Notes under the pieces: generated by a model
What the model was told of the DNA's origin: nothing
Seen by the model: the letters and a program-made list of their open reading frames with translations, nothing else
The model's database searches: none
Made by a program: the position numbers and the translations under genes
Origin: Phycisphaerae bacterium
GTDB taxonomy: Bacteria; Planctomycetota; Phycisphaerae; JAJVII01
Reading direction: 5' to 3'
Length of the DNA: 64,000 nucleotides
Assembly (NCBI GenBank): GCA_022072085.1
Contig: JAJVII010000043.1
Coordinates: 446-64,445 of the forward strand
Shown here: piece after piece, positions 1-64,000 of the stretch
How positions within the stretch are numbered: the first letter of the stretch is position 1
How the letters are laid out: every line of letters begins with the position of its first letter

Positions 1-767
1 ACCTCCGGGGCGTAGTTGCGCAGGCGGATGCCCTTGAGGTCAGCCGGGTCGCCGCCGAAGGTCAGCGGGCGTCCGTGTTCGAGGTAGACCAGGTTCTCGC
101 TGCGGGCTTTCTTGTCGGTGACGGCTTCGTGGCTCTCGGTGTTGAAGGTGGGGCAGCTCTGGTAGACCTCGATGAAGGCCGTGCCGCGATGCTTCGTGGC
201 CCGCTCGACCATCGCCCCCAGGTGCTGCACGTCCATATCGACCGTGCGGGCGACGAAGGTCGCGCCGGCGCCCAGCGCCAAGGCCGCGGGGGTGATCGGC
301 CATTCGATCGTGCCGGCCGGGCTGCTCTTGGTCCGCTTGCCGTGCTCGCTGGTCGGGCTGTACTGCCCCTTGGTCAGGCCGTAGATGCGGTTGTTCAGCA
401 GCAGGATGTTCACGTCGAGGTTTCGGCGGATGACGTGGATGAGGTGGTTGCCGCCGATGCTCAGTGCGTCGCCGTCGCCGGTGACGATCCAGACATCCAG
501 GTCCGGCCGGGCCAGCTTGAGCCCCGACGCGACGGTCGGCGCCCGCCCGTGCAGGGTGTGGAAGCCGTAGGTGTTCATGTAGTAGGGGAAGCGGCTGGAG
601 CAGCCGATGCCCGAGACGAACACCGTCCGTTCCGGGCGCACGCCGGCATCGGCGAGCACCTTGCGGACCTGGACCCAGACCGAGTGGTCGCCGCAGCCGG
701 GGCACCAGCGTGCCTGCTGGCTGGAGGCGAAGTCCTTGGGGGTCAGCTTGGGCGACTCGTCCATCAT
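1..767 (-). CDS. korB: 2-oxoacid:ferredoxin oxidoreductase beta subunit (TPP-binding); 3'-truncated by the window edge
   Basis: Not in the ORF track because there is no in-window stop. The minus-strand reading from ATG at 767 gives MMDESPKLTPKDFASSQQARWCPGCGDHSVW...GIGCSSRFPYY...GRAPTVASGLKLARPDLDVWIVTGDGDALSIGGNHLIHV... This is the classic KorB/PorB TPP-binding beta subunit with its CPGCGDH motif, starting 18 nt after the korA stop. The listed ORF 40..705(-) is in a different frame and is low-complexity junk. Confidence 0.8.
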   Translation of the reverse strand, partial: MMDESPKLTPKDFASSQQARWCPGCGDHSVWVQVRKVLADAGVRPERTVFVSGIGCSSRFPYYMNTYGFHTLHGRAPTVASGLKLARPDLDVWIVTGDGDALSIGGNHLIHVIRRNLDVNILLLNNRIYGLTKGQYSPTSEHGKRTKSSPAGTIEWPITPAALALGAGATFVARTVDMDVQHLGAMVERATKHRGTAFIEVYQSCPTFNTESHEAVTDKKARSENLVYLEHGRPLTFGGDPADLKGIRLRNYAPE

Positions 768-787
768 GACGCAGGATTCGGTCGAGC

Positions 788-2674
788 TCACTTGTTGGCT
801 CCTTCAGCAGTCAGCCTCAGCTTGAGGGTTTCGCGGATCGCCCGGGCGATGTCGCCGACAGCCAGGGGCTGGCCCTGGATGCGGTTGAAGCCGGCGGCGT
901 CCACCAGGTAGCGGTCGCGCAGCAGGCCGCGGAGTTGGCCGAGATTGCCCTCGACGACCAGCACGCGGTCGAACCGCTTCAACCGCTCGCCCAGGTCCGC
1001 GGGCAGCGGGTTGATCGCACGCAGGTGGCAGTGGCTGACGGTGACGCCCTCGTCGGCCAGTCGGCTGACGGCCGTGCGGATCGCCCCGCAGGTTCCGCCC
1101 CAGCCGACGACGAGCAACTCGCCGCGGTCAGGGCCGCTCCACAGCAGGCCGGGGCCTTGCAGCTTGACGCCGGCGACCTTGGCCGCCCGCAGCCGGACCA
1201 TCTTCTCGTGGTTGGCCGGGTCGTGGCTGACCTGGCCGGTGACGTCCTGCTTCTCCAGCCCGCCCAGGCGGTGCATCAGTCCGGGCGTGCCGGGGATCGC
1301 CCAGGGCCGGGCCAGTTCCTCGTTGCGCTGGTAGGGCTTGAACGTCGCCGGGTCGGTCGGGTGGGTCACCGGGATCGGCGCCAGCGTGCTGAAATCCGGC
1401 ACGCGCCAGGGCTCGGCGCCCTGGGCGAGGTAGCTGTCGGAGAGCACGACGACCGGAACCATGTAGCGGATCGCGATGCGGGCGGCCTCCAGCGTCGCCT
1501 CGAAGCAGTCGCCCGGCGACGCCGCCGCCAGCACGACCACGGGGCTCTCGCCGTGTCGGCCGAATATCGCCTGGTGCAGGTCGCTCTGCTCGGTCTTGGT
1601 CGGCAGGCCGGTGCTCGGCCCGCCGCGCTGGACGTTAACGATGACCACCGGCAGTTCGGCCATGACGGCCAGGCCGATCATCTCGCTCTTAAGGGCCATG
1701 CCCGGTCCGCTGGTTCCGGTGGCGGCGAGGTGGCCGCCGAAGGCAGCGCCGACGGTAGCGCCCATCGCGGCGATCTCGTCCTCAGCCTGGAAGGTCACCA
1801 CGCCGAAGTTCTTCAGCCGCGACAGCTCGTGGAGGATTTCGCTGGCCGGGGTGATCGGGTAGCTGCCGTAGAAGAGCTTCTTGCCGGCCAGTTGGGCGGC
1901 CGCGACCAGGCCCAGCGCGGCGGCCTGGTTGCCGGTGATCTTGCGATAGGTCCCCGGCGACTGCGGGGCCTGGTCGATGGTGTAGCGGTGGGTGAACAGC
2001 TCAGCCGACTCGCCGTACTGGTGTCCGGCGCCGAGGACTTTCAGGTTGGCCTCGACGAGCTGGGGCTTCTTGGCGAACTTGCTGCGGATGAACTGCTCGG
2101 TCGAGGCGGTTGGACGATCGAACAGCCAGCAGACCAGCCCCAGGGCGAACATGTTCTTGCAGCGGTCGGCTTCCTTAGCGCCAACGCCCAGGTCGGCGAC
2201 GGCCTGCTGGGTCAGCCGCGTCATCGGCACGCGGTAGAGGGTATAGCCCTTGAGCAGTGCGCCGTCGAGGCAGTCGGCGGGCAGGTCGGCCTTGGCCAGT
2301 TCCTTGGCGTTGAAGCTGTCCTCGTTGACGATGATGAGGCCGTCGGGCTTGAGCCGGGCCAGGCTGACCTTCAGCGCCGCCGGGTTCATCGCGACCAGCA
2401 CGTCGATCTCGTCGCCGGGGGTCTGGACGTCGCGGCTAGCGAACTGGAGCTGGAAGCCCGAGACCCCCGCGACGGTGCCGACGGGGGCGCGGATTTCCGA
2501 GGGGAAGTCCGGCAGCGTGGCGATGTCGTTGCCGGCGATTGCACAGGCGTCGGAGAACTGGCCGCCGGTGAGCTGCATCCCGTCGCCGCTGTCGCCGGCG
2601 AAACGGATGGTCACGGTCTGGAGAGGGGTGCGCGGCTTGCCCTGGCCGCCGCCGTTGTTGCCGGACGTTATCAT
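788..2674 (-). CDS. korA: 2-oxoacid (2-oxoglutarate/pyruvate-type):ferredoxin oxidoreductase alpha subunit
   Basis: 628 aa with typical KorA/OorA alpha-subunit N-terminal pyrimidine-binding and central domains (…GNQAAALGLVAAAQLAGKKLFYGSYPITPASEILHEL…GHLAATGTSGPGMALK…). Forms an operon with the downstream beta subunit. Confidence 0.85.
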   Translation of the reverse strand: MITSGNNGGGQGKPRTPLQTVTIRFAGDSGDGMQLTGGQFSDACAIAGNDIATLPDFPSEIRAPVGTVAGVSGFQLQFASRDVQTPGDEIDVLVAMNPAALKVSLARLKPDGLIIVNEDSFNAKELAKADLPADCLDGALLKGYTLYRVPMTRLTQQAVADLGVGAKEADRCKNMFALGLVCWLFDRPTASTEQFIRSKFAKKPQLVEANLKVLGAGHQYGESAELFTHRYTIDQAPQSPGTYRKITGNQAAALGLVAAAQLAGKKLFYGSYPITPASEILHELSRLKNFGVVTFQAEDEIAAMGATVGAAFGGHLAATGTSGPGMALKSEMIGLAVMAELPVVIVNVQRGGPSTGLPTKTEQSDLHQAIFGRHGESPVVVLAAASPGDCFEATLEAARIAIRYMVPVVVLSDSYLAQGAEPWRVPDFSTLAPIPVTHPTDPATFKPYQRNEELARPWAIPGTPGLMHRLGGLEKQDVTGQVSHDPANHEKMVRLRAAKVAGVKLQGPGLLWSGPDRGELLVVGWGGTCGAIRTAVSRLADEGVTVSHCHLRAINPLPADLGERLKRFDRVLVVEGNLGQLRGLLRDRYLVDAAGFNRIQGQPLAVGDIARAIRETLKLRLTAEGANK

Positions 2675-3647
2675 GCTGGCTCCCTGTCTGAGGTCACTGC
2701 CCGGAATCCCGGCGCTGCCGGGGTGAATCCAGTATTATGCCGCGTGGACCGCCCGTGATGGAAGGGGGAATCTTGCTTGTGACGAATATCACAAGCGAAG
2801 CAGGGCGACCGATCTGTCGGCCGCCCTGTCGTCTGGGGCCCGCTGGTGGATGTCTGGACAATCGCTGGTCGTTGACCGGCGCCGCTCATGGCACGCTCTG
2901 CACTCTAGACGGCTGTCCGCCCCGCCGGCCGTCCAAAATGAACAGGCCGACTCTCCGCGACTGATCTGAGGAGAGTCGGCCGATATCGACCGTCTCGTTG
3001 CCCGACCCGGGTGGGCTCGTGTCGGTGCGGATCCAGGTGACCGGAAGCGGCGGACGGCGACACGATCCGTCGGCTGAGAGTTCCCCGGAAACCAGGGAAC
3101 GACTCGATGGCAACCTGCCTTCGTGCGATTCAGGCCGCCGGATGGTGTTTCCGCCGCAACCGAACTCAACAACGCCCTGATGCAAGTCCCGCGTTCGCAG
3201 CATCTCTTGAGGTGGGAAATCTGGCTGCACGTCCGGGTGTCGATCAGTTGCGGGGCTCCCACCCGCGTCAGGCGCCCCTATAAAGATGCAAACCGCGTGC
3301 CACCACCGGTCAACTTGCGATTTTCGGCCTGGAGCGGCCGGATCGCGTTCTGACGCAATGCTTTACGGCCTGGCGCCATCGTCCCGCGGCCAGGGCCCGA
3401 GGCCTGGGTTTCCCGCAAACAGGAAGGGGCCCGGCCGGTGCATGCCAAATGTGGGAACGATTCCTCTGCCATGTTGCGGAGACCCTCTGTTCTTGCGGCC
3501 CTGATCGGGGTTGGCCGCTGCCGCTCGGCTGGCACGCCGTTTGCTCCCGGCTTGGTTGGAGGGGCCGGTCGCCCATCTAAGGAGTCCGCCATGTGGTGGG
3601 GGAAAGTGAAAGCTGACGGCTTTCAATCGGCAGCGGGAGGGCATACG

Positions 3648-5132
3648 ATGAACCCAGCCGGGAGCGGCCCGGGCGGATCGGCCGCGGCGGAGGCGCCGCA
3701 GCCGGTAACCAGCCCCTTCTCCCCCGGCGGGACAGGCCCGATGCCCTCGAGCAAGAAGATCCTGATCGTCGAGGACGAGTCGCTGCTGCGCGAGTCGCTG
3801 GCTGAACTGCTGGCCGGCGAAGGCTATGCCGTCGTCCAGGCCGAGAACGGCCGCGTCGCCCGCGAGAAGGTGCTGGCTGAGCCCGTGGACCTGGTGCTGT
3901 CCGACGTGCGGATGCCGGAGATGGACGGCATAGAGCTGCTCGGCCACCTGCACCAGATCGTGCCCGAGACGCCGGTCATCATGATCACGGCCTACGGCAC
4001 GGTGGAGAGCGCGGTCAAGGCGCTCCAGGCCGGGGCGTACGACTACCTGCTCAAGCCGGTGCAGTTCGAGGACGTGCTGGCCAAGATCGAGCGGGCGCTT
4101 CAGTACCAGGAAATCACGCGGACGCAGCGCGTCATCACCGAGCAACTGGCAGCCGACAGCCTGTTTCACAACCTGATCGGCCGATCGCAGACCATGACCC
4201 GCCTGTTCGAGACGGTCCGCAAGCTCTCGACGGTCCGCAGCAACGTGCTGATCGGCGGGGAGTCGGGCACGGGCAAGGAACTGTTCGCCCGGGCGATCCA
4301 CTACAACGGCATCACGCGGAACAAGCCGTTCGTCGCGGTCAACTGCGGGGCGATCCCCGACACGCTGATCGAGAGCGAGCTGTTCGGCTATCGGCGCGGG
4401 GCGTTCACCGGGGCGACGCGCGACAAAATCGGATACTTCGAGGCGGCCAACAACGGCACGCTGTTCCTGGACGAGATCAGCACGCTGCCGCTGGCGGTGC
4501 AGAGTTCGCTGCTGCGGGTGCTGGAGGAGCGCGTGGTCGTGCCGGTGGGCGACACGCAGCCGCGGCCGGTGGAGCTGCGCGTGATCGCCGCGAGCAACCA
4601 GGATCTGGACAAGATGGTCGAGGAGAAGCGGTTCCGCGAGGACGTGCTGTTCCGCCTGAACGTGGTGAAGCTGATTATCCCGCCGCTGCGGCAGCGCAAG
4701 GAGGACATCCCGCTGCTGGTGCAGCACTTCCTGGAGAAGTACACGTCGGAGTTGAACAAACAGGTCGCGGGCATCACCAACGGGGCGATGCGGGCGCTGC
4801 TCAACCACGACTGGCGGGGCAACGTGCGCGAGCTGGAGAACGTGATCGAGCGAGCCGTGATCTTCGCCGACGGGCGGCAGGTCGGCGTCGAGGACCTGCC
4901 CTTCGCAACCGATGACATGACCGACGAGGTCGGCGAGGACCTCAAGGAAGCGCTGCGGCAGTTCGAGCGCCAGCACATCATCCAGGCGCTGCGCCGCCAC
5001 CACTACGACAAGGTGGAGACGGCCAAACACCTGGGCATCGGCGTCTCGAGCCTCTACCGCAAGCTGGACGAGCTGGAGATCAACAAGAATCTGGACGAGA
5101 CGGAGTCGGCGCAGGGGGAGGAAAGAGGCTAG
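3648..5132 (+). CDS. Sigma-54-dependent response regulator (NtrC family: REC + AAA+ sigma-54 activator with GAFTGA + C-terminal Fis-type HTH)
   Basis: REC domain (KKILIVEDE…DLVLSDVRMPEMDG), Walker A (GESGTGKE), GAFTGA loop (RRGAFTGATRDK) and a C-terminal HTH (KVETAKHLGIGVSSLYRKL). The ORF-track start at 3438 is an upstream extension. Start 3648 is preferred because GGGAGG lies 7 nt upstream; 3741 is an alternative. Confidence 0.85.
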   Translation: MNPAGSGPGGSAAAEAPQPVTSPFSPGGTGPMPSSKKILIVEDESLLRESLAELLAGEGYAVVQAENGRVAREKVLAEPVDLVLSDVRMPEMDGIELLGHLHQIVPETPVIMITAYGTVESAVKALQAGAYDYLLKPVQFEDVLAKIERALQYQEITRTQRVITEQLAADSLFHNLIGRSQTMTRLFETVRKLSTVRSNVLIGGESGTGKELFARAIHYNGITRNKPFVAVNCGAIPDTLIESELFGYRRGAFTGATRDKIGYFEAANNGTLFLDEISTLPLAVQSSLLRVLEERVVVPVGDTQPRPVELRVIAASNQDLDKMVEEKRFREDVLFRLNVVKLIIPPLRQRKEDIPLLVQHFLEKYTSELNKQVAGITNGAMRALLNHDWRGNVRELENVIERAVIFADGRQVGVEDLPFATDDMTDEVGEDLKEALRQFERQHIIQALRRHHYDKVETAKHLGIGVSSLYRKLDELEINKNLDETESAQGEERG

Positions 5133-5134
5133 CG

Positions 5135-5204
5135 ACTAGAGGCCAGAGGCTAGAGAAGACCCTCCCCTCTCTAGCCCCTAGCCCCTGACCTCTAGCCTCT
5201 GGCC
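5135..5204. terminator. Long imperfect hairpin just after the activator gene stop (stem CTAGAGGCCAGAGGCTAGAG / CTCTAGCCTCTGGCC); a possible intrinsic terminator or attenuator, and the first member of the word-repeat palindrome family.
   Basis: Arms at 5135-5154 and 5189-5204 are reverse complements with a ~35-nt loop, lying between the stop at 5132 and the next start at 5219. There is no clear U-tract. Confidence 0.35.
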
Positions 5205-5218
5205 CCCGGACACACACC

Positions 5219-6235
5219 ATGAGAGTCACCTGGGTCATCCTGATCGCGGTGCTGGTCGGACTGATCGTCGCCCTGATGGGCTGGCTGGGGCACATGCCGG
5301 GACCCGGCAACACCCCGGCGACGCCCGCGCCGCCGCCAGCCGCCGGTCCGCCGCCCCTGCGCATCGGCGTCGTGCCCGAGCGCAACATCTACGAGCAACT
5401 CAACCGCTATCGGCAACTGACGGCCTACCTCCAGGCCCGGCTCGGCCAGCCGGTCGAGGCCGTGACGCTGAACACCTACCAGGCGGTGCTCCAGGACTTC
5501 CAGGACGGCAAGCTGGACGCGGCGTTCCTCGGCTCGCTGGCGGCGGTGCTCACGCTGGACCGCTGCAAGGCCCGCGTGCTGGTCAAGCCCGTCGTCGAGG
5601 TCCCCGACCCGGCGACCGGAAAGCTCATCCCGACGACGACCTATCGCGGGGTAATCTTCGTCCGCGACGACTCGCCGATCCGCGACATCGCCGGGCTGGC
5701 CCGCAAGACGATCGGCATGGTCAAGACGACGACGGCCGGACACCTCTTTCCCAAGTTCGTGCTCTTCGAGGCCGGGCTGCTCGACGGGCCCGACGCGCCG
5801 ACCACCGCCTGGCCGGGCACGCATGACGAGGCGATCCAGGAAGTCGTCGATCGCCACATCGACGCCGGGGCCGCGAAGGACCTGCGCGTGATGGCCTGGC
5901 AGGCCGACCATCCGCAGGTGAAGCTGCGCTGGCTGGCAGTCGGCCCGCCGGTGCCCAACAACGCCCTGGTGGTGCACCGCGACATGCCGCCGCAACTGCG
6001 GGCCCGGCTGCGCCAGGCGCTGCTGGGGATGGACTCGGACGACGCCGGCCGACGCGTGCTGGCCGACTTCGGGGCCCTGCGGTTCGTCGACTGCGACATC
6101 ATGGAGTATCAGGCGATCTGCGAGATGGTCAAGAAACTGGGCGACAACTGGAAGAAGATGGCCATCGAGGGCCCGCCGCCGGACCTGAAGCTCGGCTGCG
6201 ATACGCCGACGACGGCGTCCGAGAGTGCTGAGTGA
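5219..6235 (+). CDS. Membrane-anchored periplasmic solute-binding protein, PhnD/SsuA-like (phosphonate-binding fold); probable sensory partner of the adjacent kinase module
   Basis: N-terminal TM helix, a Pro-rich linker, then a ~280-aa domain resembling ABC phosphonate/sulfonate periplasmic binding proteins (GVVPERNIYEQLNRYRQLTAYL…). The call is by family resemblance only. Confidence 0.55.
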   Translation: MRVTWVILIAVLVGLIVALMGWLGHMPGPGNTPATPAPPPAAGPPPLRIGVVPERNIYEQLNRYRQLTAYLQARLGQPVEAVTLNTYQAVLQDFQDGKLDAAFLGSLAAVLTLDRCKARVLVKPVVEVPDPATGKLIPTTTYRGVIFVRDDSPIRDIAGLARKTIGMVKTTTAGHLFPKFVLFEAGLLDGPDAPTTAWPGTHDEAIQEVVDRHIDAGAAKDLRVMAWQADHPQVKLRWLAVGPPVPNNALVVHRDMPPQLRARLRQALLGMDSDDAGRRVLADFGALRFVDCDIMEYQAICEMVKKLGDNWKKMAIEGPPPDLKLGCDTPTTASESAE

Positions 6236-6360
6236 AGAGTGCTGAGTGCTGAGTAAGAAGTGCTGAGTGAAGAGTGCTGAGTGCCGAGTCCTGAGTGGCG
6301 GAAGTGAAGACCTGCTCTTCGCCCCGCACTCAGCACTCAGCACTCGGCACTCGGGACTTT
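6232..6360. repeat. Word-repeat inverted-repeat element: (GTGCTGAGT)n ... (ACTCAGCAC)n
   Basis: Forward copies of GTGCTGAGT/GAAGAGTGCTGAGT are followed by reverse-complement copies ACTCAGCACTCAGCACTCGGCACTCGG. It would form a long hairpin and has lower GC than the flanks. Confidence 0.6.
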
Positions 6361-6364
6361 CTTC

Positions 6365-7390
6365 ATGCTGCGACGCAAACTGCTGATGATCCTCGGTTCG
6401 CTGGTGGTGCTGCTGGCGGTGGTGGCGGCGCTGGCGGTGTGGCAGCTCCAGCAGGTGCTCTCGCGCCTGGACCACATCACCAGCGAGGCCGTGTCGCTGG
6501 TCACCGAGGTCAACGAGGTCGGCGCCAAGCTGACGCAGGTGGAAGTCGAGCTGTACGAGATTCAGCTCGGCCAGCAGCGCCACCTGGATCGGCTGATCGA
6601 CGACGTGGAGGCGATGCGCCGCCGGGTCGACGACATGCAGGGCCACCCCCTGCTCAGCAGCGGGCCCGGGGCCGACGCGTACGGCCGCATCCGCGGGCAG
6701 ATCCCCGCGTTCGCCGGACAGGTCGGCTCGCTGGCCACCACGCGCGACCCGGAACTGGCCCAGCAGCACAACAAGCGCGCCCTCCAGCTCTCGGTGAGTC
6801 TGAGGCGGGACATCCTGGACCTCAGCGACGTGGTCCGGCGCAACGCCGAAACCGAACAGAACGGGCTGGCGGCCCAGTTCCGTTGGCTGGTGCTGGGCCT
6901 GGCGCTGGTCTTCCTGCTGGTCATCAACATCTCGATCATGCTGCTGTGGCGGGTGGCCAGCATCATCCTTCGGCCGGTGGACGAGCTGGTGGCCGCCAGC
7001 CGCCAGCTCGGCATGGAGCACTTCGACCACCGCGTGCAGCTCAAGCAGAAGGACGAGTTCGGCGAACTGGCCGGCGCGTTCAACAGCCTGGGCGAGCGGC
7101 TGGCCGCCAACGAGCAACGCAAGATCGAGATGCTCCACCAGGTGGCGCTGACGCTCAACCACGAGCTGAACAACGCGATCGCGATCATCGAGCTGCAACT
7201 GGAGCTGCTCAGCCAGCAGGCCGGGATCAGCCAGGACGGGGCCTGGCCCAAGTGCCTGCGGCAGATCCGCGAGAACCTCAGGCGGATGACACAGACGGTG
7301 CAGGCGCTCAAGAACATCCGCCGCGTGGTCTTGACCGACTACACGCCGGGCGAGAAGATGATCGACCTGGAAGAGTCCACCCGGGACTGA
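6365..7390 (+). CDS. Signal-transduction protein with 2 TM helices, a HAMP and a DHp-like (HisKA-like) helical domain but no HATPase catalytic domain
   Basis: TM1 at residues 6-28 and TM2 at ~170-195, followed by HAMP-like heptads and an H-box-like LNHELNNAIAII. The protein ends at 341 aa without N/G1/G2 ATP-binding boxes. Confidence 0.6.
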   Translation: MLRRKLLMILGSLVVLLAVVAALAVWQLQQVLSRLDHITSEAVSLVTEVNEVGAKLTQVEVELYEIQLGQQRHLDRLIDDVEAMRRRVDDMQGHPLLSSGPGADAYGRIRGQIPAFAGQVGSLATTRDPELAQQHNKRALQLSVSLRRDILDLSDVVRRNAETEQNGLAAQFRWLVLGLALVFLLVINISIMLLWRVASIILRPVDELVAASRQLGMEHFDHRVQLKQKDEFGELAGAFNSLGERLAANEQRKIEMLHQVALTLNHELNNAIAIIELQLELLSQQAGISQDGAWPKCLRQIRENLRRMTQTVQALKNIRRVVLTDYTPGEKMIDLEESTRD

Positions 7391-7706
7391 GCCGGCCCGG
7401 GCGCAATGTCGAATGTCGAATGACGAATGAAGGAAGAGGCAGGACGGCTGCCGCCTGTGGCGTGCCATGAGTCCTGCTTTTTCGGGATCGGCTTCCGCGA
7501 GCCGCGAACGGGAGTTCGCGGATGGGCTGTGACCGGTGCAACGGCCGCGATGCCGCGCGATCTACCCGCCAGCTTCCGCTGGCGGCTCGAAAAGGCAAGA
7601 GTCGCGGCGTTGATGCCCCACACTCACCAGCCGCGGGCGCCGGAAGCGCATAAGTCTCCTGTTCCGGTTCGTCATTGATTCGGCATTCGACATTCGTTAT
7701 TCGACA
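7391..7706. repeat. MITE-like element bounded by inverted CGAATGTCGAATGACGAATG / CATTCGACATTCGTTATTCGACATTG word repeats
   Basis: Left end 7395-7420 carries GCAATGTCGAATGTCGAATGACGAATGAAGG and right end 7670-7706 carries CGTCATTGATTCGGCATTCGACATTCGTTATTCGACATTGG. The same repeat words recur at 35972-36231 and 36922-37085. The element occupies the whole intergenic spacer. Confidence 0.55.
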
Positions 7707-9056
7707 TTGGCTTCGGTCATCGTCATGAGTCCGACGCAACGAGAGATGCTGGCCAACCCGCTGCTGGTGCAATTGCGCTGGTTCATTTCGCTGCGCTGGG
7801 TGGCCGGTCTGGCAGTGGTGGCCGTCGCGCTGCTGGACCGCTTCTGGCTGCACTGGTACCAGGTCGACGGCTCGGTCGTGGACGCCTGGATCGTCGGCGT
7901 CGGGGGCGCGATCCTGGTCTACAACGCCCTGCTGCGGGTCTGGGTCCGACGCCTGATCGCCCACCCGCGGCACCTGATCGTCCTGTCGTGGACGCAGATC
8001 CTTCTCGACCTGGCCTGCCTGACGGTGCTGGTCCTCTGGGCCGGCGGTCCGGTCAGCCCGTTCCTGCTCTTTTTCGTCTTCCACATGGTCTTCACCAGCC
8101 TGCTGCTGCCCCAGCGGATGGCCTACGGCGGCGCCCTGGTCGCGATCATCATGGTCGTCTGCGGGCTGTGGTTGTACGGGACGCTGCCCGGCTCGCGCCA
8201 GAGCTGGCTGATGCTGGCCGGCTGGGGCATCACGCTGCTGCTGACGGTCTACCTGGCCAACCACATCACGCGGAGCATCCAGCGGCAGTGGCGTCGCCTG
8301 GCCCGGCAGAACAGCCGCATCCGCCGCATGTCCCGCCGCCTGCGGCTCCAGCAGCAGGCAATGATCCAGGGCGAGAAGATGGCCGCCCTGGGCCAGATGG
8401 CCGCCGGCGTCGCCCATGAAATCTCCAACCCCCTGGCCGGCATGGACAGCCTGCTCCAGCTCATCCAGCGACACCCCGAGCGGCAGAGCCCCGACCAGGT
8501 CTCCAAGCTCCGCGAGCAGATCGAGCGGATCAAGACGATCATCCGCCAGATGCACACCTTCAGCCACCCCTCGCAGACCGAGGGCCGCACCGTCGTCGCC
8601 GACGAACTGATCGACGACGCCCTGCGGATGCTTCAGTTCGACCGGCGGCTCAAGCGGGTCGAGGTCCGCCGCGAGCCGGCCCAGCCGCCCTGCCGCATCC
8701 ATGTCCAGCCCGAGGCCGTCCACCAGGTGCTGGTCAACCTGGTCATCAACGCCCTGGACGCAATGGAGGACCGCCAGACGCGGATCCTCACCGTCCGCAC
8801 CCGCCGCGACGGACGCTGGTGTCTGATCGACATCATCGACACCGGACACGGCATCCCCGACTCGCAGCGCAACCGGCTGTTCGAGCCCTTCTTCACCACC
8901 AAGCCGGTCGGCAAGGGCACCGGACTGGGCCTTGCCATCAGCTACGGACTGGTCAGCAAGCAGGGCGGGCGGATCGAAGTCCAGAGCCAGCCCGAGACCG
9001 GCACCACCTTCACCGTCTACCTTCCCGTCGCCGACGCAGCCGCGTCAGCCAAGTGA
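7707..9056 (+). CDS. Sensor histidine kinase (polytopic membrane N-terminus, HisKA, HATPase_c)
   Basis: About 6 TM helices, H-box VAHEISNPLAGM, N-box LVNLVINALDA, G1 DTGHGIP and G2 GKGTGLGL. Confidence 0.8.
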   Translation: MASVIVMSPTQREMLANPLLVQLRWFISLRWVAGLAVVAVALLDRFWLHWYQVDGSVVDAWIVGVGGAILVYNALLRVWVRRLIAHPRHLIVLSWTQILLDLACLTVLVLWAGGPVSPFLLFFVFHMVFTSLLLPQRMAYGGALVAIIMVVCGLWLYGTLPGSRQSWLMLAGWGITLLLTVYLANHITRSIQRQWRRLARQNSRIRRMSRRLRLQQQAMIQGEKMAALGQMAAGVAHEISNPLAGMDSLLQLIQRHPERQSPDQVSKLREQIERIKTIIRQMHTFSHPSQTEGRTVVADELIDDALRMLQFDRRLKRVEVRREPAQPPCRIHVQPEAVHQVLVNLVINALDAMEDRQTRILTVRTRRDGRWCLIDIIDTGHGIPDSQRNRLFEPFFTTKPVGKGTGLGLAISYGLVSKQGGRIEVQSQPETGTTFTVYLPVADAAASAK

Positions 9057-9135
9057 AGCGATCCCTGCGACCGCGCAAACAAGACGCCCCCGTCCTTGCG
9101 GGCGGGGGCGCCACGCGGAACATCCGGGCGGTGCG

Positions 9136-9546
9136 TCAATGGCGATCTCGGTGGTTTCGGCCGTCGTCGCGGTCGCGGCGACCGTTGTCGCGGCGGTCGT
9201 TGTCGCGGCGGCCGTTGTCGCGGCGGTCGTTGTCGCGGCGGCCGTTGTCGCGGCGGTCGAAGTCCCTGCGATCATTGTTGCCGCGCAGGATCACGGCCGA
9301 TCCGGGGCGATTCACGATCACCGGGGCCGGCCGGGTGACGATCACCGGCGCCGGCCGCGTCACCACCACCGGCCGCGGCGCAACCACCACCGGCGCCGGG
9401 GCGAAGCAGGCCGTGCTGTCGTAGTAACCGCGCCCGTAGTCGTTGTGATGGCGATAGTGCGAGCCGAAGGAGAGGTCGGCGTCCAGGCAGCCCGCCAGCA
9501 GGCCGACCGGTGCGAGCATCGTTGCCAACAGGAGGGTCCGGAACAT
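9136..9546 (-). CDS. Small lipoprotein with C-terminal RRDNGRRDND tandem repeats (unknown function)
   Basis: Start MFRTLLLATMLAPVGLLAGC gives a lipobox (L-A-G-C) with GAGGTG 5 nt upstream. The C-terminus is built from ~4 copies of a 30-bp tandem repeat. The ORF-track start at 9648 is an extension. Confidence 0.45.
   Translation of the reverse strand: MFRTLLLATMLAPVGLLAGCLDADLSFGSHYRHHNDYGRGYYDSTACFAPAPVVVAPRPVVVTRPAPVIVTRPAPVIVNRPGSAVILRGNNDRRDFDRRDNGRRDNDRRDNGRRDNDRRDNGRRDRDDGRNHRDRH
9150..9270. repeat. 30-bp tandem repeat (~4 copies; GTCGCGGCGGYCGTTGTCGCGGCGGYCGTT) inside the lipoprotein CDS
   Basis: Visible periodicity in the sequence. On the minus strand it encodes an RRDNGRRDND low-complexity repeat. 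Confidence 0.6.
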
Positions 9547-9699
9547 GGGGCACCTCATCGGGTTAGGCGGCGATCCGAAGCCGGCCTTTCCCGGCCTGGG
9601 CGTCGGACTCTTTGGTTCTCTCCGCACATGCAGGTAGACCCGGGCCACCTGATATGCGTTAGTTAATATTTTCAGATAGTCAACTATGTCTTGGCGTGT

Positions 9700-9830
9700 G
9701 CTTTGTGCACAGGCGGGGGTCAGGGGTCGGGCAATAGGGAGCTGTGGTCGGGGGTCGGAAGGCAGGTTCGCGTCTGTGCTCTTTCTGACCCCTGATCCCC
9801 GACCCCCAACCCTTTACCAGACCGCCGAGA
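9700..9830. repeat. Word-repeat inverted repeat (GGGGTCAGGGGTCGGG ... CTGACCCCTGATCCCCGACCCC)
   Basis: Imperfect reverse-complement arms built from GGGGTC/CTGAC words, in the spacer upstream of the first cytochrome operon. Confidence 0.45.
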
Positions 9831-9911
9831 CCGGGACCGGCAGCCCACCTGGATAAGCCCCTTCAGGGCAGCCTGCGCTTCCTGATTATAGGAGCAGGGC
9901 TATTTCCAGGA

Positions 9912-9927
9912 TTCTTGATTATGGGAA
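9912..9927. promoter_or_regulatory. Candidate enhancer (UAS) half-palindrome TTCTTG-ATTA-TGGGAA; a second degenerate copy TTCCTG-ATTA-TAGGAG lies at 9879-9894
   Basis: Same N4-spaced architecture and TGGGAA half-site as the perfect palindromes at 15719 and 26471. It lies 50-100 bp upstream of the sigma-54 promoter at 9977. Confidence 0.4.
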
Positions 9928-9976
9928 CCGCATACATGCCAACCCGTTTTTCAGTAGCGCCAAGTGGATCCGGCAG

Positions 9977-9992
9977 TGGTACGCGGTTTGCT
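9977..9992 (+). promoter_or_regulatory. Sigma-54 (RpoN) -24/-12 promoter TGGTAC-GCGGT-TTGCT
   Basis: GG and GC are separated by the canonical 10 nt. The 16-mer TGGTACGCGGTTTGCT is identical to the one at 26623. It sits 33 bp upstream of the multiheme cytochrome start at 10025. Confidence 0.7.
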
Positions 9993-10024
9993 CTAAAGGA
10001 CACCAAGTCTATTGGGATTGATAT

Positions 10025-11491
10025 ATGGATACCGCGCGCCAACGAAAGTTGGGGCGTGCAGGACTGCTGGTCGCGGTCGGCGGGTTGTGTGTCGCCTGGT
10101 CGGTGGGGCTGGGCGCTTCGCCAACAACGGCGCCGGACGCGGCCAGGAAGCCGGACACCAAGACAGCCACTTGCACCAATCAGACCTGTCACGCCACCCT
10201 GATCTCCCGGAAGGTCACGCACGGGCCGACGGCGCAGAACAAGTGCGACGCCTGCCATGTCTATGACGAACCGCGAGAGCACACGTTCAAACTCTCAGCC
10301 CCGGCCGACAAGCTTTGTGATAATTGTCACACCCTCAAGCAACGTACCGTCGTGCACACCCCGGTGAAGATGGCTCAGTGCACCGGCTGCCACGACCCGC
10401 ACGGCTCGGACAATCGCACGCTGCTCAAGGCCGACCCCACGCGCGGGCTCTGCGAAAGCTGCCACAAGAAGGATGCGTTCATGAACCGCAAGTTCCTGCA
10501 CGGACCGGTGGCAGCCGGCGCGTGCATCCTCTGCCACGAGCCGCATTCCTCGTGGGAGCCCAAGCTGCTGATCAAGCCCAAGGACCAGCTCTGCGTGACC
10601 TGTCACGCCGACGTCGTCAAGAAGGCCGAGGCCGCGCGCTTCGTCCACGAGCCGGTCAAGAAGGACTGCGGCCAGTGCCACGACCCCCACAGCGGCGACG
10701 CGAAGTATCAGCTCAAGGAGGCGCCGCCCAAGCTCTGCCTGGGTTGCCACGCGGATGTCCGCAAGCAACTGACCGACGCCAAGGTGATTCACGGACAGGC
10801 CCCGCCGCAGAAGAACGAGGACGGCATGCCCAAGGTCGACGCCGCCGCCCACCGGGCCCAGGAGGAGGCCTTTGGCTGCCTGGGCTGCCACAGCGCCCAC
10901 GTTTCGACGCTGCCCAAACTCCAGAAAGCCGCCCAGCCGGACCTCTGCCTCTCCTGCCACAACCAGACGCTGATCGCCGCCGACGGCAGCAAGCTGACCA
11001 ACATGGCGGCCCTGCTCAAGGACAACCCCGAGCACCACGGACCCATCCGCGAAGGAAGCTGCACCGCCTGTCACCAGCCGCACGGCGCGGGGACCTTCCG
11101 ACTGCTCTCGCACGAATATCCGCAGCAGTTCTACGCCCCGTTCAAGCTGGAGAGCTACGCCCTCTGCTTCGACTGCCACATCCCCCAACTCGTGCTCGCG
11201 GAGAAGGGAACCGGGCTGACGCGGTTCCGCAACGGCGACATCAACCTGCACTGGCTGCACGTGAACCGCGAGAAGGGCCGCACCTGCCGGGCCTGCCACG
11301 AGGTCCACGCCTCCAAGCGCCCCTTCCACATCCGCGACGCAGTGCCCTTCGGCGACAGCGGCTGGATGCTGGAGATTCGCTTCGAGCAGACCACGACCGG
11401 CGGCAGTTGCGCGCCGGGCTGCCACCAGAAGCGGACGTATGACCGCGGCCAGGAGAACCTGGGTCCCCCCAAGCCGGGAGGTCTGAAATGA
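10025..11491 (+). CDS. Periplasmic multiheme c-type cytochrome (13 CXXCH plus CX3CH/CX4CH variants), doubled-CXXCH (HGP…C..CH) repeat family
   Basis: Signal peptide, then repeated …HGP(V/T)…C..CH units (CDACH, CDNCH, CTGCH, CESCH, CILCH, CVTCH, CGQCH, CLGCH x2, CLSCH, CTACH, CFDCH, CRACH, plus CAPGCH). It is a paralogue of the gene at 17361. ORFs 10295..11425(-) and 10324..11442(+) are frame artefacts. Confidence 0.85.
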   Translation: MDTARQRKLGRAGLLVAVGGLCVAWSVGLGASPTTAPDAARKPDTKTATCTNQTCHATLISRKVTHGPTAQNKCDACHVYDEPREHTFKLSAPADKLCDNCHTLKQRTVVHTPVKMAQCTGCHDPHGSDNRTLLKADPTRGLCESCHKKDAFMNRKFLHGPVAAGACILCHEPHSSWEPKLLIKPKDQLCVTCHADVVKKAEAARFVHEPVKKDCGQCHDPHSGDAKYQLKEAPPKLCLGCHADVRKQLTDAKVIHGQAPPQKNEDGMPKVDAAAHRAQEEAFGCLGCHSAHVSTLPKLQKAAQPDLCLSCHNQTLIAADGSKLTNMAALLKDNPEHHGPIREGSCTACHQPHGAGTFRLLSHEYPQQFYAPFKLESYALCFDCHIPQLVLAEKGTGLTRFRNGDINLHWLHVNREKGRTCRACHEVHASKRPFHIRDAVPFGDSGWMLEIRFEQTTTGGSCAPGCHQKRTYDRGQENLGPPKPGGLK

Positions 11492-12531
11492 GCGCCCACA
11501 GGGTCACCATCCGCCGGCCGCCCGTTGCCGCCTGGGCGACGCTGGCCGCCCTGCTCTGGCTGGCGCTGCCCGCGACGCCGGCCGGCGCGGTCACGCACCT
11601 CAAGCGCGGCGACGCCGCCGATCCCGTCGCCTTGTCCGACCTGGACGGCAAGCAGGTCAGCACCGCCGACCTCAAGGGCCGCACGCTGATCCTGGTCTTC
11701 GGCGAACTGTATCACCCCCGCACGCGCGACCTGTGCACGCAGATCGCAACGATCCTCAAGGACGGGAGGCTGGCCGACCAGAAGATCGCGTCCATCCTCA
11801 TCGTCGCCCAGGACGCCAAGCCCGACGAGCTGAAGGCCGAGATGGGCGACATCCACTGGCCGGCGATCATCCTGCACGACGCCGGCCGAAAGGCCTTTGG
11901 CGATTACCGCGTCGCGGTGCTGCCCAGCCTGGTCGTCGTCGACCCCGAGGGCAAGGTGGTGCACGCGATGGCCGGGCCGGTCGACCGGTTGGCCGACGTG
12001 CTGACCGACGCCCTGCTGCTGTCGGCGGGCAAGCTGAGCGCGGAGCGGTTCGAGCAGACGCTGCACCCCCAGCCGACGACGGCCCCCAGCGAGGAGTCCG
12101 AGCGATCGGAGCGGTTCACGCAACTGGCCCGCCAACTCGCCCGACGCGGTATGGACGACCTGGCGGCCGAGAAGTATGCCGAGGCCCTGAGCCTCGACCC
12201 CGGCCACGAGTCGGCGCACCTGGGCCTGGGCCTGCTGCTGCTGCGGCAGCGTCGGCTGGCGCAGGCCGAGGAACGCTTCCGCCTCGTGCTGTTGAGCGAC
12301 CCGCAGTCGCAGGAGGCGGTGCTGGGGCTGGCCTACGTGCAGACGCTGCGCGGGGGCGCGGAGCTGGCGGCGGCGGAGAAGTCCGTCCGCGACCTGCTGG
12401 CCAAGAGCCCGTCGCAGCCGCGGGCGCATTACCTGCTGGGGCTGATATGCGAGCAGCGCCACCAGACCGACAAGGCGGCTGCCAGTTTCAAGCGGGCAGC
12501 CGAGCTGCTGCTGGAGCGGAGCGAAGAGTGA
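11488..12531 (+). CDS. Secreted thioredoxin-fold (TlpA/AhpC-like) domain protein with C-terminal TPR repeats; lacks a CXXC active site
   Basis: Signal peptide, a thioredoxin-like core (GRTLILVFGELYHP…VLPSLVVVDPEGKVV) with a single Cys instead of CXXC, then TPR-like helices (AEKYAEALSLDPGHESAHLGLGLLL…). Translationally coupled to the upstream cytochrome with a 4-nt overlap. Confidence 0.6.
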   Translation: MSAHRVTIRRPPVAAWATLAALLWLALPATPAGAVTHLKRGDAADPVALSDLDGKQVSTADLKGRTLILVFGELYHPRTRDLCTQIATILKDGRLADQKIASILIVAQDAKPDELKAEMGDIHWPAIILHDAGRKAFGDYRVAVLPSLVVVDPEGKVVHAMAGPVDRLADVLTDALLLSAGKLSAERFEQTLHPQPTTAPSEESERSERFTQLARQLARRGMDDLAAEKYAEALSLDPGHESAHLGLGLLLLRQRRLAQAEERFRLVLLSDPQSQEAVLGLAYVQTLRGGAELAAAEKSVRDLLAKSPSQPRAHYLLGLICEQRHQTDKAAASFKRAAELLLERSEE

Positions 12532-12980
12532 TGAGCGAAACCACGCACGACCCTGCGCCCACGCACGACCGCGATGGACGGCGGACCTTCTGCAAGCTGT
12601 GCATCGGCGGGCTTTCGGTGGCGTCGGCGGCGACGGTGGCCTACCCGGTGGCATCGTTCCTGGGCATGCCGATCACCGTCGGGGCCAACAAGCCCGTAGC
12701 GGTCCCGCTGAGCAGCCTGGCCCCGGGGCAGGCTCACTACGCGGAGTTCCAGGGCCAGCAGATCGTCATCCTGTCGGACGAGGAAGGCCAGCGGGTGTTC
12801 AGCGCGTCCTGTCCGCACCTGGGTTGCAACGTGATGTGGAGCCCGGCTGACGCCCTGTTCCACTGTCCGTGCCACGGGGCGGTGTTCAACTCGCACGGGC
12901 AGGTGGTCAGCGGGCCGGTCAGCGCGTCGCTGAAGAAGGTCCCCTTCGAGGTCAAGAACGGGGTCATCATCGTTTCCTGA
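12531..12980 (+). CDS. Rieske [2Fe-2S] protein of a cytochrome bc-type complex
   Basis: Box I CPHLGC and box II CPCHGA are 19 residues apart, with an N-terminal TM/TAT-like segment. TGATG overlap with the previous gene. The ORF-track entry 11733..12980 is a spurious N-terminal extension in the same frame. Confidence 0.85.
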   Translation: MSETTHDPAPTHDRDGRRTFCKLCIGGLSVASAATVAYPVASFLGMPITVGANKPVAVPLSSLAPGQAHYAEFQGQQIVILSDEEGQRVFSASCPHLGCNVMWSPADALFHCPCHGAVFNSHGQVVSGPVSASLKKVPFEVKNGVIIVS

Positions 12981-12989
12981 GGTGCCTCC

Positions 12990-13649
12990 ATGCGTCTGCT
13001 GGGACGGATATTCGACTGGTTCGACGAGCGGTATGAGCTGACGCCGCTGATCGAGAAGAACGTCACCCACAAGCAGGTGCCGCGGACGCTGGGCTGGAGC
13101 GCCTGCTTCGGCGGGCTGGCCTTCCTCACCTTCCTGGTCCAGGTCTTCACCGGGATGCTCCTGCTGATGTACTACAAGCCGCACCCGTCGGCCGCCTGGG
13201 ACAGCGTGACCTTCATCAAGAGCAACGTGCCGATGGGCTGGCTGGTGCAGCGGATCCACACCGTGGGCGCCAACACGATGATCGTGCTGGTGTTCATGCA
13301 CTTCGCCCGGGTGGCCTACTACAAGATCTTCCGCAAGCCGCGCGAACTGCACTGGATCAGCGGCGTGGTGCTGATGCTCATTACGACGATCATGGCCTTT
13401 ACCGGCTACCTGCTGCCCTGGACGCAACTGAGCTACTGGGGCGCCAAGGTCGGCACCGAAATCCCCGGCGCCGTCCCGTGGATCGGCGAAGGCATCCGCA
13501 ACTGGGTCCGGCGCGGGCCGGCCATCAGCGGCGAAACCCTCGGCTTCTTCTTCTCGCTGCACATCTGGATCCTGCCGGCGGTCGCGGTGGCCTTCATGCT
13601 CATGCACTTCATGATGATCCGGAGGACGGGCATCTCGCGGCCGCTGTGA
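12990..13649 (+). CDS. Cytochrome b, N-terminal half (cytochrome b6-like, 4 TM, bis-His heme ligands)
   Basis: 219 aa with four TM helices, conserved His in helices B and D (…RIHTVGANTMIVLVFMHF…, …FFFSLHIWILPAVAVAFMLMHF…) and a PetB-like length. Confidence 0.85.
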   Translation: MRLLGRIFDWFDERYELTPLIEKNVTHKQVPRTLGWSACFGGLAFLTFLVQVFTGMLLLMYYKPHPSAAWDSVTFIKSNVPMGWLVQRIHTVGANTMIVLVFMHFARVAYYKIFRKPRELHWISGVVLMLITTIMAFTGYLLPWTQLSYWGAKVGTEIPGAVPWIGEGIRNWVRRGPAISGETLGFFFSLHIWILPAVAVAFMLMHFMMIRRTGISRPL

Positions 13650-13848
13650 ACGCGCATAAGAGAACGCAGGGGGGCAGAGAAGGACAGAGGGCGCAGGGAC
13701 GGAATGAACGAAGCGAAGGAAGAGCGAAAGGGACACGGAGAACACGCGGCGGGCAGAAGGAAGATGAGAATCAGGATTTCTCTGCCCGACCTCTGCCTCT
13801 CCGCCCCTCTGCGTTCCTCTTGAACTCGCCCCCAGCCGGGGCGAACGG

Positions 13849-14499
13849 ATGGAGCAGGCCATGGGCGCCGATTACAAGAAGCAATACCGGCCCGACCAGT
13901 TGGAGCCCTTCTGGCCCAACGAGATCATCAAGATGGTCGTCGTCGTGCTCTGCACGCTGGCGGTCATCATGTTCTTTGCCGTCCTGCCGGTGCTGCTGGA
14001 CATGATCGGCGTGCACGGGGCGATGCACGGCGAGGAGCCGGCCAACCCGCAGGGCGCCACGCCCGCCGGCATCAAACCCGAGTGGTACTTCCTGGCCGTC
14101 TACCAGTATCTCCGCCTGATGCCCACCGAACTGTTCGGGATCAGCGGCAAGACGCTGGGCGTGCTCAGCCAGGGGGTGGGCATCGCGGCGGTCGTGCTGC
14201 TGCCGTTCTGGTATCGCCGACGGGCTAGCCGGCGCCCGGGCTGGGTCTATCGGCTGATTGTCACCGCCGGCCTGGTGGGGTTCCTGGTACTGACGATCTG
14301 GGGCGGCTGGCCCGAGACGCAGGGCCCCGACGGCGGCGAGGAACTGATTCCCTTCAAGGACTACCTCCACCAGAAGCCGACCATGTTCATCCTGTTCGGC
14401 GTGGCCCTGGTCGTCTTCTACTTCCTGATCTGGCGCGAGCGGCGGATGATCCGCCAGGTGCTCGACGCCCCCGATCCCGGGGAAGGAGCCGCGCCGTGA
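13849..14499 (+). CDS. Cytochrome b C-terminal half / subunit IV-like (PetD-like, PEWY motif)
   Basis: Three TM helices and a PEWYFL motif (…AGIKPEWYFLAVYQYLR…). An alternative start at 13861 has a GGAG 6 nt upstream. Confidence 0.75.
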   Translation: MEQAMGADYKKQYRPDQLEPFWPNEIIKMVVVVLCTLAVIMFFAVLPVLLDMIGVHGAMHGEEPANPQGATPAGIKPEWYFLAVYQYLRLMPTELFGISGKTLGVLSQGVGIAAVVLLPFWYRRRASRRPGWVYRLIVTAGLVGFLVLTIWGGWPETQGPDGGEELIPFKDYLHQKPTMFILFGVALVVFYFLIWRERRMIRQVLDAPDPGEGAAP

Positions 14500-15431
14500 A
14501 GACTTCGATGATCCGAATGGCTGCGGTCCTGCTGGCCACCGCGCTGGCCGCCCGGACGCCCGCCCTGCGCGCCGCCGACGACGATCCGTTCGCGAACAAC
14601 GCCTGCGTGAACTGCCACCGCGACCTGCCCGGGCGCAGCAGCGAGATCGTCACCCTCGAGTGGAAACAGAGCGTTCACCACGCCGCCGGGGTCGGCTGCG
14701 ACGGCTGCCACGGCGGCGACCCCTCGGTCCGCCGCGACCAGTTCGCCATCGAGGACGACTACAAGCGGGCGGCCCACCTTCAGCGCAATCCTGACTTCCT
14801 GCTGATGCAGGACCGCACCGACCCCTTCGTCGGTCCGGTCCGAGGACGCAAGGTTTCGTACTTCTGCGGCAAGTGCCACGCCGACATCAAGGAGAAGCAT
14901 CTGGGCAGCCCGCACGGCGACTTCGGCGACCCGACCTGTCTCTACTGCCACGGGCAGGGCTCGCACAAGATCACCCACCCGACAGCCGAGGAGATCATCG
15001 ACACGCGGCCCAAGTCCGAGAACGGACGGTGCAGCCCCTGCCACCGGGCCGCAACCATGCAGGCGGTCACTACTATCAAGAAGACGCTGATCGACGCCGA
15101 GGACAGGATCCAGACCTCCGGCAATCTCTACGCGCGACTGGAGAGCTGGGGCTACCAGAACCTGGAGTTGGAGAAGCTGCACCATCACGCCCGGGAGGTC
15201 CGCTCGCAACTGCGGCAGATCTTCCACAGTTTCAACATGAGGGACATTAACAATTTCGCCTCGGAGATCGGCGACGTGGCCGATCGCACGCAGGCGACCT
15301 ATGACCTGGTCAGCAACCTGCGCCGCACCCAGCGTCGCCAGACGGTCGTCGGAGCGTCCGCCGTCGGCATGCTGCTGCTGTTTGCCGGCCTGCTGGTTTA
15401 CTACAAGCGATCGTTCCTGGATGAGCATTAG
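14496..15431 (+). CDS. Pentaheme c-type cytochrome with C-terminal membrane anchor (bc-complex-associated)
   Basis: Signal peptide, then CVNCH, CDGCH, CGKCH, CLYCH and CSPCH, with a C-terminal TM helix (VVGASAVGMLLLFAGLLVYY). ATGA overlap with the preceding gene. Confidence 0.8.
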   Translation: MKTSMIRMAAVLLATALAARTPALRAADDDPFANNACVNCHRDLPGRSSEIVTLEWKQSVHHAAGVGCDGCHGGDPSVRRDQFAIEDDYKRAAHLQRNPDFLLMQDRTDPFVGPVRGRKVSYFCGKCHADIKEKHLGSPHGDFGDPTCLYCHGQGSHKITHPTAEEIIDTRPKSENGRCSPCHRAATMQAVTTIKKTLIDAEDRIQTSGNLYARLESWGYQNLELEKLHHHAREVRSQLRQIFHSFNMRDINNFASEIGDVADRTQATYDLVSNLRRTQRRQTVVGASAVGMLLLFAGLLVYYKRSFLDEH

Positions 15432-15718
15432 GCACTGTCTGACGAATCGATCGTCGGCCTGAGAGCGAGCGAATTCGCGGCCGGCAAGGCGGCCGAAGCA
15501 GGCGTTACTCTTTCGTATCGCCGATGCAGGCCAACGCCGCCGGACGCGAATGCAGCCGCTCGGAGCCAGAGCGATTCGTCAGACAGAGCCTGGGCGAAGG
15601 TCGGCCCCGCCCTGTTTCTCCCAGCGCCACACTGCCCGCAAGGTTGCATCGCGACGCCGCGACCTTTGTGAAAAGTCGCGCGAACGTCTTGTGGCCGGGA
15701 CGACGGCGAGCGAGGAAA

Positions 15719-15734
15719 TTCCCACTTATGGGAA
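15719..15734. promoter_or_regulatory. Perfect 16-bp palindrome TTCCCA-CTTA-TGGGAA; candidate enhancer-binding-protein site (UAS)
   Basis: Exact reverse-complement half-sites with a 4-nt spacer, 50 bp upstream of the -24 element at 15785. Confidence 0.5.
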
Positions 15735-15784
15735 CCGGATGGCATAAGTTCCATCACAATGTGGCCTTACGGGGGTTGACTCGC

Positions 15785-15799
15785 GGCACGCCGTTTGCT
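15785..15799 (+). promoter_or_regulatory. Sigma-54 -24/-12 promoter GGCACG-CCGT-TTGCT
   Basis: Matches the consensus (T)GGCACG-N4-TTGCW with correct GG/GC spacing. Lies ~40 bp upstream of the NapC-like cytochrome start. Confidence 0.7.
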
Positions 15800-15837
15800 T
15801 ACCTGATGGATGATCGACGGGTGTGAAGGAGGTTTCG

Positions 15838-17364
15838 GTGCGCAAGTTGTTCAGATGGTTCTGGGCCAAGCGCCTTCGCCGCTGGGGGCTGATCGCCGGC
15901 GTGGGGCTCGTCCTCCTGTCGGTCGGCACGGTAGAGCTGACCAGCCAGAGCTGGTTCTGCAATTCCTGCCACATCATGAACACCTACTACGCCAGTTGGA
16001 AGACTTCGCCGCACAAGGACGTGGAGTGCATCCGCTGCCACATCGCGCCGGGGATGAACAACTTCGTCTCGGCCAAGCTCAACGGGCTGGGCCAGGTCGT
16101 CGATGACGTCCTGCACCGCACGAGCACCAAGCCCTCGGCGTCGGTGAGCGACATGAGCTGCACCCGCGCCGGCTGCCACGAGCAGGCGGTCGTCCAGGCC
16201 AATGACTACACCGCCGTGACAGCCGCCGCCATGTCGGCGACACAGACCCCGCCACGTGCCTACTTCTTCGACCACAGCAAGCACCTGGGGCGCGAGTATC
16301 GGGGCATCAGCATCCACTGCTCGACCTGCCACTCGCACGTCCAGGGCGACCAGCACTTCGAGGTGAACACCAACGTCTGCGTCACCTGCCACCTGTTCAG
16401 CGGGCCGGGCACGGCGCCCCAGTGGTCGGCCCCGGTGCTGTCGGTCACGACGACCCGGCCCGACGCCGCCCCCAGCAGCCAGGCCGAGCAGATCACCGGC
16501 TCGACGGTCGCCTCCCCCGACCAGGCCGTCGCCGCCCCGTCGCGCTGCAAGAACTGCCACGAGCCGCCCAAGCAACCGGTGAACTACCACGGGCTTCAGG
16601 TCATCCACGACGAGTATCTGGCCTACGGAGCGGCCTGCGAAAGCTGCCATCGCAACGTGACGGCCGCGTTCGCCACGATCGGCGACACCCAGTGCTACGC
16701 CTGTCACGACTTCGGCGCCGAGCGGATCGGCGACATCGAGGACCTCCACCGCGTCCACACCGTCGGCGAGCACAAGGTCGAGTGCTTCAGTTGCCACGGG
16801 CTGACGGCCCACGGGCCCAAGGCGGCCGCCTCGGCGCTCCAGCTCGAGCAGCTCACCTGCGGCGCCTGCCACAAGGGCCAGCACCAGATCCAGCAGACGA
16901 CTTACAAGCCCGGCGTCGAGCCGACGCCGACCCAGCCCGAGCAGGGCCACGCCCAACCCGAGCAGTCGGTCGCGGTCTCGCCGATGTTCATGGCCCACGT
17001 CGACTGCACCGGATGCCACGTCAGGCAGCAGCCGCTGGAATTCAAGCCCGACACCGGCGCGACTGTCGCGATGGCCGCGCCGCAGGCCTGCGACGCCTGC
17101 CACAAGCCCGGACTGGGCGCGTCGCAGATCGCCCTGTGGCAGAAGGCCACCAAGGCGCTCTACGAGCAGGCGGCCGCCCTGCTGCCGGCAACGCCGCCGG
17201 CGCCGGGCAGCGAGTCGGCCCGGCTGGTCGCCGAGGCCCGCAAGCTGCTGGACCTCGTGCGGCTGGACGGCTCGTGGGGCGTTCACAATCCGAAGTACAC
17301 CGAGAGCCTGCTGCTGGAGGCGATCGCCAAGCTCCGGCAGGCGTCGGCGGGAGGTGGTTCATGA
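15838..17364 (+). CDS. NapC/NirT/NrfH-family membrane-anchored multiheme cytochrome c, extended (11 CXXCH + 1 CX4CH); putative quinol dehydrogenase
   Basis: N-terminal TM helix immediately followed by CNSCH…CIRCH, the NapC/NrfH hallmark, then 9 more heme motifs. GTG start at 15838 is preceded by AAGGAGG at -6; the ORF-track start 15823 is 5 codons upstream. Confidence 0.8.
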   Translation: MRKLFRWFWAKRLRRWGLIAGVGLVLLSVGTVELTSQSWFCNSCHIMNTYYASWKTSPHKDVECIRCHIAPGMNNFVSAKLNGLGQVVDDVLHRTSTKPSASVSDMSCTRAGCHEQAVVQANDYTAVTAAAMSATQTPPRAYFFDHSKHLGREYRGISIHCSTCHSHVQGDQHFEVNTNVCVTCHLFSGPGTAPQWSAPVLSVTTTRPDAAPSSQAEQITGSTVASPDQAVAAPSRCKNCHEPPKQPVNYHGLQVIHDEYLAYGAACESCHRNVTAAFATIGDTQCYACHDFGAERIGDIEDLHRVHTVGEHKVECFSCHGLTAHGPKAAASALQLEQLTCGACHKGQHQIQQTTYKPGVEPTPTQPEQGHAQPEQSVAVSPMFMAHVDCTGCHVRQQPLEFKPDTGATVAMAAPQACDACHKPGLGASQIALWQKATKALYEQAAALLPATPPAPGSESARLVAEARKLLDLVRLDGSWGVHNPKYTESLLLEAIAKLRQASAGGGS

Positions 17365-18857
17365 GCCGCCTGCCTCGCCGAAACGGCGCCAGGCGTCGCG
17401 TCGTCAGCCCGCTGCCGGCGGCGCTGGTGCTGGTCGGCCTGGGGTTGATGGCCTTGTCGATCCGGATCGGCCGGGCCGACGACGCTGCCGCCAAGAAGGC
17501 CCCGACGACGCGGACCGTCAACTGCACCGAGGGCGGCTGCCACGCCAAGGAGATCGACTACAAGGTGCTGCACGGGCCGACCTCCATCGGCGCCTGCGAC
17601 ACCTGCCACGAGTACACCGACGTCGCGACGCACAAGTTCAAGCTCAAGCGCGAACCGACCAAGCTGTGCACCTTCTGCCACGTCGGGCAGGAAGCCGGCA
17701 AGTTGATCCACAAGCCGGTGTCTGAGGGCCAGTGCCTGGGCTGCCACAACCCGCACGGGTCGAGCAACCGCCAGATGCTCCGCAGCGACAACGCCGGCCA
17801 GCTCTGCGCGACCTGCCACGGCGACGTCACGCAGGCCCGCAAGCAGGTCCACGGGCCGGTCGCCGCCGGCAACTGCGTCACCTGCCACAACGCCCACAGT
17901 TCCAACCACCCGCACCTGCTGGTGGCCGAGGGACGCGGCCTCTGCCTGGGCTGCCACAAGGAGATGGATCAGCAGCTCAAGGAGGTGAAGTATCTCCACG
18001 AGCCGGTCAAGGGCGACTGCCTCCAGTGCCACGAGCCCCACGCCTCCAACCAGAAGATGCATCTCCGCAAGGACCCGCTGGACCTGTGCAGCTCCTGCCA
18101 CGCCAATGTGAAGGACCAGGCCCTCAAGAGCACGCACAAGCACACCCCGGTGACCACCGGCGACGCCTGCATCAGTTGCCACACGCCCCACGGCAGCGAC
18201 ACGGCCAAGCTGATGAAGGCGCCCGCCGCCAAGGTCTGCCTCGCCTGCCACGACAAGCCGATCAAGGAAGACAACCTGACCGTCGCCTCGGTCGCCGAGA
18301 TCGCCAAGCCCGGCGAGTTCCTCCACGGGCCCATCCGCGACGGCAACTGCTCCGGCTGCCACAACGTCCACGGCAGCAACGAGAGTCGGCTGCTGGCGGC
18401 GCCCTACACATCCAACTTCTACGCCCCGTTCAGCGTCGAGGATTACGAGCTCTGCTTCACCTGCCACAGCAAGCAGATGGTGACCACCGCGCAGACCCAG
18501 GGGCTGACCAACTTCCGCGACGGGACGGCCAACCTGCACTACGTCCACGTCAACCGCGAAAAGGGGCGCACCTGCCGGGCCTGCCACAGCACCCACGCCT
18601 CCGACCACCCGCTGCACATCCGCGACAGCGTGCCGTTCGGCAACTGGGAGCTGCCGATCCACTTCACCCCGACCGCCAACGGCGGCAAGTGCCAGAGCGG
18701 CTGCCACAAGCCGCTGGAATACAACCGCCTCGGGGCCGTGACGATCAAGCCGCCCGGCGCCCCGGCCACCCAGCCCGACGCCCCGCCGCCCGGCCCGTCC
18801 GCGACCCCTGCGCCCGCAACGACGACCGCACCCGACACCCCGGATGCCAAGCCATGA
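17361..18857 (+). CDS. Periplasmic multiheme c-type cytochrome (13 CXXCH + variants), paralogue of 10025..11491
   Basis: Same doubled-CXXCH repeat architecture, ending …CRACHSTHASDHPLHIRDSVPFG…C..GCH as the paralogue. ATGA overlap with the upstream gene. ORF-track 16422..18857 is an N-terminal extension. Confidence 0.85.
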   Translation: MSRLPRRNGARRRVVSPLPAALVLVGLGLMALSIRIGRADDAAAKKAPTTRTVNCTEGGCHAKEIDYKVLHGPTSIGACDTCHEYTDVATHKFKLKREPTKLCTFCHVGQEAGKLIHKPVSEGQCLGCHNPHGSSNRQMLRSDNAGQLCATCHGDVTQARKQVHGPVAAGNCVTCHNAHSSNHPHLLVAEGRGLCLGCHKEMDQQLKEVKYLHEPVKGDCLQCHEPHASNQKMHLRKDPLDLCSSCHANVKDQALKSTHKHTPVTTGDACISCHTPHGSDTAKLMKAPAAKVCLACHDKPIKEDNLTVASVAEIAKPGEFLHGPIRDGNCSGCHNVHGSNESRLLAAPYTSNFYAPFSVEDYELCFTCHSKQMVTTAQTQGLTNFRDGTANLHYVHVNREKGRTCRACHSTHASDHPLHIRDSVPFGNWELPIHFTPTANGGKCQSGCHKPLEYNRLGAVTIKPPGAPATQPDAPPPGPSATPAPATTTAPDTPDAKP

Positions 18858-19915
18858 ACTCGAAGGAGTCTGCCATGATCTCGCATCCCGTTCGACTCCG
18901 CCTCACGCCGACGCTCGCCCTGGCGTTGCTGGCCGGGCTGAGCTTCTGGCCCACCGGCGCCGTCGGCGACGATCAGCCCACCACCGCCGCCGACGACGCT
19001 CAGTGGTCAGCCAAGGACCTCGACGGCAACGCCGTCCAACTGGGCGACCCGGCCAAGCCGACCGTGCTGCTGTTCCTCATGTCGGGCCAGCCGCAGAGCG
19101 CCGACGCCCTCAAACGCGTCACCGCGTCAGTCAAGGCCCACCCCGGCGTGGACGCCGTCGCCATCGTCAGCGCCGACAAGGCCGCCGACTACGCCGCCAA
19201 GATCAAGGCCGACTGGCCCGGAAAGGTCGCCCTGGACGCCGACTACGCGCTGGCCGGTCGGTGCAACGTGCACGTCTGGCCGACCACGGTCATCCGCGTG
19301 CCCGGCGGAAAGCAACTCGCCCACATGGGCGGACTGCCCGCGTCGCTGGACAACCAGGTGGGGGCCTGGCTGGACTTCGCGACCGGCGCGATCGACGAGG
19401 CCGCGCTCAAGCGTCGGCTCAGCGGGCAGGAGGTCGTCGAGGACAACCCCGCGCAGATGGCGGCGCGGCACCTGGCGGCTGCCGACCGGCTGCTGGACAA
19501 GGGGCTGGTCGCCCAGGCGCGCGACGAGTTGGAGCGCGGGCTGAAGATCAGGCCCGCCGACAGCGCCCTCCAGCTTGCGATGGCCCGCGTGCTGCTGCTG
19601 ATGGACCAGCCGGCCGACGCGATGGCCCTGCTGGACCGGATCGACGCCTCCTCCGTCCCGCCGTGGAAGCTGGACGTGGTGCGAGGCCGGGCCCTGATGG
19701 CGATGGAGAAATGGGACCAGGCCTCGGCGGTGCTGGTCCGGGCGGTGAAGCTGAACCCCGAGCCGTCGGAGGCCTACTACGCGCTGGGCCAAATCTACGA
19801 ACACGCCCTGGACTACCGCCAGGCGGCGACGGCCTACAGGGCGGCGTTCGAGAACAGCCCCACGGGGAGGAAGCTGACGATTTCCCCGATTCCGACGACG
19901 CAGCCGGGGGAGTGA
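18854..19915 (+). CDS. Secreted thioredoxin-fold + TPR protein, paralogue of 11488..12531 (no Cys in the Trx-like core)
   Basis: ATGA overlap with the cytochrome. Same domain order as the paralogue (Trx-like core PTVLLFLMSG…VWPTTVIRVPGGKQ, then TPR helices). ORF-track 17732..19915 is an extension. Confidence 0.6.
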   Translation: MNSKESAMISHPVRLRLTPTLALALLAGLSFWPTGAVGDDQPTTAADDAQWSAKDLDGNAVQLGDPAKPTVLLFLMSGQPQSADALKRVTASVKAHPGVDAVAIVSADKAADYAAKIKADWPGKVALDADYALAGRCNVHVWPTTVIRVPGGKQLAHMGGLPASLDNQVGAWLDFATGAIDEAALKRRLSGQEVVEDNPAQMAARHLAAADRLLDKGLVAQARDELERGLKIRPADSALQLAMARVLLLMDQPADAMALLDRIDASSVPPWKLDVVRGRALMAMEKWDQASAVLVRAVKLNPEPSEAYYALGQIYEHALDYRQAATAYRAAFENSPTGRKLTISPIPTTQPGE

Positions 19916-20044
19916 AACAGTTGGCAGGCCAGGACGCCTGAAGGAGCCGCGCGGGGCGAGCCGCCGCGGTTCCTTGCATTCCGGGCGCGGCGACCTTGCC
20001 CGCGACGGCACGTTGGAGTATGACAGCAGCGAGGGTTCCACCGG

Positions 20045-21223
20045 ATGTCCAGCGGCCTGCAACAGCCTGAGCGCCCGCCGCGGCTTCGTGCGCCCGGCGC
20101 GTGGGCCCGCCGCCTGATGCTGGCGGCGATGGTCGCGGTCGTCGCGGCCATGGGGTGCAGCGATCCGCACACGCGATACAAGGTGCTCAGCTTCTTCTTC
20201 GACGGCGTGCCCGACCCCGACGCCCCGCCGGGGACCGGTCCTGAGGGCACAGGAGAAACGGCGTCGGCCGCCGCCAACGTCAAGCCGCAATTCATCCACG
20301 CCCCCTACCGCGACCGCAACTGTCTGCCCTGCCACGAGGTGGCCACGCCCCAGACCGGGCTGACGGCCAACATGACCATCTGCGGCAAGTGCCACGCGGT
20401 CTACGGGCAGTTCGGGGCCGCCGAGTGGGTCCACGGGCCGACCGCGCTGGGCCTGTGCGGGCTCTGCCACGACCCGCACAAGTCGGAATACCCGCACATC
20501 ATCAAGCAGGCGCAGCCGACGCTCTGCCTCAACTGCCACACCGATCCCAAGCTGCTGGGCGAGCCCTATCACGAGCTGGCGGCGCTGGGCAAGGCCGTCT
20601 GCTCCGACTGCCACGACCCGCACATGGCGGGCAACCGGCTGCTGCTGGTCGACGCCGGCAGCTACCAGCGGCGCAAGCCGGACCTGAAGCTGGCCAGCAC
20701 GCACCCGCCGTTCCGCGACCGCAAGTGCCAGATGTGCCACTCGGGCGACTCCAACGCGGTGCGTCCGAACCTCGTCCAGGAAGCCTGCCGGACCTGCCAC
20801 AAGAACATTCGCGAGCCGAGCGGCCCGAACGAGAAGGTGCACCCGGCGCTGGCCCAGGACAAGTGCCTGAACTGCCACGAGCCGCACCAGTCGACGCGGC
20901 CGCACCTGATCCGCCCGACGGCCCAGGAGATCTGCATGACCTGCCACAAGGTCGAGCAGATCAGCGGGCCGGCGCATCCGCCGGTGGTGCGGGTCGACTG
21001 CCTGCTCTGCCACCAGGGACACGAATCGACGCGGGCGCACCTGCTGCGCCGCGGCGTGCCGATCGCCGGGGAGAAGGTTCCGCCGGTGGAATGGCTGGAG
21101 GAGCCCGGACGCCCGCCGGCCAACCTGGAAACGACGCCACCCACGACGCAGCCGACGACGGCGGAAGATGACGCCGCGCCGGCGCCCGGAACGGGGCCGA
21201 CCCCCGCAGGACCCCAGCCGTGA
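20045..21223 (+). CDS. Decaheme c-type cytochrome, probable lipoprotein (candidate periplasmic or OM component of a porin-cytochrome conduit)
   Basis: Signal/lipobox-like AAMGCS, then CLPCH, CGKCH, CGLCH, CLNCH, CSDCH, CQMCH, CRTCH, CLNCH, CMTCH, CLLCH, and a Thr/Pro-rich tail (TTPPTTQPTT). Confidence 0.8.
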   Translation: MSSGLQQPERPPRLRAPGAWARRLMLAAMVAVVAAMGCSDPHTRYKVLSFFFDGVPDPDAPPGTGPEGTGETASAAANVKPQFIHAPYRDRNCLPCHEVATPQTGLTANMTICGKCHAVYGQFGAAEWVHGPTALGLCGLCHDPHKSEYPHIIKQAQPTLCLNCHTDPKLLGEPYHELAALGKAVCSDCHDPHMAGNRLLLVDAGSYQRRKPDLKLASTHPPFRDRKCQMCHSGDSNAVRPNLVQEACRTCHKNIREPSGPNEKVHPALAQDKCLNCHEPHQSTRPHLIRPTAQEICMTCHKVEQISGPAHPPVVRVDCLLCHQGHESTRAHLLRRGVPIAGEKVPPVEWLEEPGRPPANLETTPPTTQPTTAEDDAAPAPGTGPTPAGPQP

Positions 21224-23238
21224 TGCGCTCGGCGCGTTGGATCTTGGGACTGGCGGGAGCGCTGGCGGCGGCGGCGTGGCCGGCGACAGCGCGGGCGGCC
21301 GAGCCCGACGCCGGTCCGGTCCAGATTGTGCCGCTCAAGGTACTGACGCGCAGCGGCAACCTGTACGTCCGCGGCAGCATGAAGCAGAAGAAGGAGACGT
21401 TCGGCGGCGGCAGCGACTCGAACCAGAAGGACACGTACCTCGAAGAGGGTGTCGACTTGCAGTCCACCGGATACATCTATCACCCCAACCTGATGGAGTG
21501 GTTCGCCGCCTTCCGCCTGGGGCTCACCCAGCAGCAGATTGACCTGAACGAAACGCAGGAGAAGTTCCGCGGCACGCTGCTGGGCTTCGACCTGTCGGGC
21601 CTGCTGCTCCAGAAGAAGCGCGTCTCCGCGCGGGTCTTCGCATCGCGGACGCAGAACCAGGTCGACCGCAACTTCGCCGCCCGCCTGGAGGTCATCCAGA
21701 GCCGCTTCGGCGTCGAGCTGATCCGCCGGGGCAAGTTCCCCATCACGCTGCTGCTGGAGCAACTGGGCCTGACCGAGAAGGACGAGCAGCGCAACGACGA
21801 CCAGACCAGCCGCCACGCCCGGTTCACGGTCAGCGACCAGCGGAACTCCGACCATTTCACCGAGCTGATCCTGGACCTGCTGGACGTGACCGAGACGATC
21901 ACCAACATCGGCGACACGACCAGCACGACCGAGGACGCCTCCTACCGACAGCTCGAGGCGCTGCTGAACACGGTGCACCGGTTCGGGTCGGGGACCGAGA
22001 AGAACCGCTTCGCCGCGTCGGGGCGACTGCGCGACCGCACGGGGTACTTCCCCGAGCGCGAAATGGACCTGGACGCGTCGCTGGACCTGGTCCACAGCCC
22101 GACGCTGACCAGCTTCTACCACGCCGCTTACCACGACAACCGCACCGACACGGACCAGGACAAGACGACGACGCTGGACGCCGGTTTCGCCAAGCAGATT
22201 TACGAGAGCCTGAACATCGCCGGGCGCGGGAACTGGACCAGCTCGCAGTTCATCGGCGGGACGCAGAAGATCGTCGGCCTGTTCACCGACCTTCAGTACC
22301 ACAAGAAGACGCCCATCGGCCCGTACACCAGTCAGTTGTCGCTGGGCTGGCAGCGCGAGCAGGAGCAGAACGCCGGCAGCACGCGCGTCGTCCGCGACGA
22401 GTCTCACACGCTGGACGACGTCACGTTCACCCAGCTCATGCAGGCCAACGTCATCTCCGGGACCGTCCAGGTCACCAACGCCGACCACACGCAGACCTAC
22501 GTGCTGGACAGCGACTACGAGCTTCAGACGACCGGCGCCTTCACCGAAATCCGCCGTAAGACCACCGGCGACATCGCCGCCGACCAGGCGGTGCTGGTCA
22601 CCTACTCGATCGCCGTCGCCGGAGACTCGACCTTCGACACGACCACGCTGACCTGGAACAACCGGCTGGCCCTGGAGAAGGTTCCCCTGACCCCTTACTA
22701 CAACATCCACCGCCGCGCCGACAAGCTGACCGGCGGGCAGGACCCCGGCAACCTGGACACCCAGACCACGCAGTTGTTCGGACTGCAACTGGACTGGAAG
22801 GGCCTGATCGTCAACGTCGAGCATGAGACCCGCGATCAGATGCTCTACCCCTCCTCGGTCGCCGACCGCGTCCGCGCCCGTTACCAGCACCGCCTCACCC
22901 GCGACGCCGACCTGTCGCTGGGCGGACTGATCGAGAAGCTGACCTACGACAGCGCCGCCCGCTACAACCTGGGTCCCAACGGCGACCGCCTGGACACCAC
23001 GACCGCCTTCGCCCGCACGACGATCCGGCTGCGCAACTCCCTGCTGCTGCGGCTGTCGGCCGACTACATCAAGACCCAGGGCCGCACCAACGACGAGCGG
23101 GCCGAGTTCAAGGGCCAACTGGAATGGAACTACCGCAACATCGAGCTGTCGGTGGAAGCGCGGCAGAACTTCTATCAGCACGAACAGAACAAGGGCAACG
23201 AACAGGCGATCCTCTTCTCGATCAAGAGGAGGTTCTGA
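21220..23238 (+). CDS. Outer-membrane beta-barrel protein (MtrB/OmbB-like porin candidate)
   Basis: Cleavable signal peptide (…AAAWPATARAAEP). 672 aa rich in T/S/N/Q/D/R/Y with alternating amphipathic stretches, and a C-terminal …AILFSIKRRF ending in Phe, the classic OMP signature. ATGA overlap with the decaheme gene. The 952-aa ORF 20662..23520(-) is its antisense artefact. Confidence 0.6.
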   Translation: MMRSARWILGLAGALAAAAWPATARAAEPDAGPVQIVPLKVLTRSGNLYVRGSMKQKKETFGGGSDSNQKDTYLEEGVDLQSTGYIYHPNLMEWFAAFRLGLTQQQIDLNETQEKFRGTLLGFDLSGLLLQKKRVSARVFASRTQNQVDRNFAARLEVIQSRFGVELIRRGKFPITLLLEQLGLTEKDEQRNDDQTSRHARFTVSDQRNSDHFTELILDLLDVTETITNIGDTTSTTEDASYRQLEALLNTVHRFGSGTEKNRFAASGRLRDRTGYFPEREMDLDASLDLVHSPTLTSFYHAAYHDNRTDTDQDKTTTLDAGFAKQIYESLNIAGRGNWTSSQFIGGTQKIVGLFTDLQYHKKTPIGPYTSQLSLGWQREQEQNAGSTRVVRDESHTLDDVTFTQLMQANVISGTVQVTNADHTQTYVLDSDYELQTTGAFTEIRRKTTGDIAADQAVLVTYSIAVAGDSTFDTTTLTWNNRLALEKVPLTPYYNIHRRADKLTGGQDPGNLDTQTTQLFGLQLDWKGLIVNVEHETRDQMLYPSSVADRVRARYQHRLTRDADLSLGGLIEKLTYDSAARYNLGPNGDRLDTTTAFARTTIRLRNSLLLRLSADYIKTQGRTNDERAEFKGQLEWNYRNIELSVEARQNFYQHEQNKGNEQAILFSIKRRF

Positions 23239-23239
23239 G

Positions 23240-24310
23240 ATGAACGCAACGAGAGTCGGACAACGCGCCCGGCGGCGCGGAGCGATCCGGATAACGCTGC
23301 TGGCGGCGGCGCTGCTGGCCGTCGCCGGGACGTCGGGCGGCTGCAAGCCCAACGAGCCGCCGCAGATTCTCCGCACCTGGCCCGCGACCGGCACGCCGCG
23401 AATCGTCCTGCGCAAGGTCATCCACGGAGCCCAGGACGTCGAGCCGCAGACCGGGCTGGCGGCGTTCATCCGCAATCTGGCCGGCCCGACCAAACAGGTC
23501 ATCCGCCGCCCGCAGGGCATCGCCGTGGACGACCGCCGGCGGCTGTTCGTCGTCGACCAGGAGAACCAGGGCGTTCACGTCCTGGACCTGGACAAGGGCG
23601 AGGTGCATTTCATCGACCGGGCCGGCAAGACGGCGTTCGTTTCGCCGGTGGCGGCCGCCTGGTGCGACGGCAAGCTGGCCGTCTCCGACAACGCCCTCAA
23701 GCAGGTCTTCTGGCTGGACGCCTCCGGCAAGCTGCTGGGGACGGTGAACGCGCCGGGCGGGTGGCGTCGGCCGACCGGACTGGCGTGGGATTCGACGTCG
23801 CACGAGCTTTACGTCGTCGACACGGTCACCGACGAGGTGCTGGTGTTCGGCGGCGACGGGCAACTGGTGCGGAAGTTCGGCCAGCCGGGGACCGGCCCGG
23901 GCCAGTTCAACGCCCCGACGCACCTGTCCGTCGCGCCCGGCGGGCCGGTGCTGGTGGCCGACTCGCTGAACTACCGCATCCAGCTTCTGGACCGCACGGG
24001 CAAGCCGCTGCTGGCGATCGGCAAGCAGGGCGACGCCAGCGGGCACATGGGCCTGCCCAAGGGCGTGGGCATCGACGCGCTGGGCCATCTCTACGTGGCC
24101 GACTCGGGCCTGGCGGCGGTGCAGATATTCGATCAGAAGGGCGACCTGCTGCTGGGCGTCGGCGAGCGAGGCAGCGGCGTGGGGGAGTTTGAAATCCCCA
24201 CGGGAATGGCTGTGCGCGGTAACATGATCTATGTCAGCGACTACTTCCTCAGTCGCGTCCTGGTGTTCGAATACGTGGGCGGGGAGGATGACCATGAACA
24301 GGCTCAGTAA
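23240..24310 (+). CDS. NHL-repeat beta-propeller lipoprotein
   Basis: Lipobox (AGTSGGC), then six NHL-like blades (…LYVADS…, …PTGLAWD…, …PTHLSVAPGGPVLVADSLNYRIQLLD…). Confidence 0.75.
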   Translation: MNATRVGQRARRRGAIRITLLAAALLAVAGTSGGCKPNEPPQILRTWPATGTPRIVLRKVIHGAQDVEPQTGLAAFIRNLAGPTKQVIRRPQGIAVDDRRRLFVVDQENQGVHVLDLDKGEVHFIDRAGKTAFVSPVAAAWCDGKLAVSDNALKQVFWLDASGKLLGTVNAPGGWRRPTGLAWDSTSHELYVVDTVTDEVLVFGGDGQLVRKFGQPGTGPGQFNAPTHLSVAPGGPVLVADSLNYRIQLLDRTGKPLLAIGKQGDASGHMGLPKGVGIDALGHLYVADSGLAAVQIFDQKGDLLLGVGERGSGVGEFEIPTGMAVRGNMIYVSDYFLSRVLVFEYVGGEDDHEQAQ

Positions 24311-25985
24311 TTTCGACTTCAGCGTCCGGATCGCGGCCTGGGCGATCTGCCTGCTGCTGCCGACGGCCCTGTCGGCGCAGGACTTCAGCAAGGTGGCCAA
24401 CACCAAGCACAACCTGACGGCCAGCGGACCCGGTCCAATCAAGGTGGCCGGCGCCGGCGAGGTCTGCTACTTCTGCCACACGCCGCACTCAGCCAACCCG
24501 ATCGCGCCGCTGTGGAACCGCCAGACCAACGGCCAATACTACGACGTCTACGGCAGTTCGACGATGAAGGCCGAAGTGCCCCAGCCGACCGGCTCGTCGC
24601 GGCTCTGCCTGAGCTGCCACGACGGGACCATCGCCCTGACGCAGACCTACAACCCGCGGGTCTCGTTCCAGGGGACGATCTACATCACCCCGCAGGACTC
24701 GGGCTATCTGGGCACGGACCTGCGCGACGACCACCCGATCAGCTTCGTCTACGACCAGGGGCTGACTACGCGCGATCCGCAGCTCCGTGACCCGCTCACG
24801 CTGCCCAAGCAGCTCCCCCTGGACGCCGAGAGCCGCGTCCAGTGCACCACCTGCCACGACGCCCACGACGACAGCCTGGGCTTCTTCCTGCGCATGGACA
24901 ACCGCGAGTCGGCCATGTGCGTGAGCTGCCACAACGTCACCGGCTGGACCGCCTCGGTCCACGCGACCTCGGGGCAGGCCGTCCCCGCCGGCAGCGGCAA
25001 GTGGGGCAACCTCACCTACGGCACCGTGCGCGAACTGGCCTGCGAAGCCTGCCACCGCCCCCACACTGCCGGCGGACGCGCCCGGCTGCTTCGCTACCAA
25101 GCCGAAGAGGACAACTGCCTGGACTGCCACGACGGCTCGGTCGCCACCAAGAACGTCTCAAGCGAGCTGACCAAATTCGGCTCGCACCGCGTCAGCCAAT
25201 ACATCAACATCCACGATCCGGCCGAGGATCCGGCGACGATGTCCGAGCACGTCGAATGCGCCGACTGCCACAACCCCCACCAGATGACGGCCACGGGCTC
25301 GGCGTCCGCGCCCAACATCAAGCCCACGATGAAGGGGGCCTCCGGATACACGCGCTTCGGCGCCTCCGTCTCGCCGGCCAACTACGAGTACGAGGTCTGC
25401 TACAAGTGCCACGCCGTGCGCAACCCGGCGACGCCGGTGGTTGACCGCGTCGATCACGACAACAACATCGCCAACGAACTGGACCCCGGCAACGTGAGCT
25501 ATCACCCCGTCGTCGCCCAGGGCCGCAACTCCAGCGTGCCCAGCCTCATCCTTCCCTGGCGGACCACGAGCATGGTCTACTGCACCGACTGCCACGGCAG
25601 CGACGGCAACACGGTCAAGGGCCCCCACGGCTCGGCTTTCTCTCCCCTGCTGGTCAAGAACTACGACTACCACGACCCCTCCAGCGAGTCGCCGCAGGCC
25701 TACGCCCTGTGCTACACCTGTCACAACCGCGACAGCATCCTGGCCAACCAGAGCTTCTCCGAGCACAACCGGCACGTTGCCGAGAAGAAGACCTCCTGCG
25801 CGATCTGCCACGACCCGCATGGCTCGCGGACCAACAAGTTCATGATCAACTTCGACCGCACCGTCGTCACCGCGACCTCCGGCGGCCAGGGACCGACCTA
25901 CACCAGCACGGGCTTGCGCAGCGGCACCTGCACCCTGCGCTGCCACAACGTCGATCACAACAACAAGGCCTACCCCGATCACTGA
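24294..25985 (+). CDS. Secreted multiheme c-type cytochrome (11 CXXCH + CX3CH), candidate extracellular or outer-surface cytochrome
   Basis: Signal peptide (…LLLPTALSAQD), then CYFCH, CLSCH, CTTCH, CVSCH, CEACH, CLDCH, CADCH, CYKCH, CTDCH, CYTCH, CAICH and CTLRCH. GGGAGG lies 7 nt upstream of ATG 24294, which overlaps the NHL gene by 17 nt. Confidence 0.8.
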   Translation: MNRLSNFDFSVRIAAWAICLLLPTALSAQDFSKVANTKHNLTASGPGPIKVAGAGEVCYFCHTPHSANPIAPLWNRQTNGQYYDVYGSSTMKAEVPQPTGSSRLCLSCHDGTIALTQTYNPRVSFQGTIYITPQDSGYLGTDLRDDHPISFVYDQGLTTRDPQLRDPLTLPKQLPLDAESRVQCTTCHDAHDDSLGFFLRMDNRESAMCVSCHNVTGWTASVHATSGQAVPAGSGKWGNLTYGTVRELACEACHRPHTAGGRARLLRYQAEEDNCLDCHDGSVATKNVSSELTKFGSHRVSQYINIHDPAEDPATMSEHVECADCHNPHQMTATGSASAPNIKPTMKGASGYTRFGASVSPANYEYEVCYKCHAVRNPATPVVDRVDHDNNIANELDPGNVSYHPVVAQGRNSSVPSLILPWRTTSMVYCTDCHGSDGNTVKGPHGSAFSPLLVKNYDYHDPSSESPQAYALCYTCHNRDSILANQSFSEHNRHVAEKKTSCAICHDPHGSRTNKFMINFDRTVVTATSGGQGPTYTSTGLRSGTCTLRCHNVDHNNKAYPDH

Positions 25986-26470
25986 CGCCGGGTCGCCGCG
26001 GCAAGGCCCTGATGACATCGCAGTCGCACTTTGCCCCCGGAGCGAGGCTGCATAGCGGGGTCTTCAGAACCTGCCGATCCGTTCCCGCGATGGGTTCCTG
26101 GGATGTCGCCAATCTCGAAATTGGGACAGGGGGAACTGGGTTTGGTGGATGCAAAGAAGGCAGAATGTAAAAATAGGGAATCCTGACAGCCTGGCCGTTG
26201 CCTGTTCGCATCCTCGCCCGTTGTCTGGCTGACGCATATCACCCAATTCGGGCAATTCTCCCCGGCGCCGTTTTCGTGATGTTCACGCCACGCATCATCG
26301 CCCCGATTAGCCGGTAATCATCCCCGCAACGCCCTCAGACCCCCATCGGCTGCCGGGATGCCTCGGATCGCCCTGAGCAGCCGGGCAAACCGCACCGCGT
26401 AAGCTCCATTACAGATTTGGACGCCTCGGCCCTTTCGCTCGCGGACGCTGGGCGTGGCCGACTGTCTGAA

Positions 26471-26484
26471 TCCCATTTTTGGGA
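26471..26484. promoter_or_regulatory. Palindrome TCCCA-TTTT-TGGGA; candidate UAS for the sigma-54 promoter at 26623
   Basis: Same half-sites and N4 spacing as 15719-15734, ~140 bp upstream of the -24 element. Confidence 0.45.
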
Positions 26485-26622
26485 CGGGTCGGAGGCGGGG
26501 AAAACCAATTTCGGAAAAGGTCGCGTGAAGCTGGGAAGACCTTGTCGGACATGCCTGTGGGCAAGTGTTCAAAGGGGCTCAGTTTGTGGCTTTTTCGGGG
26601 AAATCTACCCGAAAACGGCCTC

Positions 26623-26638
26623 TGGTACGCGGTTTGCT
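26623..26638 (+). promoter_or_regulatory. Sigma-54 -24/-12 promoter TGGTAC-GCGGT-TTGCT (identical 16-mer to 9977)
   Basis: Exact 16/16 identity with the promoter at 9977, 145 bp upstream of the first tetraheme gene. Confidence 0.75.
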
Positions 26639-26783
26639 ACATACTCCTTGTAGATCGGGGAAACGCCCCCTCCGATCAGGAGACTGACAGATGATGATGC
26701 GACCGGCTGAATATCGCAGGACCCGCGTGGGTGGCGGCGGCCAGGTTCATCAGGGCAACGGTCAGCCAACTAGGAGGTGTCTT

Positions 26784-27437
26784 GTGAGACATGTTGCCGG
26801 ACACGTATTGACTGGGCTGGCGTTCGTCGGGGTTATGGTGTGGGCCGCCCAGGCCCAGGCCCACCCGTCGACGTGCAGCAACTGTCACACGCCCCACAGC
26901 TCGGTCGACCCCAACAGTGATACGGACTACGGGGTTCCGCTGTGGAGCACGAAGTGGAACAGCGACGGCCTGCCGACGTTCACGGTCTACACCAGCCCGC
27001 TGTTCGACGCGTTGGGAACCGACATCGGCCAGCCCGACGGGCCGAGCAAGCTCTGCCTGGGATGCCACGACGGCAGCTACATCAGCTCCAAGACCGGCAA
27101 CCCGATGGGCACGACGCACAGCTTCAACCCCGGCGGCGGCTCGCTCGCCCAGGGCCAGATGACCCTGACCGAGTCGCACCCGATCAGCTTCACCTACGCG
27201 ACCGCCTACAACAATCCGAACCTGCATGTGCCCGGTTCGCTGAAGGATCCTTCCTCGCCCAGCGGACTGCCGACCGGCGGCACGATCGCCAGCGACCTGC
27301 TGGACAGCAAGGGCAAGGTGCAGTGCACCAGCTGCCATGACGTTCACAACGCCAGCGCCGTGGGCGATCCGAACCTCCGCTTCGACTACGAGGCCGATCA
27401 CGGCAAGACCATGTGCCGGGCCTGCCACAACAAGTAA
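26784..27437 (+). CDS. Small secreted tetraheme c-type cytochrome (paralogue 1)
   Basis: GTG start preceded by AGGAGGTGTCTT. Signal peptide, then CSNCH, CLGCH, CTSCH and CRACH. ORF-track 26691 is an upstream extension. ORF 26676..27428(-) is antisense. Confidence 0.75.
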   Translation: MRHVAGHVLTGLAFVGVMVWAAQAQAHPSTCSNCHTPHSSVDPNSDTDYGVPLWSTKWNSDGLPTFTVYTSPLFDALGTDIGQPDGPSKLCLGCHDGSYISSKTGNPMGTTHSFNPGGGSLAQGQMTLTESHPISFTYATAYNNPNLHVPGSLKDPSSPSGLPTGGTIASDLLDSKGKVQCTSCHDVHNASAVGDPNLRFDYEADHGKTMCRACHNK

Positions 27438-27583
27438 TCGACGCCCAGGGTTCTTAACCGCCGGCCTCGGCCGGCCGACATGGAGAGATGACGATGAACC
27501 TGGTTGAAAACAAGACGGCCAACATGGAAGGCAGCAGCCAGGCTCATCTGATCCGCGAAATGACTTTGAACAGGAGGTGTCTT

Positions 27584-28210
27584 GTGAGACACGTTGCCGG
27601 ATACGTAGTGATCGGATTGGCGGTTCTGGCTGTCGTGATGCAGCCCGCCCCGGTCCTGGCGGCTCATAGCGACTACGGGTGCGCCGGGTGCCACACCCCG
27701 CACTATGCGACCAAGGCCAATGACGCCGAAGGAACCTGGGGCGTCCCGCTGTGGAACAACGTGAACCTGAACGACCAGGCCCTGCCCACGTTCACGCTCT
27801 ACAACAGCCCGACCTTCGACGTTCTGGACACCCAGATCACCCAGCCCGACGGGCCGAGCAAGCTCTGCCTGGGTTGCCATGACGGGACCTACTCCTACAT
27901 GTCGACCGAGCACAGCTTCGGCGCCGGCGGCGGGATGAGCCTGGAAACGTCACACCCCATCAGCTTCGTCTACAGCGACGCGCTGGCCAGCGATCCCAAG
28001 CTCCAGCACGCCGGCGAGCTGAAGCCGCCGTCCACGACGGCCAGCGGGCTGACCGCCAGCGGCACCATCGCGACCGACATGCTCGACGCCAAGAGCAAGA
28101 TGCAGTGCACCAGTTGCCATGACGTGCACACCAGCGGCATCGGTGAGACCCTGCTCCGCAAGAGTTACACCGACGGCAAAACGCTGTGCGTCACCTGCCA
28201 CAACAAGTGA
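27584..28210 (+). CDS. Small secreted tetraheme c-type cytochrome (paralogue 2)
   Basis: Near-identical translation-initiation context (CAGGAGGTGTCTTGTGAGACACGTTGCCGGATAC). Signal peptide, then CAGCH, CLGCH, CTSCH and CVTCH. Confidence 0.75.
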   Translation: MRHVAGYVVIGLAVLAVVMQPAPVLAAHSDYGCAGCHTPHYATKANDAEGTWGVPLWNNVNLNDQALPTFTLYNSPTFDVLDTQITQPDGPSKLCLGCHDGTYSYMSTEHSFGAGGGMSLETSHPISFVYSDALASDPKLQHAGELKPPSTTASGLTASGTIATDMLDAKSKMQCTSCHDVHTSGIGETLLRKSYTDGKTLCVTCHNK

Positions 28211-28251
28211 CAGTGATCGGCAGGCGACCTGACTCGCACCCTTGATCCCCC

Positions 28252-28290
28252 GGGCCGCAGGCGGTCACCCCGCCTGCGGCCCTCTTCTTT
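28252..28290 (+). terminator. Rho-independent terminator (GGGCCGCAGGCGG-tcacc-CCGCCTGCGGCCC followed by TCTTCTTT)
   Basis: A 13-bp perfect GC-rich stem and 5-nt loop with a T-rich tract, 42 nt after the stop of the second tetraheme gene. Confidence 0.7.
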
Positions 28291-28474
28291 GAACGCCCGC
28301 GCGGATAGCCGCCAGGGCGCCAAGGAAGCGCCAAGGGAAGATCGGAAGAGAGAGGAGGGGAATTCAGAGTCGGGCCCGGACTCTTCCTCCCGGCGACTTG
28401 GCGGTTGTCTTCTCATGGCTGCGCCTTGGCAACGCGTCGGGGCAGAATACAATGAAAGGCCCAGGAGGTATGCG

Positions 28475-29623
28475 ATGAGCCGATTCGCGACACCCGTGAC
28501 GGTCCTGGTTCTGACGCTGGCCGCCGCCGCGCTGCTGCCGCTGGCCGGCTGCGAGAAGCCGGAGGAGTCCGGTCCGGCCAAGCTCGTCTTCTATCCCACG
28601 CCGCCCGACCCGCCGCGCTACCAGTTCCTGACCAGCTTCTCGGACATCCAGGAGTGGATCAAGCCCACCCAGACCAGCCTGAAGGACTGGATCGTCGGCG
28701 GACCCACCGAATCCGAGCAGGCGATCAGCAAGATCAAAAACCCCTACGGCGTCGCCTGCCACCAGGGCAAGCTCTACATCTGCGACCTGGGGTTGACGCG
28801 GCTGGACGTGATCGACCTGGTCAAGGGGACCTACACGACGCTGGGCGACAAGCGGACGCTGCCCGACCCGATGAGCATCGAGATCACGCCTGACGGCACG
28901 AAATACGTCTGCGACAAGGCGCTCAAGCAGATCGTCGTCTTCGACGCCAACGACCAGTTCGTCTCGGCCCTGGGCGACCCGAAGGCCTGCACCCCGTCGG
29001 ACGTGGCCGTCGGCGCTGACGAACTCTACGTCGTTGACCAGCTCGGCGCGAAAGTCCAGGTCTGGTCGCGCGACGGCCAACTCAAGCGCGTCATCGGCGG
29101 GGTGGACAAGAACAGCGGCCAACTCATCAAGCCCGTGAGCATTGTGCTCGGCCAGGACAACCAGCTCTTCGTCTCGGACATGATCGCCAACACGATCTTC
29201 GTCTTCGACACCCAGGGCAAGTATCTCCGCAAGATCGGCGCGCCCGGCGACACGACCGGCCACTTCGCCCGCATCAAGGGGATGTGCCTGGACCCGGCCG
29301 GCCGACTCTATGTCGCCGACTCGACCTGGGACACGCTCCAGATCTTCACCCAGGACGGCCAGTTGCTGCTGGCGATCCGCGACCTGACCGAGACCCCGCA
29401 CCAGATGACCCAGCCGACCTGGGTGGCCGCCGACGGCTCCCCGGCCACCATGGAAGTGTTCAGGAAATACGCCGCCCCAGGCTTCGACCCGCAGTTCGTC
29501 GTCTTCGTCTCCAACGAGTTCGGCAAGAACAAGATCACCGTGCTGGCCTACGGCGAAGGCCGACTGCAAGCCGTCCCGGTCCCCGCGGCTGCCCCGACCA
29601 CGCAGCCGGCATCGGCCGACTGA
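28475..29623 (+). CDS. NHL-repeat / beta-propeller lipoprotein
   Basis: AGGAGG lies 6 nt upstream of ATG 28475. Lipobox LAGC. Repeated …LYV(C/A)D… and …QL(F/Y)V(S/V)D… blade motifs. ORF-track 28289 is an extension. Confidence 0.7.
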   Translation: MSRFATPVTVLVLTLAAAALLPLAGCEKPEESGPAKLVFYPTPPDPPRYQFLTSFSDIQEWIKPTQTSLKDWIVGGPTESEQAISKIKNPYGVACHQGKLYICDLGLTRLDVIDLVKGTYTTLGDKRTLPDPMSIEITPDGTKYVCDKALKQIVVFDANDQFVSALGDPKACTPSDVAVGADELYVVDQLGAKVQVWSRDGQLKRVIGGVDKNSGQLIKPVSIVLGQDNQLFVSDMIANTIFVFDTQGKYLRKIGAPGDTTGHFARIKGMCLDPAGRLYVADSTWDTLQIFTQDGQLLLAIRDLTETPHQMTQPTWVAADGSPATMEVFRKYAAPGFDPQFVVFVSNEFGKNKITVLAYGEGRLQAVPVPAAAPTTQPASAD

Positions 29624-29796
29624 ACGCTCTTTCTTCTCCGCCGAGCCGCCAGCGGAAGCTGGCGGGTATCTCACGCGCCGAAGAGAACCGCCAAGGCGCC
29701 AAGGGAAGACGCCAAGGGCGCCAAGCGGGGAAGAGTTTCAACGCCACAGATGGGGCAGGCAGGAGGCGCTGGGCATGTCACCTGCTGGGACCGCTT

Positions 29797-29912
29797 GCAT
29801 TTCTCATTGATCATTGCTCATTTCACATTGAGGGATTGCAGACGCCGACAGCAGCCCGCGCAACCTCTTCAATCTGCAATGTGAAATGAGCAATGATCAA
29901 TGTTCAATTCTC
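29797..29912. repeat. Low-GC element with a perfect 26-bp inverted repeat (CATTGATCATTGCTCATTTCACATTG / CAATGTGAAATGAGCAATGATCAATG) separated by 46 bp
   Basis: Arms at 29805-29830 and 29877-29902 are exact reverse complements. The AT-rich composition contrasts with the 68% GC background. Confidence 0.6.
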
Positions 29913-29996
29913 CCCAGTGCGTCAGGATGACCTTCCGAGCCGATCCGCTGCCTCAAATCGCCCTTCCCGGGTCTAGGATGCTCGGGCGCGGGGGCT

Positions 29997-30012
29997 GTCT
30001 CAGGGGTGAGAC
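29997..30012. promoter_or_regulatory. Perfect palindrome GTCTCA-GGGG-TGAGAC, candidate regulator site upstream of the ccm sigma-54 promoter
   Basis: 16-bp palindrome with an N4 spacer, ~105 bp upstream of the -24 element at 30117. Confidence 0.4.
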
Positions 30013-30116
30013 TGCGGGGGAAAGCGGGGCAAGAAGATGCTGGACCGCCAACACATAAAACACTATCATTACATAGGTTAAGAAATCTCCGTCGAGCCCG
30101 TCGAAAACCCTGTGAT

Positions 30117-30132
30117 TGGCATGCCGCTTGCA
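30117..30132 (+). promoter_or_regulatory. Sigma-54 -24/-12 promoter TGGCAT-GCCGC-TTGCA
   Basis: Textbook TGGCAY-N5-TTGCW match, 42 bp upstream of the ccmE start. Confidence 0.75.
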
Positions 30133-30173
30133 ACTACACTACTTGCAGAGGGCGGCTGACAGGGAGCCTTGCG

Positions 30174-30593
30174 ATGCGACACATGAAGATCAAGCTGGGA
30201 GTCGGAGCGGCCGTCGTGCTGCTGGCGGTCGGGTTTCTGGCCTACGCCGGCGTCCGCAAAGCCCAGGTTTATTACATGGAAGTCGACCAGTTCCTGGCCG
30301 ACCACGACGCCCAGGGCCAGCGGGTCCGGCTGTGCGGCACGGTGGCTGACGGGTCAATCCAGCGCAACGAGTCCGACCTCTCCCTGAAGTTCGAGCTGGC
30401 CGGCCGCGAGCACCGGATCCCCGTCCACTACAGCGGCCAGGTGCCCGACCTGTTTGCCGCCGGCGGCGAGGTGGTCGTGGAAGGCACGCTGGGCGGCGAC
30501 GGGGTGTTCGAGGCCGCCACGCTGATGACCAAGTGCGCCAGCAAGTACAAGCCCGAGGATTACCCGGCCAAGAAGACGGAGACGGGTAAATGA
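30174..30593 (+). CDS. ccmE: Cytochrome c maturation heme chaperone CcmE, variant with Cys replacing the heme-binding His (CxxxY type)
   Basis: N-terminal TM anchor followed by an OB-fold. The VRLCGTVADGS…GQVPDLFAAGGEVVVEGTL…LMTKCASKY block aligns with the proteobacterial CcmE …LPDLFREGQGVVVQG…LAKHDENY, with C where the covalent heme His sits. ORF-track 30006 is an extension. Confidence 0.8.
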   Translation: MRHMKIKLGVGAAVVLLAVGFLAYAGVRKAQVYYMEVDQFLADHDAQGQRVRLCGTVADGSIQRNESDLSLKFELAGREHRIPVHYSGQVPDLFAAGGEVVVEGTLGGDGVFEAATLMTKCASKYKPEDYPAKKTETGK

Positions 30594-32962
30594 CCTCCGC
30601 GTCCTTGGGCGCCATTTCGCTCCTGATCGCAACGGTGATCGCGGCGGCGACGGCCCTGGCGGCCGTGGCGGCGGTCGCGTTCCGCCGTGACGGGCTGGCC
30701 CGCCTGGCCCGGCTGGGCCTGCTGCTGCTGGCGGTCGCGTTCACCCTCTCCTGCGGCATCCTGATCGAGGCCTTTGTTCATAACCGCTTCGTCATCCGCT
30801 ACGTCGCCGACTATTCCGACACCGCCCTGTCGATCGGCTACAAGGTCGCGGGCCTGTGGGCCGGTCAGGCCGGCAGCCTGCTGCTGTGGGGCTGGCTGGT
30901 CGCCGCCATGGGCCTGTTGGCAGCGTTCGGACTGCGCCGCCGCGAGCCGGCGATGCAGGGCGGGCTGATCCTGACGGTCGCGCTGGTCTGCGGCTTCTTC
31001 GGCCTGGTGATGGTCGCGGTGGACGAGGCCCGGCCCTTCACAACCTACGACGCCATCGCCCGCGTCGGGCAGGAGCAGATGCTCGACGCCTTCTCGCCGG
31101 GGGACCGCTCCCGCATCGGCGAGTGCGCCAACGCCCTCCAGAACGCCGTGATGGGCCTGGCGGCCCAGAAGGACAAGCCCTGGAGCGGCACGATCGCGCG
31201 GGTGACTTTCAAGTCCGAGTCGGTCCCCGTCCCGCCCGACCCGTCGCACCCCGGGCTTCACACGCATCAGGAATACGCCGCCTACATCTACCTGGCTGAC
31301 GGGCAGCCCGGCGGCAGCCAGGCGCTGCTGAAGGCGCTGTCAGCCCGTGTGGGCCGGCTGGCCCCGGCCAGCGAGGGCGTCGGCCTCAAGCCGCTGCTCC
31401 AGAACCCGGCGATGGTGATTCATCCGCCGATGCTGTTCGTCGGCTACGCGGGGTTCACGCTGCCGCTGGCGCTGCTGGTGGGCGGGCTGCTGGCAGGCGG
31501 GCTGGACCACGACTGGATCGCCCGCGCCCGCCGCTGGACGGTGGTGAGCTGGCTGTTCCTGGGCGTGGGCATCGTGCTGGGGATGTGGTGGGCCTACGTC
31601 GAACTGGGCTGGGGCGGCTACTGGGCGTGGGATCCGGTCGAGAACGCCTCGCTGCTGCCCTGGTTCGTGGGCACGGCGCTGCTGCACGCGCTGATCGTGA
31701 TGCGCCACCGCCGCCTGTTCAAGCCGATCGTCGCGATCCTCACGCTGCTGACTTTCGCGCTGTGCATCTTCGCGACCTACCTGGTCCGCAGCGGCGTGAT
31801 CCAGTCGGTTCACGCGTTCGGCACGAGCGTTATCGGCGACTGGTTCCTGTGGTTCCTGATCGGCTCGATCGTCGTTTCAGCCGTGGCGATGGTCGTCCGT
31901 TTCCGCGTGCTGGCGCCCGAGGGCGAGGCCCGCTGGGGCGGACGCGAGTGGGCATTGGCCGCCGCCTGCGCCCTGCTCGTGCTGATGTGCGGGTTCACGC
32001 TGGTCGGCACGACTTGGCCGCTCATTTACAAGGCCCTGTTCGGCAAGATGGGCCTGGCGATGGACCAATCCTTCTATAACAACCGCGTGCTGCTGCTGTG
32101 GGGCCTGCCCACTGTGGCGCTGATGGCGTTCGGCCCGCTGATCGCCTACGGCAAGAAGATCCCCGACGACCTCGTGCGGCTGCTGGCCTTCTGCGGCGTG
32201 GCCGCGGCGGTGGCGGTCGGCCTCCCCTACCTGGCCGGCGTAAAGAGCCTCTGGGCGGGCGTCGGGCTGGCGATCCTCGGCCTGACCTTCGGGCTGGTCG
32301 TCTACGACTTCGTGCGGGCGATGTCGCTGGAGCGGGGCCAGGGCCCGGGCGGGGTGGGCCTGGCGTTCCGCATATTCGACGCCAACCACCGCCGCTACGG
32401 CGCCCAGCTCGCCCACGCGGGCGTCGCCCTGTTCATGATGGGCGTGCTGGGCACGGCCCTGTTCAGCACCGACCAGAAGGTGCTGCTGCGGCCGCACCAG
32501 ACCGTCGCCGCGACCAACCCGCTGACCGGCGGCGAATACACCGTCACCTACGACCAGTTCGTGGAGAAGGCCGCCGACACCTACGACTACCAGGCGGTCG
32601 TCCTCGCCGTGGACGCCGGCGGCGGACTCATCCGTCTGACGCCCGAGCAGCGGTCCTACTACTCGCACGTCGGCGAGACCTACGGCGAGATCGACATGAA
32701 CTCCACCGCCGCCCGCGACGTCTACGTCGCCCTGATCGGCGTGGGCAACGGCGGGCTGGTGCGGCTGAACATCATGGTCAAGCCGCTGGCGATGTGGCTG
32801 TGGATCGGAGCGACGGCGATCGCCCTGGGCGGGCTGCTCTGCCTCGTGCCGCCGCTGATTCCCGCGTTCAACCCCGCGACGGCCCGTCAGGGGGACCGCA
32901 AACCCGAACGACCCCGGCCGACGCCGGCCAAGGCCCAGTCGCCCTCGACAGCACGGACCTGA
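30590..32962 (+). CDS. ccmF: Cytochrome c-type biogenesis protein CcmF (heme lyase, WWD domain)
   Basis: 790-aa polytopic membrane protein with a WWD signature (WWAYVELGWGGYWAWDPVENASLLPW). ATGA overlap with ccmE. Confidence 0.85.
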   Translation: MTSASLGAISLLIATVIAAATALAAVAAVAFRRDGLARLARLGLLLLAVAFTLSCGILIEAFVHNRFVIRYVADYSDTALSIGYKVAGLWAGQAGSLLLWGWLVAAMGLLAAFGLRRREPAMQGGLILTVALVCGFFGLVMVAVDEARPFTTYDAIARVGQEQMLDAFSPGDRSRIGECANALQNAVMGLAAQKDKPWSGTIARVTFKSESVPVPPDPSHPGLHTHQEYAAYIYLADGQPGGSQALLKALSARVGRLAPASEGVGLKPLLQNPAMVIHPPMLFVGYAGFTLPLALLVGGLLAGGLDHDWIARARRWTVVSWLFLGVGIVLGMWWAYVELGWGGYWAWDPVENASLLPWFVGTALLHALIVMRHRRLFKPIVAILTLLTFALCIFATYLVRSGVIQSVHAFGTSVIGDWFLWFLIGSIVVSAVAMVVRFRVLAPEGEARWGGREWALAAACALLVLMCGFTLVGTTWPLIYKALFGKMGLAMDQSFYNNRVLLLWGLPTVALMAFGPLIAYGKKIPDDLVRLLAFCGVAAAVAVGLPYLAGVKSLWAGVGLAILGLTFGLVVYDFVRAMSLERGQGPGGVGLAFRIFDANHRRYGAQLAHAGVALFMMGVLGTALFSTDQKVLLRPHQTVAATNPLTGGEYTVTYDQFVEKAADTYDYQAVVLAVDAGGGLIRLTPEQRSYYSHVGETYGEIDMNSTAARDVYVALIGVGNGGLVRLNIMVKPLAMWLWIGATAIALGGLLCLVPPLIPAFNPATARQGDRKPERPRPTPAKAQSPSTART

Positions 32963-32981
32963 CGACGGAAGGAAGCGACCC

Positions 32982-34166
32982 ATGAAACGCATCGCATACA
33001 CTCTCGCGGCCGCGCTGGCCGGCCTCCTGCTGATCGCCGGTTCGCCACTCCGCGCGGACGACGCCCCCCAGGCCCCGACGACCCAGCCCGACGCGACCGG
33101 CCAGACGCCGCGCCTGCCCGCGGGCCACCCGGCCATCGGCGACACGTCCCGCCTGCCGGCCGGGCATCCGGCCATCGGCGGACAGGGCAAGCTGCCGGCC
33201 GGCCACCCGGCGATCGGCGGGACGGGCGGCCTGCCCGCGGGCCATCCGGCCCTGGGTCCCAACGGCAAGATGCCCGCCGGCCATCCGCAGGTCGAGGGCG
33301 TGACTCCCGAGCAGGCCCCGCCCTTCCCCACCAGCCAGCCCGAGACCGTCCGCGGCGTGCTGATGATAACCGCGACCCAGGGCACCGCGGGCGCCGCCGT
33401 CCCGGCCGGCGACGACGTGCTGGTCGACCTGATGTACGGCGGGTTCTCCATCCGCCAGCTCCGCGGCAAGCTGGACAGCGGCGGGCGGCTGATCCTCAGC
33501 GACGTCCCCGTCGGCGTGAAGGTGATGCCGATGGTCACCGTGCGGCACGACAACCACGACTTCCGCCAGACCGGCCCGCTGATGTCGCCGGAGGACCCCG
33601 ACCGGGCCGTCCGCATCGCCGTCTACCAGACCACCGAGACCGCCCCGGCCTGGAAGGTGTCCATGCACCACCTGATCCTCACCAGGATGCCTGACGGCAA
33701 GTCCTATCGCGTTCGTGAGATGCTGGTCGTCGAGAACCCCACCGACAAGGTCTGGATCGGCCCGATGGACGCCAAGGGCCAGCGCGTGACCATGCACATC
33801 CCGCTGCCGGTCAACACCGACGGCCGGGCACAGGTCGACGCGACGGTGGCTGTGCCCCCGGGCAGCTCGCAGCACACGATCGCCTACGCGATCCCGGTCA
33901 AGGACGGCAAGGCCGTCGTCGAGCTGGTCGCCCCGGCCCCGACCGACCGGCTGGTCGTGGTCAAGGCCGACGACGACGGCGCGAAGGTGAGCCTGGCGGG
34001 CCTGGAGGTCGGCCAGCAGATGCAGATCGACAAGGGGCGCACGATGACCTTCTACCAGGCCGAGTCGCTCAAGGCCGGGCAGAAGGTGTCGTTGACGCTG
34101 GAGCTGTCCGACAAGCCCGCCCCGCCCAAGACCAACGAGGCGTGGCGGACCGGCGGCGGCAAGTGA
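32982..34166 (+). CDS. Secreted protein with five 13-aa xxxLPAGHPAIGx repeats (His/Pro-rich), unknown function, inserted in the ccm cluster
   Basis: Signal peptide, a 39-bp tandem DNA repeat encoding (T/S/G)xxLPAGHPAIGx five times, then a ~250-aa domain shared with the next gene (…ETAPAWKVSMHHLILTRMPDGKSYRVREMLVVENP…). Confidence 0.55.
   Translation: MKRIAYTLAAALAGLLLIAGSPLRADDAPQAPTTQPDATGQTPRLPAGHPAIGDTSRLPAGHPAIGGQGKLPAGHPAIGGTGGLPAGHPALGPNGKMPAGHPQVEGVTPEQAPPFPTSQPETVRGVLMITATQGTAGAAVPAGDDVLVDLMYGGFSIRQLRGKLDSGGRLILSDVPVGVKVMPMVTVRHDNHDFRQTGPLMSPEDPDRAVRIAVYQTTETAPAWKVSMHHLILTRMPDGKSYRVREMLVVENPTDKVWIGPMDAKGQRVTMHIPLPVNTDGRAQVDATVAVPPGSSQHTIAYAIPVKDGKAVVELVAPAPTDRLVVVKADDDGAKVSLAGLEVGQQMQIDKGRTMTFYQAESLKAGQKVSLTLELSDKPAPPKTNEAWRTGGGK
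33100..33295. repeat. 39-bp tandem repeat x5 inside the CDS (encodes LPAGHPAIG units)
   Basis: Five successive CTGCC(C/G)GC(C/G)GGCCA(C/T)CCGGC(C/G)ATCGGC-containing units. Confidence 0.6.
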
Positions 34167-34170
34167 ACCC

Positions 34171-35208
34171 ATGACGCGATCCGGGGAACAGCCCGTGTTT
34201 GGACAAGCTTACTTTCGATTCGGCGCGATGGGGATGGGAGTGGCGGCGGCGTGGCTGGCGTTCGCGCCGGCGGCGTCGGCCCAGCCCCAGGCCGACCCGA
34301 ACCCGACGCACATGACCGGCTCGATCCCCGGCACGCTGCTGGTCATGGTCCAGCAGGGAACCAAGGGGGCGCCGGCCATCGCGGGCGGCCAGGTGGCCGT
34401 GGACCTGGTGCACGGCCGGCAGTCGCACTGGCACAAGACGGCCGAGTTAAGGGAGGACGGGCGGGTGCTGTTGGAGCAGATCCCGATCACCCTGCCGATC
34501 CAGCCCCAGGTGACATTCGCCTACAAAGGCATCGACTACACGCTGGTGGGCAAGGCCATGACTCCCGGCGCCCCCGACGGCGTCGTGCGGATCACCGTGT
34601 TCGAGCCGACCGAGACCGAGCCGGCCTGGGTCGTGAAGATGCACCATATCATCATCACGCCGACGCCCGACGGGCAGGCCTACAGGGTCGAGGAGAGCCT
34701 GGTGGTCGAGAACCCCGACGACCATACCTGGATCGGCAGACCCGACGGCCACGGCGGGCACGTCACGATGCGGCGGGCCCTGCCGGAGAACCTGGACAAC
34801 AAGCCCGAGTTCGTCAGCGATCAGCCGCTGCTGGGCGGCACGTCGAACTTCAAACTCGGCTACGTCATCCCGGTCCGCGACCGCAAGGCCGCCCTGCGAG
34901 TGCCGATGGTCGCGCCGACGCGGCAGGTAGAGGTCATGGTGACCGCCGACGAGGGCACACAGGTCGAGGCGGTGGACCTCACGCCCGACCCGTCCATGAA
35001 CCAGATGACCGGCAGAGAGTGCTACAAGGCCACGGACCTGGCGACCGGGCAGACGGTGGGCGTCTCGCTGGCGCTGCCGGCAGCCAAGGCGGTCGCCACG
35101 GCCGCCGGCGGCTCGCCCCTGCGCAAGATGCTCGCGCTGATCGGCGGAGCGATCGTGCTGCTGGGCCTGGGCATGTTCTGGTTCAGGAAGAAAGAGAAGA
35201 AGGCGTAG
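34171..35208 (+). CDS. Paralogue of 32982..34166 without the HP repeats, with a C-terminal TM anchor (unknown function)
   Basis: Shares …TE(T/P)(A/E)PAW(K/V)V(S/K)MHH(L/I)I(L/I)T…DG(K/Q)(S/A)YRV(R/E)E…VVENP… with the previous gene. Signal-like MGMGVAAAWLAFAPAASA gives an alternative start at ~34228. C-terminal helix LALIGGAIVLLGLGMFWF. Confidence 0.5.
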   Translation: MTRSGEQPVFGQAYFRFGAMGMGVAAAWLAFAPAASAQPQADPNPTHMTGSIPGTLLVMVQQGTKGAPAIAGGQVAVDLVHGRQSHWHKTAELREDGRVLLEQIPITLPIQPQVTFAYKGIDYTLVGKAMTPGAPDGVVRITVFEPTETEPAWVVKMHHIIITPTPDGQAYRVEESLVVENPDDHTWIGRPDGHGGHVTMRRALPENLDNKPEFVSDQPLLGGTSNFKLGYVIPVRDRKAALRVPMVAPTRQVEVMVTADEGTQVEAVDLTPDPSMNQMTGRECYKATDLATGQTVGVSLALPAAKAVATAAGGSPLRKMLALIGGAIVLLGLGMFWFRKKEKKA

Positions 35209-35212
35209 CGTC

Positions 35213-35971
35213 ATGAGCGTCGTGCTGGCTGCATCCGACACCGCGAAGGCCCCGCCGCCGACCCGGTCGCTCCCGGCGGTGCAGGCGCTGGAGATCAGCA
35301 AGCGGATCGACGGCCGACCGATCCTCCAGGACGTCTGCATCGACATCGCCAAGGGGCGCTACGTCGCCCTGCTGGGGGCCAACGGCGCGGGCAAGACCAC
35401 ACTGATGAAACTGCTCTCGATGCTCGCCCCGCCCAGCGGCGGGCAGCTCCACCTGTTCGGCCAGCGGGTCACGCGCGAGGGGTCGCCGAAGCTCCGGGCG
35501 AGGATCGGGCTGATCGGCCATCAGCCGATGCTCTACGGCGACCTGACGGCGCGGGAGAACCTGCTGCTGTTCGGGCGGCTCTACGGCGTGTCCGACGTCG
35601 CCGACCGGGCCGAGGCGCTGCTGAAGCGCGTGGACCTGGCCGGCCGCGCGGACGACCCGGTGAAGGCTTACAGCCGCGGCATGACCCAGCGGGCCTCCAT
35701 CGCCCGGGCCCTGATGCACGGGCCGGACCTGCTGCTGGCCGACGAGCCCTTCAGCGGGCTGGACGCCCCCTCTAACCAGATGCTGGAGGAGCTGCTGGCC
35801 GAGTTGCACCGCGACGGCAAGACGATCGTGCTGGCCCATCACGACATCGAGCAGAGCCTGCGGGTCGCCGAGCAGGCCGTCGTGCTCCGCCGCGGACGCG
35901 TGGTCGTCGACCGCCCGACCCGGCAGCTCGACCGCGAGACGACGCTGGCGGAAATGACCGGGCAGGCATGA
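35213..35971 (+). CDS. ccmA: Heme exporter ATP-binding protein CcmA (ABC ATPase)
   Basis: Walker A GANGAGKTT, signature FSGLD?-like LSGG region (PFSGLD), Walker B LLLADEP. Position and family consistent with ccmA. Confidence 0.75.
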   Translation: MSVVLAASDTAKAPPPTRSLPAVQALEISKRIDGRPILQDVCIDIAKGRYVALLGANGAGKTTLMKLLSMLAPPSGGQLHLFGQRVTREGSPKLRARIGLIGHQPMLYGDLTARENLLLFGRLYGVSDVADRAEALLKRVDLAGRADDPVKAYSRGMTQRASIARALMHGPDLLLADEPFSGLDAPSNQMLEELLAELHRDGKTIVLAHHDIEQSLRVAEQAVVLRRGRVVVDRPTRQLDRETTLAEMTGQA

Positions 35972-36231
35972 ATACCGAATGGCGAATGTCGAATGGATGA
36001 CGAAACCCGAATGCCGAATGTCGAATGGCCCGCCGGCGGCGCAAGCTTCCGGTTCGTCATTGGTGCTTCGTCATTCTTTCGTCATTGGGAAATCGGGGCT
36101 TCCGAAAGGCCCCGGGGTCTGGCTCGCTTTTCGCCGGCTCGGAGGCGTAAAGCGTGCCTGACCCCCTCTCCCAGGGGCCTTTCAGAAACCCCCATTCGTC
36201 ATTCGTCATTGCCCCCCGAAGGGGGCCTGCC
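35972..36231. repeat. MITE-like CGAATG word-repeat element (left CCGAATGGCGAATGTCGAATGG…, right …CATTCGTCATTCGTCATTG) with internal hairpins
   Basis: Forward GAATG-type repeats at 35975-36030 and reverse-complement CGTCATT/CATTCG repeats at 36045-36210, plus small GC hairpins (GGGGCTTCCGAAAGGCCCC, CCCCCCGAAGGGGGC). Fills the ccmA-ccmB spacer. Same family as 7391-7706. Confidence 0.55.
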
Positions 36232-36921
36232 ATGACCGTGCTGGGCCAGATCGTTCTGCTCACCGGCAAGGACCTGCGGATCGAGCTGCGCACGCGGCAG
36301 ACCGTCGGACTGGTCATCACGCTGGGGCTGCTGATCGTGACGGTGCTGGGGCTGGGCCTGGCGCCGGAGGGCAAGCTGGGCGGCTACGCGGCGCCGGCAG
36401 TGCTCTGGGTCGCCTACCTCTTCGGCGGCGTGCTGATCTTCGAGAAGACGATGGACAAGGAGCGCCGCGACGGGGCGATGGCCGGCCTGATGATGGCCCC
36501 GATCGACCGCGGCGTGATCTTCCTGGCCAAGCTGCTGAGCAACCTGGCGCTGCTGGGGTTCCTGGCCGTCGTGATCGCGCTGTTCGCGATCGTGCTGTTC
36601 GGGCTGGACCTGTCGGCGGCCCCGGGCGGTTTCGCCGGGGTGATGGCGATGAGCCTGCTGGGGTTCGCCGCGGTCGGGACGCTTTTTTCGGCGCTGACCA
36701 GTTCGACGCGGCTGTCGGGCGGGCTGCTGGCGATGCTGGTGTTCCCGATCGCCATCCCATTGGTGATTGCATCGACCAGCGTGCTCAACCGGCTGTTCGC
36801 GTCCAAGCCCGCTGCCGGGGACGACGGCACGTTTCTGACGGCCCTGGGCGTGCTGGTCGCATTTGACGTGGTGTTCCTGGTGGTGAGTTGGCTGATCTTC
36901 GAGGTCGTGCTGGAACCGTGA
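36232..36921 (+). CDS. ccmB: Heme exporter membrane protein CcmB
   Basis: About 229 aa with 6 TM helices and CcmB-like N-terminus MTVLGQIVLLTGKDLRIELRTRQ. ORF-track 36154 is an extension into the repeat element. Confidence 0.7.
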   Translation: MTVLGQIVLLTGKDLRIELRTRQTVGLVITLGLLIVTVLGLGLAPEGKLGGYAAPAVLWVAYLFGGVLIFEKTMDKERRDGAMAGLMMAPIDRGVIFLAKLLSNLALLGFLAVVIALFAIVLFGLDLSAAPGGFAGVMAMSLLGFAAVGTLFSALTSSTRLSGGLLAMLVFPIAIPLVIASTSVLNRLFASKPAAGDDGTFLTALGVLVAFDVVFLVVSWLIFEVVLEP

Positions 36922-37085
36922 GGTCAATGACGAATGTCGAATTCCGAATGACGAAGGAATGGCGAAGCACCAATGACGAATGGAAGGCGCGCGTCGCTCT
37001 CGGCCCGTGGGCATTCGTGATTCGGGCTTCGTCATTCACTCGACATTCGACATTCATCACTCGACATTGCCCGTAGGAGTCTTCC
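36922..37085. repeat. MITE-like CGAATG word-repeat element (third copy), ccmB-ccmC spacer
   Basis: AATGACGAATGTCGAATTCCGAATGACGAAGGAATGG… is followed by its inverted counterpart …ATTCGTGATTCGGGCTTCGTCATTCACTCGACATTCGACATTCATCACTCGACATTG. Confidence 0.55.
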
Positions 37086-37763
37086 ATGCGGATGAGAGTC
37101 ACACTCTACTGGCTGGCCACGGCGGCGGCGTTCGCCGGCGGGGTGGCCTTGCTGATCCTCTACACGCCCAGGGAACGGACGATGGGCGTGATCCAGAAGG
37201 TCTTCTACGTCCATCTGCCGTCGGCAATCTGCATGCTGCTGTGCGGGCTGCTGGTGTTTGTCGCAAGCATCGGCTACCTCGGCTCGCGGCGGATGTGGTG
37301 GGACGACCTGGCGGCGGCCGCGGCGCGGGTGGCGATCCTGCTGGGGGCGATCGTCCTGATGACCGGCATGCTGTGGGGCCACATCGCCTGGTGGGGCCGG
37401 ATGCGGTGGTGGTACTTCACCCCCAAGCTCACCTTCAGCCTGCTGCTGTTCCTGCTCTATCTGGTCTACGTGATGATTCGGCCGGCCGTCGAGTCGCCGC
37501 AACGCCGGGCGGTCGTGGCGGCCGTCTACGGCGTCATCGCCTTCCTGGATGTACCGCTGGTCTGGCTGTCGGCCAGGCTGATCCCCGACCCGCTGCACCC
37601 GGTCAACGAGGGCATGGCCGCCCCGATGAAGATGACCCTGCTCTACTGGTTCGTGCCGGTGGGGCTGATGGTGGCCGGGCTGATCGTCGCCCGGTTCCGG
37701 CTCAACCGCGCCGTCCGCGAGCGGGCCGACGCCCTGGCCGGGTCGGCCGGAGGTGACGCATGA
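37086..37763 (+). CDS. ccmC: Heme exporter protein CcmC-like (divergent tryptophan-rich loop)
   Basis: 225 aa with 6 TM helices and a W-rich periplasmic loop (GMLWGHIAWWGRMRWWYFTPKLT) in the position of the CcmC WWD motif. Family call is by architecture and context. Confidence 0.65.
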   Translation: MRMRVTLYWLATAAAFAGGVALLILYTPRERTMGVIQKVFYVHLPSAICMLLCGLLVFVASIGYLGSRRMWWDDLAAAAARVAILLGAIVLMTGMLWGHIAWWGRMRWWYFTPKLTFSLLLFLLYLVYVMIRPAVESPQRRAVVAAVYGVIAFLDVPLVWLSARLIPDPLHPVNEGMAAPMKMTLLYWFVPVGLMVAGLIVARFRLNRAVRERADALAGSAGGDA

Positions 37764-37876
37764 GCGACAGGCAGTTCCTTATCCTGGCTTACGCGATCGC
37801 CCTGGGCTTGATGTGGGGCTACGCCGCGATCCTCTGGGCAGGCCTGGCCAGGTTGCGTGCGAAGTCGAAGCGGTAA
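37760..37876 (+). CDS. ccmD: Small single-TM protein, CcmD-like
   Basis: 38 aa (MSDRQFLILAYAIALGLMWGYAAILWAGLARLRAKSKR), ATGA-coupled to ccmC. Not in the ORF track, which is presumably length-filtered. Confidence 0.45.
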   Translation: MSDRQFLILAYAIALGLMWGYAAILWAGLARLRAKSKR

Positions 37877-37880
37877 GACC

Positions 37881-37894
37881 GGCACGAACGACGC
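37881..37894 (+). promoter_or_regulatory. Weak sigma-54-like element GGCACG-AACGA-CGC
   Basis: GG/GC spacing and the GGCACG -24 box are correct but the -12 region lacks TT. Lies upstream of the 37934 octaheme gene. Confidence 0.3.
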
Positions 37895-37933
37895 CCGCAA
37901 CCGTTCGGTCCTGATTCTGGATTCGAGTCTGAA

Positions 37934-39136
37934 GTGAACGAGCAACTTGTACGACATCTTGGCGTGTCCCGATGGATCGCCCGATCCGCGATGGCGCTGC
38001 TGTCGATCGGACTGGTCGCGGGTCTGGCCCGGGCGCTGGCTGACGGCGACGCCCCGGCCGCCGAACCCGCGAAGGTGCAACCCGCGCCCAACCCGCACTG
38101 GAACGACGCCGGCTGCGCCACCTGCCACGGGCCGGGCGAGCCGAAGAAGATCGCCCCGGCTGACGCCGACAAGCTCTGCCTCTCCTGCCACGACGGCAAG
38201 CGGGCGCTGCTGGAGACCCACCCGGTCGGCCGACCGCTGGACGCCGAGCAGTTCAACCAGCCGCCCGGCTGGCCGTTGACCGACGGGCGCATCGGCTGCC
38301 TGAGCTGCCACAACCCGGCCCGGGAGCACTGCCGGCGCGGGCAGCGGAGGCCGATGCTCAACCCGATGTTCCTGCGCGGGCTGGCCGCCGGGGGCGTGGT
38401 CAACGCGTTCTGCTCCAACTGCCATCGGCTGGGCAATTACCAGAAGCTCAACCCGCACGTCCAGCGCGACGAGTCGGGCGTGCTGGCAGCCAAGTGCGGC
38501 TTCTGCCACGGCGAGGCGATGAGCGCCCAGGCGAAGGTGCGCACCGGCTACGAGGGGCTGCACCGCCCGCAGGTGGAACTCTGCCGCGGCTGCCATCCGA
38601 CGCACATCGAGTATTTCAATCCCGGCCATGTCGGGCAGAAGCTCTCGCCGACGATGCTGGCGCGGGTCAAGCCGCTGGCTGACCTGGTCGGTCCGGCGCC
38701 CGGCGGGCAGATCGCCTGCTCAACCTGCCACAACCCGCACGAAGCCGGCGTCTTCCCCCTCGGCAGCGAAATGAACGGTCCGACGCCGCTGCGGGCGGCC
38801 GGCCCGGACAAGATCATCGCCTCGATGAACCCCAGCAAGCTCTGCTCGAGCTGCCACGAGATGGCCCGCGGCGCCGGGGCGCTGAAGGTCGAGAAGGGCC
38901 CGGAGGACGCCAACGCCCCGGTCCTGCCCGAGCCGCCGCTGCTGAAGCTGGCCGTCTGCCCCGTGGACGACCGGCCGCTGGGGCCCGACGCGATCACCGC
39001 GACCGTCCGCGGGCAGCGGATCACCTTCTGCTCGCGCGTCTGCATGAGGAAGTTCCAGACCGACCCCGACGCCTGCCTGCTGAAGATCCGCCGTATGCAG
39101 CAGCAGGCGCCGACCACGCAACCGCAATCGCCGTGA
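37934..39136 (+). CDS. Octaheme c-type cytochrome with C-terminal YHS/TRASH-like metal-binding domain
   Basis: Signal peptide (MALLSIGLVAGLARALA is an alternative start at 37991). Eight heme motifs: CATCH, CLSCH x2, CSNCH, CGFCH, CRGCH, CSTCH, CSSCH. The C-terminal CPVDDRPLGPDAITATVRGQRITFCSRVCMRKFQTDP matches a YHS-type Cys pattern. Confidence 0.75.
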   Translation: MNEQLVRHLGVSRWIARSAMALLSIGLVAGLARALADGDAPAAEPAKVQPAPNPHWNDAGCATCHGPGEPKKIAPADADKLCLSCHDGKRALLETHPVGRPLDAEQFNQPPGWPLTDGRIGCLSCHNPAREHCRRGQRRPMLNPMFLRGLAAGGVVNAFCSNCHRLGNYQKLNPHVQRDESGVLAAKCGFCHGEAMSAQAKVRTGYEGLHRPQVELCRGCHPTHIEYFNPGHVGQKLSPTMLARVKPLADLVGPAPGGQIACSTCHNPHEAGVFPLGSEMNGPTPLRAAGPDKIIASMNPSKLCSSCHEMARGAGALKVEKGPEDANAPVLPEPPLLKLAVCPVDDRPLGPDAITATVRGQRITFCSRVCMRKFQTDPDACLLKIRRMQQQAPTTQPQSP

Positions 39137-39146
39137 GGACGCCGCC

Positions 39147-41144
39147 TTGGGCATGACAAGAATCATAAGCGTGCTTGTGAAGGATCGCACCGGCGACAGG
39201 CTCCGTCGCTTGCAGCGGGGACTCTGCTGCGCGGCGCTGGCAGCGCTGGCCATGATGGGCCTGCCCGCAGGCGCCCGCGCCGACGACACCGAAGGCTGCC
39301 TGATGTGCCACCGCTACGCGGGGCTGACGGCGGTCGACCCCAAGACCGACCACATTCGGCTCTATGGCGTCGACCCGGACTACTATCGCCACGAGCTGGG
39401 CCCGCACGTCCGGCTGAAGTGCACCGACTGCCACGACCGCGAAGCGGTGAGCACCGTGCCGCACAAACCGGTCCAGCCGGTGGACTGCACGCGGCAGTGC
39501 CACCTGAGAAGTCCGCAGCGGACCGAGCAGCTCTTCAGCCACAGCCGCATCGCCAGCATGCTCAAGGCGTCGGTTCACGACCCCGGCATGACGCTGGCCC
39601 AGAGCAACCGGCTGCTGGGCAGCCCGCTGCGCGAGGGCCAGAGCACCTGCCTGCTCTGCCACGACGAGCCGCGGTTCCTGCCGCCGGGGCACTCGTGGGC
39701 CGACAGTGAGGCCCCGATCGAGCGCTGCAACGTCTGCCACGACGAGTCGATGGGCGTGGACACGCGATACTTCTACCGCCACGTCGAGGCCCGCAGCGCG
39801 TCGGCCCGCAACAACCAGGACACCGTCCGCGTCTGCGCCCTCTGCCACGCCAACGACGCGGTGCGCAAGCAGTACGAGCTGCCCGACTCGATCGCCAGCT
39901 ACCTCAACAGCTTTCACGGCAAGGCCACGCTGCTGGGCAGCCAGGAGACCGCCGACTGCCTCGACTGCCATGTCGGGCCCATGCAGAACGTCCACATGGT
40001 GATGCGGCACGCCGACGCCAGGGCGCCGACGCATCCCGGCCGGCTCGAGGACACCTGCCGCACGCCCAGATGCCACCCGGCCGCAGGTGCAAGAATCAGC
40101 TCGGCCGCCGTCCACCTGGACCTCGCGACCGGACGAAGCGTCGAGTGGGTCATCGCACTGCTGTTCATCTTCCTGATCCTGTTCACCTTCGGCCCGTCGG
40201 TGATGCTGACGGCGCTCAAGATGCTCCACGTCGTCGTCGGCCGCCACGACCCGGGCGACCACGACCGTGCCCACCGCGCCGAGCGGATCGTCGTCCAGCC
40301 GCGCGGGCGCAAGCTGCTCGAGCGGTTCAACCCACACCAGCGGGCCCAGCACTGGGTGCTGGCGATCACCTTCGCGACGCTCGTGCTGACGGGCTTCCCG
40401 ATGAAGTTCGCCGACCGGGCGTGGGCCGCCTGGCTGGTCAACCTGATCGGCGGGCTCACCGTCGCCCGCGTCGTCCACCGCGTCGCCGGCGTGACGCTGA
40501 TCGTCGCGATGCTCTACCACATCGGCTACATCATCCGCACGCTGGTGCGCAGCAAGCGGCGCGAGGGCAAGAGCTGGTTCCGCGCCGTCTACGAACTGCC
40601 GATGATGATCACGTTCGCCGACCTCAAGCAGATGGGCCAGATGATGGCCTACCTGCTGTTCCTGCGCCGGACGCGGCCGCAGTTCGACCGCTTCAACCTC
40701 GAAGAGAAGTTCGAATACATCGGCGTGTTCTGGGGCACGTTCCTGCTGGGGTTCACCGGGGCGCTGATGTGGGCCAACGCATGGACCAGCCAGCACTTCC
40801 CCGGGCGGCTGCTCACCATCGCCACGCTCGTCCACACGATGGAGGCGCTGCTGGCGCTGCTGCACGTGGGCGTCGTCCACATGATCAGCGTCATTTTCGC
40901 GCCCGGCGTGTTCCCGATCAGCCCGGCCATGTTCACCGGCAGGACGCCCACCGAGGAAATCGCCGAGGCCCACGGCGCGATGCTCGCCCGGGCCGAGGCG
41001 GCCATGGGCGTCGGCGAGCATTACGATTCCCCGCCGTCAGGTGGGGATCGGGGGTCAGGGGCCGGGGGCCAGGCGCCTCCGCCCGATCCCCAGCCCCCGA
41101 CCCCCGACCCGGCCAAGGGCGGAAAGGAGGACAGCCATGGTTAA
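39147..41144 (+). CDS. CbcL-like fusion: periplasmic multiheme cytochrome c domain (6 CXXCH + CX3CH/CX4CH) fused to a membrane diheme cytochrome b (HydC/FdnI family) domain; putative quinol oxidoreductase feeding periplasmic cytochromes
   Basis: Signal peptide, then CLMCH, CTDCH, CTRQCH, CLLCH, CNVCH, CALCH, CLDCH and CRTPRCH. Five TM helices follow, with HydC/FdnI-like His pairs (…NPHQRAQHWVLAITFATLVLTGFPMKF…, …EALLALLHVGVVHMISV…). Low-complexity Pro-rich tail. Confidence 0.8.
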   Translation: MGMTRIISVLVKDRTGDRLRRLQRGLCCAALAALAMMGLPAGARADDTEGCLMCHRYAGLTAVDPKTDHIRLYGVDPDYYRHELGPHVRLKCTDCHDREAVSTVPHKPVQPVDCTRQCHLRSPQRTEQLFSHSRIASMLKASVHDPGMTLAQSNRLLGSPLREGQSTCLLCHDEPRFLPPGHSWADSEAPIERCNVCHDESMGVDTRYFYRHVEARSASARNNQDTVRVCALCHANDAVRKQYELPDSIASYLNSFHGKATLLGSQETADCLDCHVGPMQNVHMVMRHADARAPTHPGRLEDTCRTPRCHPAAGARISSAAVHLDLATGRSVEWVIALLFIFLILFTFGPSVMLTALKMLHVVVGRHDPGDHDRAHRAERIVVQPRGRKLLERFNPHQRAQHWVLAITFATLVLTGFPMKFADRAWAAWLVNLIGGLTVARVVHRVAGVTLIVAMLYHIGYIIRTLVRSKRREGKSWFRAVYELPMMITFADLKQMGQMMAYLLFLRRTRPQFDRFNLEEKFEYIGVFWGTFLLGFTGALMWANAWTSQHFPGRLLTIATLVHTMEALLALLHVGVVHMISVIFAPGVFPISPAMFTGRTPTEEIAEAHGAMLARAEAAMGVGEHYDSPPSGGDRGSGAGGQAPPPDPQPPTPDPAKGGKEDSHG

Positions 41145-42279
41145 GCGCGTCCTCCGACAGATCGAGGTGAAGCTGGCCAAGCTGAGCTGGGCCGCCATCC
41201 GCACGACGACGGTTCGGCTGTGGGCGGCGGCGATCCTGGTCGTCGTGGTCTGGGCCGGCGCCGTCGCGGTGCGCTACCTGGTCCGCCAGGTCTTCCAGCC
41301 CGCGCCGGTTCCGCAGAAGTTCCTCGCCTGGCAGGGACACATAGAAGCCGACGACCTGCGACAGCCTGACGTGCCGGGCCTGAACGCCCCCAGCCAGCGG
41401 GCCCCGCTGGGCCACTATCACACCGTCGAGTCGTGGTATCAGCCCGAGCCGCGCAACGCCTGCACGCTGTCCGGCTGCCACGGTCCGCTGCCGCACGAGA
41501 AGATCGCGACGGTGCGGGCCTTCGCCAACTTCCACACGACGTTCCTCAACTGCCTCACCTGCCACGGAGAATATGACGCCGGTCCGATCCCCGCCTGCTG
41601 GGTAAACACCCAGAGCGGCGAGGCCCAGGACCCGCCGCCGCTGCTCCAGATCATCAGCTACTTCCAGGAGCAGCAGGCCGAGCTTCGCAAGCGGGCCGAG
41701 TCGGCCGACGCCGCCGGCCAGCCTCAGCCTGACGCCGGAGCGGCGCTCTTCCCGCCGCTGTTCGCCGACACGCCACGGCAGGCCAACGACAAGGTGCTGC
41801 CGTTGCTGCGCGAGGTGATCGCGCTGACCGGTCCGCGCGGCGTGCTGAACTACCTGCTGCTCCAGATTCAGACCAGCCAGCCCGGCTCGCCGGTGTGGAA
41901 GCACGCGATGGCCCAACTCGCCAGCGAAGCCCCCAGCCATGCCCGCGGGCAATACGGCGCCAAGATCGCCCCGGGCGGCGGCGACGACTACCTCGACGCC
42001 AACGACGCCTTGGCCAAGCTGGCCCGGCAGTATCTCAAGGCCTCCCAGGGCGGCGACCGCTCACGGCTCTACGGGCAGATTCACAAGTCCGTGATGTCCC
42101 AGCCGCACGATTGCGTCACCTGTCACGACACGCAGGCCCATCGGCTGGATTTCGCCAAGCTCGGCTATTCGCCGCAGCGTGAGAACGACCTGCGCAACCT
42201 GGAGCAGGCACGCGTCGGCGACATGGTCCGCCACGGCGGCGTCTGGCGGATGCCGGCCATGATGATGGAGGGCCCGTGA
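41137..42279 (+). CDS. Membrane-anchored c-type cytochrome (2 CXXCH + 1 CX4CH), CbcL-associated
   Basis: AAGGAGG lies 6 nt upstream of ATG 41137. TM anchor (LWAAAILVVVVWAGAVAV), then CTLSGCH, CLTCH and CVTCH. Overlaps the preceding gene by 8 nt. ORF-track 41041 is an extension. Confidence 0.6.
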   Translation: MVKRVLRQIEVKLAKLSWAAIRTTTVRLWAAAILVVVVWAGAVAVRYLVRQVFQPAPVPQKFLAWQGHIEADDLRQPDVPGLNAPSQRAPLGHYHTVESWYQPEPRNACTLSGCHGPLPHEKIATVRAFANFHTTFLNCLTCHGEYDAGPIPACWVNTQSGEAQDPPPLLQIISYFQEQQAELRKRAESADAAGQPQPDAGAALFPPLFADTPRQANDKVLPLLREVIALTGPRGVLNYLLLQIQTSQPGSPVWKHAMAQLASEAPSHARGQYGAKIAPGGGDDYLDANDALAKLARQYLKASQGGDRSRLYGQIHKSVMSQPHDCVTCHDTQAHRLDFAKLGYSPQRENDLRNLEQARVGDMVRHGGVWRMPAMMMEGP

Positions 42280-43289
42280 TGCGCGCCCGCCTCCTCTGCC
42301 TGGTCCTGGGGGCGACGGTCCTGCTGACGGCCCCCGCCGACGCCGTCGCGCCCATGCCCCCGGACAAGCGGATCGTCGCGAAGGTCTCCAGCCGACTGGC
42401 CGGTCCCGACGATGCCCCGCTGGTCATGCCCACCGACGTCGCCTCCGACAGCCGCGGCCGCGTCTACGTCGCCGACGGCGTGAACAACCGCGTGCTGATC
42501 TTCGACGCCGCAGGCAAACCCGCCGGCCTGCTGACCACCGCCCGCGACACGCCGCTCAAGTGCCCGACCGGCCTGTTCGTGGACGCGACCGACCGGCTCT
42601 GGATCGCCGACACCGGCAACCGGCGGGTTGTCGTCGTCGCCCCGACCGGCGAACTGGCCGACGTGATCCCCGTCGCGGGCGCCGACGCCGCCCACCCGAC
42701 CGACGCCACCGACGTCGCCGTCAGCGCCGACGGGACGCGCCTGTTCGTCATCGACAACGACAACCACCGCATCCTGATCCGCGACAACGCGACCGGCAAG
42801 TGGACCGCCGCCGGCAAGTCCGGCCAGGCGCTGGGCCAGTTCCGCTGGCCATTTACCGCCTGCATCGACGGCGACGGCGAGCTGCTGGTCTGTGAGGCCA
42901 TCGGCGCCCGCGTGCAGCGGGTCGTCCCCGGACCCGAGCCCCGGTGGGCCGGCGAAATCGGCCACTTCGGCGTTCGGCTGGGCCAGCTCTATCGCCCCAA
43001 GGGCGTCGCGTCGGTCGGCCGCGGCGACGCGACCCGCGTCTACGTCTCCGACTCGACCACCGGCACGGTGCAGGCGTTCGACCTCCAGGGCCGCTCGCAG
43101 GGCGCGCTGACCGACGACCAGGGCCGCCTGCTTCGATTCGAGCACCCGATGGGCCTGTGGATCGACCGCCAGGGGCGGCTGCTCATCGTCGAATTCGGCG
43201 CCAACCGCGTCGCGGTCGTCGACCTGCCCGACAGCCGGCCCGCGCCCGACGCGCCGACCACGCAACCCGACGCGGAGGGCCGCCCGTGA
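42276..43289 (+). CDS. NHL-repeat beta-propeller protein (periplasmic)
   Basis: Signal peptide, then repeated …RVYVADGVNNRVLIFD…, …LWIADTGNRRVVVV…, …LFVIDNDNHRILIRD…, …VYVSDSTTGTVQAFD… blades. Confidence 0.7.
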   Translation: MMRARLLCLVLGATVLLTAPADAVAPMPPDKRIVAKVSSRLAGPDDAPLVMPTDVASDSRGRVYVADGVNNRVLIFDAAGKPAGLLTTARDTPLKCPTGLFVDATDRLWIADTGNRRVVVVAPTGELADVIPVAGADAAHPTDATDVAVSADGTRLFVIDNDNHRILIRDNATGKWTAAGKSGQALGQFRWPFTACIDGDGELLVCEAIGARVQRVVPGPEPRWAGEIGHFGVRLGQLYRPKGVASVGRGDATRVYVSDSTTGTVQAFDLQGRSQGALTDDQGRLLRFEHPMGLWIDRQGRLLIVEFGANRVAVVDLPDSRPAPDAPTTQPDAEGRP

Positions 43290-46099
43290 TCGGCAGCCGA
43301 CCAGACCGGCCCGCCGTCGTTGGCCTGCTGGCGCTGGCGGCCGCTGCGCTCTGCCTGCCGGCCGGCGCCCGCGGCCAGGACCGCAACCCGGTCTCGCTGA
43401 CGGCCAACGGCGGCCAGCAGTGCGCGACCTGCCACCTGCGATGGACCGACAGTTTCACGACCAACTATCAGGCCGGCCAGTTGCCGCTGCTGATCGATCG
43501 GCCGGACAACAACGTCGTCGCCGAGGAAGACTCCTGCCTGGGCTGCCATGACGGCGGCGTCGCCGACAGCCGCGACCGCGTCTGGCGCAAGCACGGCCAC
43601 CGCACCGGCATCGCCGTACCCAAGGACATGGCCGTCCCCGAGCAACTGCCACTGGACGGCGGCAAGGTCGCCTGCCGCACCTGCCACTCGGCCCACGGCG
43701 GCGGCGCCGGCGCGGGCGGCATCTCCGACATCGTCTTCCTGCGCATGGACAACAGCCGGGACCAGCTCTGCAAGAGCTGCCACACCGACGCCGCCGGCGG
43801 CAAGGTCGCCCACTCGGCCCACCCGATGGGCCCGATGCCCGCGCCGATCCCCGCGATGCTCGCCGACGCCGGCGGACGCGCCGGCAAGGACGGCCGCACC
43901 CTTTCCTGCCAGACCTGCCACGCCCCCCACGGCGGCGGCGACGACAACCTGCTCATCATCGACGCCAGCCGAAGCACCCTGTGCGTCGCCTGCCACACGC
44001 AGATGGCAGTCGAGCGCTGGCGGCCGGGCATCAGCGGCGATCACCCCCAGAACCCGCCGCTCCAGAACCGCGCCCAACGCGACGCGATCAAGGCCATGGG
44101 CGGACGCGTCGGACCCGACGACACCCTCGTCTGCCTGAGCTGCCACCGCATGCACAACGGCGCCGCCGGCAGCAAGATGCTCGCCGACACGCTGGCCGAC
44201 GGACGCTTCTGCCTCGACTGCCACCCCGACCGCAAGACGATACTGGCCTCGATGCACGACCTGCGCAAGAGCGCCCCCGAGTCCCGCAACGACGCTGGCC
44301 GAACGCCCGACCAGAGCGGGCCCTGCGGCGCGTGCCACAGCTTCCACACCTACTCCCGCAAGCCGGTTCCCGCACCGGTCGATCCGACCGGGCTGTGCAC
44401 CACCTGCCACCGACCGGGCGGCGCGGCCGCGAAGTTCAACCCGACCTTCGGCCATCCGACGGACCTGGGCGGGGCCAACCTGCCGGCGCAGGCCAGGCTG
44501 CCGCTCTATCCCGACGCCGCCCACGCCGGGGCCAGGTCCATCGCCTGCCTGAGCTGCCACAACCCGCACGACCCGGGCAACGCGAACTTCCTCCGCGACA
44601 AGCCCGACGAACTCTGCGGCCGATGCCACCCTGGGCCGGCCGAGTCGCTCGCGGGCGCCCACGACCTGACCGCCATGCCCAAGGCCGCCAACGGCCGCGG
44701 CATGACGGTTGAGCAGAGCGGGCGCTGCGGCTTCTGCCACGCCATCCACAACAGCGAAGGCCCGCTGCTGTGGGCCGCAACGCCCGGCCAGCCGGCTTCG
44801 CCCGACGCCGCATGCACCGGCTGCCACAGCGGCGAAGGTGTCGCCCGGGCCAAGCCCGCCAGCGCCCTGTCGCACCCGACCGGCCCGGGGACCGCGGGGT
44901 TCGCGCAGGTGCTGCCGATCAGCGTGCCGCTGTTCGACGCCGCCGGCCATCGCGCCAAGGACGGCGCCGTCGCCTGCGGAACCTGCCACGACGTCCACGG
45001 CGACAGCCGCGCCCGCGCGTCGCTGCTCCGCCTGGACAAGGGCCTGCCGACTTCCGCGCTCTGCGTCCAGTGCCACGCCGAGCAAGGCTTCATGGCCCGA
45101 GGCCAGCACGACGCCCGCGGCGGCGCCGACGCGTGGAAGGCAATCGTCAAGACCAACCCCAAGGCTGGTGAGGACCTCTGCGCCGCCTGCCACGTCGCCC
45201 ACAGCGACGACAAGGCCCGCGGCCTGTGGACCGTCGCCGGCAAGGGCGGCGGCGCCCCGGCTGACGCCGCCTGTCTGAGCTGCCATCCCAAGCAGGCCTG
45301 GGCCCAGCCGGCCGGCGAGCTGGCTGCCGGGACGATGATTCATCCGCAGATCGTCCAGGCGACCGCGGCGCTCAAGGCCGTCGCCCTGCCGATGGGGCCC
45401 GATCCGGGCGACGGCAAGCTGGACATCGAGTGCGCGACCTGCCACAACCCGCACGCGACGCGCGGGACGGCCGACATGCTCCGCACCGCCGGCAGCCTCG
45501 AGGCAGCGACGCTCTGCACCCGCTGCCACGCCGATGCCCGCGCGGTGCAGTCCGGCCCGCACGGGGCGGCGTCGCTGGCTGCGGCGAACAAGGTCAAGGC
45601 GGCCCAGCCCGCCGCCGGCCAGGCGGCCGCGGTCTGCGGGCCCTGCCACGACGTCCACGCAACCGACCACAGCAGCCGCTCGAAGCTCTGGGCCCTGGGA
45701 GAGCCGACCAAGGCCGACGGCACGCCGGACGGCTCGCCCGACGCCCGCTGCCTCCAGTGCCACGGGCCGGGCGGCTCGGCCCGCCAGCCGGCGATGGTCA
45801 AGCACCCCAAGGTTTACCTGCCGGTGGGCGGCGCCCAGGGCGGGATCACCTGCGCGACCTGCCACATCCCGCACGGAAGGACCGACCTGCCCGTGGCCGC
45901 GCTGGGCGACGACGCCGAAGCCCGCACGCGGCGCGAATCGACCCGGCCGATGGTTCGCCCCGACGCCGTGCAGGACAGCTGCGCCATCTGCCACGGGCCC
46001 GACGCCCTGCGGCGGTTCCTCTACTTCCACCAGCCCGAGAAGCGGCTGCGGATGCACTTCTGGGCATCGCCGCCGCCCAAAGGTCCGTCGCAGAAATAG
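43286..46099 (+). CDS. Giant multiheme c-type cytochrome (~24 CXXCH), secreted
   Basis: GTG start (GTGA overlap, GGAGGG 7 nt upstream). Signal peptide (…LCLPAGARGQD), then 24 CXXCH motifs spread over 937 aa. ORF-track 42944 is an extension. The 1005-aa ORF 43040..46057(-) is antisense. Confidence 0.8.
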   Translation: MIGSRPDRPAVVGLLALAAAALCLPAGARGQDRNPVSLTANGGQQCATCHLRWTDSFTTNYQAGQLPLLIDRPDNNVVAEEDSCLGCHDGGVADSRDRVWRKHGHRTGIAVPKDMAVPEQLPLDGGKVACRTCHSAHGGGAGAGGISDIVFLRMDNSRDQLCKSCHTDAAGGKVAHSAHPMGPMPAPIPAMLADAGGRAGKDGRTLSCQTCHAPHGGGDDNLLIIDASRSTLCVACHTQMAVERWRPGISGDHPQNPPLQNRAQRDAIKAMGGRVGPDDTLVCLSCHRMHNGAAGSKMLADTLADGRFCLDCHPDRKTILASMHDLRKSAPESRNDAGRTPDQSGPCGACHSFHTYSRKPVPAPVDPTGLCTTCHRPGGAAAKFNPTFGHPTDLGGANLPAQARLPLYPDAAHAGARSIACLSCHNPHDPGNANFLRDKPDELCGRCHPGPAESLAGAHDLTAMPKAANGRGMTVEQSGRCGFCHAIHNSEGPLLWAATPGQPASPDAACTGCHSGEGVARAKPASALSHPTGPGTAGFAQVLPISVPLFDAAGHRAKDGAVACGTCHDVHGDSRARASLLRLDKGLPTSALCVQCHAEQGFMARGQHDARGGADAWKAIVKTNPKAGEDLCAACHVAHSDDKARGLWTVAGKGGGAPADAACLSCHPKQAWAQPAGELAAGTMIHPQIVQATAALKAVALPMGPDPGDGKLDIECATCHNPHATRGTADMLRTAGSLEAATLCTRCHADARAVQSGPHGAASLAAANKVKAAQPAAGQAAAVCGPCHDVHATDHSSRSKLWALGEPTKADGTPDGSPDARCLQCHGPGGSARQPAMVKHPKVYLPVGGAQGGITCATCHIPHGRTDLPVAALGDDAEARTRRESTRPMVRPDAVQDSCAICHGPDALRRFLYFHQPEKRLRMHFWASPPPKGPSQK

Positions 46100-46149
46100 A
46101 GTCGCCCCGCGGATTCCGCCCGGCGACCCGCGCCGCTTGCGACCTCTGC

Positions 46150-46380
46150 GTCTCAGGACTTCTCATAATTGGCCGCTGAGGCGCTGAGTCGCAGAGGGAC
46201 AAAGGTTGATGGAAGGCGTTGCGTTCGAGTCTTTCGATCGCTTCCGATGCCTGTCTTCAACCAAGTCCTTTCCCTCAGCGACTCAGCGCCTCAGCGGCGA
46301 ACTGAATTATGAGAAATGCTTCGTATCCTAACTCCTAACTCCTGACTTCTGACTTCTGACTCCTGACCCCTGACTTCGCA
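46150..46380. repeat. Composite word-repeat element: ~40-bp imperfect inverted repeat (…CTCATAATTGGCCGCTGAGGCGCTGAGTCGCAGAGGG / CCCTCAGCGACTCAGCGCCTCAGCGGCGAACTGAATTATGAG…) followed by tandem CTGACTTCTGAC/CTAACTCCTAAC 8-mers
   Basis: Arms at ~46158-46197 and ~46271-46315 are near reverse complements. A tandem pyrimidine-rich 8-mer array lies at 46327-46377. Confidence 0.5.
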
Positions 46381-46562
46381 TCCCAAGCCCGCAAATCGCC
46401 CCGGCGCAGCCCTGTTAGAAAGACAGCCGCGCGAAATATGGGACCTGTCCGGCGATTTGCCTTTCCTTTTTCCGCATCTGAGTTACTTTTTAGTCAGGAG
46501 GCGCCGTTCCCAGGCCGATACCTCTCGGGTCGTGTCAACCAACATGATCCTGGAGGGGCGTC

Positions 46563-47063
46563 ATGCGTATGATGTTGGCCGGAACGGTTTTCTTTTGCGC
46601 CGCGCTCGCGCTGCCCGGCTGCCAGTGGGCCATTACGCCCGATCCCGAAGCCGACAGTTGGGCTCCCCTGCATCACGAGTATCCCCCGTCGCTGGTGGAG
46701 ATAGGCCCTGACGGGTCGGCCTGCACCCGCGACCAGGGCGACGAATGCCCCCTGGTCAACGGGCGGACCTACATCATCGTCTACTGCTACGGCCGCGACC
46801 GCGACCGGGCCTACGAACTGAAAGACCTGCTGGCGGTCCTCGGCGTGGACGTGGTCGTCGGCCACCAGTTCAGCCACGGGATGTTCTTCGTGCGATCGCG
46901 CAAGGGCTACGACTGGGACGACCCGGCCAGCCGAAGTGAAGCCATCGAGCTGATGTCGGAAGCGACGACGGCCATGGAGCAGATTCGCCGCGATCGCCCG
47001 GGGGCGCTCGAAACGCGGATCAACAACGAACCGCCCTACGCCCTGCCGGCGATGAGACCCTGA
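46563..47063 (+). CDS. Lipoprotein, unknown function
   Basis: Signal peptide with lipobox LPGC, 166 aa. No recognisable domain. Confidence 0.5.
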   Translation: MRMMLAGTVFFCAALALPGCQWAITPDPEADSWAPLHHEYPPSLVEIGPDGSACTRDQGDECPLVNGRTYIIVYCYGRDRDRAYELKDLLAVLGVDVVVGHQFSHGMFFVRSRKGYDWDDPASRSEAIELMSEATTAMEQIRRDRPGALETRINNEPPYALPAMRP

Positions 47064-47202
47064 GCGGCGGAAAAGGCCTCAACACCAAGAACCACGAAGC
47101 AACGGGGAGGCTCACGAAGCTGTTCCCTCTTTCGGAAGAGGTAAATTCGCTTCGCGGCCCTTCGTGTTGTTTCTTTCCGTCTTGCGACGGGCATGACCCG
47201 CG

Positions 47203-48090
47203 CTATTCGCGGGACGCCCCCAGGCGCACCGTCGCCGGGCGGCCGGCTACGAAGGCGTTGTCCTTGTTGTCCATCTCCAGGATCACGCCGAAGGTGTTGG
47301 ACGCACGATCGACCTGCGGATCGACGCGGAGCACGCGGGCCTCGCGGACTTGGCTGCCCATCGTCACCGTGGCCTTCAGGCCCGGGACGATCTGGCCGTA
47401 GTAGTCGCCCAGCACGTTCAACTCGACCCAGAGGCTGTCCAGGTTGACCAGCTCGCAGACGGGGGCCTGCTCCTGCACGGCCTCGCCGGCCTCCTTGTAG
47501 GTCCGGGAGATCACGCCGTCCCACGGCGCCAGCAGGCGGCGGCGTTTCAGGGCGACCTCGGCCTGGCGGGCTTCCTGGATTTCCAGATCCTGCTGAAACT
47601 TCGCGTAGTCCATGCGGACCTTGGCCAGCTCGACCTCCAGCTCGGCCTGGCGAAGCTCCCACGCCGTCGCGGCGTTCTTCTTCTGCAACTCCTTCACCCG
47701 TTCCAGGTCGTGGGCCTTCTGATCCATCGTCAGGCGGGCGGCGGCGACCTGGTGCGTGCTGGAGGCCTTGAGCTTGGCGATCGCCAGCGCCGCCTCCTCC
47801 AGTTCGCTGTCCAGCCGGGCGAGCAGGTCGCCCTGGCGGACACGCTGGCCGACCTCGGCGGTCCGCTCGGCGATCACGCCCGCGATGCTGAGCGCCAGCG
47901 TCACCTGCTTGCTCGGCCGCAGTTGGCCCTGGAGGTCGATGTCGGTCACGCGCCGGGCCTCGGTCCGCCCGTTGCCGGCCGGGTCGGCGGCCCGCCCCTG
48001 TCGCTCGATGCCGACCACCACCGCCGACGCCAGGCAGATCACCAGGAACGCCCAGACCGTCGGCCGCGAATTCAGCTTCAACCTGCTCAT
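47203..48090 (-). CDS. HlyD/membrane-fusion-protein family periplasmic adaptor (third adaptor of the operon)
   Basis: N-terminal TM anchor (VWAFLVICLASAVVV), a coiled-coil hairpin (…ARLDSELEEAALAIAKLKA…ELEVELAKVRMDYAKFQQ…) and a beta-barrel/lipoyl-like C-terminus. Start 48090 (MSRLKLNS) sits downstream of the ORF-track start. Confidence 0.65.
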   Translation of the reverse strand: MSRLKLNSRPTVWAFLVICLASAVVVGIERQGRAADPAGNGRTEARRVTDIDLQGQLRPSKQVTLALSIAGVIAERTAEVGQRVRQGDLLARLDSELEEAALAIAKLKASSTHQVAAARLTMDQKAHDLERVKELQKKNAATAWELRQAELEVELAKVRMDYAKFQQDLEIQEARQAEVALKRRRLLAPWDGVISRTYKEAGEAVQEQAPVCELVNLDSLWVELNVLGDYYGQIVPGLKATVTMGSQVREARVLRVDPQVDRASNTFGVILEMDNKDNAFVAGRPATVRLGASRE

Positions 48091-48196
48091 CTCGGTCTCC
48101 TCGTGCGGGAGCGCTGTCGGGCGCTCCGGGGGGTTACTTGATAGTGTAGCGCTCATCTCTGCCGCGCTCCCATCGCGGCGGATGTCGCGCGCCCGG

Positions 48197-50185
48197 TCAC
48201 GTCTCGCGGCCGGCGAATCCAAGGTACTCGTCCAGCCAGTCGTCGGTCCGCAGCACGTCCTTGCGCTGCCGCAGCGCGACCCGCCCGCTGCGCCGCTGGG
48301 CGGCGTCGATGACCCGCCTGGCCGACGCCGAGTCGATCTCGCCGTCGGCGGCGGCGTAGCGGCGGCGGAGCAACCCGCCCAGCCGCGGGGCGTAACGGGC
48401 CAGCAGTTCGTCGGTCAGGCTGACCATCGCAACGGCGCTGCCGGGATCGCCCTGCCGGCCGGATCGGCCGAAAAGCTGGCGATCGACGCGGGCCGAGTCG
48501 TTCCGCTCGGCGGCGATGACGTGCAGGCCGCCGGCTTCGGCGACGTCGCGTCCGAGTTTGATGTCGGTGCCGCGGCCGGCCATGTTGGTCGCGACGGTGA
48601 CGCGTCCGGCGGCGCCCGCGCCGGCGACCACCTGGGCCTCCTCGCGGTGGCGGACGGCGTTGAGGACCGCGTGCTCCAGCCCGACGGCCGTCAGCAGGGC
48701 GCTTAGATTCTCGCTGGCTCGCACGTTGCGGGTGCCGACCAGGACCGGGCGGCCGGCCTGGTGCATGCGGGCGACCTCCTCGACGACGGCGCGGCTGCGG
48801 GCCTCGTCGGTCGCGAAGACGCGGTCGGGCAGATGCACGCGGCGGATCGGCCGATGCGTCGGGATCACGACGGTAGGCAGGTGGTAGATCTGCCAGAACT
48901 CGCGCCACGCCTCGGCGGCTGTGCCGGTCATGCCCGAGAGCTTGCGATACATGCGGAAGAACCGCTGGAAGCTGATCCGCGCGAACGTGTCCTTGGGCGG
49001 GTTAACGGTCAGCCGCTCCTTGGCCTCGATCGCCTGGTGCAGCCCCTCGCGCCAGGTGCGGTCGGGCATGAGTCGGCCGGTGAAGTCGTCGACGATGACG
49101 ACCTTGCCCTCGTCGATGACGTATTGCTTTTCGAGCAGGTAGAAGTGGCGGGCGACCAGGGCCTGGTTGACCATCTCCTCGCGCCGCCGGGCGCCGGCCC
49201 AGACGCCGCCCAGGCCGGCTGCAAGTCCCTCGGCCCGCCGGCGACCTTCAGCGGTCAGGTCCACCTCGCGGTAGCGCTGGTTGAGACGGTAGTCGCGGCC
49301 CTCGACCAGCGCCGGGGCCAGGGCGGCCGCCTGCACGTAGGCCTCCACCTGCTCGGCGTTGGGGGCGTCGCCGGAGATGATCAGCGGCGTGACGGCCTCG
49401 TCGATGAGCACAGAGTCGGCTTCGTCTATGATCGCGTAGTGCAGCCCGCGCCCGACCAGTCGGTCGGTCCCCGCGCCGCTGCCGTCGACCAGGCGGGCCA
49501 GCAGCGCCGACGACAGGTTGCTCAGCCGGCCCAGCGCGAGCCGGTCGCGGAGGTAATCGGCGGTGATCTCCTTGTTGGTGCAATAGGTGATGTCGCAGCG
49601 GTAGGCGTGGCGTCGGTCAGGGGCGGCCATCGGGCCCTGGACGGCCGACACCGTCAGCCCGCAGAAGCGGTAGACCGGCGCCATCCAGGCGGCGTCGCGG
49701 TCGGCCAGGTAGTCGTTGACGGTGACGACGTGGCAGCCGCGGCCGCGCCAGCCGGCAATCGTCGCGGGCATCGTCGCCGAGAGCGTCTTGCCCTCGCCGG
49801 TGGCCATCTCCGCGACGCAGCCGGCCTCCAGCGCCAGGGCGCAGGCGACCTGCTCCAGGAACGGCCGCATCCCCATCTGCCGCGACGCGACCTCACGGAC
49901 CATGGCGAACGCCCGCAGCCGGTCGTCCGGCCGCTCGCGCCCGCGGGCGAACAACTCGCGCATCTGCCCGGCCTGCTCGCGGAGGCGGGCCTCGGTCAAC
50001 TCGGCGAATTCCTTCTCCATCGCCAGCACGCGGGCGGCTTCGCCCAGGAACCGGGCCCGTCGCGGGGCCAGCCGGGCCAGCGCCCCGCCGGCGGCGTCCC
50101 AGGCGGCGTCCAGTCCGCGCGGCAGCGGCTTGCGGGCTGTCCGCTGGGCGAGCATCCGCCAGATTGTGCTGGGCACGGTGCTCAT
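48197..50185 (-). CDS. SecA-like motor ATPase paralogue (DEAD motor NBD1/PPXD/NBD2, truncated C-terminus), non-canonical context
   Basis: Contains the SecA hallmarks …MATGEGKTLSATMPA…VVTVNDYLADRDAAWMAPVYRFCGLTV…, …IDEADSVLIDEA… and …TNMAGRGTDIKLG…, but is only ~660 aa against >850 for housekeeping SecA, and lacks the C-terminal Zn-finger region. Start 50185 is 2 nt after the upstream gene's stop; the ORF-track alternative is 50236. Confidence 0.7.
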   Translation of the reverse strand: MSTVPSTIWRMLAQRTARKPLPRGLDAAWDAAGGALARLAPRRARFLGEAARVLAMEKEFAELTEARLREQAGQMRELFARGRERPDDRLRAFAMVREVASRQMGMRPFLEQVACALALEAGCVAEMATGEGKTLSATMPATIAGWRGRGCHVVTVNDYLADRDAAWMAPVYRFCGLTVSAVQGPMAAPDRRHAYRCDITYCTNKEITADYLRDRLALGRLSNLSSALLARLVDGSGAGTDRLVGRGLHYAIIDEADSVLIDEAVTPLIISGDAPNAEQVEAYVQAAALAPALVEGRDYRLNQRYREVDLTAEGRRRAEGLAAGLGGVWAGARRREEMVNQALVARHFYLLEKQYVIDEGKVVIVDDFTGRLMPDRTWREGLHQAIEAKERLTVNPPKDTFARISFQRFFRMYRKLSGMTGTAAEAWREFWQIYHLPTVVIPTHRPIRRVHLPDRVFATDEARSRAVVEEVARMHQAGRPVLVGTRNVRASENLSALLTAVGLEHAVLNAVRHREEAQVVAGAGAAGRVTVATNMAGRGTDIKLGRDVAEAGGLHVIAAERNDSARVDRQLFGRSGRQGDPGSAVAMVSLTDELLARYAPRLGGLLRRRYAAADGEIDSASARRVIDAAQRRSGRVALRQRKDVLRTDDWLDEYLGFAGRET

Positions 50186-50187
50186 GG

Positions 50188-52425
50188 CTACTGGGCGGCC
50201 TTCTCCTGGAACATCTGCCGCAGGGTCCGCCACCACTGCCGGGCCAGCGGCTTGGGCGGGTTCTGGAAACGGACCACGACCCGCTGGCCGCTGCGGAGCG
50301 CGACCGGTCGGCCGGTTTCGTCGCAGAGCCTGCGGATGGATTCATCGTCGGGGACGATGCGCAGCTCGAATCCGCGCTGAAGGGCCCGCGTGCCTTCCTT
50401 GTCGCCAGGGGCGGTCATGATCGACCCGCCGGCGGCGTAGCCCAGGGCTGCGGAGGGCAACTGCTCCTGGCCGGCCGGCAGCATGCGGTCCAGCCGCCCG
50501 GTCAGCTTCAGGTCGGGCCGGCCCTGGACGCGAATCTCGACGCGGGGGTCGGCGTCCTGAATGCGGGCGGCCTCGGAGGGGTCGGCCCAGGCGCGAATGA
50601 TGAAGCGGTCCGTGCCGGCCACCTTGCCCAGTTCCTGGCCGCGCAGCAGCCGGGCGCCTTGCAGGGCGTCGGCGTCGGGCGAAAGCCAGACGCCCGTCCG
50701 CGGGGCGTGGATCGTCAACCTGGCTTCGCGGTCGCGGGCCAACTTCTGCTGACCGTCGATCAGCGCCTCGCGCTGCCGCTGGACCTGCTGGCGGACGCTC
50801 TCCTGGCTCTCGCCGGTCTGCCGCTCCTGGAGCCAGGTCAGCCCGGCGTAGGCCTGGAGGTAGGCCAGATCGGCGTCGATGCCGGCCAGGTCGGCCTGCA
50901 CCTCGGGGCTCTCGGAGATCAGCAGCGGCGGCCCGTCGGGGCTCACCGCCGCGCCGTCGGGCAGCACCTTGTCAGCCGTGCCGTCCTCGGCGACGTAGAT
51001 GACCGACAGCTCCTCCGGCTCCCAGACGCCGTCGACGCGCGTGCGGTCGGGCATGCGGATGGCCCCGACGCCGACGTAGATCGCCGCGGCCGCCAGCAGC
51101 GCGGTGAAGACCGCCCGCCCCCGGGTCCGCGACAGCTCCTGGTGCGTAAGCAGGTAGTGGGCGAACTTGCCCAGCGGGACCAGCACCCACGCGACCGCCG
51201 CCGCCAGCGCCAGGGCGACGCCGAGCATGAGAAAGCGCGCGGCGATGAACAGCAGGATCGCAACACAGATGAAGACGCGGTAGATCGTCGAGGCGACGGC
51301 GTAGACGACCAGCCAGGCCTTCTCGCCGCGGCTGTGCGAGGGGTCGGGCGCCCGGCGGACCGACCAGACCCAGCGGCGGACGAGGTAGTAGAGATACTGT
51401 CGGCTGCGCTGCTGGAGGTTGGGCATCTCCAGCCAGTCGCTCAGAATGTAGTAGCCGTCGTAGCGGAGCAGCGGGTTGGCGTTGAACAGCAGCGTGCTGA
51501 CCGAGGCAATGAAGATGGCGTTGTAGGCGACGGTGTTGATCGTGCTGCCCGGGATGGTGCGGGCCCAGACGATGGCCGCGACGGCGGCGACGGCCATTTC
51601 GACGTACATGCCGGCGGCCGAGACGACGATCCGCCGCCACTTGCTGCGAAAAGCCCACGCGCTGCTGGCGTCGACGTAGGGCAGCGGGGTGAATACCAGG
51701 AACATGACGCCCATCGCGTGGACCTCGCCGCCGCCGCCGTCGCGCCCGAACCACTTGCAGGCGAACGCGTGGCCGAACTCGTGCAGCACCTTGAGCCCGA
51801 CGATCGTCGCGTAGAGCAGCGGAAGGTTGCCCAGGAGGTTCTGTCGGCTGAAGAACTGCATTGTCTGCGAGGTCAGTTCGCCGAAGCGCGGCAGGACGAA
51901 GTAGAGCCCCGCGCCCATCAGCGCCAGCCACAGCACGAAGCCCGTGCGCGTGAACAGGCGGCCGAACAGTCCGACCCAGCGCTTGAGGAAATGGTCGGGG
52001 TCCAGAAGCGGGATGCGGACGAACAGGAAGTTCATCAGGTAGCCACGCACCTCACGGGTGACGCGCTTGTGGTAGCGTTCGAACAGGCCCGCGGCGTCGG
52101 GGGGCAGCTCGGCGGCGATCAGGTTGTTGACGTAGAGCTGGCCCAGGAGCTGGATGGCCTCGTTCTGCGTGGGGGCCTCGTCGCCCAGCCGGTCGTTGCA
52201 CAGGTCCCAGACCTCGGCGACGGTCCGCCGTCCGTCCAGCAGGGCGACGAAACGATAGGCCGACTCGTTGAGGCGGAAGAACTGGTTGCTGCCCGGGTCC
52301 TGGAGCACCTGCCACATCCGCCCGCGGTAGTGCTGGCGGAACGACTGCACCGTGCCGCGCAGCCGCGGGCGGAGGTCCGCGACGCGATACCACGACTCGC
52401 TGAATGTCGGGCGATCGACGGGCAT
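50188..52425 (-). CDS. Three-part fusion: N-terminal PqqD-like (RiPP-recognition-element-like) domain + site-2-protease/M50-like polytopic metalloprotease (HEFGH) + C-terminal HlyD-like periplasmic adaptor domain
   Basis: The N-terminus …FFRLNESAYRFVALLDGRRTVAEVWDLCNDRLGDEAPTQNEAIQLLGQLYVNNLI… resembles the PqqD/RRE fold. About 6 TM helices carry HEFGHAFACKWFG (HExxH) and a downstream conserved Asp region. The C-terminal ~300 aa is coiled-coil/beta like membrane fusion proteins. 745 aa. Confidence 0.65.
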   Translation of the reverse strand: MPVDRPTFSESWYRVADLRPRLRGTVQSFRQHYRGRMWQVLQDPGSNQFFRLNESAYRFVALLDGRRTVAEVWDLCNDRLGDEAPTQNEAIQLLGQLYVNNLIAAELPPDAAGLFERYHKRVTREVRGYLMNFLFVRIPLLDPDHFLKRWVGLFGRLFTRTGFVLWLALMGAGLYFVLPRFGELTSQTMQFFSRQNLLGNLPLLYATIVGLKVLHEFGHAFACKWFGRDGGGGEVHAMGVMFLVFTPLPYVDASSAWAFRSKWRRIVVSAAGMYVEMAVAAVAAIVWARTIPGSTINTVAYNAIFIASVSTLLFNANPLLRYDGYYILSDWLEMPNLQQRSRQYLYYLVRRWVWSVRRAPDPSHSRGEKAWLVVYAVASTIYRVFICVAILLFIAARFLMLGVALALAAAVAWVLVPLGKFAHYLLTHQELSRTRGRAVFTALLAAAAIYVGVGAIRMPDRTRVDGVWEPEELSVIYVAEDGTADKVLPDGAAVSPDGPPLLISESPEVQADLAGIDADLAYLQAYAGLTWLQERQTGESQESVRQQVQRQREALIDGQQKLARDREARLTIHAPRTGVWLSPDADALQGARLLRGQELGKVAGTDRFIIRAWADPSEAARIQDADPRVEIRVQGRPDLKLTGRLDRMLPAGQEQLPSAALGYAAGGSIMTAPGDKEGTRALQRGFELRIVPDDESIRRLCDETGRPVALRSGQRVVVRFQNPPKPLARQWWRTLRQMFQEKAAQ

Positions 52426-52431
52426 CGCGGC

Positions 52432-54366
52432 TCACCACCAGAGTTTCATGCGGACCCAGCGGATCAGCGGGCGGGTCCAGAGCGTCGCGTAGCGGTCGCG
52501 GCCGAGGTGGATGCGGGCCGAGCCCTCCAGTCCGGGCTTCATCCAGTCCGGCTGCTCGTCCAGCCGCACGCGCACTTTGAAGACGTTGTCGCCGCCGACG
52601 ACCTCGGCCACCGGGCTGATGTGCACGACCTCGAACCCGACGGTCTTGTCCGGGTCCGACGGGTTGACCAGCCGACCGTGCTGGTGCTCCTGCACGTCCA
52701 CGATGTCGCGCTCGGGGACGTTCAGCTCAGCCAGCAGCGCCGTCGGGCCGATCTCGAACAGCTTGTCGCCGGTGTGCAGCGGGCGGCCGACGGTCTGCGT
52801 CCAGTCGCCCCAGAGCACCTGGCCATCGATCGGCGCTGCGATCTTCGCCCGGCTGATCTGCTCGTCCAGGAGCCGGACCTTGGCGCGGGCCCCGTCGGCC
52901 TGGGCGAGCTGGGCCTGCTGCTCGGCCACCTTCTTGGCGGCCAGCGCCGTGTCGGCCTGCTTGAGGTAGCGGTCGACCTCCGCCTGGGCCGCCTCGCGCT
53001 GCGAGACCAGCGTACTGACATCCAGGACCGCGAGGAGTTGGCCGTCCTTGACATGGGCGCCGGGCTCGATGCCCTCGCCCAGTTCCTTGAGCGGCGCGTC
53101 GTAGGGCGCGGTGATGATCCGCTTCTGCATCGGCTGAAGCACATAGGGCGACTTCACCTCGTGGTCGCCGCGGGCCAGTATCGAAAAGACGATCAGCCCG
53201 CAGATCGCCATCGCCGTCAGCTTGGCCCAGGTGTGCTTGGGACCGATCAGCACGCCCAGACCGCGCCCGGCGGCGTCGGCCCAGCGGGCCCCGAACCAGC
53301 GGTCGGTCCGGTGCAGACGCAGCAGCCAGGGGGTGCACAGGTCGCAGGTCAGCCGCATCGCCTCGATGTCGGCGGCGTCCCACGGGCGATCCAGCGGGCG
53401 CTCGGCCGTCACGACACCGACCACCTCGCCCTCGCGGCGGAGCGGCAGGCTGAGCACCGCCGACGGGCCGAACCGGCCGGCCAGTTCCGCGGTCATCCGC
53501 CCGACGCACGAAGACTGGGGCGGCGGCGGGTGGATCACCTCCAGGTCCTGGTCGAGGCACTCCTCCATCGCCGACTCGACGGACTGGATCAGCTCCATCC
53601 GGCGGCTGAATTTTTCGGTGTGGCTGGTGGCGCGGAGCTGCACGTAGCGCCCGCGCAGGAAGCCGATGCTCACGCGGTCGGCGTCCCAGCGGGAAGCCAG
53701 CTCGTTGCAGAAGGTCATCGCGGCGGCGCGAAAACGGTCGTGCTCGCCGACGGCCGCGAGCGTTTCCATCGCAGTCCGCATGTGGGCCATGTCGGCCTGG
53801 CGGGTCTGGGTGGCCAGCCGCATCTCGTAGAGGCTCAGCAGCGGCAGGGTCATCTCCAGCCGCTCGCAGGCCACCGACACGGCCGCCGGCTCGGACCGGT
53901 CGATGAGGAACGCCTCGGCGCCTCGCGTCTGCCCGGCCCCGCGGATCGGCAGCAACACGATGTGGCGGGCCGCCTGCTGGCCGTAGAGTTCGTCGCCGCG
54001 CAGCAGCGGCGCGGTGCGGGCCGAGCCGCTCTGCACGACCTCCGGGCCCAGCTCGACGGCCCGGGCCAGCCAGGCCGGGATCGTCCGGTCCTGCGGCAAT
54101 TGAGGCCAGACGCAGAGCAGCCCGAGGCGGGACTGGGCGGGCCGGCCCTCCTCGGATTGGTCAGCCGACACGCGGAGGATCGCCCCCCCAGCCGCCGGGC
54201 CGAGCAGGCACTGGGTCTGAAGCAGGCTGACAAGGAAGTCCTGGGGCGGGCCGGTGAAACGCATCAGCCGCTCGACGATTTCGCCGGCGGTGGGCGCACC
54301 CTGTCCGGCGCCCGCGGCGACGGGCTGGGTCCGGACCGGCTGGGCCTGTTCGCTCTCCATCGTCAT
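52432..54366 (-). CDS. Cytoplasmic GAF-like domain(s) + TM + HlyD-like periplasmic adaptor domain protein
   Basis: The N-terminal ~370 aa is GAF-like by fold resemblance. A TM helix follows (LTAMAICGLIVFSILA), then an MFP-like coiled coil (…QREAAQAEVDRYLKQADTALAAKKVAEQQAQLAQADGARAKVRLLDEQ…) and beta domain. Confidence 0.55.
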   Translation of the reverse strand: MTMESEQAQPVRTQPVAAGAGQGAPTAGEIVERLMRFTGPPQDFLVSLLQTQCLLGPAAGGAILRVSADQSEEGRPAQSRLGLLCVWPQLPQDRTIPAWLARAVELGPEVVQSGSARTAPLLRGDELYGQQAARHIVLLPIRGAGQTRGAEAFLIDRSEPAAVSVACERLEMTLPLLSLYEMRLATQTRQADMAHMRTAMETLAAVGEHDRFRAAAMTFCNELASRWDADRVSIGFLRGRYVQLRATSHTEKFSRRMELIQSVESAMEECLDQDLEVIHPPPPQSSCVGRMTAELAGRFGPSAVLSLPLRREGEVVGVVTAERPLDRPWDAADIEAMRLTCDLCTPWLLRLHRTDRWFGARWADAAGRGLGVLIGPKHTWAKLTAMAICGLIVFSILARGDHEVKSPYVLQPMQKRIITAPYDAPLKELGEGIEPGAHVKDGQLLAVLDVSTLVSQREAAQAEVDRYLKQADTALAAKKVAEQQAQLAQADGARAKVRLLDEQISRAKIAAPIDGQVLWGDWTQTVGRPLHTGDKLFEIGPTALLAELNVPERDIVDVQEHQHGRLVNPSDPDKTVGFEVVHISPVAEVVGGDNVFKVRVRLDEQPDWMKPGLEGSARIHLGRDRYATLWTRPLIRWVRMKLWW

Positions 54367-54420
54367 CGGCTTGCCCCCGGTCCGTCGGTCGGACGGGCTG
54401 GGCGCGGCGGCGACGCCGAC

Positions 54421-54828
54421 CTAGTTGGCCTGCGTCCGCCGGGCGCGTTTGTTGGCGTCCAGTTCCAGCTCGCCGAACTGCTCCTCGTGACGCCGCACGA
54501 GCTGGCTGAGCGTGATCGCCAGGCGCTTGGCCGAGTAGTAGTTCAGGATCACCCGGTGGGTGAGCTTGAGCAGGATTTCGGGTTGGCTGTCGGGTTGGGC
54601 GCCCTGGTTGACCAGGTTCAACCCCAGGTCGAGGATGACCTCGTCGGGCGTGCCGTTGGTGCGGAACGCGTTGGCATAGGAAGTAGTCAGCTCGCGCTCG
54701 TCGACCCGGACGCGGACCTGCGTGCCGGCCTGTTCGGAGGCCTGCGGCGAAGCCGGAGCGGCGCCGGGGGCGGGTTCCTTCTTCTCGACCATGCGTGGGT
54801 TCCTTTCCATCACAGGATTATCGGCCAT
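54421..54828 (-). CDS. DUF3467-family small protein (start uncertain: 54828, 54810 or 54792)
   Basis: …TSYANAFRTNGTPDEVILDLGL…ILLKLTHRVILNYYSAKRLAITLSQLV… matches the conserved YSN…EF(V/I)LDF…AKRL pattern of DUF3467. Lies 54 nt upstream of the GAF-HlyD gene on the same strand. Confidence 0.45.
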   Translation of the reverse strand: MADNPVMERNPRMVEKKEPAPGAAPASPQASEQAGTQVRVRVDERELTTSYANAFRTNGTPDEVILDLGLNLVNQGAQPDSQPEILLKLTHRVILNYYSAKRLAITLSQLVRRHEEQFGELELDANKRARRTQAN

Positions 54829-54959
54829 CGGCCGGTCTTGCTTAATGCCTATTGCGTTAGCGCGTGGCGTCCAATTCAGCCCCTCGTGAATACTCGGGGG
54901 GCGGCGGACTCCGCGATTGCTGCGGCCCCGAGCGTGTTCACCCGGGCTATTGAGTCCCG

Positions 54960-55085
54960 CAAAAGAAATCTTCACCACAGAGAACACAGAGGGCACAGAG
55001 TCAGACGTATTGAATGATTCTGGATTTCGGTCATTTCTTGACGTTTCGGACCCCCTCTGTGATCTCGGTGTCCTCTGTGGTGAAT
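54960..55085. repeat. Word-repeat inverted repeat (CACCACAGAGAACACAGAGGGCACAGAG / CTCTGTGATCTCGGTGTCCTCTGTGGTG) flanking an AT-rich core
   Basis: Arms at ~54967-54995 and ~55053-55081 are near reverse complements built from CACAGAG words. Confidence 0.45.
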
Positions 55086-55140
55086 GAAGATTCCTTTTGC
55101 AGGAGTCAATAAGTACGCCCCCTGCATTCTCGACGCCGAC

Positions 55141-56514
55141 CTACCCCTCGTTGAACAGCGTGATCGTCTGGCCGTCCGGCTCGATGGCGTCGGGCGCCGT
55201 CACTTCGTGGGCCCCCGCGCCCTGGAGGCGGAATGTTACCGGCCGACCGGCCACGCGGCAGGTCAGTTCCGCCGCCAGCCGACCGCCGCCCGCCCCGTGC
55301 AGCCGCACGACGTTGAGCCCGGGGCGCAGCCGCGGGGTGACCTGGGGGTTCAGCTCGACCACCGCGTCCAGTTCCAGGTCGACCGCCCCGCTTCGCCCGG
55401 GCGCGCGGACGATCAGTTCGAACCCCGTGCCGGCCAGAGCGTCGGGCCCGGGCTGGTGCGTGCCAGCCGACCGGATCGGCAGCAGCACGTCGCGCGTGCT
55501 GGGCGGGAAGAGCAGGAAGCCCGAGCAGTCGCCCGCGCCGCCGGCCGGGGTCGTCCGCCAGTCGATCGACGTGACCGGATAGGGCAACTCGACGCCCAGC
55601 CGCCAGTCGCCGGTGGGCCCGTTCCAGCCCGTGCTTCCCGCGCCGGGGGTCAGCCGCGTGCGCCACGAGAACCGCCCGTTGCCATAGCGGGCCGGGCGGG
55701 CGTTGCGGCGTCCCTCGCGCGGGCCGCCGCCGATGGATTCGGCATCGAAGATCGCCCGCATCTGCGGGTGCAGGAAAAACTGCCCGGGCAGCGGCTCGCC
55801 CAGGAAGGTGAACGACTGCCCCGGCGCCAGCGTCAGCGGGGCCAGCCGCCCGGGCCAGCAGTTCAGCCCCGGCTCGTGGAACTTGATCGTGGAGCGGGTG
55901 AAGATTTCCGGCTCGGGCCCGTAGGGCATGTCGCCCTCGGGGTCGCCGACGGGCCGGTCGGCCAACTCGGGGCGATCGGCGATCTCCTGGAGCGAGACGA
56001 TCCGCCCGGCGGCGTCGCGGCGGTAGAAGCCGACCATCACGTCCAGGAAGTGCCACCGGCCGTCCCAGCGGACCTCCAGCGAGCTGTGGCCGGACAGGTC
56101 GCCGGGCTTGCGCTTCGTCGAGGCCATCGACCAGCGGAACGCCCACGGGCGGCCGTCCTCGCCGATCCGCCACGCCCCGACTTCGCGCTCCTGCATGCCG
56201 ACCAGGCGGACGTTCTGATGGCCGAGCAGTTCGCCAGCCAGGATGCCGAAGGTCTTGGACAGCCGCCCGCACAGTCCGAAGCCCCACCAGTTGATGGTGC
56301 GGATCGCCTGGTTCAGCGGGTCGAGGGTGTCGTCCACGGTGCCCAGGTAGGCGAACAGGTTCCGCCGCGTCCAGCGGTAGAGCGCGAGCACCTGGGTTTC
56401 GGTGTCAGCGCCGGCAGGCAGATCGGCCAATACGTCGCGGACGATGCTCGCGATCGAGCCGGCATCGACCTGGCCGTCGATCGTCAACCTGCAACCGGTG
56501 ATGGCGTCGGACAT
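55141..56514 (-). CDS. Hypothetical protein, possibly transglutaminase-like cysteine protease fold
   Basis: AGGAGC lies 6 nt upstream of ATG 56514. It has a Cys…His…Asp arrangement (…NWWGFGLCGRLSKTFG… / …RWDGRWHFLDV…) reminiscent of the transglutaminase-like core, which is a weak call. ORF-track 56910 is an extension. ORF 55084..56532(+) is antisense. Confidence 0.4.
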   Translation of the reverse strand: MSDAITGCRLTIDGQVDAGSIASIVRDVLADLPAGADTETQVLALYRWTRRNLFAYLGTVDDTLDPLNQAIRTINWWGFGLCGRLSKTFGILAGELLGHQNVRLVGMQEREVGAWRIGEDGRPWAFRWSMASTKRKPGDLSGHSSLEVRWDGRWHFLDVMVGFYRRDAAGRIVSLQEIADRPELADRPVGDPEGDMPYGPEPEIFTRSTIKFHEPGLNCWPGRLAPLTLAPGQSFTFLGEPLPGQFFLHPQMRAIFDAESIGGGPREGRRNARPARYGNGRFSWRTRLTPGAGSTGWNGPTGDWRLGVELPYPVTSIDWRTTPAGGAGDCSGFLLFPPSTRDVLLPIRSAGTHQPGPDALAGTGFELIVRAPGRSGAVDLELDAVVELNPQVTPRLRPGLNVVRLHGAGGGRLAAELTCRVAGRPVTFRLQGAGAHEVTAPDAIEPDGQTITLFNEG

Positions 56515-56728
56515 GCGGCGCTCCTGGCGTAGGGAATGACCGACTGTCATTGTAACCCGACTCGGGCGTCCGCCAAGCGGGGGAACAGGGCAAAGCCATC
56601 CGGCCTGGCCGATGCCGTGCGACGGGTTCTCCGGTCCTGACACGGGCGGGACGGGTTGAAATAGGGATGTCATCCGGATCTCGCGGCGACCCGGAGATAT
56701 ACCCATTGATACATGGAAAGGACGCAAG

Positions 56729-59700
56729 ATGAGCCATCGGAAAATGCGAGTCGGAGTTGCGACCATCGGCCTGATGCTGCTGGGGCTGGCCTTGTCGGCC
56801 GGTCCGGCCTGGGCGCTGGACATCCCCATCACCGTTGCCGAGCCGATCGGCCTGGCCCGCAAGGCCGCTCCCGTATCCTGCGGCATTCCCCTGCCCGGCG
56901 GACAGTTCAAGGCTGACCAGGCCTTCTCGCTCTTTGACGGCGAGGCCGAGACGCCCCTTCAAGCCCTGCCGCTGGTGGTTGACGAGAAGGGCTTCCTCCG
57001 CTGGGTCCTGCTGGACTTCCAGGCCGACCTGGCCGCGGGGCAGACCAGGACTTTCACGCTGAAGACCGAGAAGGGCGCCGCCGCGCCGGCCAAGGCCCTG
57101 AAGGTGACCGACGCCGCGGACGGCGTCACGGTGGACACCGGCAAGGCCAGCTTCGCGATCGCCAGGAACAAGCCCTTCGCCCTGTTCGATTCGGCGGCAG
57201 CCGGCGGCAGGCAGGTCGTCGCCGGGGGGACCGCGACCTACACCGACGGATTCGACGGCAAGCAGTACGTCGCCGACAAGCCCGACAGCGTCGAGGTAAA
57301 CTACGCCGGCCCGCTGCGGACGACGATCAGCGTCAAGGGCCACTTCGTGGGCGACGCGAACAACAGGTTCCAATACATCGCCCGGATCACCGCATGGGCC
57401 GGCCACAGCGACGTGCTCGTGAAATACTCGCTGGCCAACAGCAACCCGGACCACTACTGCTACCGCCAGGTGTCCGACTCGACGGTGACGCTGAAGCTGG
57501 CGAACGCGCCGGCCGGGGCGATCCTCGGGACGTCCAAGGCCCTTGAAGCCGACGGACCGGCCTGGATGCAGCAGTCCGAGCGGGCGGTCGTCGCCGCCTG
57601 CCACCACAACGACGCCCTGGGTTCGGCCGCTTGGGCGCAGAAAGCGCCCGCGGCGTCGGCGCCGGGCGGCTGCAAGGCGATGGCCGGCGAGAAGGAACTC
57701 TGGACCAGCCAGGGCAAGGGCGACCAGTCGCAGGGCTGGATCGCCGCCAAGGCCGGCGCCGGCACGGTCTTCGTGACCGACCTCTACTTCGTCGAGGATC
57801 CGCCGCGCAAGCTCGCCGTCACCGCCGAAGGGCTGGCGCTGGTGGGCGTCACGACGCCGCTGGAGGGCGCCCAGCTGCCCTTCGCCGAGCCGATCCGCTG
57901 GTTGTTCGACTGCTCGCACCTCAGCTCGCAGTACGTGATCGACTTCGCCGCCGAGGATCCGGCGACCATGTCGGCGCTGGCTCGCGCCGCCCGCGGGCGG
58001 CTGTGGGGCATGGCCCCGCCGGCATGGTATTTCCAGACCGAGCAGTTGCCGGTCGGCCACTTCGGCACGCAGGCCGATGAACTGAAGTGCTACGACCTGT
58101 GGGACTGGAAGTATGACAAGTCGAAGGTTCCGACGGGCCCGGTGGATCAGATGGCCCGCATCGGCCGATGGACCTATGCCGACGACAACCACTTCACCAG
58201 CGAACAGGACACAGCCGACGGCCTGCTGCTGATGTACCTGCGGACCGGGGACCGCGGGTTCTTCGACGCGACCGAGAGCTGGATCCATTACTTCGAGGAT
58301 CTCCAGACCTGGCGGACCGACGGGTGGCGCTGGAAGGACGGCGGGGTGTGGTGGCACGGCGGGCCCGCAGGCAACCGGCCCCAGCGCGCCCCCGACCCGG
58401 TGACAGGCCTGCGCAACAGTCTGCCGGCCGAGTGGACCAAGAGCGTCAAGACCCCGCTGGGCGAGTGGGGCCTGGCGCGGTGCCGGCAGATCAGCTCGCT
58501 GTTCCTGGCCAAGGCCTGCCACTGCCACAACTGGGGCGAGGGGCTGGCAGAGTGGTTCATGCTCACCGGCGACCGCGACGCCTATGAGGCGGCCATCGAC
58601 ACCGTCGAGCAGAACGTGGACACGCAAGTCCGGGCCTTCGGCAAGGCGCCGGGCAAGGCCAACTCCTACAGCCGCGACTTCACCCGCTCCTGCTACCTCA
58701 CCAACGCGACGCGGATGATCGCTCCGACCGACGAGTTCGTGGTCAAATCGTCCGACGAACTGGCGGCCGCGTTCCTCGGCCGCGCGGGACGCGAGGTCCG
58801 CGGACTGGTCAACGGCCCGCACTCGATGTCGCTGTCGGCGGCCGAGCTCAAGAAGCTCGTCGGCCAGCAGGGCATCGACGAGATGAACCGGCTGGGCGTG
58901 TCGTGCAACCCCAAGACCGGCGAACTGACCGACCCGAAGACCGGGGCCAAATGGTACCCGATCGCCGGGATCACGACGTGGATGTATCCGCCACTGTCGC
59001 GGGCGATGGAGCTGTACTACCGCCTGACCGGCAACGAGGACGCGATGGACTGGGTCGTCGCCTACGGCCAGGCCGCCGCCCGCGTGATGTATCAGCCGCG
59101 GCACGGGCAACTGCACGCGAGCATCCTGGCCGATTTCCCGGCCAAGGGCGTGGTCAAGGACGTGGCAAGCTGGACGCTGCCGCCGGACAGCAAGGACGGC
59201 GACGGGATGAGCATCAGCGGCTACCTGGCCCAGTTCTATCCTGACGTGGCGATGCGCGGCTACACGTTTGCCGGCGAGGAGATCTGCAAGCAGCGGGCCT
59301 ACGACTACTGGTACTACGGCAGCCACCGCGGCTACCAGGCCACCAAACTGTCCAACATTGGCGGCGTCGGCATGTGGGTGAACGTCTATACGACCCACGG
59401 CGAGAGCGTCTGCTTCACCGGCGACACGTTCTACCAGTTTGCCCACCCGCGCAGCGACGAGAAGGCCCCGGCCGCCGTCGATGACTTGAGAGTCACGCTG
59501 GCCGGCGACAAGGCGACGGTGAGCTTCACCGCCCCGGCCGACGCCGGCGGCGGCAAGGTGGTCCGCTACCAGCTCAAATGCTCGGACAAGCCGATCGTCG
59601 ACTACGCAACCTTCCTGGACAAGTACGCCGCCAACCAGGACGCGGCCCTGACCAACTGGTGGATGGCCGCCAACCTCGCCGGCGAACCGGCCCCGCAGGC

Positions 59701-59827
59701 TGCCGGCGCGAAGGTCTCGTTCCAGGTCAGTGGCGTGCCCGAGGGTGCGAAGTACTTCGCACTGCGGACGTTCGACGATTCGTCCAACCGCAGCGCGATC
59801 GGCAACGTCGTCCAGGCCGGCGACTGA
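56729..59827 (+). CDS. Large secreted protein (1032 aa), unknown function
   Basis: Clear signal peptide (MSHRKMRVGVATIGLMLLGLALSAGPAWALD) and consistent codon usage. No confidently recognisable domain; it is rich in W/G/D and may be a carbohydrate-active or lyase-like beta-helix/alpha-toroid fold. Confidence 0.55.
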   Translation: MSHRKMRVGVATIGLMLLGLALSAGPAWALDIPITVAEPIGLARKAAPVSCGIPLPGGQFKADQAFSLFDGEAETPLQALPLVVDEKGFLRWVLLDFQADLAAGQTRTFTLKTEKGAAAPAKALKVTDAADGVTVDTGKASFAIARNKPFALFDSAAAGGRQVVAGGTATYTDGFDGKQYVADKPDSVEVNYAGPLRTTISVKGHFVGDANNRFQYIARITAWAGHSDVLVKYSLANSNPDHYCYRQVSDSTVTLKLANAPAGAILGTSKALEADGPAWMQQSERAVVAACHHNDALGSAAWAQKAPAASAPGGCKAMAGEKELWTSQGKGDQSQGWIAAKAGAGTVFVTDLYFVEDPPRKLAVTAEGLALVGVTTPLEGAQLPFAEPIRWLFDCSHLSSQYVIDFAAEDPATMSALARAARGRLWGMAPPAWYFQTEQLPVGHFGTQADELKCYDLWDWKYDKSKVPTGPVDQMARIGRWTYADDNHFTSEQDTADGLLLMYLRTGDRGFFDATESWIHYFEDLQTWRTDGWRWKDGGVWWHGGPAGNRPQRAPDPVTGLRNSLPAEWTKSVKTPLGEWGLARCRQISSLFLAKACHCHNWGEGLAEWFMLTGDRDAYEAAIDTVEQNVDTQVRAFGKAPGKANSYSRDFTRSCYLTNATRMIAPTDEFVVKSSDELAAAFLGRAGREVRGLVNGPHSMSLSAAELKKLVGQQGIDEMNRLGVSCNPKTGELTDPKTGAKWYPIAGITTWMYPPLSRAMELYYRLTGNEDAMDWVVAYGQAAARVMYQPRHGQLHASILADFPAKGVVKDVASWTLPPDSKDGDGMSISGYLAQFYPDVAMRGYTFAGEEICKQRAYDYWYYGSHRGYQATKLSNIGGVGMWVNVYTTHGESVCFTGDTFYQFAHPRSDEKAPAAVDDLRVTLAGDKATVSFTAPADAGGGKVVRYQLKCSDKPIVDYATFLDKYAANQDAALTNWWMAANLAGEPAPQAAGAKVSFQVSGVPEGAKYFALRTFDDSSNRSAIGNVVQAGD

Positions 59828-59978
59828 CGCCGGCCTCGAAGGCCACACGAGCCCCGCGCGGCCTGGCGCGGGGCTCGCTCTCTGCGCGCCGGCCCGGCGC
59901 GGGAATGGGCCGCAACACCGGCTGCCCGATCCGGGGTTTGGTATACTGTCCGCCTGTCAACCGGGAGCGGCGAAACAG

Positions 59979-62900
59979 ATGACGCGATGTGCCACGATGA
60001 TCGGCCGGTCCACACCGGCCCGGGCGAGTGCTTGGTACATTCTCCTGCTGCTCGCGTCGTCGGCGTCGGCCCAGCCGGCGCCGCCCAACCCCGACGACGC
60101 CGAGGCCGCCCGGCTGCTCGCCGCCGCACGCAACACTTACAGCCAGCGCAACTATCCGGCTGCGGTTCAGCAGTTCCGGCAGTACCTGACGCGCTTCGCC
60201 GCCCGGCCCGAGGCCGCCGACGCCCAGTTCGGGCTGGGCATGGCCCTGCTCGATCAGCCGGGCGCGAGGCCTGAGGACCTCAAGGCCGCCGCCGAGGCGC
60301 TCAAAGCCGCCGCCGAGGCCAAGGGCTTCGCCGACCCGCCGGCGGCGTTGTACTGGCTGGGCGCCGCTCACCGCGACCAGGGCGTCGCCGCCCTGGCTCA
60401 GGCCGTCGCTCATCCCGAAGCCGCGGCCCAGCACCGCGCCGCCGCTGAGCAGGCGTTCGGTGACGCGGCAGCCCGATTCGCCGCCGCCGCCGCCGCGTTC
60501 GCTCAGCGGGCCAGGTCCGCCCCTGCTGACCGGCAGGCGATCGACCTCGCCTGGTCCGCGCGGGCCCGGTGCGACCGCTGCCGCATGCTGCTCTGCATGG
60601 GCAAGAACAAGGAGGCGCTGGCGGCCGCCGACGCCATTCTCACCGACGCGGCATTGGCCGGTCCGGCCGCCGCCGACAGCCGGGCGCTGGCCCTCTACCT
60701 GTCCGGTGACGCCGCCTACCGGTCGGACGATCTGCTGGCAGCCGGGCGGACGCTCAGCCGCCTGGCCCCGTTTGACGGCAACTTCGACTTCATCCCGCAG
60801 ACCCGCTACCTGCTCGGCCGCATCCATCACCGGCTCGATCAGCAGCCCGAAGCCGCCGCCCAATACAAGGCCGCCCTCGATGCGTTCGAGCAACAGAAGA
60901 AGTCGGCCCGCCAGAAGCTCGGCAACCCGGCCGCCCTGACCCCGCAGCAGCGCGACGCCTGCCGGTCGCTGGCCAACGGGCCCGCGCCGGACTTCGTCGT
61001 CCGGGCCACCTACTACCTGGCGATCCTCCAGGCCGACCTCGGCCGCTTCTCCGAAGCCGTGCAGGGCTTCGCCGCCCTGCTGAACGCCTGGCCGCGCTCG
61101 CCGCTGGCCCCGCAGGCCCAGCTCCGCCTGGGCTACTGCCAGCTCCAGCTTCGCAACCTGCCTGAGGCCGTTCGCTGGCTGACGCCCCTGCTGTCCAGCG
61201 GCGAACTGGGCGACCGCGCCGGCTGGTGGCTGGCCCGGGCCCAGGTGGCCGGCGCCGACCGCAACAACGCCCCCGCCTGGCAGCAGGCGCTCGCGGCCGC
61301 GATCGCCAACCTCAAGGCCGCCGCCGACAAGGCCGCCTCCCTGGCCAAGAGCGACCCGGCCGCCGCTGCCCGCCGCGCCGACATGCTGCTGGAGCTGAGC
61401 GACCTACAGCAGTCGGCAGCCCGGTTCGCCGATGCCGCCGCGACCTGCGCCGCCGTCGTCGCCGACAAAGTGGACCCGCTCCGCGGCGAGCAGGCGCTCC
61501 AGCGGCAGGTTGAGGCCCTGCACCTGGCGGGCCAATACGCCGCCTCCGACGCTGCCGCCGAGCGATTCCTGCGAGGCTGGCCCCGCAGCACGCTGGCCCC
61601 GGCGGTGCTGTTCCGCCAGGCCGAGAACGCCTACCTCCTCGCCGTCGCGGCGACCGCCGCCGAGCCGCCCGCGCCGCAGGCCGACCGCGACCGGCTGTTT
61701 GCCGCCGCCGTTGACCGCTACCGCGGCCTCATCGCCCGCTACCCCGACTTCGACCGCGCTAACCTCGCCCGGCTGGGACTGGCGACGGCGCTCTATCAGC
61801 TTGGAAAGTTCGACGACGCCGCAGCCGCGCTGGCCGACATCCCCGAGCCCGACCGCGTCGGCGAACTGGCGGCGGTTCCCTACCTGCTGGCCGACTGCAC
61901 GATGCGGGCCCTGCCGCCCGAGTCGCCGGCCGCCGACGCGCTGGTCGCTGCCCGCGTGATCGATCGGGCCGACCGCTGCGCCCGCCTGCTGGAGGGCTAC
62001 GTCGCCGCGGCTCCACCGGACGCTGCCCAGCTCGACGATGCCCTGGTGAAGCTGGGCTGCTGTTACCTGCGGCTGGCCGGGCTGGTCGCCGACAAGCCGG
62101 AGCGCGACAAGGTGCTGGTGCAGGCCCGCACCGCGCTGGAGCGGGCGCTGGCGATCCCGGGCCGACCGAGCCGACCGGCGGCCCATTACGAGCACGCCCG
62201 CTGCGTCGCGCTCCAGGGCGACCTGAACGCAGGCATCGAGGAACTGGGCCGCTTTCGGCCGGAGAACCCCAACTACGGCGCCAGCCCGATCGCCGCGCTG
62301 GGCATGCTGCGACAGGCGACCTACCTGCGGGCGGCCGGCCGATCGGCTGAGGCGGCCGCCGTGCTGGACCTCTGCCGCAAAAGCTACGAGCAGGCCCTGC
62401 TGAAGGATCCCGTTCGTACCGCGTGGGTTCCGGCGATCCAGTACGAGCAGGCGGCCGCGGCGGCTGACCTGGGCAAACCCGCTGACGCCCGGACCCTGTT
62501 CGAGGCGCTGGCCCGGCAGTTCCCCAGGCAACCCGAGGCGACGGACGCCGTCTGGCAGGCGGCACGTTGCGCCCGGCTGGAAGCGACGCCCGCCGCAGCG
62601 GCCGCGGCTGCAACGCTGGCCCGACCGCTGGCGTCGGCGCAGGAGATCGCCGCTGCTGAGAAGGCGCTGGACGCCGCCGCGGCGACGCTGGCGCCCTGGA
62701 TCGACGCGCTGGCCGGCCAGGCCGAGACGCTCGCGACGCTCGCCCGCGGCAGTGAGTCGCACCTGCGGATGGAATACGAACTGGCGAACTGCCACCGCTT
62801 CTGCGCCGACGCCCGGCTGGAGAAGGCCCGCCGCCGCCTCGCCCGCGAGCTGCGCGACAAGGCCACCCCCCCCGGCCAGGCGCCTGGCCCGCTGCCCGAC

Positions 62901-63167
62901 GTGGCGCCGGCAGCCGTCCCGGTCGATCCGGTAGAGAACCTCGCGTGCAAGGCGCTGGCCAGGCTGATCGCCGCGGCGCCACAGGCGGAGCTGGCGACGG
63001 CGGCCCGCATCGAACTGGCTGAACTGCACCGGCGGCGCGGCCACCGCGAGGCGGCCGTCGCCCTGCTGGCTGAGGCGCTGGAGAACAGCCCACCGGCCGA
63101 CCAGGCCAAACGGATTCGCCGGTGGCTGGCGGAACTGAACAAACCGGCGACGGAGAAACGGCCATGA
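59979..63167 (+). CDS. Secreted TPR-repeat protein (about 1060 aa)
   Basis: Signal peptide (…WYILLLLASSASAQP) followed by many TPR-like helical repeats (…AEALKAAAEAKGFADPPAALYWLGAAH…, …YYLAILQADLGRFSEAVQGFAAL…). ORF-track 59730 is an extension. The long minus-strand ORFs across it are antisense artefacts. Confidence 0.6.
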   Translation: MTRCATMIGRSTPARASAWYILLLLASSASAQPAPPNPDDAEAARLLAAARNTYSQRNYPAAVQQFRQYLTRFAARPEAADAQFGLGMALLDQPGARPEDLKAAAEALKAAAEAKGFADPPAALYWLGAAHRDQGVAALAQAVAHPEAAAQHRAAAEQAFGDAAARFAAAAAAFAQRARSAPADRQAIDLAWSARARCDRCRMLLCMGKNKEALAAADAILTDAALAGPAAADSRALALYLSGDAAYRSDDLLAAGRTLSRLAPFDGNFDFIPQTRYLLGRIHHRLDQQPEAAAQYKAALDAFEQQKKSARQKLGNPAALTPQQRDACRSLANGPAPDFVVRATYYLAILQADLGRFSEAVQGFAALLNAWPRSPLAPQAQLRLGYCQLQLRNLPEAVRWLTPLLSSGELGDRAGWWLARAQVAGADRNNAPAWQQALAAAIANLKAAADKAASLAKSDPAAAARRADMLLELSDLQQSAARFADAAATCAAVVADKVDPLRGEQALQRQVEALHLAGQYAASDAAAERFLRGWPRSTLAPAVLFRQAENAYLLAVAATAAEPPAPQADRDRLFAAAVDRYRGLIARYPDFDRANLARLGLATALYQLGKFDDAAAALADIPEPDRVGELAAVPYLLADCTMRALPPESPAADALVAARVIDRADRCARLLEGYVAAAPPDAAQLDDALVKLGCCYLRLAGLVADKPERDKVLVQARTALERALAIPGRPSRPAAHYEHARCVALQGDLNAGIEELGRFRPENPNYGASPIAALGMLRQATYLRAAGRSAEAAAVLDLCRKSYEQALLKDPVRTAWVPAIQYEQAAAAADLGKPADARTLFEALARQFPRQPEATDAVWQAARCARLEATPAAAAAAATLARPLASAQEIAAAEKALDAAAATLAPWIDALAGQAETLATLARGSESHLRMEYELANCHRFCADARLEKARRRLARELRDKATPPGQAPGPLPDVAPAAVPVDPVENLACKALARLIAAAPQAELATAARIELAELHRRRGHREAAVALLAEALENSPPADQAKRIRRWLAELNKPATEKRP

Positions 63168-64000
63168 GACAGCGACGCTGCATCGGCCTGGTGTTCGCGG
63201 TGGCGCTGCTGCTGGCGATGCCGCGCCCGGGGCGGGCGTACATCGAGGCCCCCTTCACGCTCGGACGCATCTGCAACGAATCAACCAACATCCTGGTCAT
63301 GCGGATCGAGAGCGTGGACCGGCAGAAGAACCTGATCGTCTACCGCAAGGTGCGCGACCTGAAGGGTACGCACCCGGGCGAGGTGATCCGCCACAACATC
63401 GCCCGCGCGGGCTTCAACCCGCGCGAGTGGCAGAACGTGATGGCCTGGGCCGAGGTGGGCAAGACGGCGGTCTTCTTCCACAACGGCGGCGCGGGCGAGG
63501 TCTGCATCGATCACTACTGGTACCAGGCCTACGCCGGCGAGTGGTGGTCGATGAGCCACGCCGAGCCCTTCCTGCTGCGGTCCTTCTGCGGTCGGCCGTC
63601 ACGGCTCATCACCTCGGTCCAGGCGATGCTCGCAGGCCAGGAGGTCGTCGTCCCCTGCATGGTCGACGGCGACAAGAACGCCCTGCACCTCCGCACGGCG
63701 CGGCTGCAACGGCTGCGGGCCAGCCTCAAACTCGTGGAATACGACACCAAGCGCGACTTCGCCGGCTGGGGCGTCGAGGAGTTCTCGCCGCTGGTCGGCC
63801 TGCCCGGGTTCACGCACCAGGCCCCGTTGGCCAACGTCGGCCCGTCGGCGATCGGCATCGCCGCCGGCGACTTCGACGGCGACGGCAAGAGCGACTTCTG
63901 CCTCTACGGACCGACGCGGCTGTCGCTGCTGCACAACGAGTCGGGCTCGCCGGCCGACGCGTCGCCCGGCCTCGACGGTGGGGCCCGCGGGGCGAGTTGG
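63164..64000 (+). CDS. Secreted protein with FG-GAP-like repeat (5' part only; runs off the window)
   Basis: ATGA overlap with the TPR gene. Signal peptide (…LLLAMPRPGRAYIEAP). The C-terminal …GIAAGDFDGDGKSDF… is an FG-GAP/VCBS-like motif. No stop before position 64000. Confidence 0.5.
   Translation, partial: MRQRRCIGLVFAVALLLAMPRPGRAYIEAPFTLGRICNESTNILVMRIESVDRQKNLIVYRKVRDLKGTHPGEVIRHNIARAGFNPREWQNVMAWAEVGKTAVFFHNGGAGEVCIDHYWYQAYAGEWWSMSHAEPFLLRSFCGRPSRLITSVQAMLAGQEVVVPCMVDGDKNALHLRTARLQRLRASLKLVEYDTKRDFAGWGVEEFSPLVGLPGFTHQAPLANVGPSAIGIAAGDFDGDGKSDFCLYGPTRLSLLHNESGSPADASPGLDGGARGASW

Follow-up and report, generated by a model that had tools for sequence, protein, structure and literature searches.

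CcmE with cysteine in place of the haem-binding histidine (CxxxY) in the ccm operon of a Phycisphaerae bacterium

Results and discussion

The ccm operon

The window analysed in the current work (the whole stretch of DNA under study, 64 kb in length, with a G+C content of 68.7%) carries a ccm operon with the gene order ccmE-ccmF-X1-X2-ccmA-ccmB-ccmC-ccmD, the real reading frames of which were chosen by GC3 (Table 1). The first gene, ccmE, occupies exactly the coordinates given in a first-pass annotation of this DNA (30174-30593, + strand), and its stop codon (30591-30593) shares the tetranucleotide ATGA (30590-30593) with the start of ccmF. A second 4-nt overlap is found between ccmC and ccmD, and the gaps from ccmF to ccmA measure 4-19 nt. 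Given distances of -4 to +19 nt between consecutive genes, co-transcription of ccmE through ccmA is very likely. The order E-F-A-B-C(-D) is shared with Desulfovibrionaceae loci, from which the window differs by the extra X gene(s) between ccmF and ccmA.

Table 1 Features of the ccm operon and of its upstream neighbours, in positions of the window
Feature	Position	Strand	Evidence and remarks
Two paralogous tetrahaem c-type cytochromes (248 and 240 aa)	26691..28210	+	4 CxxCH each; Pfam Paired_CXXCH_1; 5' of ccmE
NHL-repeat beta-propeller protein	28289..29623	+	Pfam NHL/DUF5128; between the tetrahaem cytochromes and ccmE
Shine-Dalgarno-like GGGAG	30162..30166	+	7 nt 5' of ATG 30174; direct sequence reading
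ccmE (139 aa)	30174..30593	+	Pfam PF03100
Cys121 codon TGC	30534..30536	+	Column of E. coli haem-binding His130; phmmer and 15-sequence MAFFT alignments
Tyr125 codon TAC	30546..30548	+	Column of E. coli Tyr134, the haem-iron ligand
ccmF (790 aa)	30590..32962	+	Pfam CcmF_C and Cytochrom_C_asm; alignment with T. thermophilus CcmF (6zmq)
X1 (394 aa)	32982..34166	+	Signal peptide, five 13-residue LPAGHPAIG repeats, beta-sandwich core of about 265 aa, no membrane anchor
Tandem 39-nt repeat array	33111..33287	+	TRF; codes for the X1 LPAGHPAIG repeats
X2 (345 aa)	34171..35208	+	Tandem paralogue of X1; signal peptide, beta-sandwich core, C-terminal TM helix and basic tail, no GHP repeats
ccmA (ABC ATPase)	35213..35971	+	Pfam ABC_tran; position conserved in related loci
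ccmB	36232..36921	+	Pfam CcmB PF03379, E=1.4e-26
ccmC (225 aa)	37086..37763	+	Pfam Cytochrom_C_asm; NCBIfam ccmC
Probable ccmD (38 aa; MSDRQFLILAYAIALGLMWGYAAILWAGLARLRAKSKR)	37760..37876	+	One TM helix, basic tail; overlaps the ccmC stop (ATGA); GC3 0.89

Within the 550 nt that separate the NHL gene from ccmE stands a near-perfect long inverted repeat (CATTTCTCATTGATCATTGCTCATTTCACATTG ... CAATGTGAAATGAGCAATGATCAATG, 29790-29900), which may be a terminator or a regulatory hairpin, and which is followed by a weak sigma-70-like site at 30041-30069. Arrays of a 7-nt unit (TTCGTCA / TTCGACA) arranged in inverted blocks, with 24 matches against 1.5 expected and resembling REP elements, lie in intergenic DNA at 7410-7710 and in the ccmA-ccmB (35976-36212) and ccmB-ccmC (36924-37038) gaps.

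CcmE and its CxxxY motif

The ccmE product matches the Pfam CcmE profile (PF03100) from position 2 to position 99 of 99 (E=1.7e-29; 102.5 bits against a cut-off of 24.6), and phmmer matched it to CcmE sequences of the PDB from E. coli (8ce8_E, 1sr3), Shewanella (1j6q) and D. vulgaris (2kct) with E values between 1e-10 and 1e-8. It scores below the cut-off of all eight NCBIfam CcmE equivalogs, the best being NF009727 with 86.9 bits against 126. An AF2 model built from 60 homologues (mean pLDDT 88.6) predicts a membrane-anchor helix at residues 2-30, the strands of an OB-type barrel at residues 33-118 (pLDDT about 90-97) and a low-confidence C-terminal tail, which carries C121-A-S-K-Y125 and in which Cys121 stands immediately past the last strand. 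When this model was compared to the PDB with Foldseek, the top five matches were all CcmE, 2kct being superimposed with an rmsd of 2.0 Å at 39% identity. NCBI already holds an identical protein from a MAG contig, under the name ‘Cytochrome c-type biogenesis protein CcmE [Phycisphaerae bacterium]’.

The first-pass annotation had also read the C-terminal region, ATLMTKCASKYKPEDYP, as a CxxxY motif in the place of the canonical HxxxY, and the phmmer and MAFFT alignments agree with this reading for both the cysteine and the tyrosine (Table 1). The preceding TLMTKC context is common to the D. vulgaris protein (PDB 2KCT). Among 60 database homologues, 58 have Cys in the His130-equivalent column, within a near-invariant T-K-C-A-S-K-Y, and the remaining two have His (AKHSEEY), while the tyrosine equivalent to Tyr125 is present in all 60. 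No column of this alignment holds a conserved alternative His in or near the periplasmic domain, and the histidines of the window CcmE itself (residues 3, 44, 79 and 84) fall in columns that are variable in the family. The product of 30174-30593 is confirmed as a CcmE in which Cys replaces the haem-binding His.

A scan of species genomes (one genome per species) recovered CcmE relatives in 247 genomes, the best 80 of which belong to Phycisphaerae and other Planctomycetota, to Desulfovibrionaceae/Bilophila and to Chloroflexota/Dehalococcoidia. In the set of loci assembled around ccmE, all 87 CcmE copies spanning the motif have Cys, a figure that measures the spread of the Cys form and not its frequency, since the seed pattern favoured Cys. 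The motif reads CASKY in 34 of 34 Planctomycetota-labelled loci and CPSKY in 40 of the 46 sampled non-planctomycete loci, Desulfovibrionaceae and Chloroflexota being mostly CPSKY. A second cysteine of the window protein, Cys54 (30333-30335; R-L-C-G), lies in what is predicted to be the first OB-fold strand past a short N-terminal strand; a cysteine of this type occurs in half of the homologues (30/60) and in 8/34 Planctomycetota-labelled loci, but is missing from the other 46, where Phe is the usual residue.

CcmH, CcmG and System II genes

Neither CcmH nor a CxxC thioredoxin, CcdA/DsbD or ResB/CcsB was found among the ORFs of the window, where the CcmH Pfam profile gave a single sub-threshold match, to a TM segment inside CcmC. 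The CcmH signature LRCxxC is absent from the window and from 94 related loci, in which neither CcmH (LRCxxC) nor a CxxC thioredoxin was found within 10 kb of ccmE. Genes for CcmH, CcmG, CcdA or a parallel System II could lie beyond the 64 kb analysed. The only thioredoxin-fold domains of the window, both devoid of CxxC, are encoded at 11488-12531 and 18860-19915 (+) by two paralogues that combine a thioredoxin/redoxin fold with C-terminal TPR repeats (a weak TPR_CcmH_CycH match), each directly 3' of a 13-haem Paired_CXXCH cytochrome (10025-11491 and 17361-18857, respectively). These redoxin-TPR proteins may be CcmI-like apocytochrome chaperones.

The remaining ccm genes

The WWD motif of CcmF (WGGYWAWDPVEN) is located at residue 341 and P-His1, within VIHPP, at about residue 278. 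Ahead of the P-His1 loop the protein carries an insertion of about 100 aa (residues ~153-258) with coding-like GC3 and no recognised domain; the HPP position is 168-196 in 14 of 15 other CcmF proteins, including those of Desulfovibrionaceae and other Phycisphaerae, the remaining one (locus L022) being an incomplete ORF. CcmA scores 115.5 bits against NCBIfam TIGR01189, under the cut-off. For ccmB, the ATG at 36232, which is preceded by AGGGGG, is the likely start, rather than the GTG at 36154 of the mechanically called ORF, and tblastn matches begin at residues 24-32 of that longer ORF.

Both His ligands of CcmC are kept (YVHLP and LHP, in an alignment with E. coli CcmC, 7f02_C). Its W-rich loop (residues ~97-113; WWGRMRWWYFTPKL) is atypical, with a 3-residue insertion and the sequence WWGRMRWWYFT without the canonical WD, so that haem presentation may differ. 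The corresponding motif is WWVWD in E. coli and WWTWD in Desulfovibrionaceae and Chloroflexota loci, whereas planctomycete CcmC has WWTWS and the window protein is more diverged. An alternative ORF for ccmC (36980-37756, 258 aa) was rejected, as it is out of frame and matches no family.

The 38-aa ORF that overlaps the ccmC stop is probably CcmD. In many related loci the ccmC stop is likewise overlapped by a small ORF of this kind, and as the window ORF has no match in Pfam, its assignment is by position and shape only; the E. coli CcmD reference used in its alignment is an approximate sequence, which makes that alignment merely indicative. The ORF at 37753-37914 was discarded as a candidate for ccmD (GC3 0.52, no TM segment), and so was a CcmC-CcmD fusion, because the six hydrophobic segments read in CcmC, presumably the number that E. 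coli CcmC also has, leave no spare helix for CcmD.

Gene X between ccmF and ccmA

The two genes inserted between ccmF and ccmA, X1 and X2, encode proteins with 39% identity over 262 residues. Neither finds a family in Pfam or NCBIfam, even at E<=10, and the source records name only ‘hypothetical protein’. A word-indexed homologue search with X2 returned X2 itself only, while an exhaustive HMMER profile search recovered 816 cluster representatives at E<=1e-3, of which 174 reach E<=1e-30. The AF2 model of X2 has a pLDDT of 86.5 (about 97 in the core), and its Foldseek matches are to generic beta-sandwiches only (Ost1/ribophorin I, E about 1e-7 and TM about 0.3, and the N-domains of M1 aminopeptidases); no function is drawn from them.

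In other loci X is usually a single-copy gene. Its periplasmic product, of 350-450 aa, combines a signal peptide and 0-5 N-terminal LPxGHP repeats with a beta-rich, double beta-sandwich core, and ends in a TM helix and a basic tail. This architecture is divided between the window paralogues, X1 having kept the repeats (at residues 45, 58, 71, 84 and 97) without the anchor and X2 the anchor without the repeats. Further forms include a 915-aa triple-domain protein encoded between CcmF and CcmA, and a fusion to the ABC ATPase. Of the 33 Planctomycetota-labelled loci that were informative, 32 carry X between ccmF and ccmA; the Desulfovibrionaceae loci all lack it. In the reverse test, a metagenome scan seeded on X alone, ccm genes directly adjoined X in 13 of 14 loci, the fourteenth being a locus of only 1.2 kb. 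X is thus probably an accessory part of the ccm operon in planctomycetes, and its participation, next to CcmF, in the handling of apocytochromes or haem is put forward purely as a hypothesis; a literature search for the GHP motif together with haem found nothing.

A planctomycete-type operon, with a CASKY CcmE, an X gene and a WWTWS CcmC, was also observed in a MAG labelled Bacillota (JBLNDH010000279.1), a label which, considering the type of the operon, probably reflects mis-binning.

Cytochromes around the operon

The first-pass annotation had remarked on an expanded cytochrome inventory near ccmE, and this inventory can now be quantified: 12 ORFs predicted to encode c-type cytochromes, with 111 CxxCH motifs in total and 24 in the largest, lie within the same 36 kb (10025-46099). 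This stretch also encodes a split cytochrome b, a NapC/NirT-type cytochrome and several NHL beta-propeller proteins. In many planctomycete loci, ccmE is syntenic with homologues of the tetrahaem cytochromes and of the NHL protein located directly upstream (Table 1).

Cys-type CcmE and System I*

A Cys-type CcmE is a described and experimentally studied variant with a solved structure (2KCT), and is not new. According to Allen 2006 and Goddard 2010, as relayed in Stevens 2011, Cys takes the place of His in all archaeal and some bacterial CcmE, including that of Desulfovibrio (PMC3601427). The same source names the variant System I* and describes cytochrome maturation by it in E. coli without CcmH and CcmG (PMC3601427). 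The absence of CcmH from genomes with a Cys-type CcmE is frequent and not universal (Stevens 2011 review, PMC3601427). Later genome surveys extended the Cys form to other delta-proteobacteria, Chloroflexi and Firmicutes (PMC3601427, PMC9084895, PMC3884852), with CPSKY as the majority motif (25/36 genomes). The first-pass description of a minority form with a different haem chemistry is in agreement with this literature. No mention of Planctomycetota or Phycisphaerae together with Cys-type CcmE or System I was returned by the literature searches, and the occurrence of the variant in this lineage, together with its CASKY sub-motif, appears to be without a prior description.

Compared with the proteins of Desulfovibrio desulfuricans and D. 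vulgaris (CcmE*), the window CcmE is alike in its CxxxY motif, TLMTKC context, OB fold and operon order, and both operons are without CcmH or CcmG; it differs in its sequence, with only about 35-43% identity, and in having CASKY where the studied Desulfovibrio proteins have CPSKY. The archaeal CcmE of Methanosarcina acetivorans, by its published description, likewise has Cys for His, within a streamlined system without CcmH/CcmI (PMC9084895), but archaeal systems are described as having no CcmD and a split CcmF, whereas the window has a CcmD-like ORF and a single large CcmF. The HxxxY proteins of E. coli and Shewanella (1SR3, 1J6Q, 8CE8) belong to the same Pfam family and share the anchor, the OB fold, the placement of the reactive residue right after the last strand and the conserved Tyr; the window protein departs from E. 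coli CcmE in the replacement of His130 by Cys and in an identity of 26%, as well as in scoring below the NCBIfam equivalog cut-offs.

Proposed haem delivery and alternative explanations

We regard it as highly probable that the window encodes a functional System I* CcmE, i.e. a membrane-anchored periplasmic haem chaperone which carries haem by means of Cys121 and Tyr125 from CcmABCD to CcmF. As to the Cys-haem chemistry, the independence from CcmH and CcmG and the identity of the clients, we infer the following route from homology to the studied systems. CcmC(D), with the CcmAB ATPase, would present haem at the periplasmic face, where CcmE would take it up on the surface of its OB fold, with Tyr125 ligating the iron. 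Cys121, located where the flexible C-terminal tail begins, would stand in for His130, most likely by forming a thioether-type covalent bond to a haem vinyl. The released holo-CcmE would then pass its haem to CcmF for attachment to CxxCH sites without a canonical CcmH, the likely clients including the multihaem cytochromes encoded around the operon.

The step of this route on which published work diverges is the covalent link, the existence of which is disputed. Cys121 might act solely as a non-covalent thiolate or axial ligand, haem being carried reversibly and without a covalent thioether intermediate; this would agree with the finding of Aramini et al. 2012, as relayed in a 2013 review that also covers the NMR structure 2KCT, that D. 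vulgaris CcmE binds ferric haem non-covalently in vitro through its conserved C127 (PMC3884852), and with the remark of Stevens et al. that onward transfer would require the breaking of a thioether, a difficult step (PMC3601427). The D. vulgaris work in vitro was, however, performed without CcmABCD, and D. desulfuricans CcmE* is reported to bind haem covalently in vivo (PMC3601427), while Gupta et al. 2022 found C120 of M. acetivorans CcmE to be indispensable for haem attachment and stability, the haem-stained band depending on this residue (PMC9084895). A purely non-covalent mode is thus considered unlikely. In E. coli, the H130C variant of CcmE binds haem and does not pass it on (PMC9084895), from which it follows that the partner proteins of a Cys-type CcmE must be co-adapted.

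Besides the chemistry, the scope of the system and the authenticity of the codon have to be weighed. The position of the operon amid the 12 cytochromes and the recurrent synteny with tetrahaem cytochrome and NHL homologues would fit a module dedicated to the neighbouring multihaem cytochromes, as part of an electron-transfer island, with general maturation left to another system elsewhere, e.g. System II, which anammox Planctomycetes are reported to use (PMC4429474). Yet no System II gene (ResB/CcsB) is present within the 64-kb window, and Desulfovibrionaceae loci have the same type of operon without flanking tetrahaem cytochrome or NHL homologues, which leaves such a restriction as a rather unlikely reading. 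That Cys121 is an artefact, whether it arose from faulty sequencing or assembly of a His codon or marks a decaying pseudogene, is an a priori possibility in any metagenome-assembled genome and has nothing else in its favour: a change between TGC and CAC requires two substitutions, the ORF is intact, with a ribosome-binding site, an overlapping ccmF start, and a normal GC3 and predicted fold, and the conservation of the cysteine in the homologues and in the sampled loci described above refutes this explanation, to which we accord practically no probability. A sequencing error at the codon is accordingly excluded, and since no alternative conserved His was found either, both of the objections that the first-pass annotation had raised against its own reading fall away.

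The replacement of His by Cys in CcmE bears on how covalently held haem is released and on why System I* can dispense with CcmH and CcmG. By itself, the present locus adds little to these questions, since the variant is already documented and structurally characterised. Its interest lies rather in establishing Cys-type CcmE as the standard form in a large group of planctomycetes (Phycisphaerae and relatives), most of them uncultured, whose cytochromes are very rich in haem and whose ccm operon nearly always includes the extra gene X. The planctomycete operon with X may represent a new variant of System I*. A more specific proposal, which we advance tentatively and at somewhat less than even chances, is that Planctomycetota possess a distinct System I* sub-type, defined by a CASKY CcmE, a WWTWS CcmC and an X product serving as a hitherto undescribed maturation factor, e.g. 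as an apocytochrome- or haem-handling CcmF partner replacing CcmH/CcmI, with the His-Pro repeats as candidate haem or metal ligands. Should the X product be such a factor, it would give natural access to the workings of CcmF in the absence of CcmH.

Further clusters in the window

The largest cytochrome (43289-46099, +; about 936 aa, 24 CxxCH motifs) is preceded by two NHL/cytochrome genes and by a gene for a fused multihaem cytochrome c / cytochrome b561 protein (39147-41144), and the region resembles an extracellular or periplasmic electron-conduit cluster. Further downstream, on the opposite strand (47203-54366, -), three HlyD-family proteins, one with a PqqD-like N-terminus and another with a GAF domain, are encoded around a short SecA-like ATPase (679 aa; SecA_DEAD, PP_bind, P-loop). 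Such an export-type cluster is unusual, and it has no relation to the ccm operon.

Follow-up and report, generated by a model that had tools for sequence, protein, structure and literature searches.

In the current analysis, the locus examined lies in a window of 64,000 nucleotides, the whole stretch of DNA analysed, from a Phycisphaerae bacterium. It encodes five consecutive genes, referred to here as A to E, preceded by genes for the maturation of cytochrome c. The features of the locus are as follows.

30590..37763, forward strand: genes for System I maturation of cytochrome c, lying just upstream and recognised by Pfam CcmF_C, ABC_tran, CcmB and Cytochrom_C_asm, namely ccmF (30590-32962), two unassigned ORFs, ccmA (35213-35971), ccmB (36154-36921) and ccmC (37086-37763)
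37934..39136, forward strand: gene A, a cytochrome with eight hemes that ends 10-16 nt before gene B and has a TRASH/YHS-like Cys motif at its C-terminus
39147..41144, forward strand: gene B, ORF of a CbcL-family c/b cytochrome fusion (PF01292 above cutoff)
39147..39281, forward strand: putative signal peptide of B, residues 1-45 (hydrophobic segment 25-44; predicted cleavage ARA|DD, read by eye)
39297..40076, forward strand: periplasmic eight-heme c domain of B (motif scan), with motifs starting at 39297, 39420, 39486 (CX3CH), 39648, 39726, 39834, 39957 and 40056 (CX4CH)
40137..40211, forward strand: linker transmembrane helix of B, residues 331-355 (hydropathy; AF2 helix 328-362; aligned with the equivalent helix of the CbcL clade)
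40323..40937, forward strand: FdnI/HydC-type four-helix diheme b domain of B, residues 393-597 (Pfam, FdnI alignment, fold match), with predicted heme b ligands H402 (nt 40350), H444 (nt 40476), H563 (nt 40833) and H578 (nt 40878)
41022..41141, forward strand: C-terminal tail of B, Gly-rich then Pro-rich, specific to this genome (AF2 pLDDT below 50)
41045..41110, forward strand: imperfect inverted repeat or RNA hairpin in the tail-coding DNA, with 31-nt arms
41124..41131, forward strand: Shine-Dalgarno-like AAGGAGGA for gene C, read from the sequence
41137..42279, forward strand: gene C, a membrane-anchored triheme cytochrome of 380 residues (25-sequence alignment; 100% identical to the hypothetical protein P0135)
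about 41188-41295, forward strand: N-terminal transmembrane segment of C (hydrophobic segment, one TM)
41461, 41551 and 42112, forward strand: heme motifs of C (CX4CH, CXXCH and CXXCH respectively)
42276..43289, forward strand: gene D, a secreted NHL-repeat β-propeller (Pfam NHL, E 1.4e-20)
43286..46099, forward strand: gene E, a 24-heme cytochrome of 937 residues from GTG 43286 (24 CXXCH; Pfam Paired_CXXCH_1, E 6e-52)

Gene B may start at TTG 39147, giving 665 residues, or at ATG 39153 as in the NCBI model, giving 663, and its product is 100% identical to a hypothetical protein of a Phycisphaerae bacterium MAG (P0001). The motif scan agrees with the initial annotation in assigning six CXXCH and two variant sites to the c domain. 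The CXXCH motifs begin at residues 51, 92, 168, 194, 230 and 271, and the variants are a CX3CH (CTRQCH) at residue 114 and a CX4CH (CRTPRCH) at residue 304. All the motif cysteines and histidines are invariant in an alignment of 40 homologs, as are eight further histidines, and the spacing pattern 2-2-3-2-2-2-2-4 is common to essentially all of about 80 homologs or loci. Because of this recurrence and invariance the eight-motif pattern is more than a chance occurrence. The homologs with this pattern come nearly all from MAGs of Phycisphaerae/Planctomycetota; the clade is well populated, with over 400 protein clusters and 101 matches in the species genomes of GTDB, its known members being uncultured MAGs in every case.

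The hydrophobic segments of the gene B product are the signal peptide (residues 25-44), the linker (331-355) and four more helices, and the AF2 model, like the others of low confidence across heme-rich parts, has helices at 328-362, 394-418, 435-471, 516-540 and 551-582. Five helices therefore do follow the signal peptide as first described, but hydropathy and AF2 divide them into one linker, predicted to return the chain to the cytoplasm, and a four-helix FdnI bundle, rather than a five-helix cytochrome b.

The HMM search proposed for the cytochrome b region gave a match of Pfam Ni_hydr_CYTB (PF01292) to residues 393-597 with an E-value of 3.2e-10 and 40.5 bits, above the cutoff of 30.1. The NCBIfam models TIGR01583 (E 2.8e-17, 63.4 bits) and TIGR02125 (26.8 bits) stay below their equivalog cutoffs of 115.85 and 121.5 respectively. 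The only sequence match in PDB to the profile of 40 homologs is FdnI, the gamma subunit of E. coli formate dehydrogenase-N (1kqf_C; E 2.9e-9), which is also the best fold match of the AF2 model (TM-score 0.74 on target, probability 1.0) and shares its four-helix bundle. The heme ligands H18, H57, H155 and H169 of FdnI are all kept in gene B, aligned with H402, H444, H563 and H578, and all four are invariant among the 40 homologs; the conserved and properly spaced His pairs expected of the b domain are thus present. The clade loop motif R-F-[NST]-x-x-E-K-F-E-Y aligns with the K108-K114 loop of FdnI and with R-W-N-Y-W-E-K-F-D-F of the CbcL clade, only N, S or T being found opposite N110 of FdnI. 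A further likeness to formate dehydrogenase-N, drawn by analogy, is that one transmembrane helix after the periplasmic redox module would pack beside the bundle; in formate dehydrogenase-N this part is played by FdnH. In contrast to FdnI, gene B scores under the equivalog cutoff and has no FdnG/FdnH partners, its periplasmic module being a multiheme cytochrome fused in cis. FdnGH or Ni-Fe hydrogenase catalytic subunits are not found among the window ORFs (Pfam) or in the related loci examined.

None of 39 other homologs has the tail of gene B; they finish shortly beyond the b domain, in most cases with HG before the stop. The palindromic segment noticed earlier in its Pro-rich part is real: the arms of 31 nt each (41045-41075 and 41080-41110) are 81% complementary, and the RNA fold of 41030-41145 has an energy of -73.8 kcal/mol, with z = -3.9 relative to shuffled sequences. 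The palindrome precedes the true start of gene C and, having no T-run, is not terminator-like. No conservation is seen among the 39 other homologs, and on this comparison the palindrome is a genome-specific by-product of the Gly/Pro-rich insertion with no conserved role.

The TM-anchored triheme partner that had been proposed downstream of gene B is well founded. A homolog of gene C lies immediately downstream of gene B in 82 of the 84 related loci, and the heme motifs (CX4CH as CTLSGCH, which confirms the first site as initially read, then CLTCH and CVTCH) are invariant in the 25-sequence alignment together with H95, H120, H133 and H316; no invariant His is found in the TM region of the same alignment. 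The junction sequence, with the TAA of gene B at 41142-41144 and the ATG of gene C at 41137, bears out the 8-nt overlap, which is the commonest B/C junction among the related loci. A longer ORF of gene C from GTG 41041 was rejected as the start because homologs align only from MVKRV onward and the 8-nt overlap is conserved. Fusions are found in four loci. P0023 and P0038 are B-C fusions, L004 carries a second, fused paralog, L087 has the b domain fused to a C-like domain with the c domain as a separate gene, and P0273 combines B, C and a large cytochrome in one protein. Searches with gene C gave no Pfam family and no fold match in PDB. It has only three motifs, and PF03264 matches just one of 25 members (E 0.084), which does not place it in the NapC/NirT/NrfH/CymA group. 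Gene C is a previously undescribed three-heme partner of a CbcL-type cytochrome and the feature that most sets this locus apart.

CbcL (GSU0274) of Geobacter sulfurreducens, reportedly the subject of work by Zacharoff in 2016, is switched off at high potential. It has been called unique for combining a multiheme cytochrome with a cytochrome b of FdnI type. CbcL acts as a quinol oxidase that is required below -0.1 V and for which a quinone site on the cytoplasmic side has been proposed (bioRxiv 10.1101/2022.08.31.506072; 10.1101/2021.04.15.440034), and its periplasmic domain reduces the soluble triheme PpcA in Geobacter (PMC9129911). The wider CbcL/MtoC/MtrH family has 3-23 heme motifs and an identity range of 28.6-100% (Zhong & Shi 2018, PMC6295460). 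Members of the CbcL clade of Geobacter/Desulfuromonadales are at least 57.6% identical, and the two Planctomycetes entries of the 2018 survey are of another type with 11 CXXCH and 6 TM (PMC6295460).

Gene B has the traits of this broad family, namely an N-terminal periplasmic multiheme c domain (eight motifs, residues 51-310, after the signal peptide), a C-terminal HydC/FdnI-like diheme b domain with conserved His, and colinear similarity to a member. It aligns with a nine-heme CbcL-clade protein of Desulfuromonas thiophila with 29% identity over 471 residues (E 2e-51), the latter being reconstructed from a frameshifted gene and standing in for GSU0274 in all the CbcL identity figures given here. 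The aligned region begins at heme 4 of B and takes in the linker helix and the entire b domain, bearing out the CbcL architecture and speaking against an unrelated family for the c domain; the fused relative P0023 shares 28.5% identity with the same reconstructed protein over 586 residues, extending to the sixth helix of CbcL. The label CbcL-like is supported because of this colinearity. CbcL and gene B share the order of signal peptide, periplasmic bis-His multiheme c domain, linker helix and FdnI/HydC-type b domain, the loop R-[FW]-[NST]-x-x-E-K-F-[ED]-[YF] with the His pair of TM4, and the position of the last heme site, where the CX4CH of gene B occupies exactly the place of the ninth CXXCH of CbcL.

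In the strict sense gene B departs from CbcL in several respects. CbcL has nine CXXCH whereas gene B has eight sites, including the CX3CH and CX4CH fixed across the clade; the identity to the Desulfuromonas proxy, 29%, is below the 57.6% of the CbcL clade. CbcL has six TM helices in one polypeptide, while gene B has five, the sixth being supplied by the separate gene C, and only B-C fusions have six. CbcL also lacks the periplasmic triheme domain of about 330 residues that gene C adds, its acceptor being the soluble triheme PpcA (PMC9129911) and not a triheme protein tethered to the complex as proposed here. At the one Desulfuromonas cbcL locus examined there is no C or NHL gene. Judged from these alignments, gene B represents a distinct clade, sister to CbcL, with the fixed pattern 2-2-3-2-2-2-2-4.

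A conserved cassette of a cytochrome, B, C, an NHL propeller and a large cytochrome, adjoined by ccm genes, has been identified in related loci. Cytochromes like A occur upstream of B at many of them, D homologs are found downstream of C in most, and E-like proteins in 56. The start of gene D overlaps the stop of gene C (GTGATG), and the junction sequence of genes D and E has a 4-nt overlap. A decaheme lipoprotein and then a porin-like protein are encoded upstream, the latter about 16 kb from B-C; homologs of the porin-like protein occur close to B at just 3 of 86 loci, so that an outer-membrane exit is no more than a possibility. Also in the island are a cytochrome similar to NapC/NirT/NrfH (15823-17364) and, at 12990-15431, a pair resembling cytochrome b6/PetD together with a cytochrome c, and some of the neighbouring cytochromes have weak NrfB-like matches.

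These observations suggest that B and C are probably two subunits of one CbcL/MtoC/MtrH-family complex in the inner membrane. With 13 hemes it would act as a menaquinol:cytochrome oxidoreductase and supply electrons for periplasmic or extracellular transfer. The proposed hemes would be eight c-type and two b-type in B and three c-type in C. The N-terminal domain of B would be exported by Sec and would receive its eight bis-His hemes from the Ccm system, whose genes lie just upstream. A single helix would lead back to the cytoplasm, and the four-helix FdnI-type bundle would hold two hemes b, one on the cytoplasmic side (H402/H578) and one on the periplasmic side (H444/H563). Translation of C is likely to be coupled to that of B through the overlap. 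Its N-terminal helix would take the place of the sixth helix of Geobacter CbcL and, in probable contact with B, place three more hemes in the periplasm. Menaquinol would be oxidised near the cytoplasm-side heme, like FdnI in reverse, and the electrons would travel across the membrane by way of the two b hemes, reach the c hemes of B and C, and then pass to the neighbouring cytochromes A and E, which are associated with the propeller D, and possibly to the porin-like conduit 16 kb upstream. With protons released on the cytoplasmic side, this step would consume membrane potential and not build it, and would make low-potential acceptors usable. Heme occupancy, contact between B and C, the place of the quinone site, the final acceptor and the direction in which electrons run are all inferred.

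The same complex might also work in reverse, as a quinone reductase fed by periplasmic or outer cytochromes that reduces menaquinone on the cytoplasmic side and builds membrane potential, with Fe(II), reduced humics, a solid donor or a syntrophic partner as proposed electron source. This is possible but unlikely. Quinone reduction is the natural direction of FdnI, the homolog of the b domain; MtoC/MtrH of the CbcL family are present in Fe(II) oxidisers, and no sequence feature tells the two directions apart (PMC6295460). The downstream NHL and cytochrome pair resembles clusters of Desulfovibrio ferrophilus proposed for electron uptake (PMC5815863). Against these stand the quinol oxidase activity of CbcL, the best-studied relative, and a FeGenie survey in which Phycisphaerae MAGs are rich in reductive and very rarely have oxidative EET markers (bioRxiv 10.1101/2022.03.26.485925). 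The window ORFs scanned also contain no marker of carbon fixation or Fe(II) oxidation such as Cyc2.

Still less probable is a role of B-C as a general periplasmic electron hub for reductases of soluble substrates (nitrite, sulfur, other oxyanions) outside an extracellular chain, to which the NapC/NirT/NrfH-like and b6/PetD-like genes of the island, the weak NrfB-like matches and the prediction of nitrogen-oxide and sulfur respiration in some Phycisphaerae (PMC11266412) would lend themselves. However, the ORFs scanned encode no catalytic reductase (NrfA, Nar, Nap, Dsr, molybdopterin or similar), the conserved partners are multiheme cytochromes and NHL propellers only, and the upstream lipoprotein and porin-like genes do not fit such a hub. 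The reading of B as a plain gamma subunit of formate dehydrogenase or Ni-Fe hydrogenase, which follows several automatic annotations, JGI homolog names including 'formate dehydrogenase gamma subunit' and the TIGR01583 match, is effectively refuted by the score far under cutoff, the N-terminal eight-heme domain and the lack of FdnG/FdnH or hydrogenase genes in the window ORFs and related loci scanned.

Two other known systems resemble parts of the cassette. CbcBA of G. sulfurreducens (GSU0593-0594) is also a two-gene bc-type quinol oxidoreductase of a diheme b and a TM-anchored multiheme c protein; both subunits are required for function, and CbcB has no sequence homology with CbcL (bioRxiv 10.1101/2021.04.15.440034). 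The anchor helix of CbcA is C-terminal and may donate a His to heme b, whereas that of gene C is N-terminal. Such donation by gene C is not indicated, as its TM lacks an invariant His in the 25 sequences and B alone has the four FdnI-type ligands. The clusters DFE_0448-0451 and DFE_0461-0465 of D. ferrophilus IS5, compared by gene make-up, resemble D and E in that a large multiheme cytochrome comes after an NHL propeller; cytochrome b is mentioned nowhere in the D. ferrophilus literature examined (0 occurrences). Deletion of these clusters caused no Fe(III) oxide defect, and their role is itself uncertain (PMC9769857). 'DFE' and 'CbcL' matches occur together in Phycisphaerae MAGs in the FeGenie survey (bioRxiv 10.1101/2022.03.26.485925).

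Few gates are known that connect the quinone pool with extracellular electron transfer, and CbcL is among them; PDB searches and the literature examined gave no solved structure for it. The B-C clade, in which the CbcL core has two fixed non-canonical heme sites and is joined by an additional, tethered triheme subunit, is a natural comparison for how electrons leave the b hemes in CbcL-type proteins, and it suggests what the enigmatic sixth helix of CbcL is a remnant or precursor of. Since L087 fuses the b domain to a C-like domain and keeps the eight-heme domain separate, C may be the direct partner of the periplasm-side heme b in place of that domain. A bolder and quite tentative proposal is that C is an unrecognised obligatory third module of a large CbcL-type branch, a c-b-c machine with two periplasmic heme arms on an FdnI-type core, whose five-gene cassette (cytochrome, c/b, triheme, NHL propeller and giant cytochrome) might be the principal route by which respiratory electrons leave or enter the cells of uncultured Phycisphaerae and their relatives.

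What genome surveys predict for Phycisphaerae varies with the order: fermentation, or conventional respiration of nitrate, sulfate or oxygen. B and C together form a specific marker pair for predicting cytochrome-based respiration in uncultured Phycisphaerae of peat, groundwater, sediments and anammox reactors. Surveys relying on CXXCH counts or on HMMs trained with Geobacter would find too few hemes in B (six instead of eight) and overlook C entirely.

Gene B encodes a multiheme c-type cytochrome fused to a cytochrome b domain, and overlaps gene C, which encodes a membrane-anchored triheme protein. The window has a G+C content of about 69%.

39147-41144, plus strand: gene B, start TTG at 39147 (ATG 39153 in the NCBI model), stop TAA at 41142-41144
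41137-42279, plus strand: gene C, 380 aa, with a single N-terminal helix

The product of B is 100% identical to a hypothetical protein of a Phycisphaerae MAG (P0001, locus tag BIFFINMI_03157). A signal peptide (hydrophobic residues 25-44, cleavage judged by eye to fall between ARA and DD) precedes the heme motifs. The motif scan has revealed six CXXCH sites, at residues 51, 92, 168, 194, 230 and 271, and two variants, CTRQCH (CX3CH) at residue 114 and CRTPRCH (CX4CH) at residue 304, as counted in the initial annotation. The order CXXCH, CXXCH, CX3CH, four CXXCH, CX4CH is conserved in essentially all of about 80 homologs. Eight histidines other than those of the motifs are invariant in an alignment of 40 homologs, which is compatible with eight bis-His hemes. 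A strongly hydrophobic helix (residues 331-355) lies C-terminal to the heme motifs and is followed by four further helices.

The latter correspond to the Pfam family Ni_hydr_CYTB, which covers four helices at residues 393-597 of B (E-value 3.2e-10; score 40.5 bits, cutoff 30.1). In a PDB search with the profile of the same 40 homologs, the one credible sequence is that of E. coli FdnI (1kqf_C, E-value 2.9e-9), whose heme ligands H18, H57, H155 and H169 align with H402, H444, H563 and H578 of B, each of which is invariant in the family. The observation of a diheme cytochrome b of HydC/FdnI type with conserved, properly spaced histidines thus stands, its five helices being the linker helix and a four-helix bundle. 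The AlphaFold model of B has pLDDT values of 80-94 across the b domain, and FdnI again ranks first among its PDB fold matches (probability 1.0; TM-score 0.74, normalised to FdnI). The assignment of B as a formate dehydrogenase gamma subunit is rejected, since the NCBIfam models of formate dehydrogenase and hydrogenase gamma subunits match far under their cutoffs and no catalytic partner of either enzyme occurs among the window ORFs scanned. B therefore has the FdnI fold and is neither an Fdn nor a Hyd subunit. The loop between bundle helices 2 and 3 carries a motif shared with the CbcL-clade protein, R-[FW]-[NST]-x-x-E-K-F-[ED]-[YF], which in B aligns to K108-K114 of FdnI, a loop that we take to adjoin the menaquinone site in the Fdn-N structure.

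CbcL is described as having nine hemes in its periplasmic N-terminal domain and six helices, among them those of a diheme cytochrome b of HydC/FdnI type (PMC6295460; PMC9129911; bioRxiv 10.1101/2022.08.31.506072). As a proxy for GSU0274, the comparison used a cbcL homolog of Desulfuromonas thiophila with nine CXXCH motifs, rebuilt from a frameshifted gene.

L001 4697-6540: cbcL homolog of D. thiophila, called as two genes (434 and 179 aa)

The frameshift lies near ...FIRKDIP / IWLQRLFGPDSL... and is either a sequencing error or the mark of a pseudogene. B is colinear with this proxy from its heme 4 until the b domain ends, with 471 aligned residues at 29% identity (E-value 2e-51), and a relative in which B and C are fused (P0023) aligns with it across 586 residues. 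The CbcL-like architecture noted from the sequence is upheld by this alignment, and the c domain, from heme 4 onwards, does not belong to an unrelated family. B has eight heme sites whereas CbcL has nine, the ninth CXXCH of the CbcL clade being at exactly the position of the CX4CH of B, and B terminates past the fifth helix whereas CbcL adds a sixth. Identities of 28.6-100% have been reported for the CbcL/MtoC/MtrH family and 57.6% for the Geobacter/Desulfuromonas clade (PMC6295460); the 29% of B is at the floor of the wider range and well under the figure for the clade. The two Planctomycetes proteins in that 2018 survey, OQB81828.1 and OHB84720.1, combine 11 CXXCH motifs with six helices and are of a different type from B. 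Sequence comparison supports the placing of B as an additional member of the already known CbcL family. The novelty lies in its pairing with C and in the fixed non-canonical heme sites.

The heme motifs of C are CTLSGCH (CX4CH), CLTCH and CVTCH. All three are invariant in an alignment of 25 sequences, the first being CX4CH throughout the clade, and so are H95, H120, H133 and H316, which would suffice for three bis-His hemes. The start at ATG 41137, preceded by a AAGGAGGA box, gives an overlap of 8 nt with B; an alternative start at GTG 41041 has been rejected on the basis of the N-termini of homologs, the ribosome binding site and the conserved cATGGnTAA overlap. The anchored triheme partner is accordingly as first described in its overlap and in its first heme site. 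A contribution of a heme b histidine by the anchor helix of C, as proposed for CbcA, is also rejected, the helix having no invariant histidine. C and its relatives are annotated as 'hypothetical' in every case and match no Pfam family, and a PDB fold search with the model of C (pLDDT 78) gave no match. Among 1.84 billion representative proteins, a full HMMER scan has identified only 470 relatives at E ≤ 0.001, and no earlier description of C was found in the literature searched.

The linkage of the two genes is obligate. A homolog of C lies directly downstream of the B homolog in 82 of 84 loci; of the exceptions, one is at a contig end and the other has its best C match upstream, yet possesses a downstream copy at an 8-nt overlap. 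Junctions were classed as overlaps of 8, 4 or 1 nt or as fusions, some large negative gaps being artefacts of open-frame extension. The 8-nt overlap is the commonest, so that most B proteins finish in H-G-stop and most C proteins begin with M-V. Single-chain B-C proteins are found in 4 of the 84 loci and in P0023 and P0038, and a second, diverged paralog is encoded in a MAG labelled Myxococcota beside a separate B and C pair, so that the module has been duplicated within one genome.

L004 15361-18210: single-chain B-C paralog of 949 aa (41% identity to B), followed by an NHL gene
L087 119-1315: separate c-domain cytochrome, 398 aa

One homolog of 1497 residues (P0273) unites in a single chain the c domain with its eight sites and the b domain with a C-like segment and a giant cytochrome of E type, without the NHL protein. 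In L087, a distant relative, the eight-site c domain and its helix form a gene of their own, and the b domain shares a chain with a short C-like domain. The final heme site of this c domain is CANTYGTQQCH (CX8CH), where CbcL has CXXCH and the window CX4CH; the loop length at this site hence differs among lineages. These permutations are strong evidence that C and both domains of B operate as a single complex. In the fusions the helix of C is spaced from the b domain as is the sixth helix of CbcL, and BLAST alignments reach into it (L[FY]xxILR[ST]); the local score between the two helices is not significant by itself, being equalled in 29 of 500 shuffles. From the spacing and the BLAST extension we read B and C as a six-helix core of CbcL type that is split in the cytoplasmic linker and carries an extra periplasmic triheme domain, the equivalence being positional.

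Among GTDB species, each represented by one genome, a scan has identified 101 relatives. The 80 kept are nearly all from MAGs of Phycisphaerae, Tepidisphaerales and other Planctomycetota; a few bear the labels Verrucomicrobiota, Myxococcota or Bacillota, and none is from a cultured strain. Matches to 'CbcL' and 'DFE' in Phycisphaerae MAGs had been noted before in a FeGenie survey (bioRxiv 10.1101/2022.03.26.485925).

The palindromic DNA reported at 41040-41110, in the region of the Pro-rich tail of B, is real, with arms of 31 nt at 41045-41075 and 41080-41110 that are 81% complementary (fold z-score -3.9). It lies within a Gly-rich (GGN) and then Pro-rich (CCN) stretch that encodes a disordered tail found in this genome only. 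A conserved regulatory element or terminator has been rejected, as there is no T-run and the entire tail is missing from the other homologs. We read the palindrome as a by-product of the low-complexity Gly/Pro insertion; it could conceivably affect mRNA structure locally or the coupling of C translation.

B and C are part of a tightly packed cassette, with a gap of 10-16 nt followed by overlaps of 8, 1-4 and 4 nt.

37934-39136, plus strand: gene A, eight-heme cytochrome
42276-43289, plus strand: gene D, secreted NHL beta-propeller
43286-46099, plus strand: gene E, 24-heme cytochrome

The order cytochrome, c/b cytochrome, triheme protein, NHL protein and large cytochrome is repeated in close and distant relatives; the closest long contig (L086) has B and C without the large cytochrome directly after. 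The C-terminus of A (residues about 345-380) has a C-x23-C-x3-C pattern with a weak YHS/TRASH match, under cutoff (E-value 0.0019), and this would represent a zinc-ribbon-like module that binds metal, attached to a periplasmic cytochrome. Similar proteins elsewhere match only residues about 40-310 of A, so this tail may be lineage-specific.

We propose that B and C constitute an inner-membrane oxidoreductase, with 2 b and 11 c hemes, that transfers electrons from menaquinol to multiheme cytochromes. Quinol would be oxidised near the heme b of the cytoplasmic side (H402/H578), and the electrons would then pass to the heme b of the periplasmic side (H444/H563), to the hemes carried by C and by the N-terminal domain of B, and onward to A, E and beyond, towards a putative final acceptor. 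A cytoplasmic-side quinone site would make this step dissipate membrane potential, a property used to argue for the role of CbcL with low-potential acceptors (bioRxiv 10.1101/2022.08.31.506072). The main alternative is that the same complex works inward as a quinone reductase; we judge outward flow to be about twice as likely as inward flow. NHL-plus-cytochrome clusters of Desulfovibrio ferrophilus have been suggested to be outer-membrane electron conduits (PMC5815863), and Fe(III) oxide reduction continued when they were deleted (PMC9769857).

The surrounding island encodes further cytochromes and associated proteins.

3438-9056: sigma-54-dependent response regulator (receiver, AAA and HTH_8), periplasmic binding protein, HAMP protein and histidine kinase
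12990-15431: cytochrome b6 (PF00033) and PetD-like subunit IV (PF00032), split, then a multiheme cytochrome c
15823-17364: NapC/NirT-like cytochrome with 12 motifs
20045-25985: possible porin-cytochrome conduit (in order, decaheme cytochrome, 672-aa protein, NHL propeller, 12-heme cytochrome)
32982-35208: two ORFs (394 and 345 aa) between ccmF and ccmA, with no Pfam/NCBIfam match
47203-54366, minus strand: three HlyD-like membrane-fusion proteins (one GAF, one PqqD) and a SecA-like ATPase

Directly upstream of the cassette are the ccm maturation genes, and the two ORFs among them may be divergent maturation factors of CcmH/CcmI type. No Rieske gene for the b6/PetD-like pair is present in the window ORF list. 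This pair, the NapC/NirT-like cytochrome and B-C are three distinct candidate quinol-oxidising modules, a set reminiscent of ImcH, CbcL and CbcBA of Geobacter. In the possible conduit the decaheme protein (392 aa) has a lipobox-like AAMGC and a DmsE/MtrA-type match below cutoff. The 672-aa protein has a signal peptide, no Pfam family and the C-terminus ...ILFSIKRRF, a Phe end being typical of outer-membrane barrels; its homologs are found near B in just 3 of 86 loci (L005, L019 and L025). A scan of 35900-47200 has revealed no promoters or terminators above shuffled expectation. The regulatory genes sit at the start of the cytochrome island; the sigma-54 regulator BccR controls cbcBA in Geobacter. 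The HlyD-like and SecA-like cluster is situated just downstream of the cytochrome operon.

Follow-up and report, generated by a model that had tools for sequence, protein, structure and literature searches.

Described systems related to the locus

The closest described system is the conserved "secondary SecA_DEAD domain protein" locus published from comparative genomics by Kamneva, Poudel and Ward (2015, PLoS One, PMC4452313). That paper proposes a role like that of a type I secretion system, with SecA as the ATPase and the M50 protein as the membrane component, and gives no functional test; carriers include Phycisphaera mikurensis (PSMK_16490/16500), the SecA clade stands beside actinobacterial SecA2 in the tree, and the GAF gene alone of the set had detectable expression in exponential-phase M. 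extorquens, a finding that counts against the export model discussed below. Other carriers of the module are Methylobacterium extorquens (META1p2399-2402) and Ruegeria pomeroyi (SPO2714-2718). We found no report of the operon's function in the literature. The operon considered here, from an uncultured Phycisphaerae MAG, is a further instance of this known, uncharacterized locus. The two gene sets are identical: the published loci have a SecA_DEAD protein lacking wing and scaffold, a membrane protein that combines an M50-like part with HlyD, a GAF+HlyD fusion and a HlyD protein of its own, and OEP or SapC is sometimes present; here too, a SecA_DEAD protein without SecA_SW adjoins genes for a polytopic M50-HlyD protein, a GAF+HlyD fusion and a further HlyD protein. 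A sequence-only reading of this DNA had presented the machine as undescribed, a view that the 2015 gene set overturns. What differs is, first, the naming of PqqD/RRE and DUF3467, neither of which is a term in the paper's text supplementary files (its unnamed "conserved hypothetical" cluster beside the GAF gene is probably DUF3467), and, second, the link to giant LEPR-XLL proteins, which is drawn here and is absent from the accessible part of the paper. Nor did we find a published statement linking the module to LEPR-XLL proteins.

Type I secretion itself, in its forms with bacteriocin or colicin V peptidase ABC exporters and of the LapA type, shares with the module the alpha-hairpin adaptors, the TolC partner (in related loci), a leader-directed protease on the inner-membrane component (a putative role here) and, as candidate cargo, repetitive proteins of very large size (calcium-binding, Ig-like or LamG) that show no obvious Sec signal peptide. 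Membrane-fusion proteins with alpha-hairpin, lipoyl and barrel domains are present, as in classical type I systems, but the ABC energizer is not: the module has a SecA-type ATPase and no ABC transporter, an intramembrane zinc protease (M50) instead of a C39 cysteine peptidase, three distinct adaptors, and a putative signal (LEPR-XLL) that is N-terminal. The accessory SecA2 proteins of Gram-positives and mycobacteria are likewise second SecA paralogues dedicated to a subset of cargo, but they retain scaffold and wing and partner with SecYEG or SecY2, whereas here both domains are missing and the SecA is accompanied by adaptors and an M50 protease. The RiPP HExxH proteases (daptide, NF041824; YydH/EpeP, NF058609) include EpeP, an M50 protease thought both to cleave and to export its peptide; the module protein differs in scoring under the family cutoffs, in its extra C-terminal adaptor domain, in having no RiPP precursor or tailoring genes and in its SecA-like partner. 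Finally, West-Roberts et al. (2023, bioRxiv 10.1101/2023.11.21.568195) described wing-less SecA domains inside giant Omnitrophota and Actinobacteria proteins and proposed self-export. The likeness lies in SecA_DEAD and preprotein-binding domains that lack scaffold and wing and are tied to a proposal of giant-protein export; in those giants, however, SecA is internal and type II secretion genes are nearby, while the present SecA is a free-standing protein of 662 aa in an adaptor/protease operon.

Organization of the operon

Five tightly packed genes, all on the minus strand, make up the operon, beginning with the DUF3467 gene and followed in order by those for the GAF-HlyD protein, the RRE-M50-HlyD fusion, the short SecA paralogue and the standalone HlyD; the gaps are 54, 6, 2 and about 40-106 nt. 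The operon is confirmed as real, and its genes are strongly gene-like by codon-position GC (GC3 0.91-0.94). The sequence-only reading had reported four co-directional, closely spaced genes, and these were found where it placed them, together with the DUF3467 gene, although three starts had to be corrected (50185 for the SecA-like gene, 54792 for DUF3467 and 48090 or 48156 for the standalone HlyD). Its domain assignments (PqqD/RRE, M50, HlyD, GAF and SecA) all returned HMM matches, and it was right that three HlyD-type adaptors occur without an ABC or RND gene in the operon. A check of the gene list and Pfam matches extended the absence of ABC genes to the immediate flanks, and neither Pfam nor NCBIfam recognized a pore-forming transporter among the operon proteins. 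No module protein has a model of its own in NCBIfam.

Protein components

The central protein (50188..52425, 745 aa) joins three parts. Its PqqD-like winged-helix domain, or RRE (52111..52368, residues ~20-105), is predicted to be cytoplasmic and has a three-stranded sheet with a winged-helix bundle; PqqD (PF05402) matches at 1e-7 and 32.6 bits, above the cutoff of 23.4, and by structure comparison the fold is closest to leader-bound lasso-peptide B1 proteins. A seven-helix membrane domain follows (51061..51948), carrying the motifs HEFGH (residues 215-219, nt 51769-51783) and NANPLLRYDG (residues 315-324, nt 51454-51483). This is the site-2 protease (S2P) arrangement of peptidase M50, with HExxH and NxxPxxxxDG (Asp as third zinc ligand) in separate transmembrane helices of an S2P core fold. 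Across 50 homologues H215, E216, H219, N315, N317 and D323 do not vary, and P318 hardly does. The structural matches to this domain are RseP and SpoIVFB, the Pfam match to Peptidase_M50 is weak, and the NCBIfam model daptide_HExxH matches at 1e-43. The C-terminal periplasmic membrane-fusion domain (50191..51057; HlyD_3 6e-6) has alpha-hairpin (helices 507-537 and 543-568), lipoyl and beta-barrel subdomains. Because of the model helices and the positive-inside rule, we infer an N-in/C-out topology, in which the active site would face the cytoplasm.

The SecA-like gene (ORF 48197-50236) starts at the ATG at 50185, 2 nt past the M50 stop codon, and the resulting 662-aa protein (48197..50185) is identical to deposited P0241. 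Pfam returns SecA_DEAD (1e-98), SecA_PP_bind (1e-26) and P-loop_SecA (2e-53), and no match to SecA_SW. Aligned to residues 26-604 of B. subtilis SecA and terminating 10 residues further, the protein consists of NBD1, the preprotein cross-linking domain, NBD2 and the first turns of the scaffold helix, with no wing, two-helix finger or C-terminal tail; the motifs MATGEGKT (Walker A), DEAD, TNMAGRGTDI and GRSGRQGDPG are all in place. Motor and polypeptide clamp are thereby retained, and the parts with which SecA docks and acts on SecYEG are missing. That it is a short paralogue and not the housekeeping SecA, as had been proposed from the letters, is borne out by its scores of 625 bits on NF009538 (cutoff 814) and 613 on TIGR00963 (cutoff 800), along with the missing SecA_SW, scaffold, wing and C terminus. 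An accessory SecA2 identity fares no better (TIGR03714, 508 vs 930 bits; TIGR04221, 462 vs 725; TIGR04397, 549 vs 1085; NF012136, 434 vs 1100), and the protein falls under every NCBIfam SecA and SecA2 cutoff; no SecY2/Asp gene matched in Pfam among the neighboring ORFs scanned. Fragmentation of a canonical secA is ruled out, in keeping with the earlier reading, by the 120 best homologues, which are equally short (651-679 aa), have the same three domains and lack SecA_SW in 120 of 120 cases.

In the GAF-HlyD protein (52432..54366, 644 aa; GAF 6e-9, HlyD_3 3e-13, HlyD_D23 5e-8), a cytoplasmic N-terminal region of ~200 aa and unknown fold precedes the GAF domain (216-344), a transmembrane helix placed by hydropathy (380-398) and a periplasmic adaptor (~435-625). 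The standalone HlyD (ORF 47203-48222; HlyD_3 4e-20; RND_mfp TIGR01730 131 bits vs cutoff 95) most likely starts at the ATG at 48090 or 48156; the former gives a protein of ~295 aa (47203..48090). Transmembrane prediction gives it an N-terminal signal-anchor helix. DUF3467 (ORF 54421-54828; PF11950 2e-14) is deposited as a 123-aa protein (54421..54792, identical to P0121), a form that matches at 8e-15, and a start at the alternative ATG at 54828 would lengthen it to 135 aa. The protein is predicted to be cytoplasmic, and its AF2 model, of moderate confidence (pLDDT 67), shows four strands and then a long helix, with no significant fold match in the PDB.

Gene neighborhoods and candidate cargo

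The synteny sample comprised 81 distinct related loci, each counted only where its contig extends far enough. The gene arrangement is conserved far beyond chance: GAF-HlyD precedes the M50 fusion in 68 of 68 loci and the short SecA follows it in 60 of 62. The two loci without an adjacent SecA are both from Phycisphaerae. DUF3467 lies directly upstream of the GAF gene in 45 of 65 related loci and is found in 6 proteobacterial plasmid modules as well. The place of the standalone HlyD varies among relatives: it lies upstream of DUF3467 (22/32), 3′ of SecA, or, on the other strand, next to a TolC-family gene. A TolC-family (OEP) gene adjoins the standalone HlyD in 12 related loci, and the Methylosinus and Thalassospira operons have one too; none is encoded in the window, by which we mean the whole 64-kb stretch of DNA analyzed. 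Across the whole class the module components are 46-66% identical, the SecA-like protein, taken as a whole, being the best conserved of the five.

Candidate cargo comes from the neighbors. On proteobacterial plasmids, seven modules have an annotated gene upstream, and in all seven this gene directly precedes the module, is co-directional and measures 12-39 kb: 26.5 kb in Methylosinus, 24.4 kb in Alisedimentitalea, 31.8 kb in Pontibrevibacter, 38.2 kb and 38.8 kb in Pseudosulfitobacter, 31.6 kb in Mesorhizobium and 12.1 kb in Thalassospira, where the variant has no adjacent SecA. Four of the seven N-termini score 29-35 bits on the LEPR-XLL model NF012209 (cutoff 17), a fifth gene has the motif just 5′ of its annotated start, and the remaining two are LEPR-XLL by annotation, as is Pontibrevibacter, one of the scored four. 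None of these operons contains an ABC transporter. Among the 81 Planctomycetota loci, 12 have a LEPR-motif ORF near the module, leaving 85% without an adjacent one. Eight of the 12 start no more than 700 bp away from the module, where the density of LEPR ORFs farther out, which is not a genome-wide frequency, would predict 0.8 (Poisson P ~2e-6); on this basis LEPR-type genes are ~10-fold enriched beside the module. Six lie directly 3′ of SecA on the same strand. The Planctomycetota ORFs bear Ig-like, fn3, CARDB and SdrD-type surface domains, and inspection of the N-termini by eye found no obvious hydrophobic core. These neighborhoods point to giant or large surface proteins as the cargo, with the LEPR-XLL motif at the N-terminus. 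In the present 64-kb window there is no LEPR-type ORF or other cargo gene, so the link would extend to this locus by homology only.

A possible export pathway and its alternatives

We give about an even chance to our best explanation, that the module is a TolC-dependent, SecA-like-driven exporter and trimmer of giant LEPR-XLL surface proteins. Such an envelope-spanning machine would be built like a type I secretion system with a different inner-membrane engine. The three adaptors, two of which are fused to cytoplasmic or membrane modules, would form a tube through the periplasm, leading to a TolC-like channel of the outer membrane whose gene lies elsewhere. The tag on the cargo would be the short N-terminal "phi-E-x-LEPRLLL-S/T" (NCBIfam LEPR-XLL), and the RRE would bind this segment; the M50 site may cut at or near it, as the C39 peptidase does in bacteriocin ABC exporters or signal peptidase in Sec export, while the SecA-like ATPase would thread the unfolded giant polypeptide. 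The GAF domain might gate or scaffold the cytoplasmic assembly. DUF3467, 46-70% identical across loci, could be a cytoplasmic accessory or chaperone subunit; that role is a guess, and of the two roles suggested from the sequence, substrate or accessory, the conservation and the presence in proteobacterial modules speak for the latter and not the former. The Thalassospira variant and two Phycisphaerae loci have no adjacent SecA, so that the machine may be able to do without this motor, or its gene may lie at another site. To our knowledge, S2P-type folds are not known channels.

The same neighborhood data would also suit a retention-and-release scheme, in which the exported giant stays tethered through its LEPR-XLL segment in the cytoplasmic RRE until a small ligand, acting through GAF-controlled M50 cleavage, sets it free. 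The control of the LapA adhesin by LapG and LapD is a parallel, the cargo proteins look like adhesins, one adaptor is fused to a GAF domain of the sensor type, and the predicted topology puts RRE and active site both on the cytoplasmic side. SecA-type motors, however, normally begin at the substrate N-terminus, which fits a cleaved leader better, and we regard this scheme as unlikely. A role outside export, whether S2P-type regulated intramembrane proteolysis in signaling or quality control, with the adaptors serving to sense the state of the envelope, or efflux-like transport of something other than protein, would cast SecA as a remodeling ATPase. S2P homologues are classically signaling proteases, the matches to RseP and SpoIVFB and the GAF sensor domain are in line with that, and so is the lack of a recognizable pore-forming transporter in Pfam and NCBIfam. 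Yet the survey of the 81 neighborhoods found no conserved anti-sigma, sigma or transcription factor gene adjoining the module, the preprotein cross-linking domain is kept in the best-conserved protein of the five, and the recurrent partners are TolC and giant secreted-type proteins. We hold this to be very unlikely.

A small leader-bearing peptide, the substrate imagined in the sequence-only reading, is the least probable cargo that we considered. In such a RiPP- or bacteriocin-like system the RRE would bind the leader of a short precursor, M50 would cut it and the peptide would be exported, much as EpeP is thought to handle the epipeptide. The nearness of the RRE to leader-bound B1 proteins and the best NCBIfam matches, to RiPP proteases (daptide_HExxH 1e-43; YydH/LiaK 7e-9), point that way, but the scores are far under the family cutoffs (150 vs 300 bits and 36 vs 225 bits), and the 81 loci were found to share neither a small ORF nor a radical-SAM or other tailoring gene within 4 kb of the module. 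The recurrent neighbors are the giant LEPR-XLL genes, the class-wide identity is more suggestive of vertical inheritance than of a biosynthetic island, and a SecA motor with its clamp plus three adaptors would be excessive for a peptide. The remainder of that earlier proposal, in which a leader is recognized and cut and a SecA-type motor does the work of an ABC exporter, still offers the best mechanistic frame.

Applied to the export of LEPR-XLL giants, this frame might amount to a distinct, unnamed secretion pathway, in which a free-standing wing-less SecA, an M50 "signal peptidase" guided by the RRE and a hetero-oligomeric tube of adaptors ending at TolC would carry the giants across both membranes in one step; we put this somewhat below an even chance. 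If it is true, LEPR-XLL would be the dedicated N-terminal secretion signal of the pathway. The accessible part of a 2026 Chlorobium preprint notes an acquired secA, with no link to giant-protein export, and describes two giants, Cag_663 and Cag_665, that begin with LEPRxLL N-termini and have sapC and tolC on their flanks.

The operon and its place in the literature

Five co-directional genes on the minus strand make up the module, with a strongly gene-like GC pattern by codon position (GC3 0.91-0.94) in a window of about 70% G+C. From the 5′ end they encode a DUF3467 protein (54421-54792, 123 aa); a GAF-TM-HlyD adaptor protein, here GAF-HlyD (52432-54366, 644 aa); a fusion of a PqqD-like RiPP recognition element (RRE), an HExxH membrane protease and an HlyD domain (50188-52425, 745 aa); a SecA-like protein (48197-50185, 662 aa); and a standalone HlyD protein of about 295 aa (47203-48090, or to 48156). 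They stand 54, 6, 2 and about 40-106 nt apart. Window proteins are identical to deposited proteins of a Phycisphaerae MAG (locus tags BIFFINMI_03164 and 03166; P0001, P0121 and P0241). The sequence-only reading had picked out this operon, and that observation is confirmed here, as are all of its domain assignments, which Pfam and NCBIfam reproduce.

The same reading had called the machine undescribed, and in this it was mistaken, since the gene set was published in 2015 (Kamneva, Poudel & Ward, PMC4452313). That paper describes “secondary SecA_DEAD domain proteins” that lack the wing and scaffold and whose genes neighbour those for an M50-like membrane protein, a GAF protein and HlyD proteins. 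They occur in Planctomycetes (Phycisphaera mikurensis among them), Verrucomicrobia, Proteobacteria, Nitrospirae and Chlorobi, and the function proposed is type-I-secretion-like, with SecA as the ATPase and the M50 protein as the membrane component. Its S2 Table adds a SapC cluster (in Proteobacteria) and, where DUF3467 stands here, a “conserved hypothetical” without a name, which we infer to be DUF3467; neither “PqqD” nor “DUF3467” occurs in the searched text of the supplementary files. Targeted literature searches found no later functional study of the locus, and a 2021 review of tripartite pumps does not mention it. The sequence-only reading had named a match to an already characterised system as a ground for refutation, and that ground therefore holds only by half: the locus is described, not characterised, and the window carries a further member of a kind known from bioinformatics and experimentally uncharacterised.

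The short SecA and the protease fusion

The short SecA matches SecA_DEAD (1e-98), the preprotein cross-linking domain (1e-26) and the second P-loop domain (2e-53) in Pfam, with no Pfam match to SecA_SW. It aligns to residues 26-604 of Bacillus subtilis SecA and ends ten residues later, so that motor and clamp are retained but the scaffold helix is cut off after its first turns; in SecA structures the two-helix finger, the wing and the C-terminal tail lie beyond this end point. Its motifs are intact (Walker A MATGEGKT, DEAD, TNMAGRGTDI and GRSGRQGDPG), and in NCBIfam it falls short of every SecA and SecA2 model cutoff. The possibility of a frameshifted or fragmentary gene, which the sequence-only reading had named as refuting, can be rejected, because the 120 closest relatives are all 651-679 aa long and share the same three domains. 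The short SecA represents a stable family rather than a damaged secA.

For the central protein, an AlphaFold2 model (alignment of 50 homologues, mean pLDDT 82.9) gives Foldseek matches to MexA, AcrA and MacA at E of about 1e-11 over some 290 residues, including the alpha-hairpin. Fold comparison was needed to make its relationships to RREs and to site-2 proteases (S2P, M50 type) visible, as its sequence profile found only a weak match to EmrA among PDB sequences. HEFGH (215-219) and NANPLLRYDG (315-324) are invariant in 50 sequences. The model helices and the positive-inside rule suggest seven membrane passes with the N-terminus in and the C-terminus out, a topology that would place the RRE and the active site on the cytoplasmic side and the adaptor in the periplasm. 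In the GAF protein, a second GAF domain within the N-terminal 200 aa was considered and is not supported (hhalign probability 0.6%).

Annotation of these families is inconsistent. Databases name the central protein “PqqD family peptide modification chaperone”, “peptidase M50”, “biotin/lipoyl-binding protein” or “efflux RND transporter periplasmic adaptor subunit”, while automated annotation labels several short module SecAs “prepilin peptidase” or “DEAD/DEAH box helicase” (deposited proteins P0268 and P0312; related loci L085 11204-13120 and L099 17514-19538). NCBIfam has no dedicated model for any module protein.

Conservation and distribution

A scan of one genome per species yielded 326 relatives, the best 80 loci all coming from Planctomycetota/Phycisphaerae-type MAGs. 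Among 81 distinct loci, and counting only those whose contig extends far enough, the protease fusion is preceded by GAF-HlyD in 68/68 and followed by the short SecA in 60/62; DUF3467 lies directly upstream in 45 of 65. Median identity to the window proteins is 66% for SecA, 61% for DUF3467, 53% for the protease fusion, 46% for GAF-HlyD and 31% for HlyD. The operon family occurs in Planctomycetota, Proteobacteria and other phyla, and the protease fusion forms about 4,000 clusters at 50% identity (4,055 representatives, E<=1e-30), nearly all of the top 150 representatives being full length. Full-length homologues, 29-37% identical, are found on alphaproteobacterial plasmids.

The layout varies. 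SecA is not adjacent to the protease fusion in L098 (Thalassospira marina pCSC3H3), L027 and L023; in the Thalassospira variant the order is LEPR-XLL gene, DUF3467, GAF/HlyD, protease fusion, HlyD and TolC, and in L027 an opposite-strand carbohydrate kinase gene follows the fusion. SapC-family genes accompany the proteobacterial modules: in the second Pseudosulfitobacter module one separates the protease fusion from SecA (L099 19531-20352), and in Alisedimentitalea one is divergent from the giant gene (L092 1858-2001). This agrees with cluster 4 of Kamneva et al. and with the sapC beside the Chlorobium giant genes; neither the Planctomycetota loci nor the window showed a SapC gene.

The cargo: small peptides or giant proteins

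The sequence-only reading had envisaged a leader-bearing small peptide as the substrate. Its domains and general logic stand; the small cargo probably does not. The central protein does match RiPP proteases in NCBIfam, and these matches are real, but they fall far below the cutoffs, and the flanks of the 81 loci hold neither a conserved small ORF (at least 35 aa) nor a tailoring enzyme; for both reasons a small-peptide substrate is unlikely. All-against-all clustering of the flank ORFs (at least 35 aa) showed two recurrent neighbours only, a TolC-family gene by the standalone HlyD in 12 loci (TolC-family Pfam match OEP, 3e-39) and a sigma-54 activator in 9.

The cargo is probably giant proteins. 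In all seven plasmid modules with an annotated upstream gene, the module lies behind a co-directional giant gene: Methylosinus (26.5 kb, LamG-like), Alisedimentitalea (24.4 kb, calcium-binding), Pontibrevibacter (31.8 kb, LEPR-XLL domain-containing protein), Pseudosulfitobacter (38.2 kb, Ig domain, and 38.8 kb, LEPR-XLL, at its second module), Mesorhizobium (31.6 kb, Ig-like) and Thalassospira (12.1 kb, LEPR-XLL). The Methylosinus operon runs from the giant gene through DUF3467, GAF/HlyD, protease fusion, short SecA and HlyD to TolC, with no ABC transporter in it. Four proteobacterial giant N-termini score 29-35 bits against NF012209, the 24-position NCBIfam model named LEPR-8K (cutoff 17 bits). 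In Alisedimentitalea, the giant gene is preceded by VVEQLEPRLLLAADF, in frame and 14 codons ahead of the annotated start (L092, NZ_CP123586.1 183224-183270); that start, which misses the LEPR-XLL motif, was probably mis-called.

In Planctomycetota, 12 of the 81 loci hold an ORF, at least 200 aa long, whose N-terminus carries this motif. Eight of the 12 start less than 700 bp from the module, against 0.8 expected from the density of such ORFs farther away (Poisson P ~2e-6), and six come immediately downstream of SecA and share its strand. From 17 sequences the consensus phi-E-x-LEPRLLL-S/T-A emerges, and the proteins carry Ig-like, fn3, CARDB and SdrD-type domains. By eye, the N-termini inspected have a basic stretch ahead of the motif and no obvious hydrophobic signal-peptide core. 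Most Planctomycetota loci, including that of the window, have no adjacent cargo gene; the 64-kb window holds no LEPRxLL-type ORF, its single regex match lying deep within an unrelated ORF.

A similar, homologous-looking large ORF lies directly downstream of the short SecA in four Planctomycetota loci (L014 12385-18147, L031 12369-18179, L039 8963-10183 and L041 12458-18169). It reaches at least 1,900 aa where the locus permits, the L039 copy being a complete ORF of 407 aa. The N-termini are alike (FE-x-LE(P/Q/E)RLLLTT, then GG-x-F-x-Y), almost no Pfam domains were found, and the ORF may represent a conserved cargo family.

Three independent threads in the literature are consistent with export of giant proteins. 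In Chlorobium chlorochromatii, the giants Cag_663 and Cag_665 have N-terminal 24-aa LEPRxLL segments and flanking sapC and tolC, and the genome also has a horizontally acquired secA (Cag_1676) that the authors, in the text consulted, do not tie to the giants. In Omnitrophota and Actinobacteria, SecA_DEAD and preprotein-binding domains that lack scaffold and wing form part of giant proteins, and a role in export of the same giant protein has been proposed for them (10.1101/2023.11.21.568195). Moreover, the M50 protease EpeP is believed to cleave its peptide and to export it as well. No link between the module and the LEPR-XLL motif was found in the literature searched.

A model and its significance

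The module may represent a separate route by which giant proteins are secreted. Its observed basis is the parts list, the folds and motifs, the conservation, the recurrent TolC and LEPR-XLL giant neighbours and the lack of an ABC transporter. The three adaptors would assemble into a hetero-oligomeric tube that crosses the periplasm to a TolC-family channel; in the cytoplasm the RRE would dock the N-terminal LEPR-XLL segment of the cargo, and the adjacent S2P-type site would cut it; the unfolded chain would be threaded by the SecA-like motor, which may itself dock on the cytoplasmic GAF or RRE modules; and DUF3467 would be an accessory or chaperone subunit. A variant, by analogy with the Lap system, is that the RRE tethers the cargo N-terminus and M50 cleavage would release the protein. 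Against the model count the Thalassospira operon and two Phycisphaerae loci without an adjacent SecA, and the lack of an adjacent cargo gene in most Planctomycetota loci.

Outside ABC-driven type I systems, little is known of how bacteria export proteins of 4,000 to 13,000 residues and more across two membranes. If the model is right, the module is a concrete candidate machine for the task, LEPR-XLL, so far only an annotation label, becomes a candidate signal, and the recurrence of wing-less SecA domains with giant proteins gains a rationale. RRE domains are known from small-peptide biosynthesis; here, on the same condition, one would for the first time read the secretion signal of a giant protein, and a site-2-type protease would for the first time serve as a secretion-coupled leader peptidase. 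The link to LEPR-XLL makes the route testable, and since carriers include genetically tractable bacteria (Methylobacterium extorquens, Ruegeria pomeroyi and rhizobia), a direct test is possible.

Surroundings of the operon

The operon is flanked by unrelated genes: an opposite-strand small lipoprotein-like ORF, a 589-aa protein of no known family and multihaem cytochromes. Elsewhere in the 64-kb window there is neither a TolC gene nor a second paralogous module. No Rfam match at E<=1 was found in or around the operon and no sigma-70-like promoter at it, and terminator-like sites do not exceed the shuffled expectation. The intergenic region of about 350 nt directly upstream of the DUF3467 gene contains a nearly perfect hairpin of about 164 nt (54948-55111; arms 54948-55000 and 55055-55111), which as minus-strand RNA folds at -85.7 kcal/mol (z = -9.6 against shuffles). 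Single-copy in the window and without an Rfam match, it could terminate the upstream gene, act as a regulatory leader or be MITE-like in nature.

Behind a gene for CcmF-type cytochrome c maturation (30590-32962) comes a run of multihaem cytochromes with MtrC/MtrF-like domains, which includes a cytochrome b561 fusion (39147-41144), an NHL-repeat protein (42276-43289) and, at 42944-46099, an ORF of about 1,050 aa in which paired CXXCH motifs recur (Paired_CXXCH_1 in 5 stretches). The whole stretch 30590-46099 may be an extracellular electron-transfer locus in the Phycisphaerae MAG.
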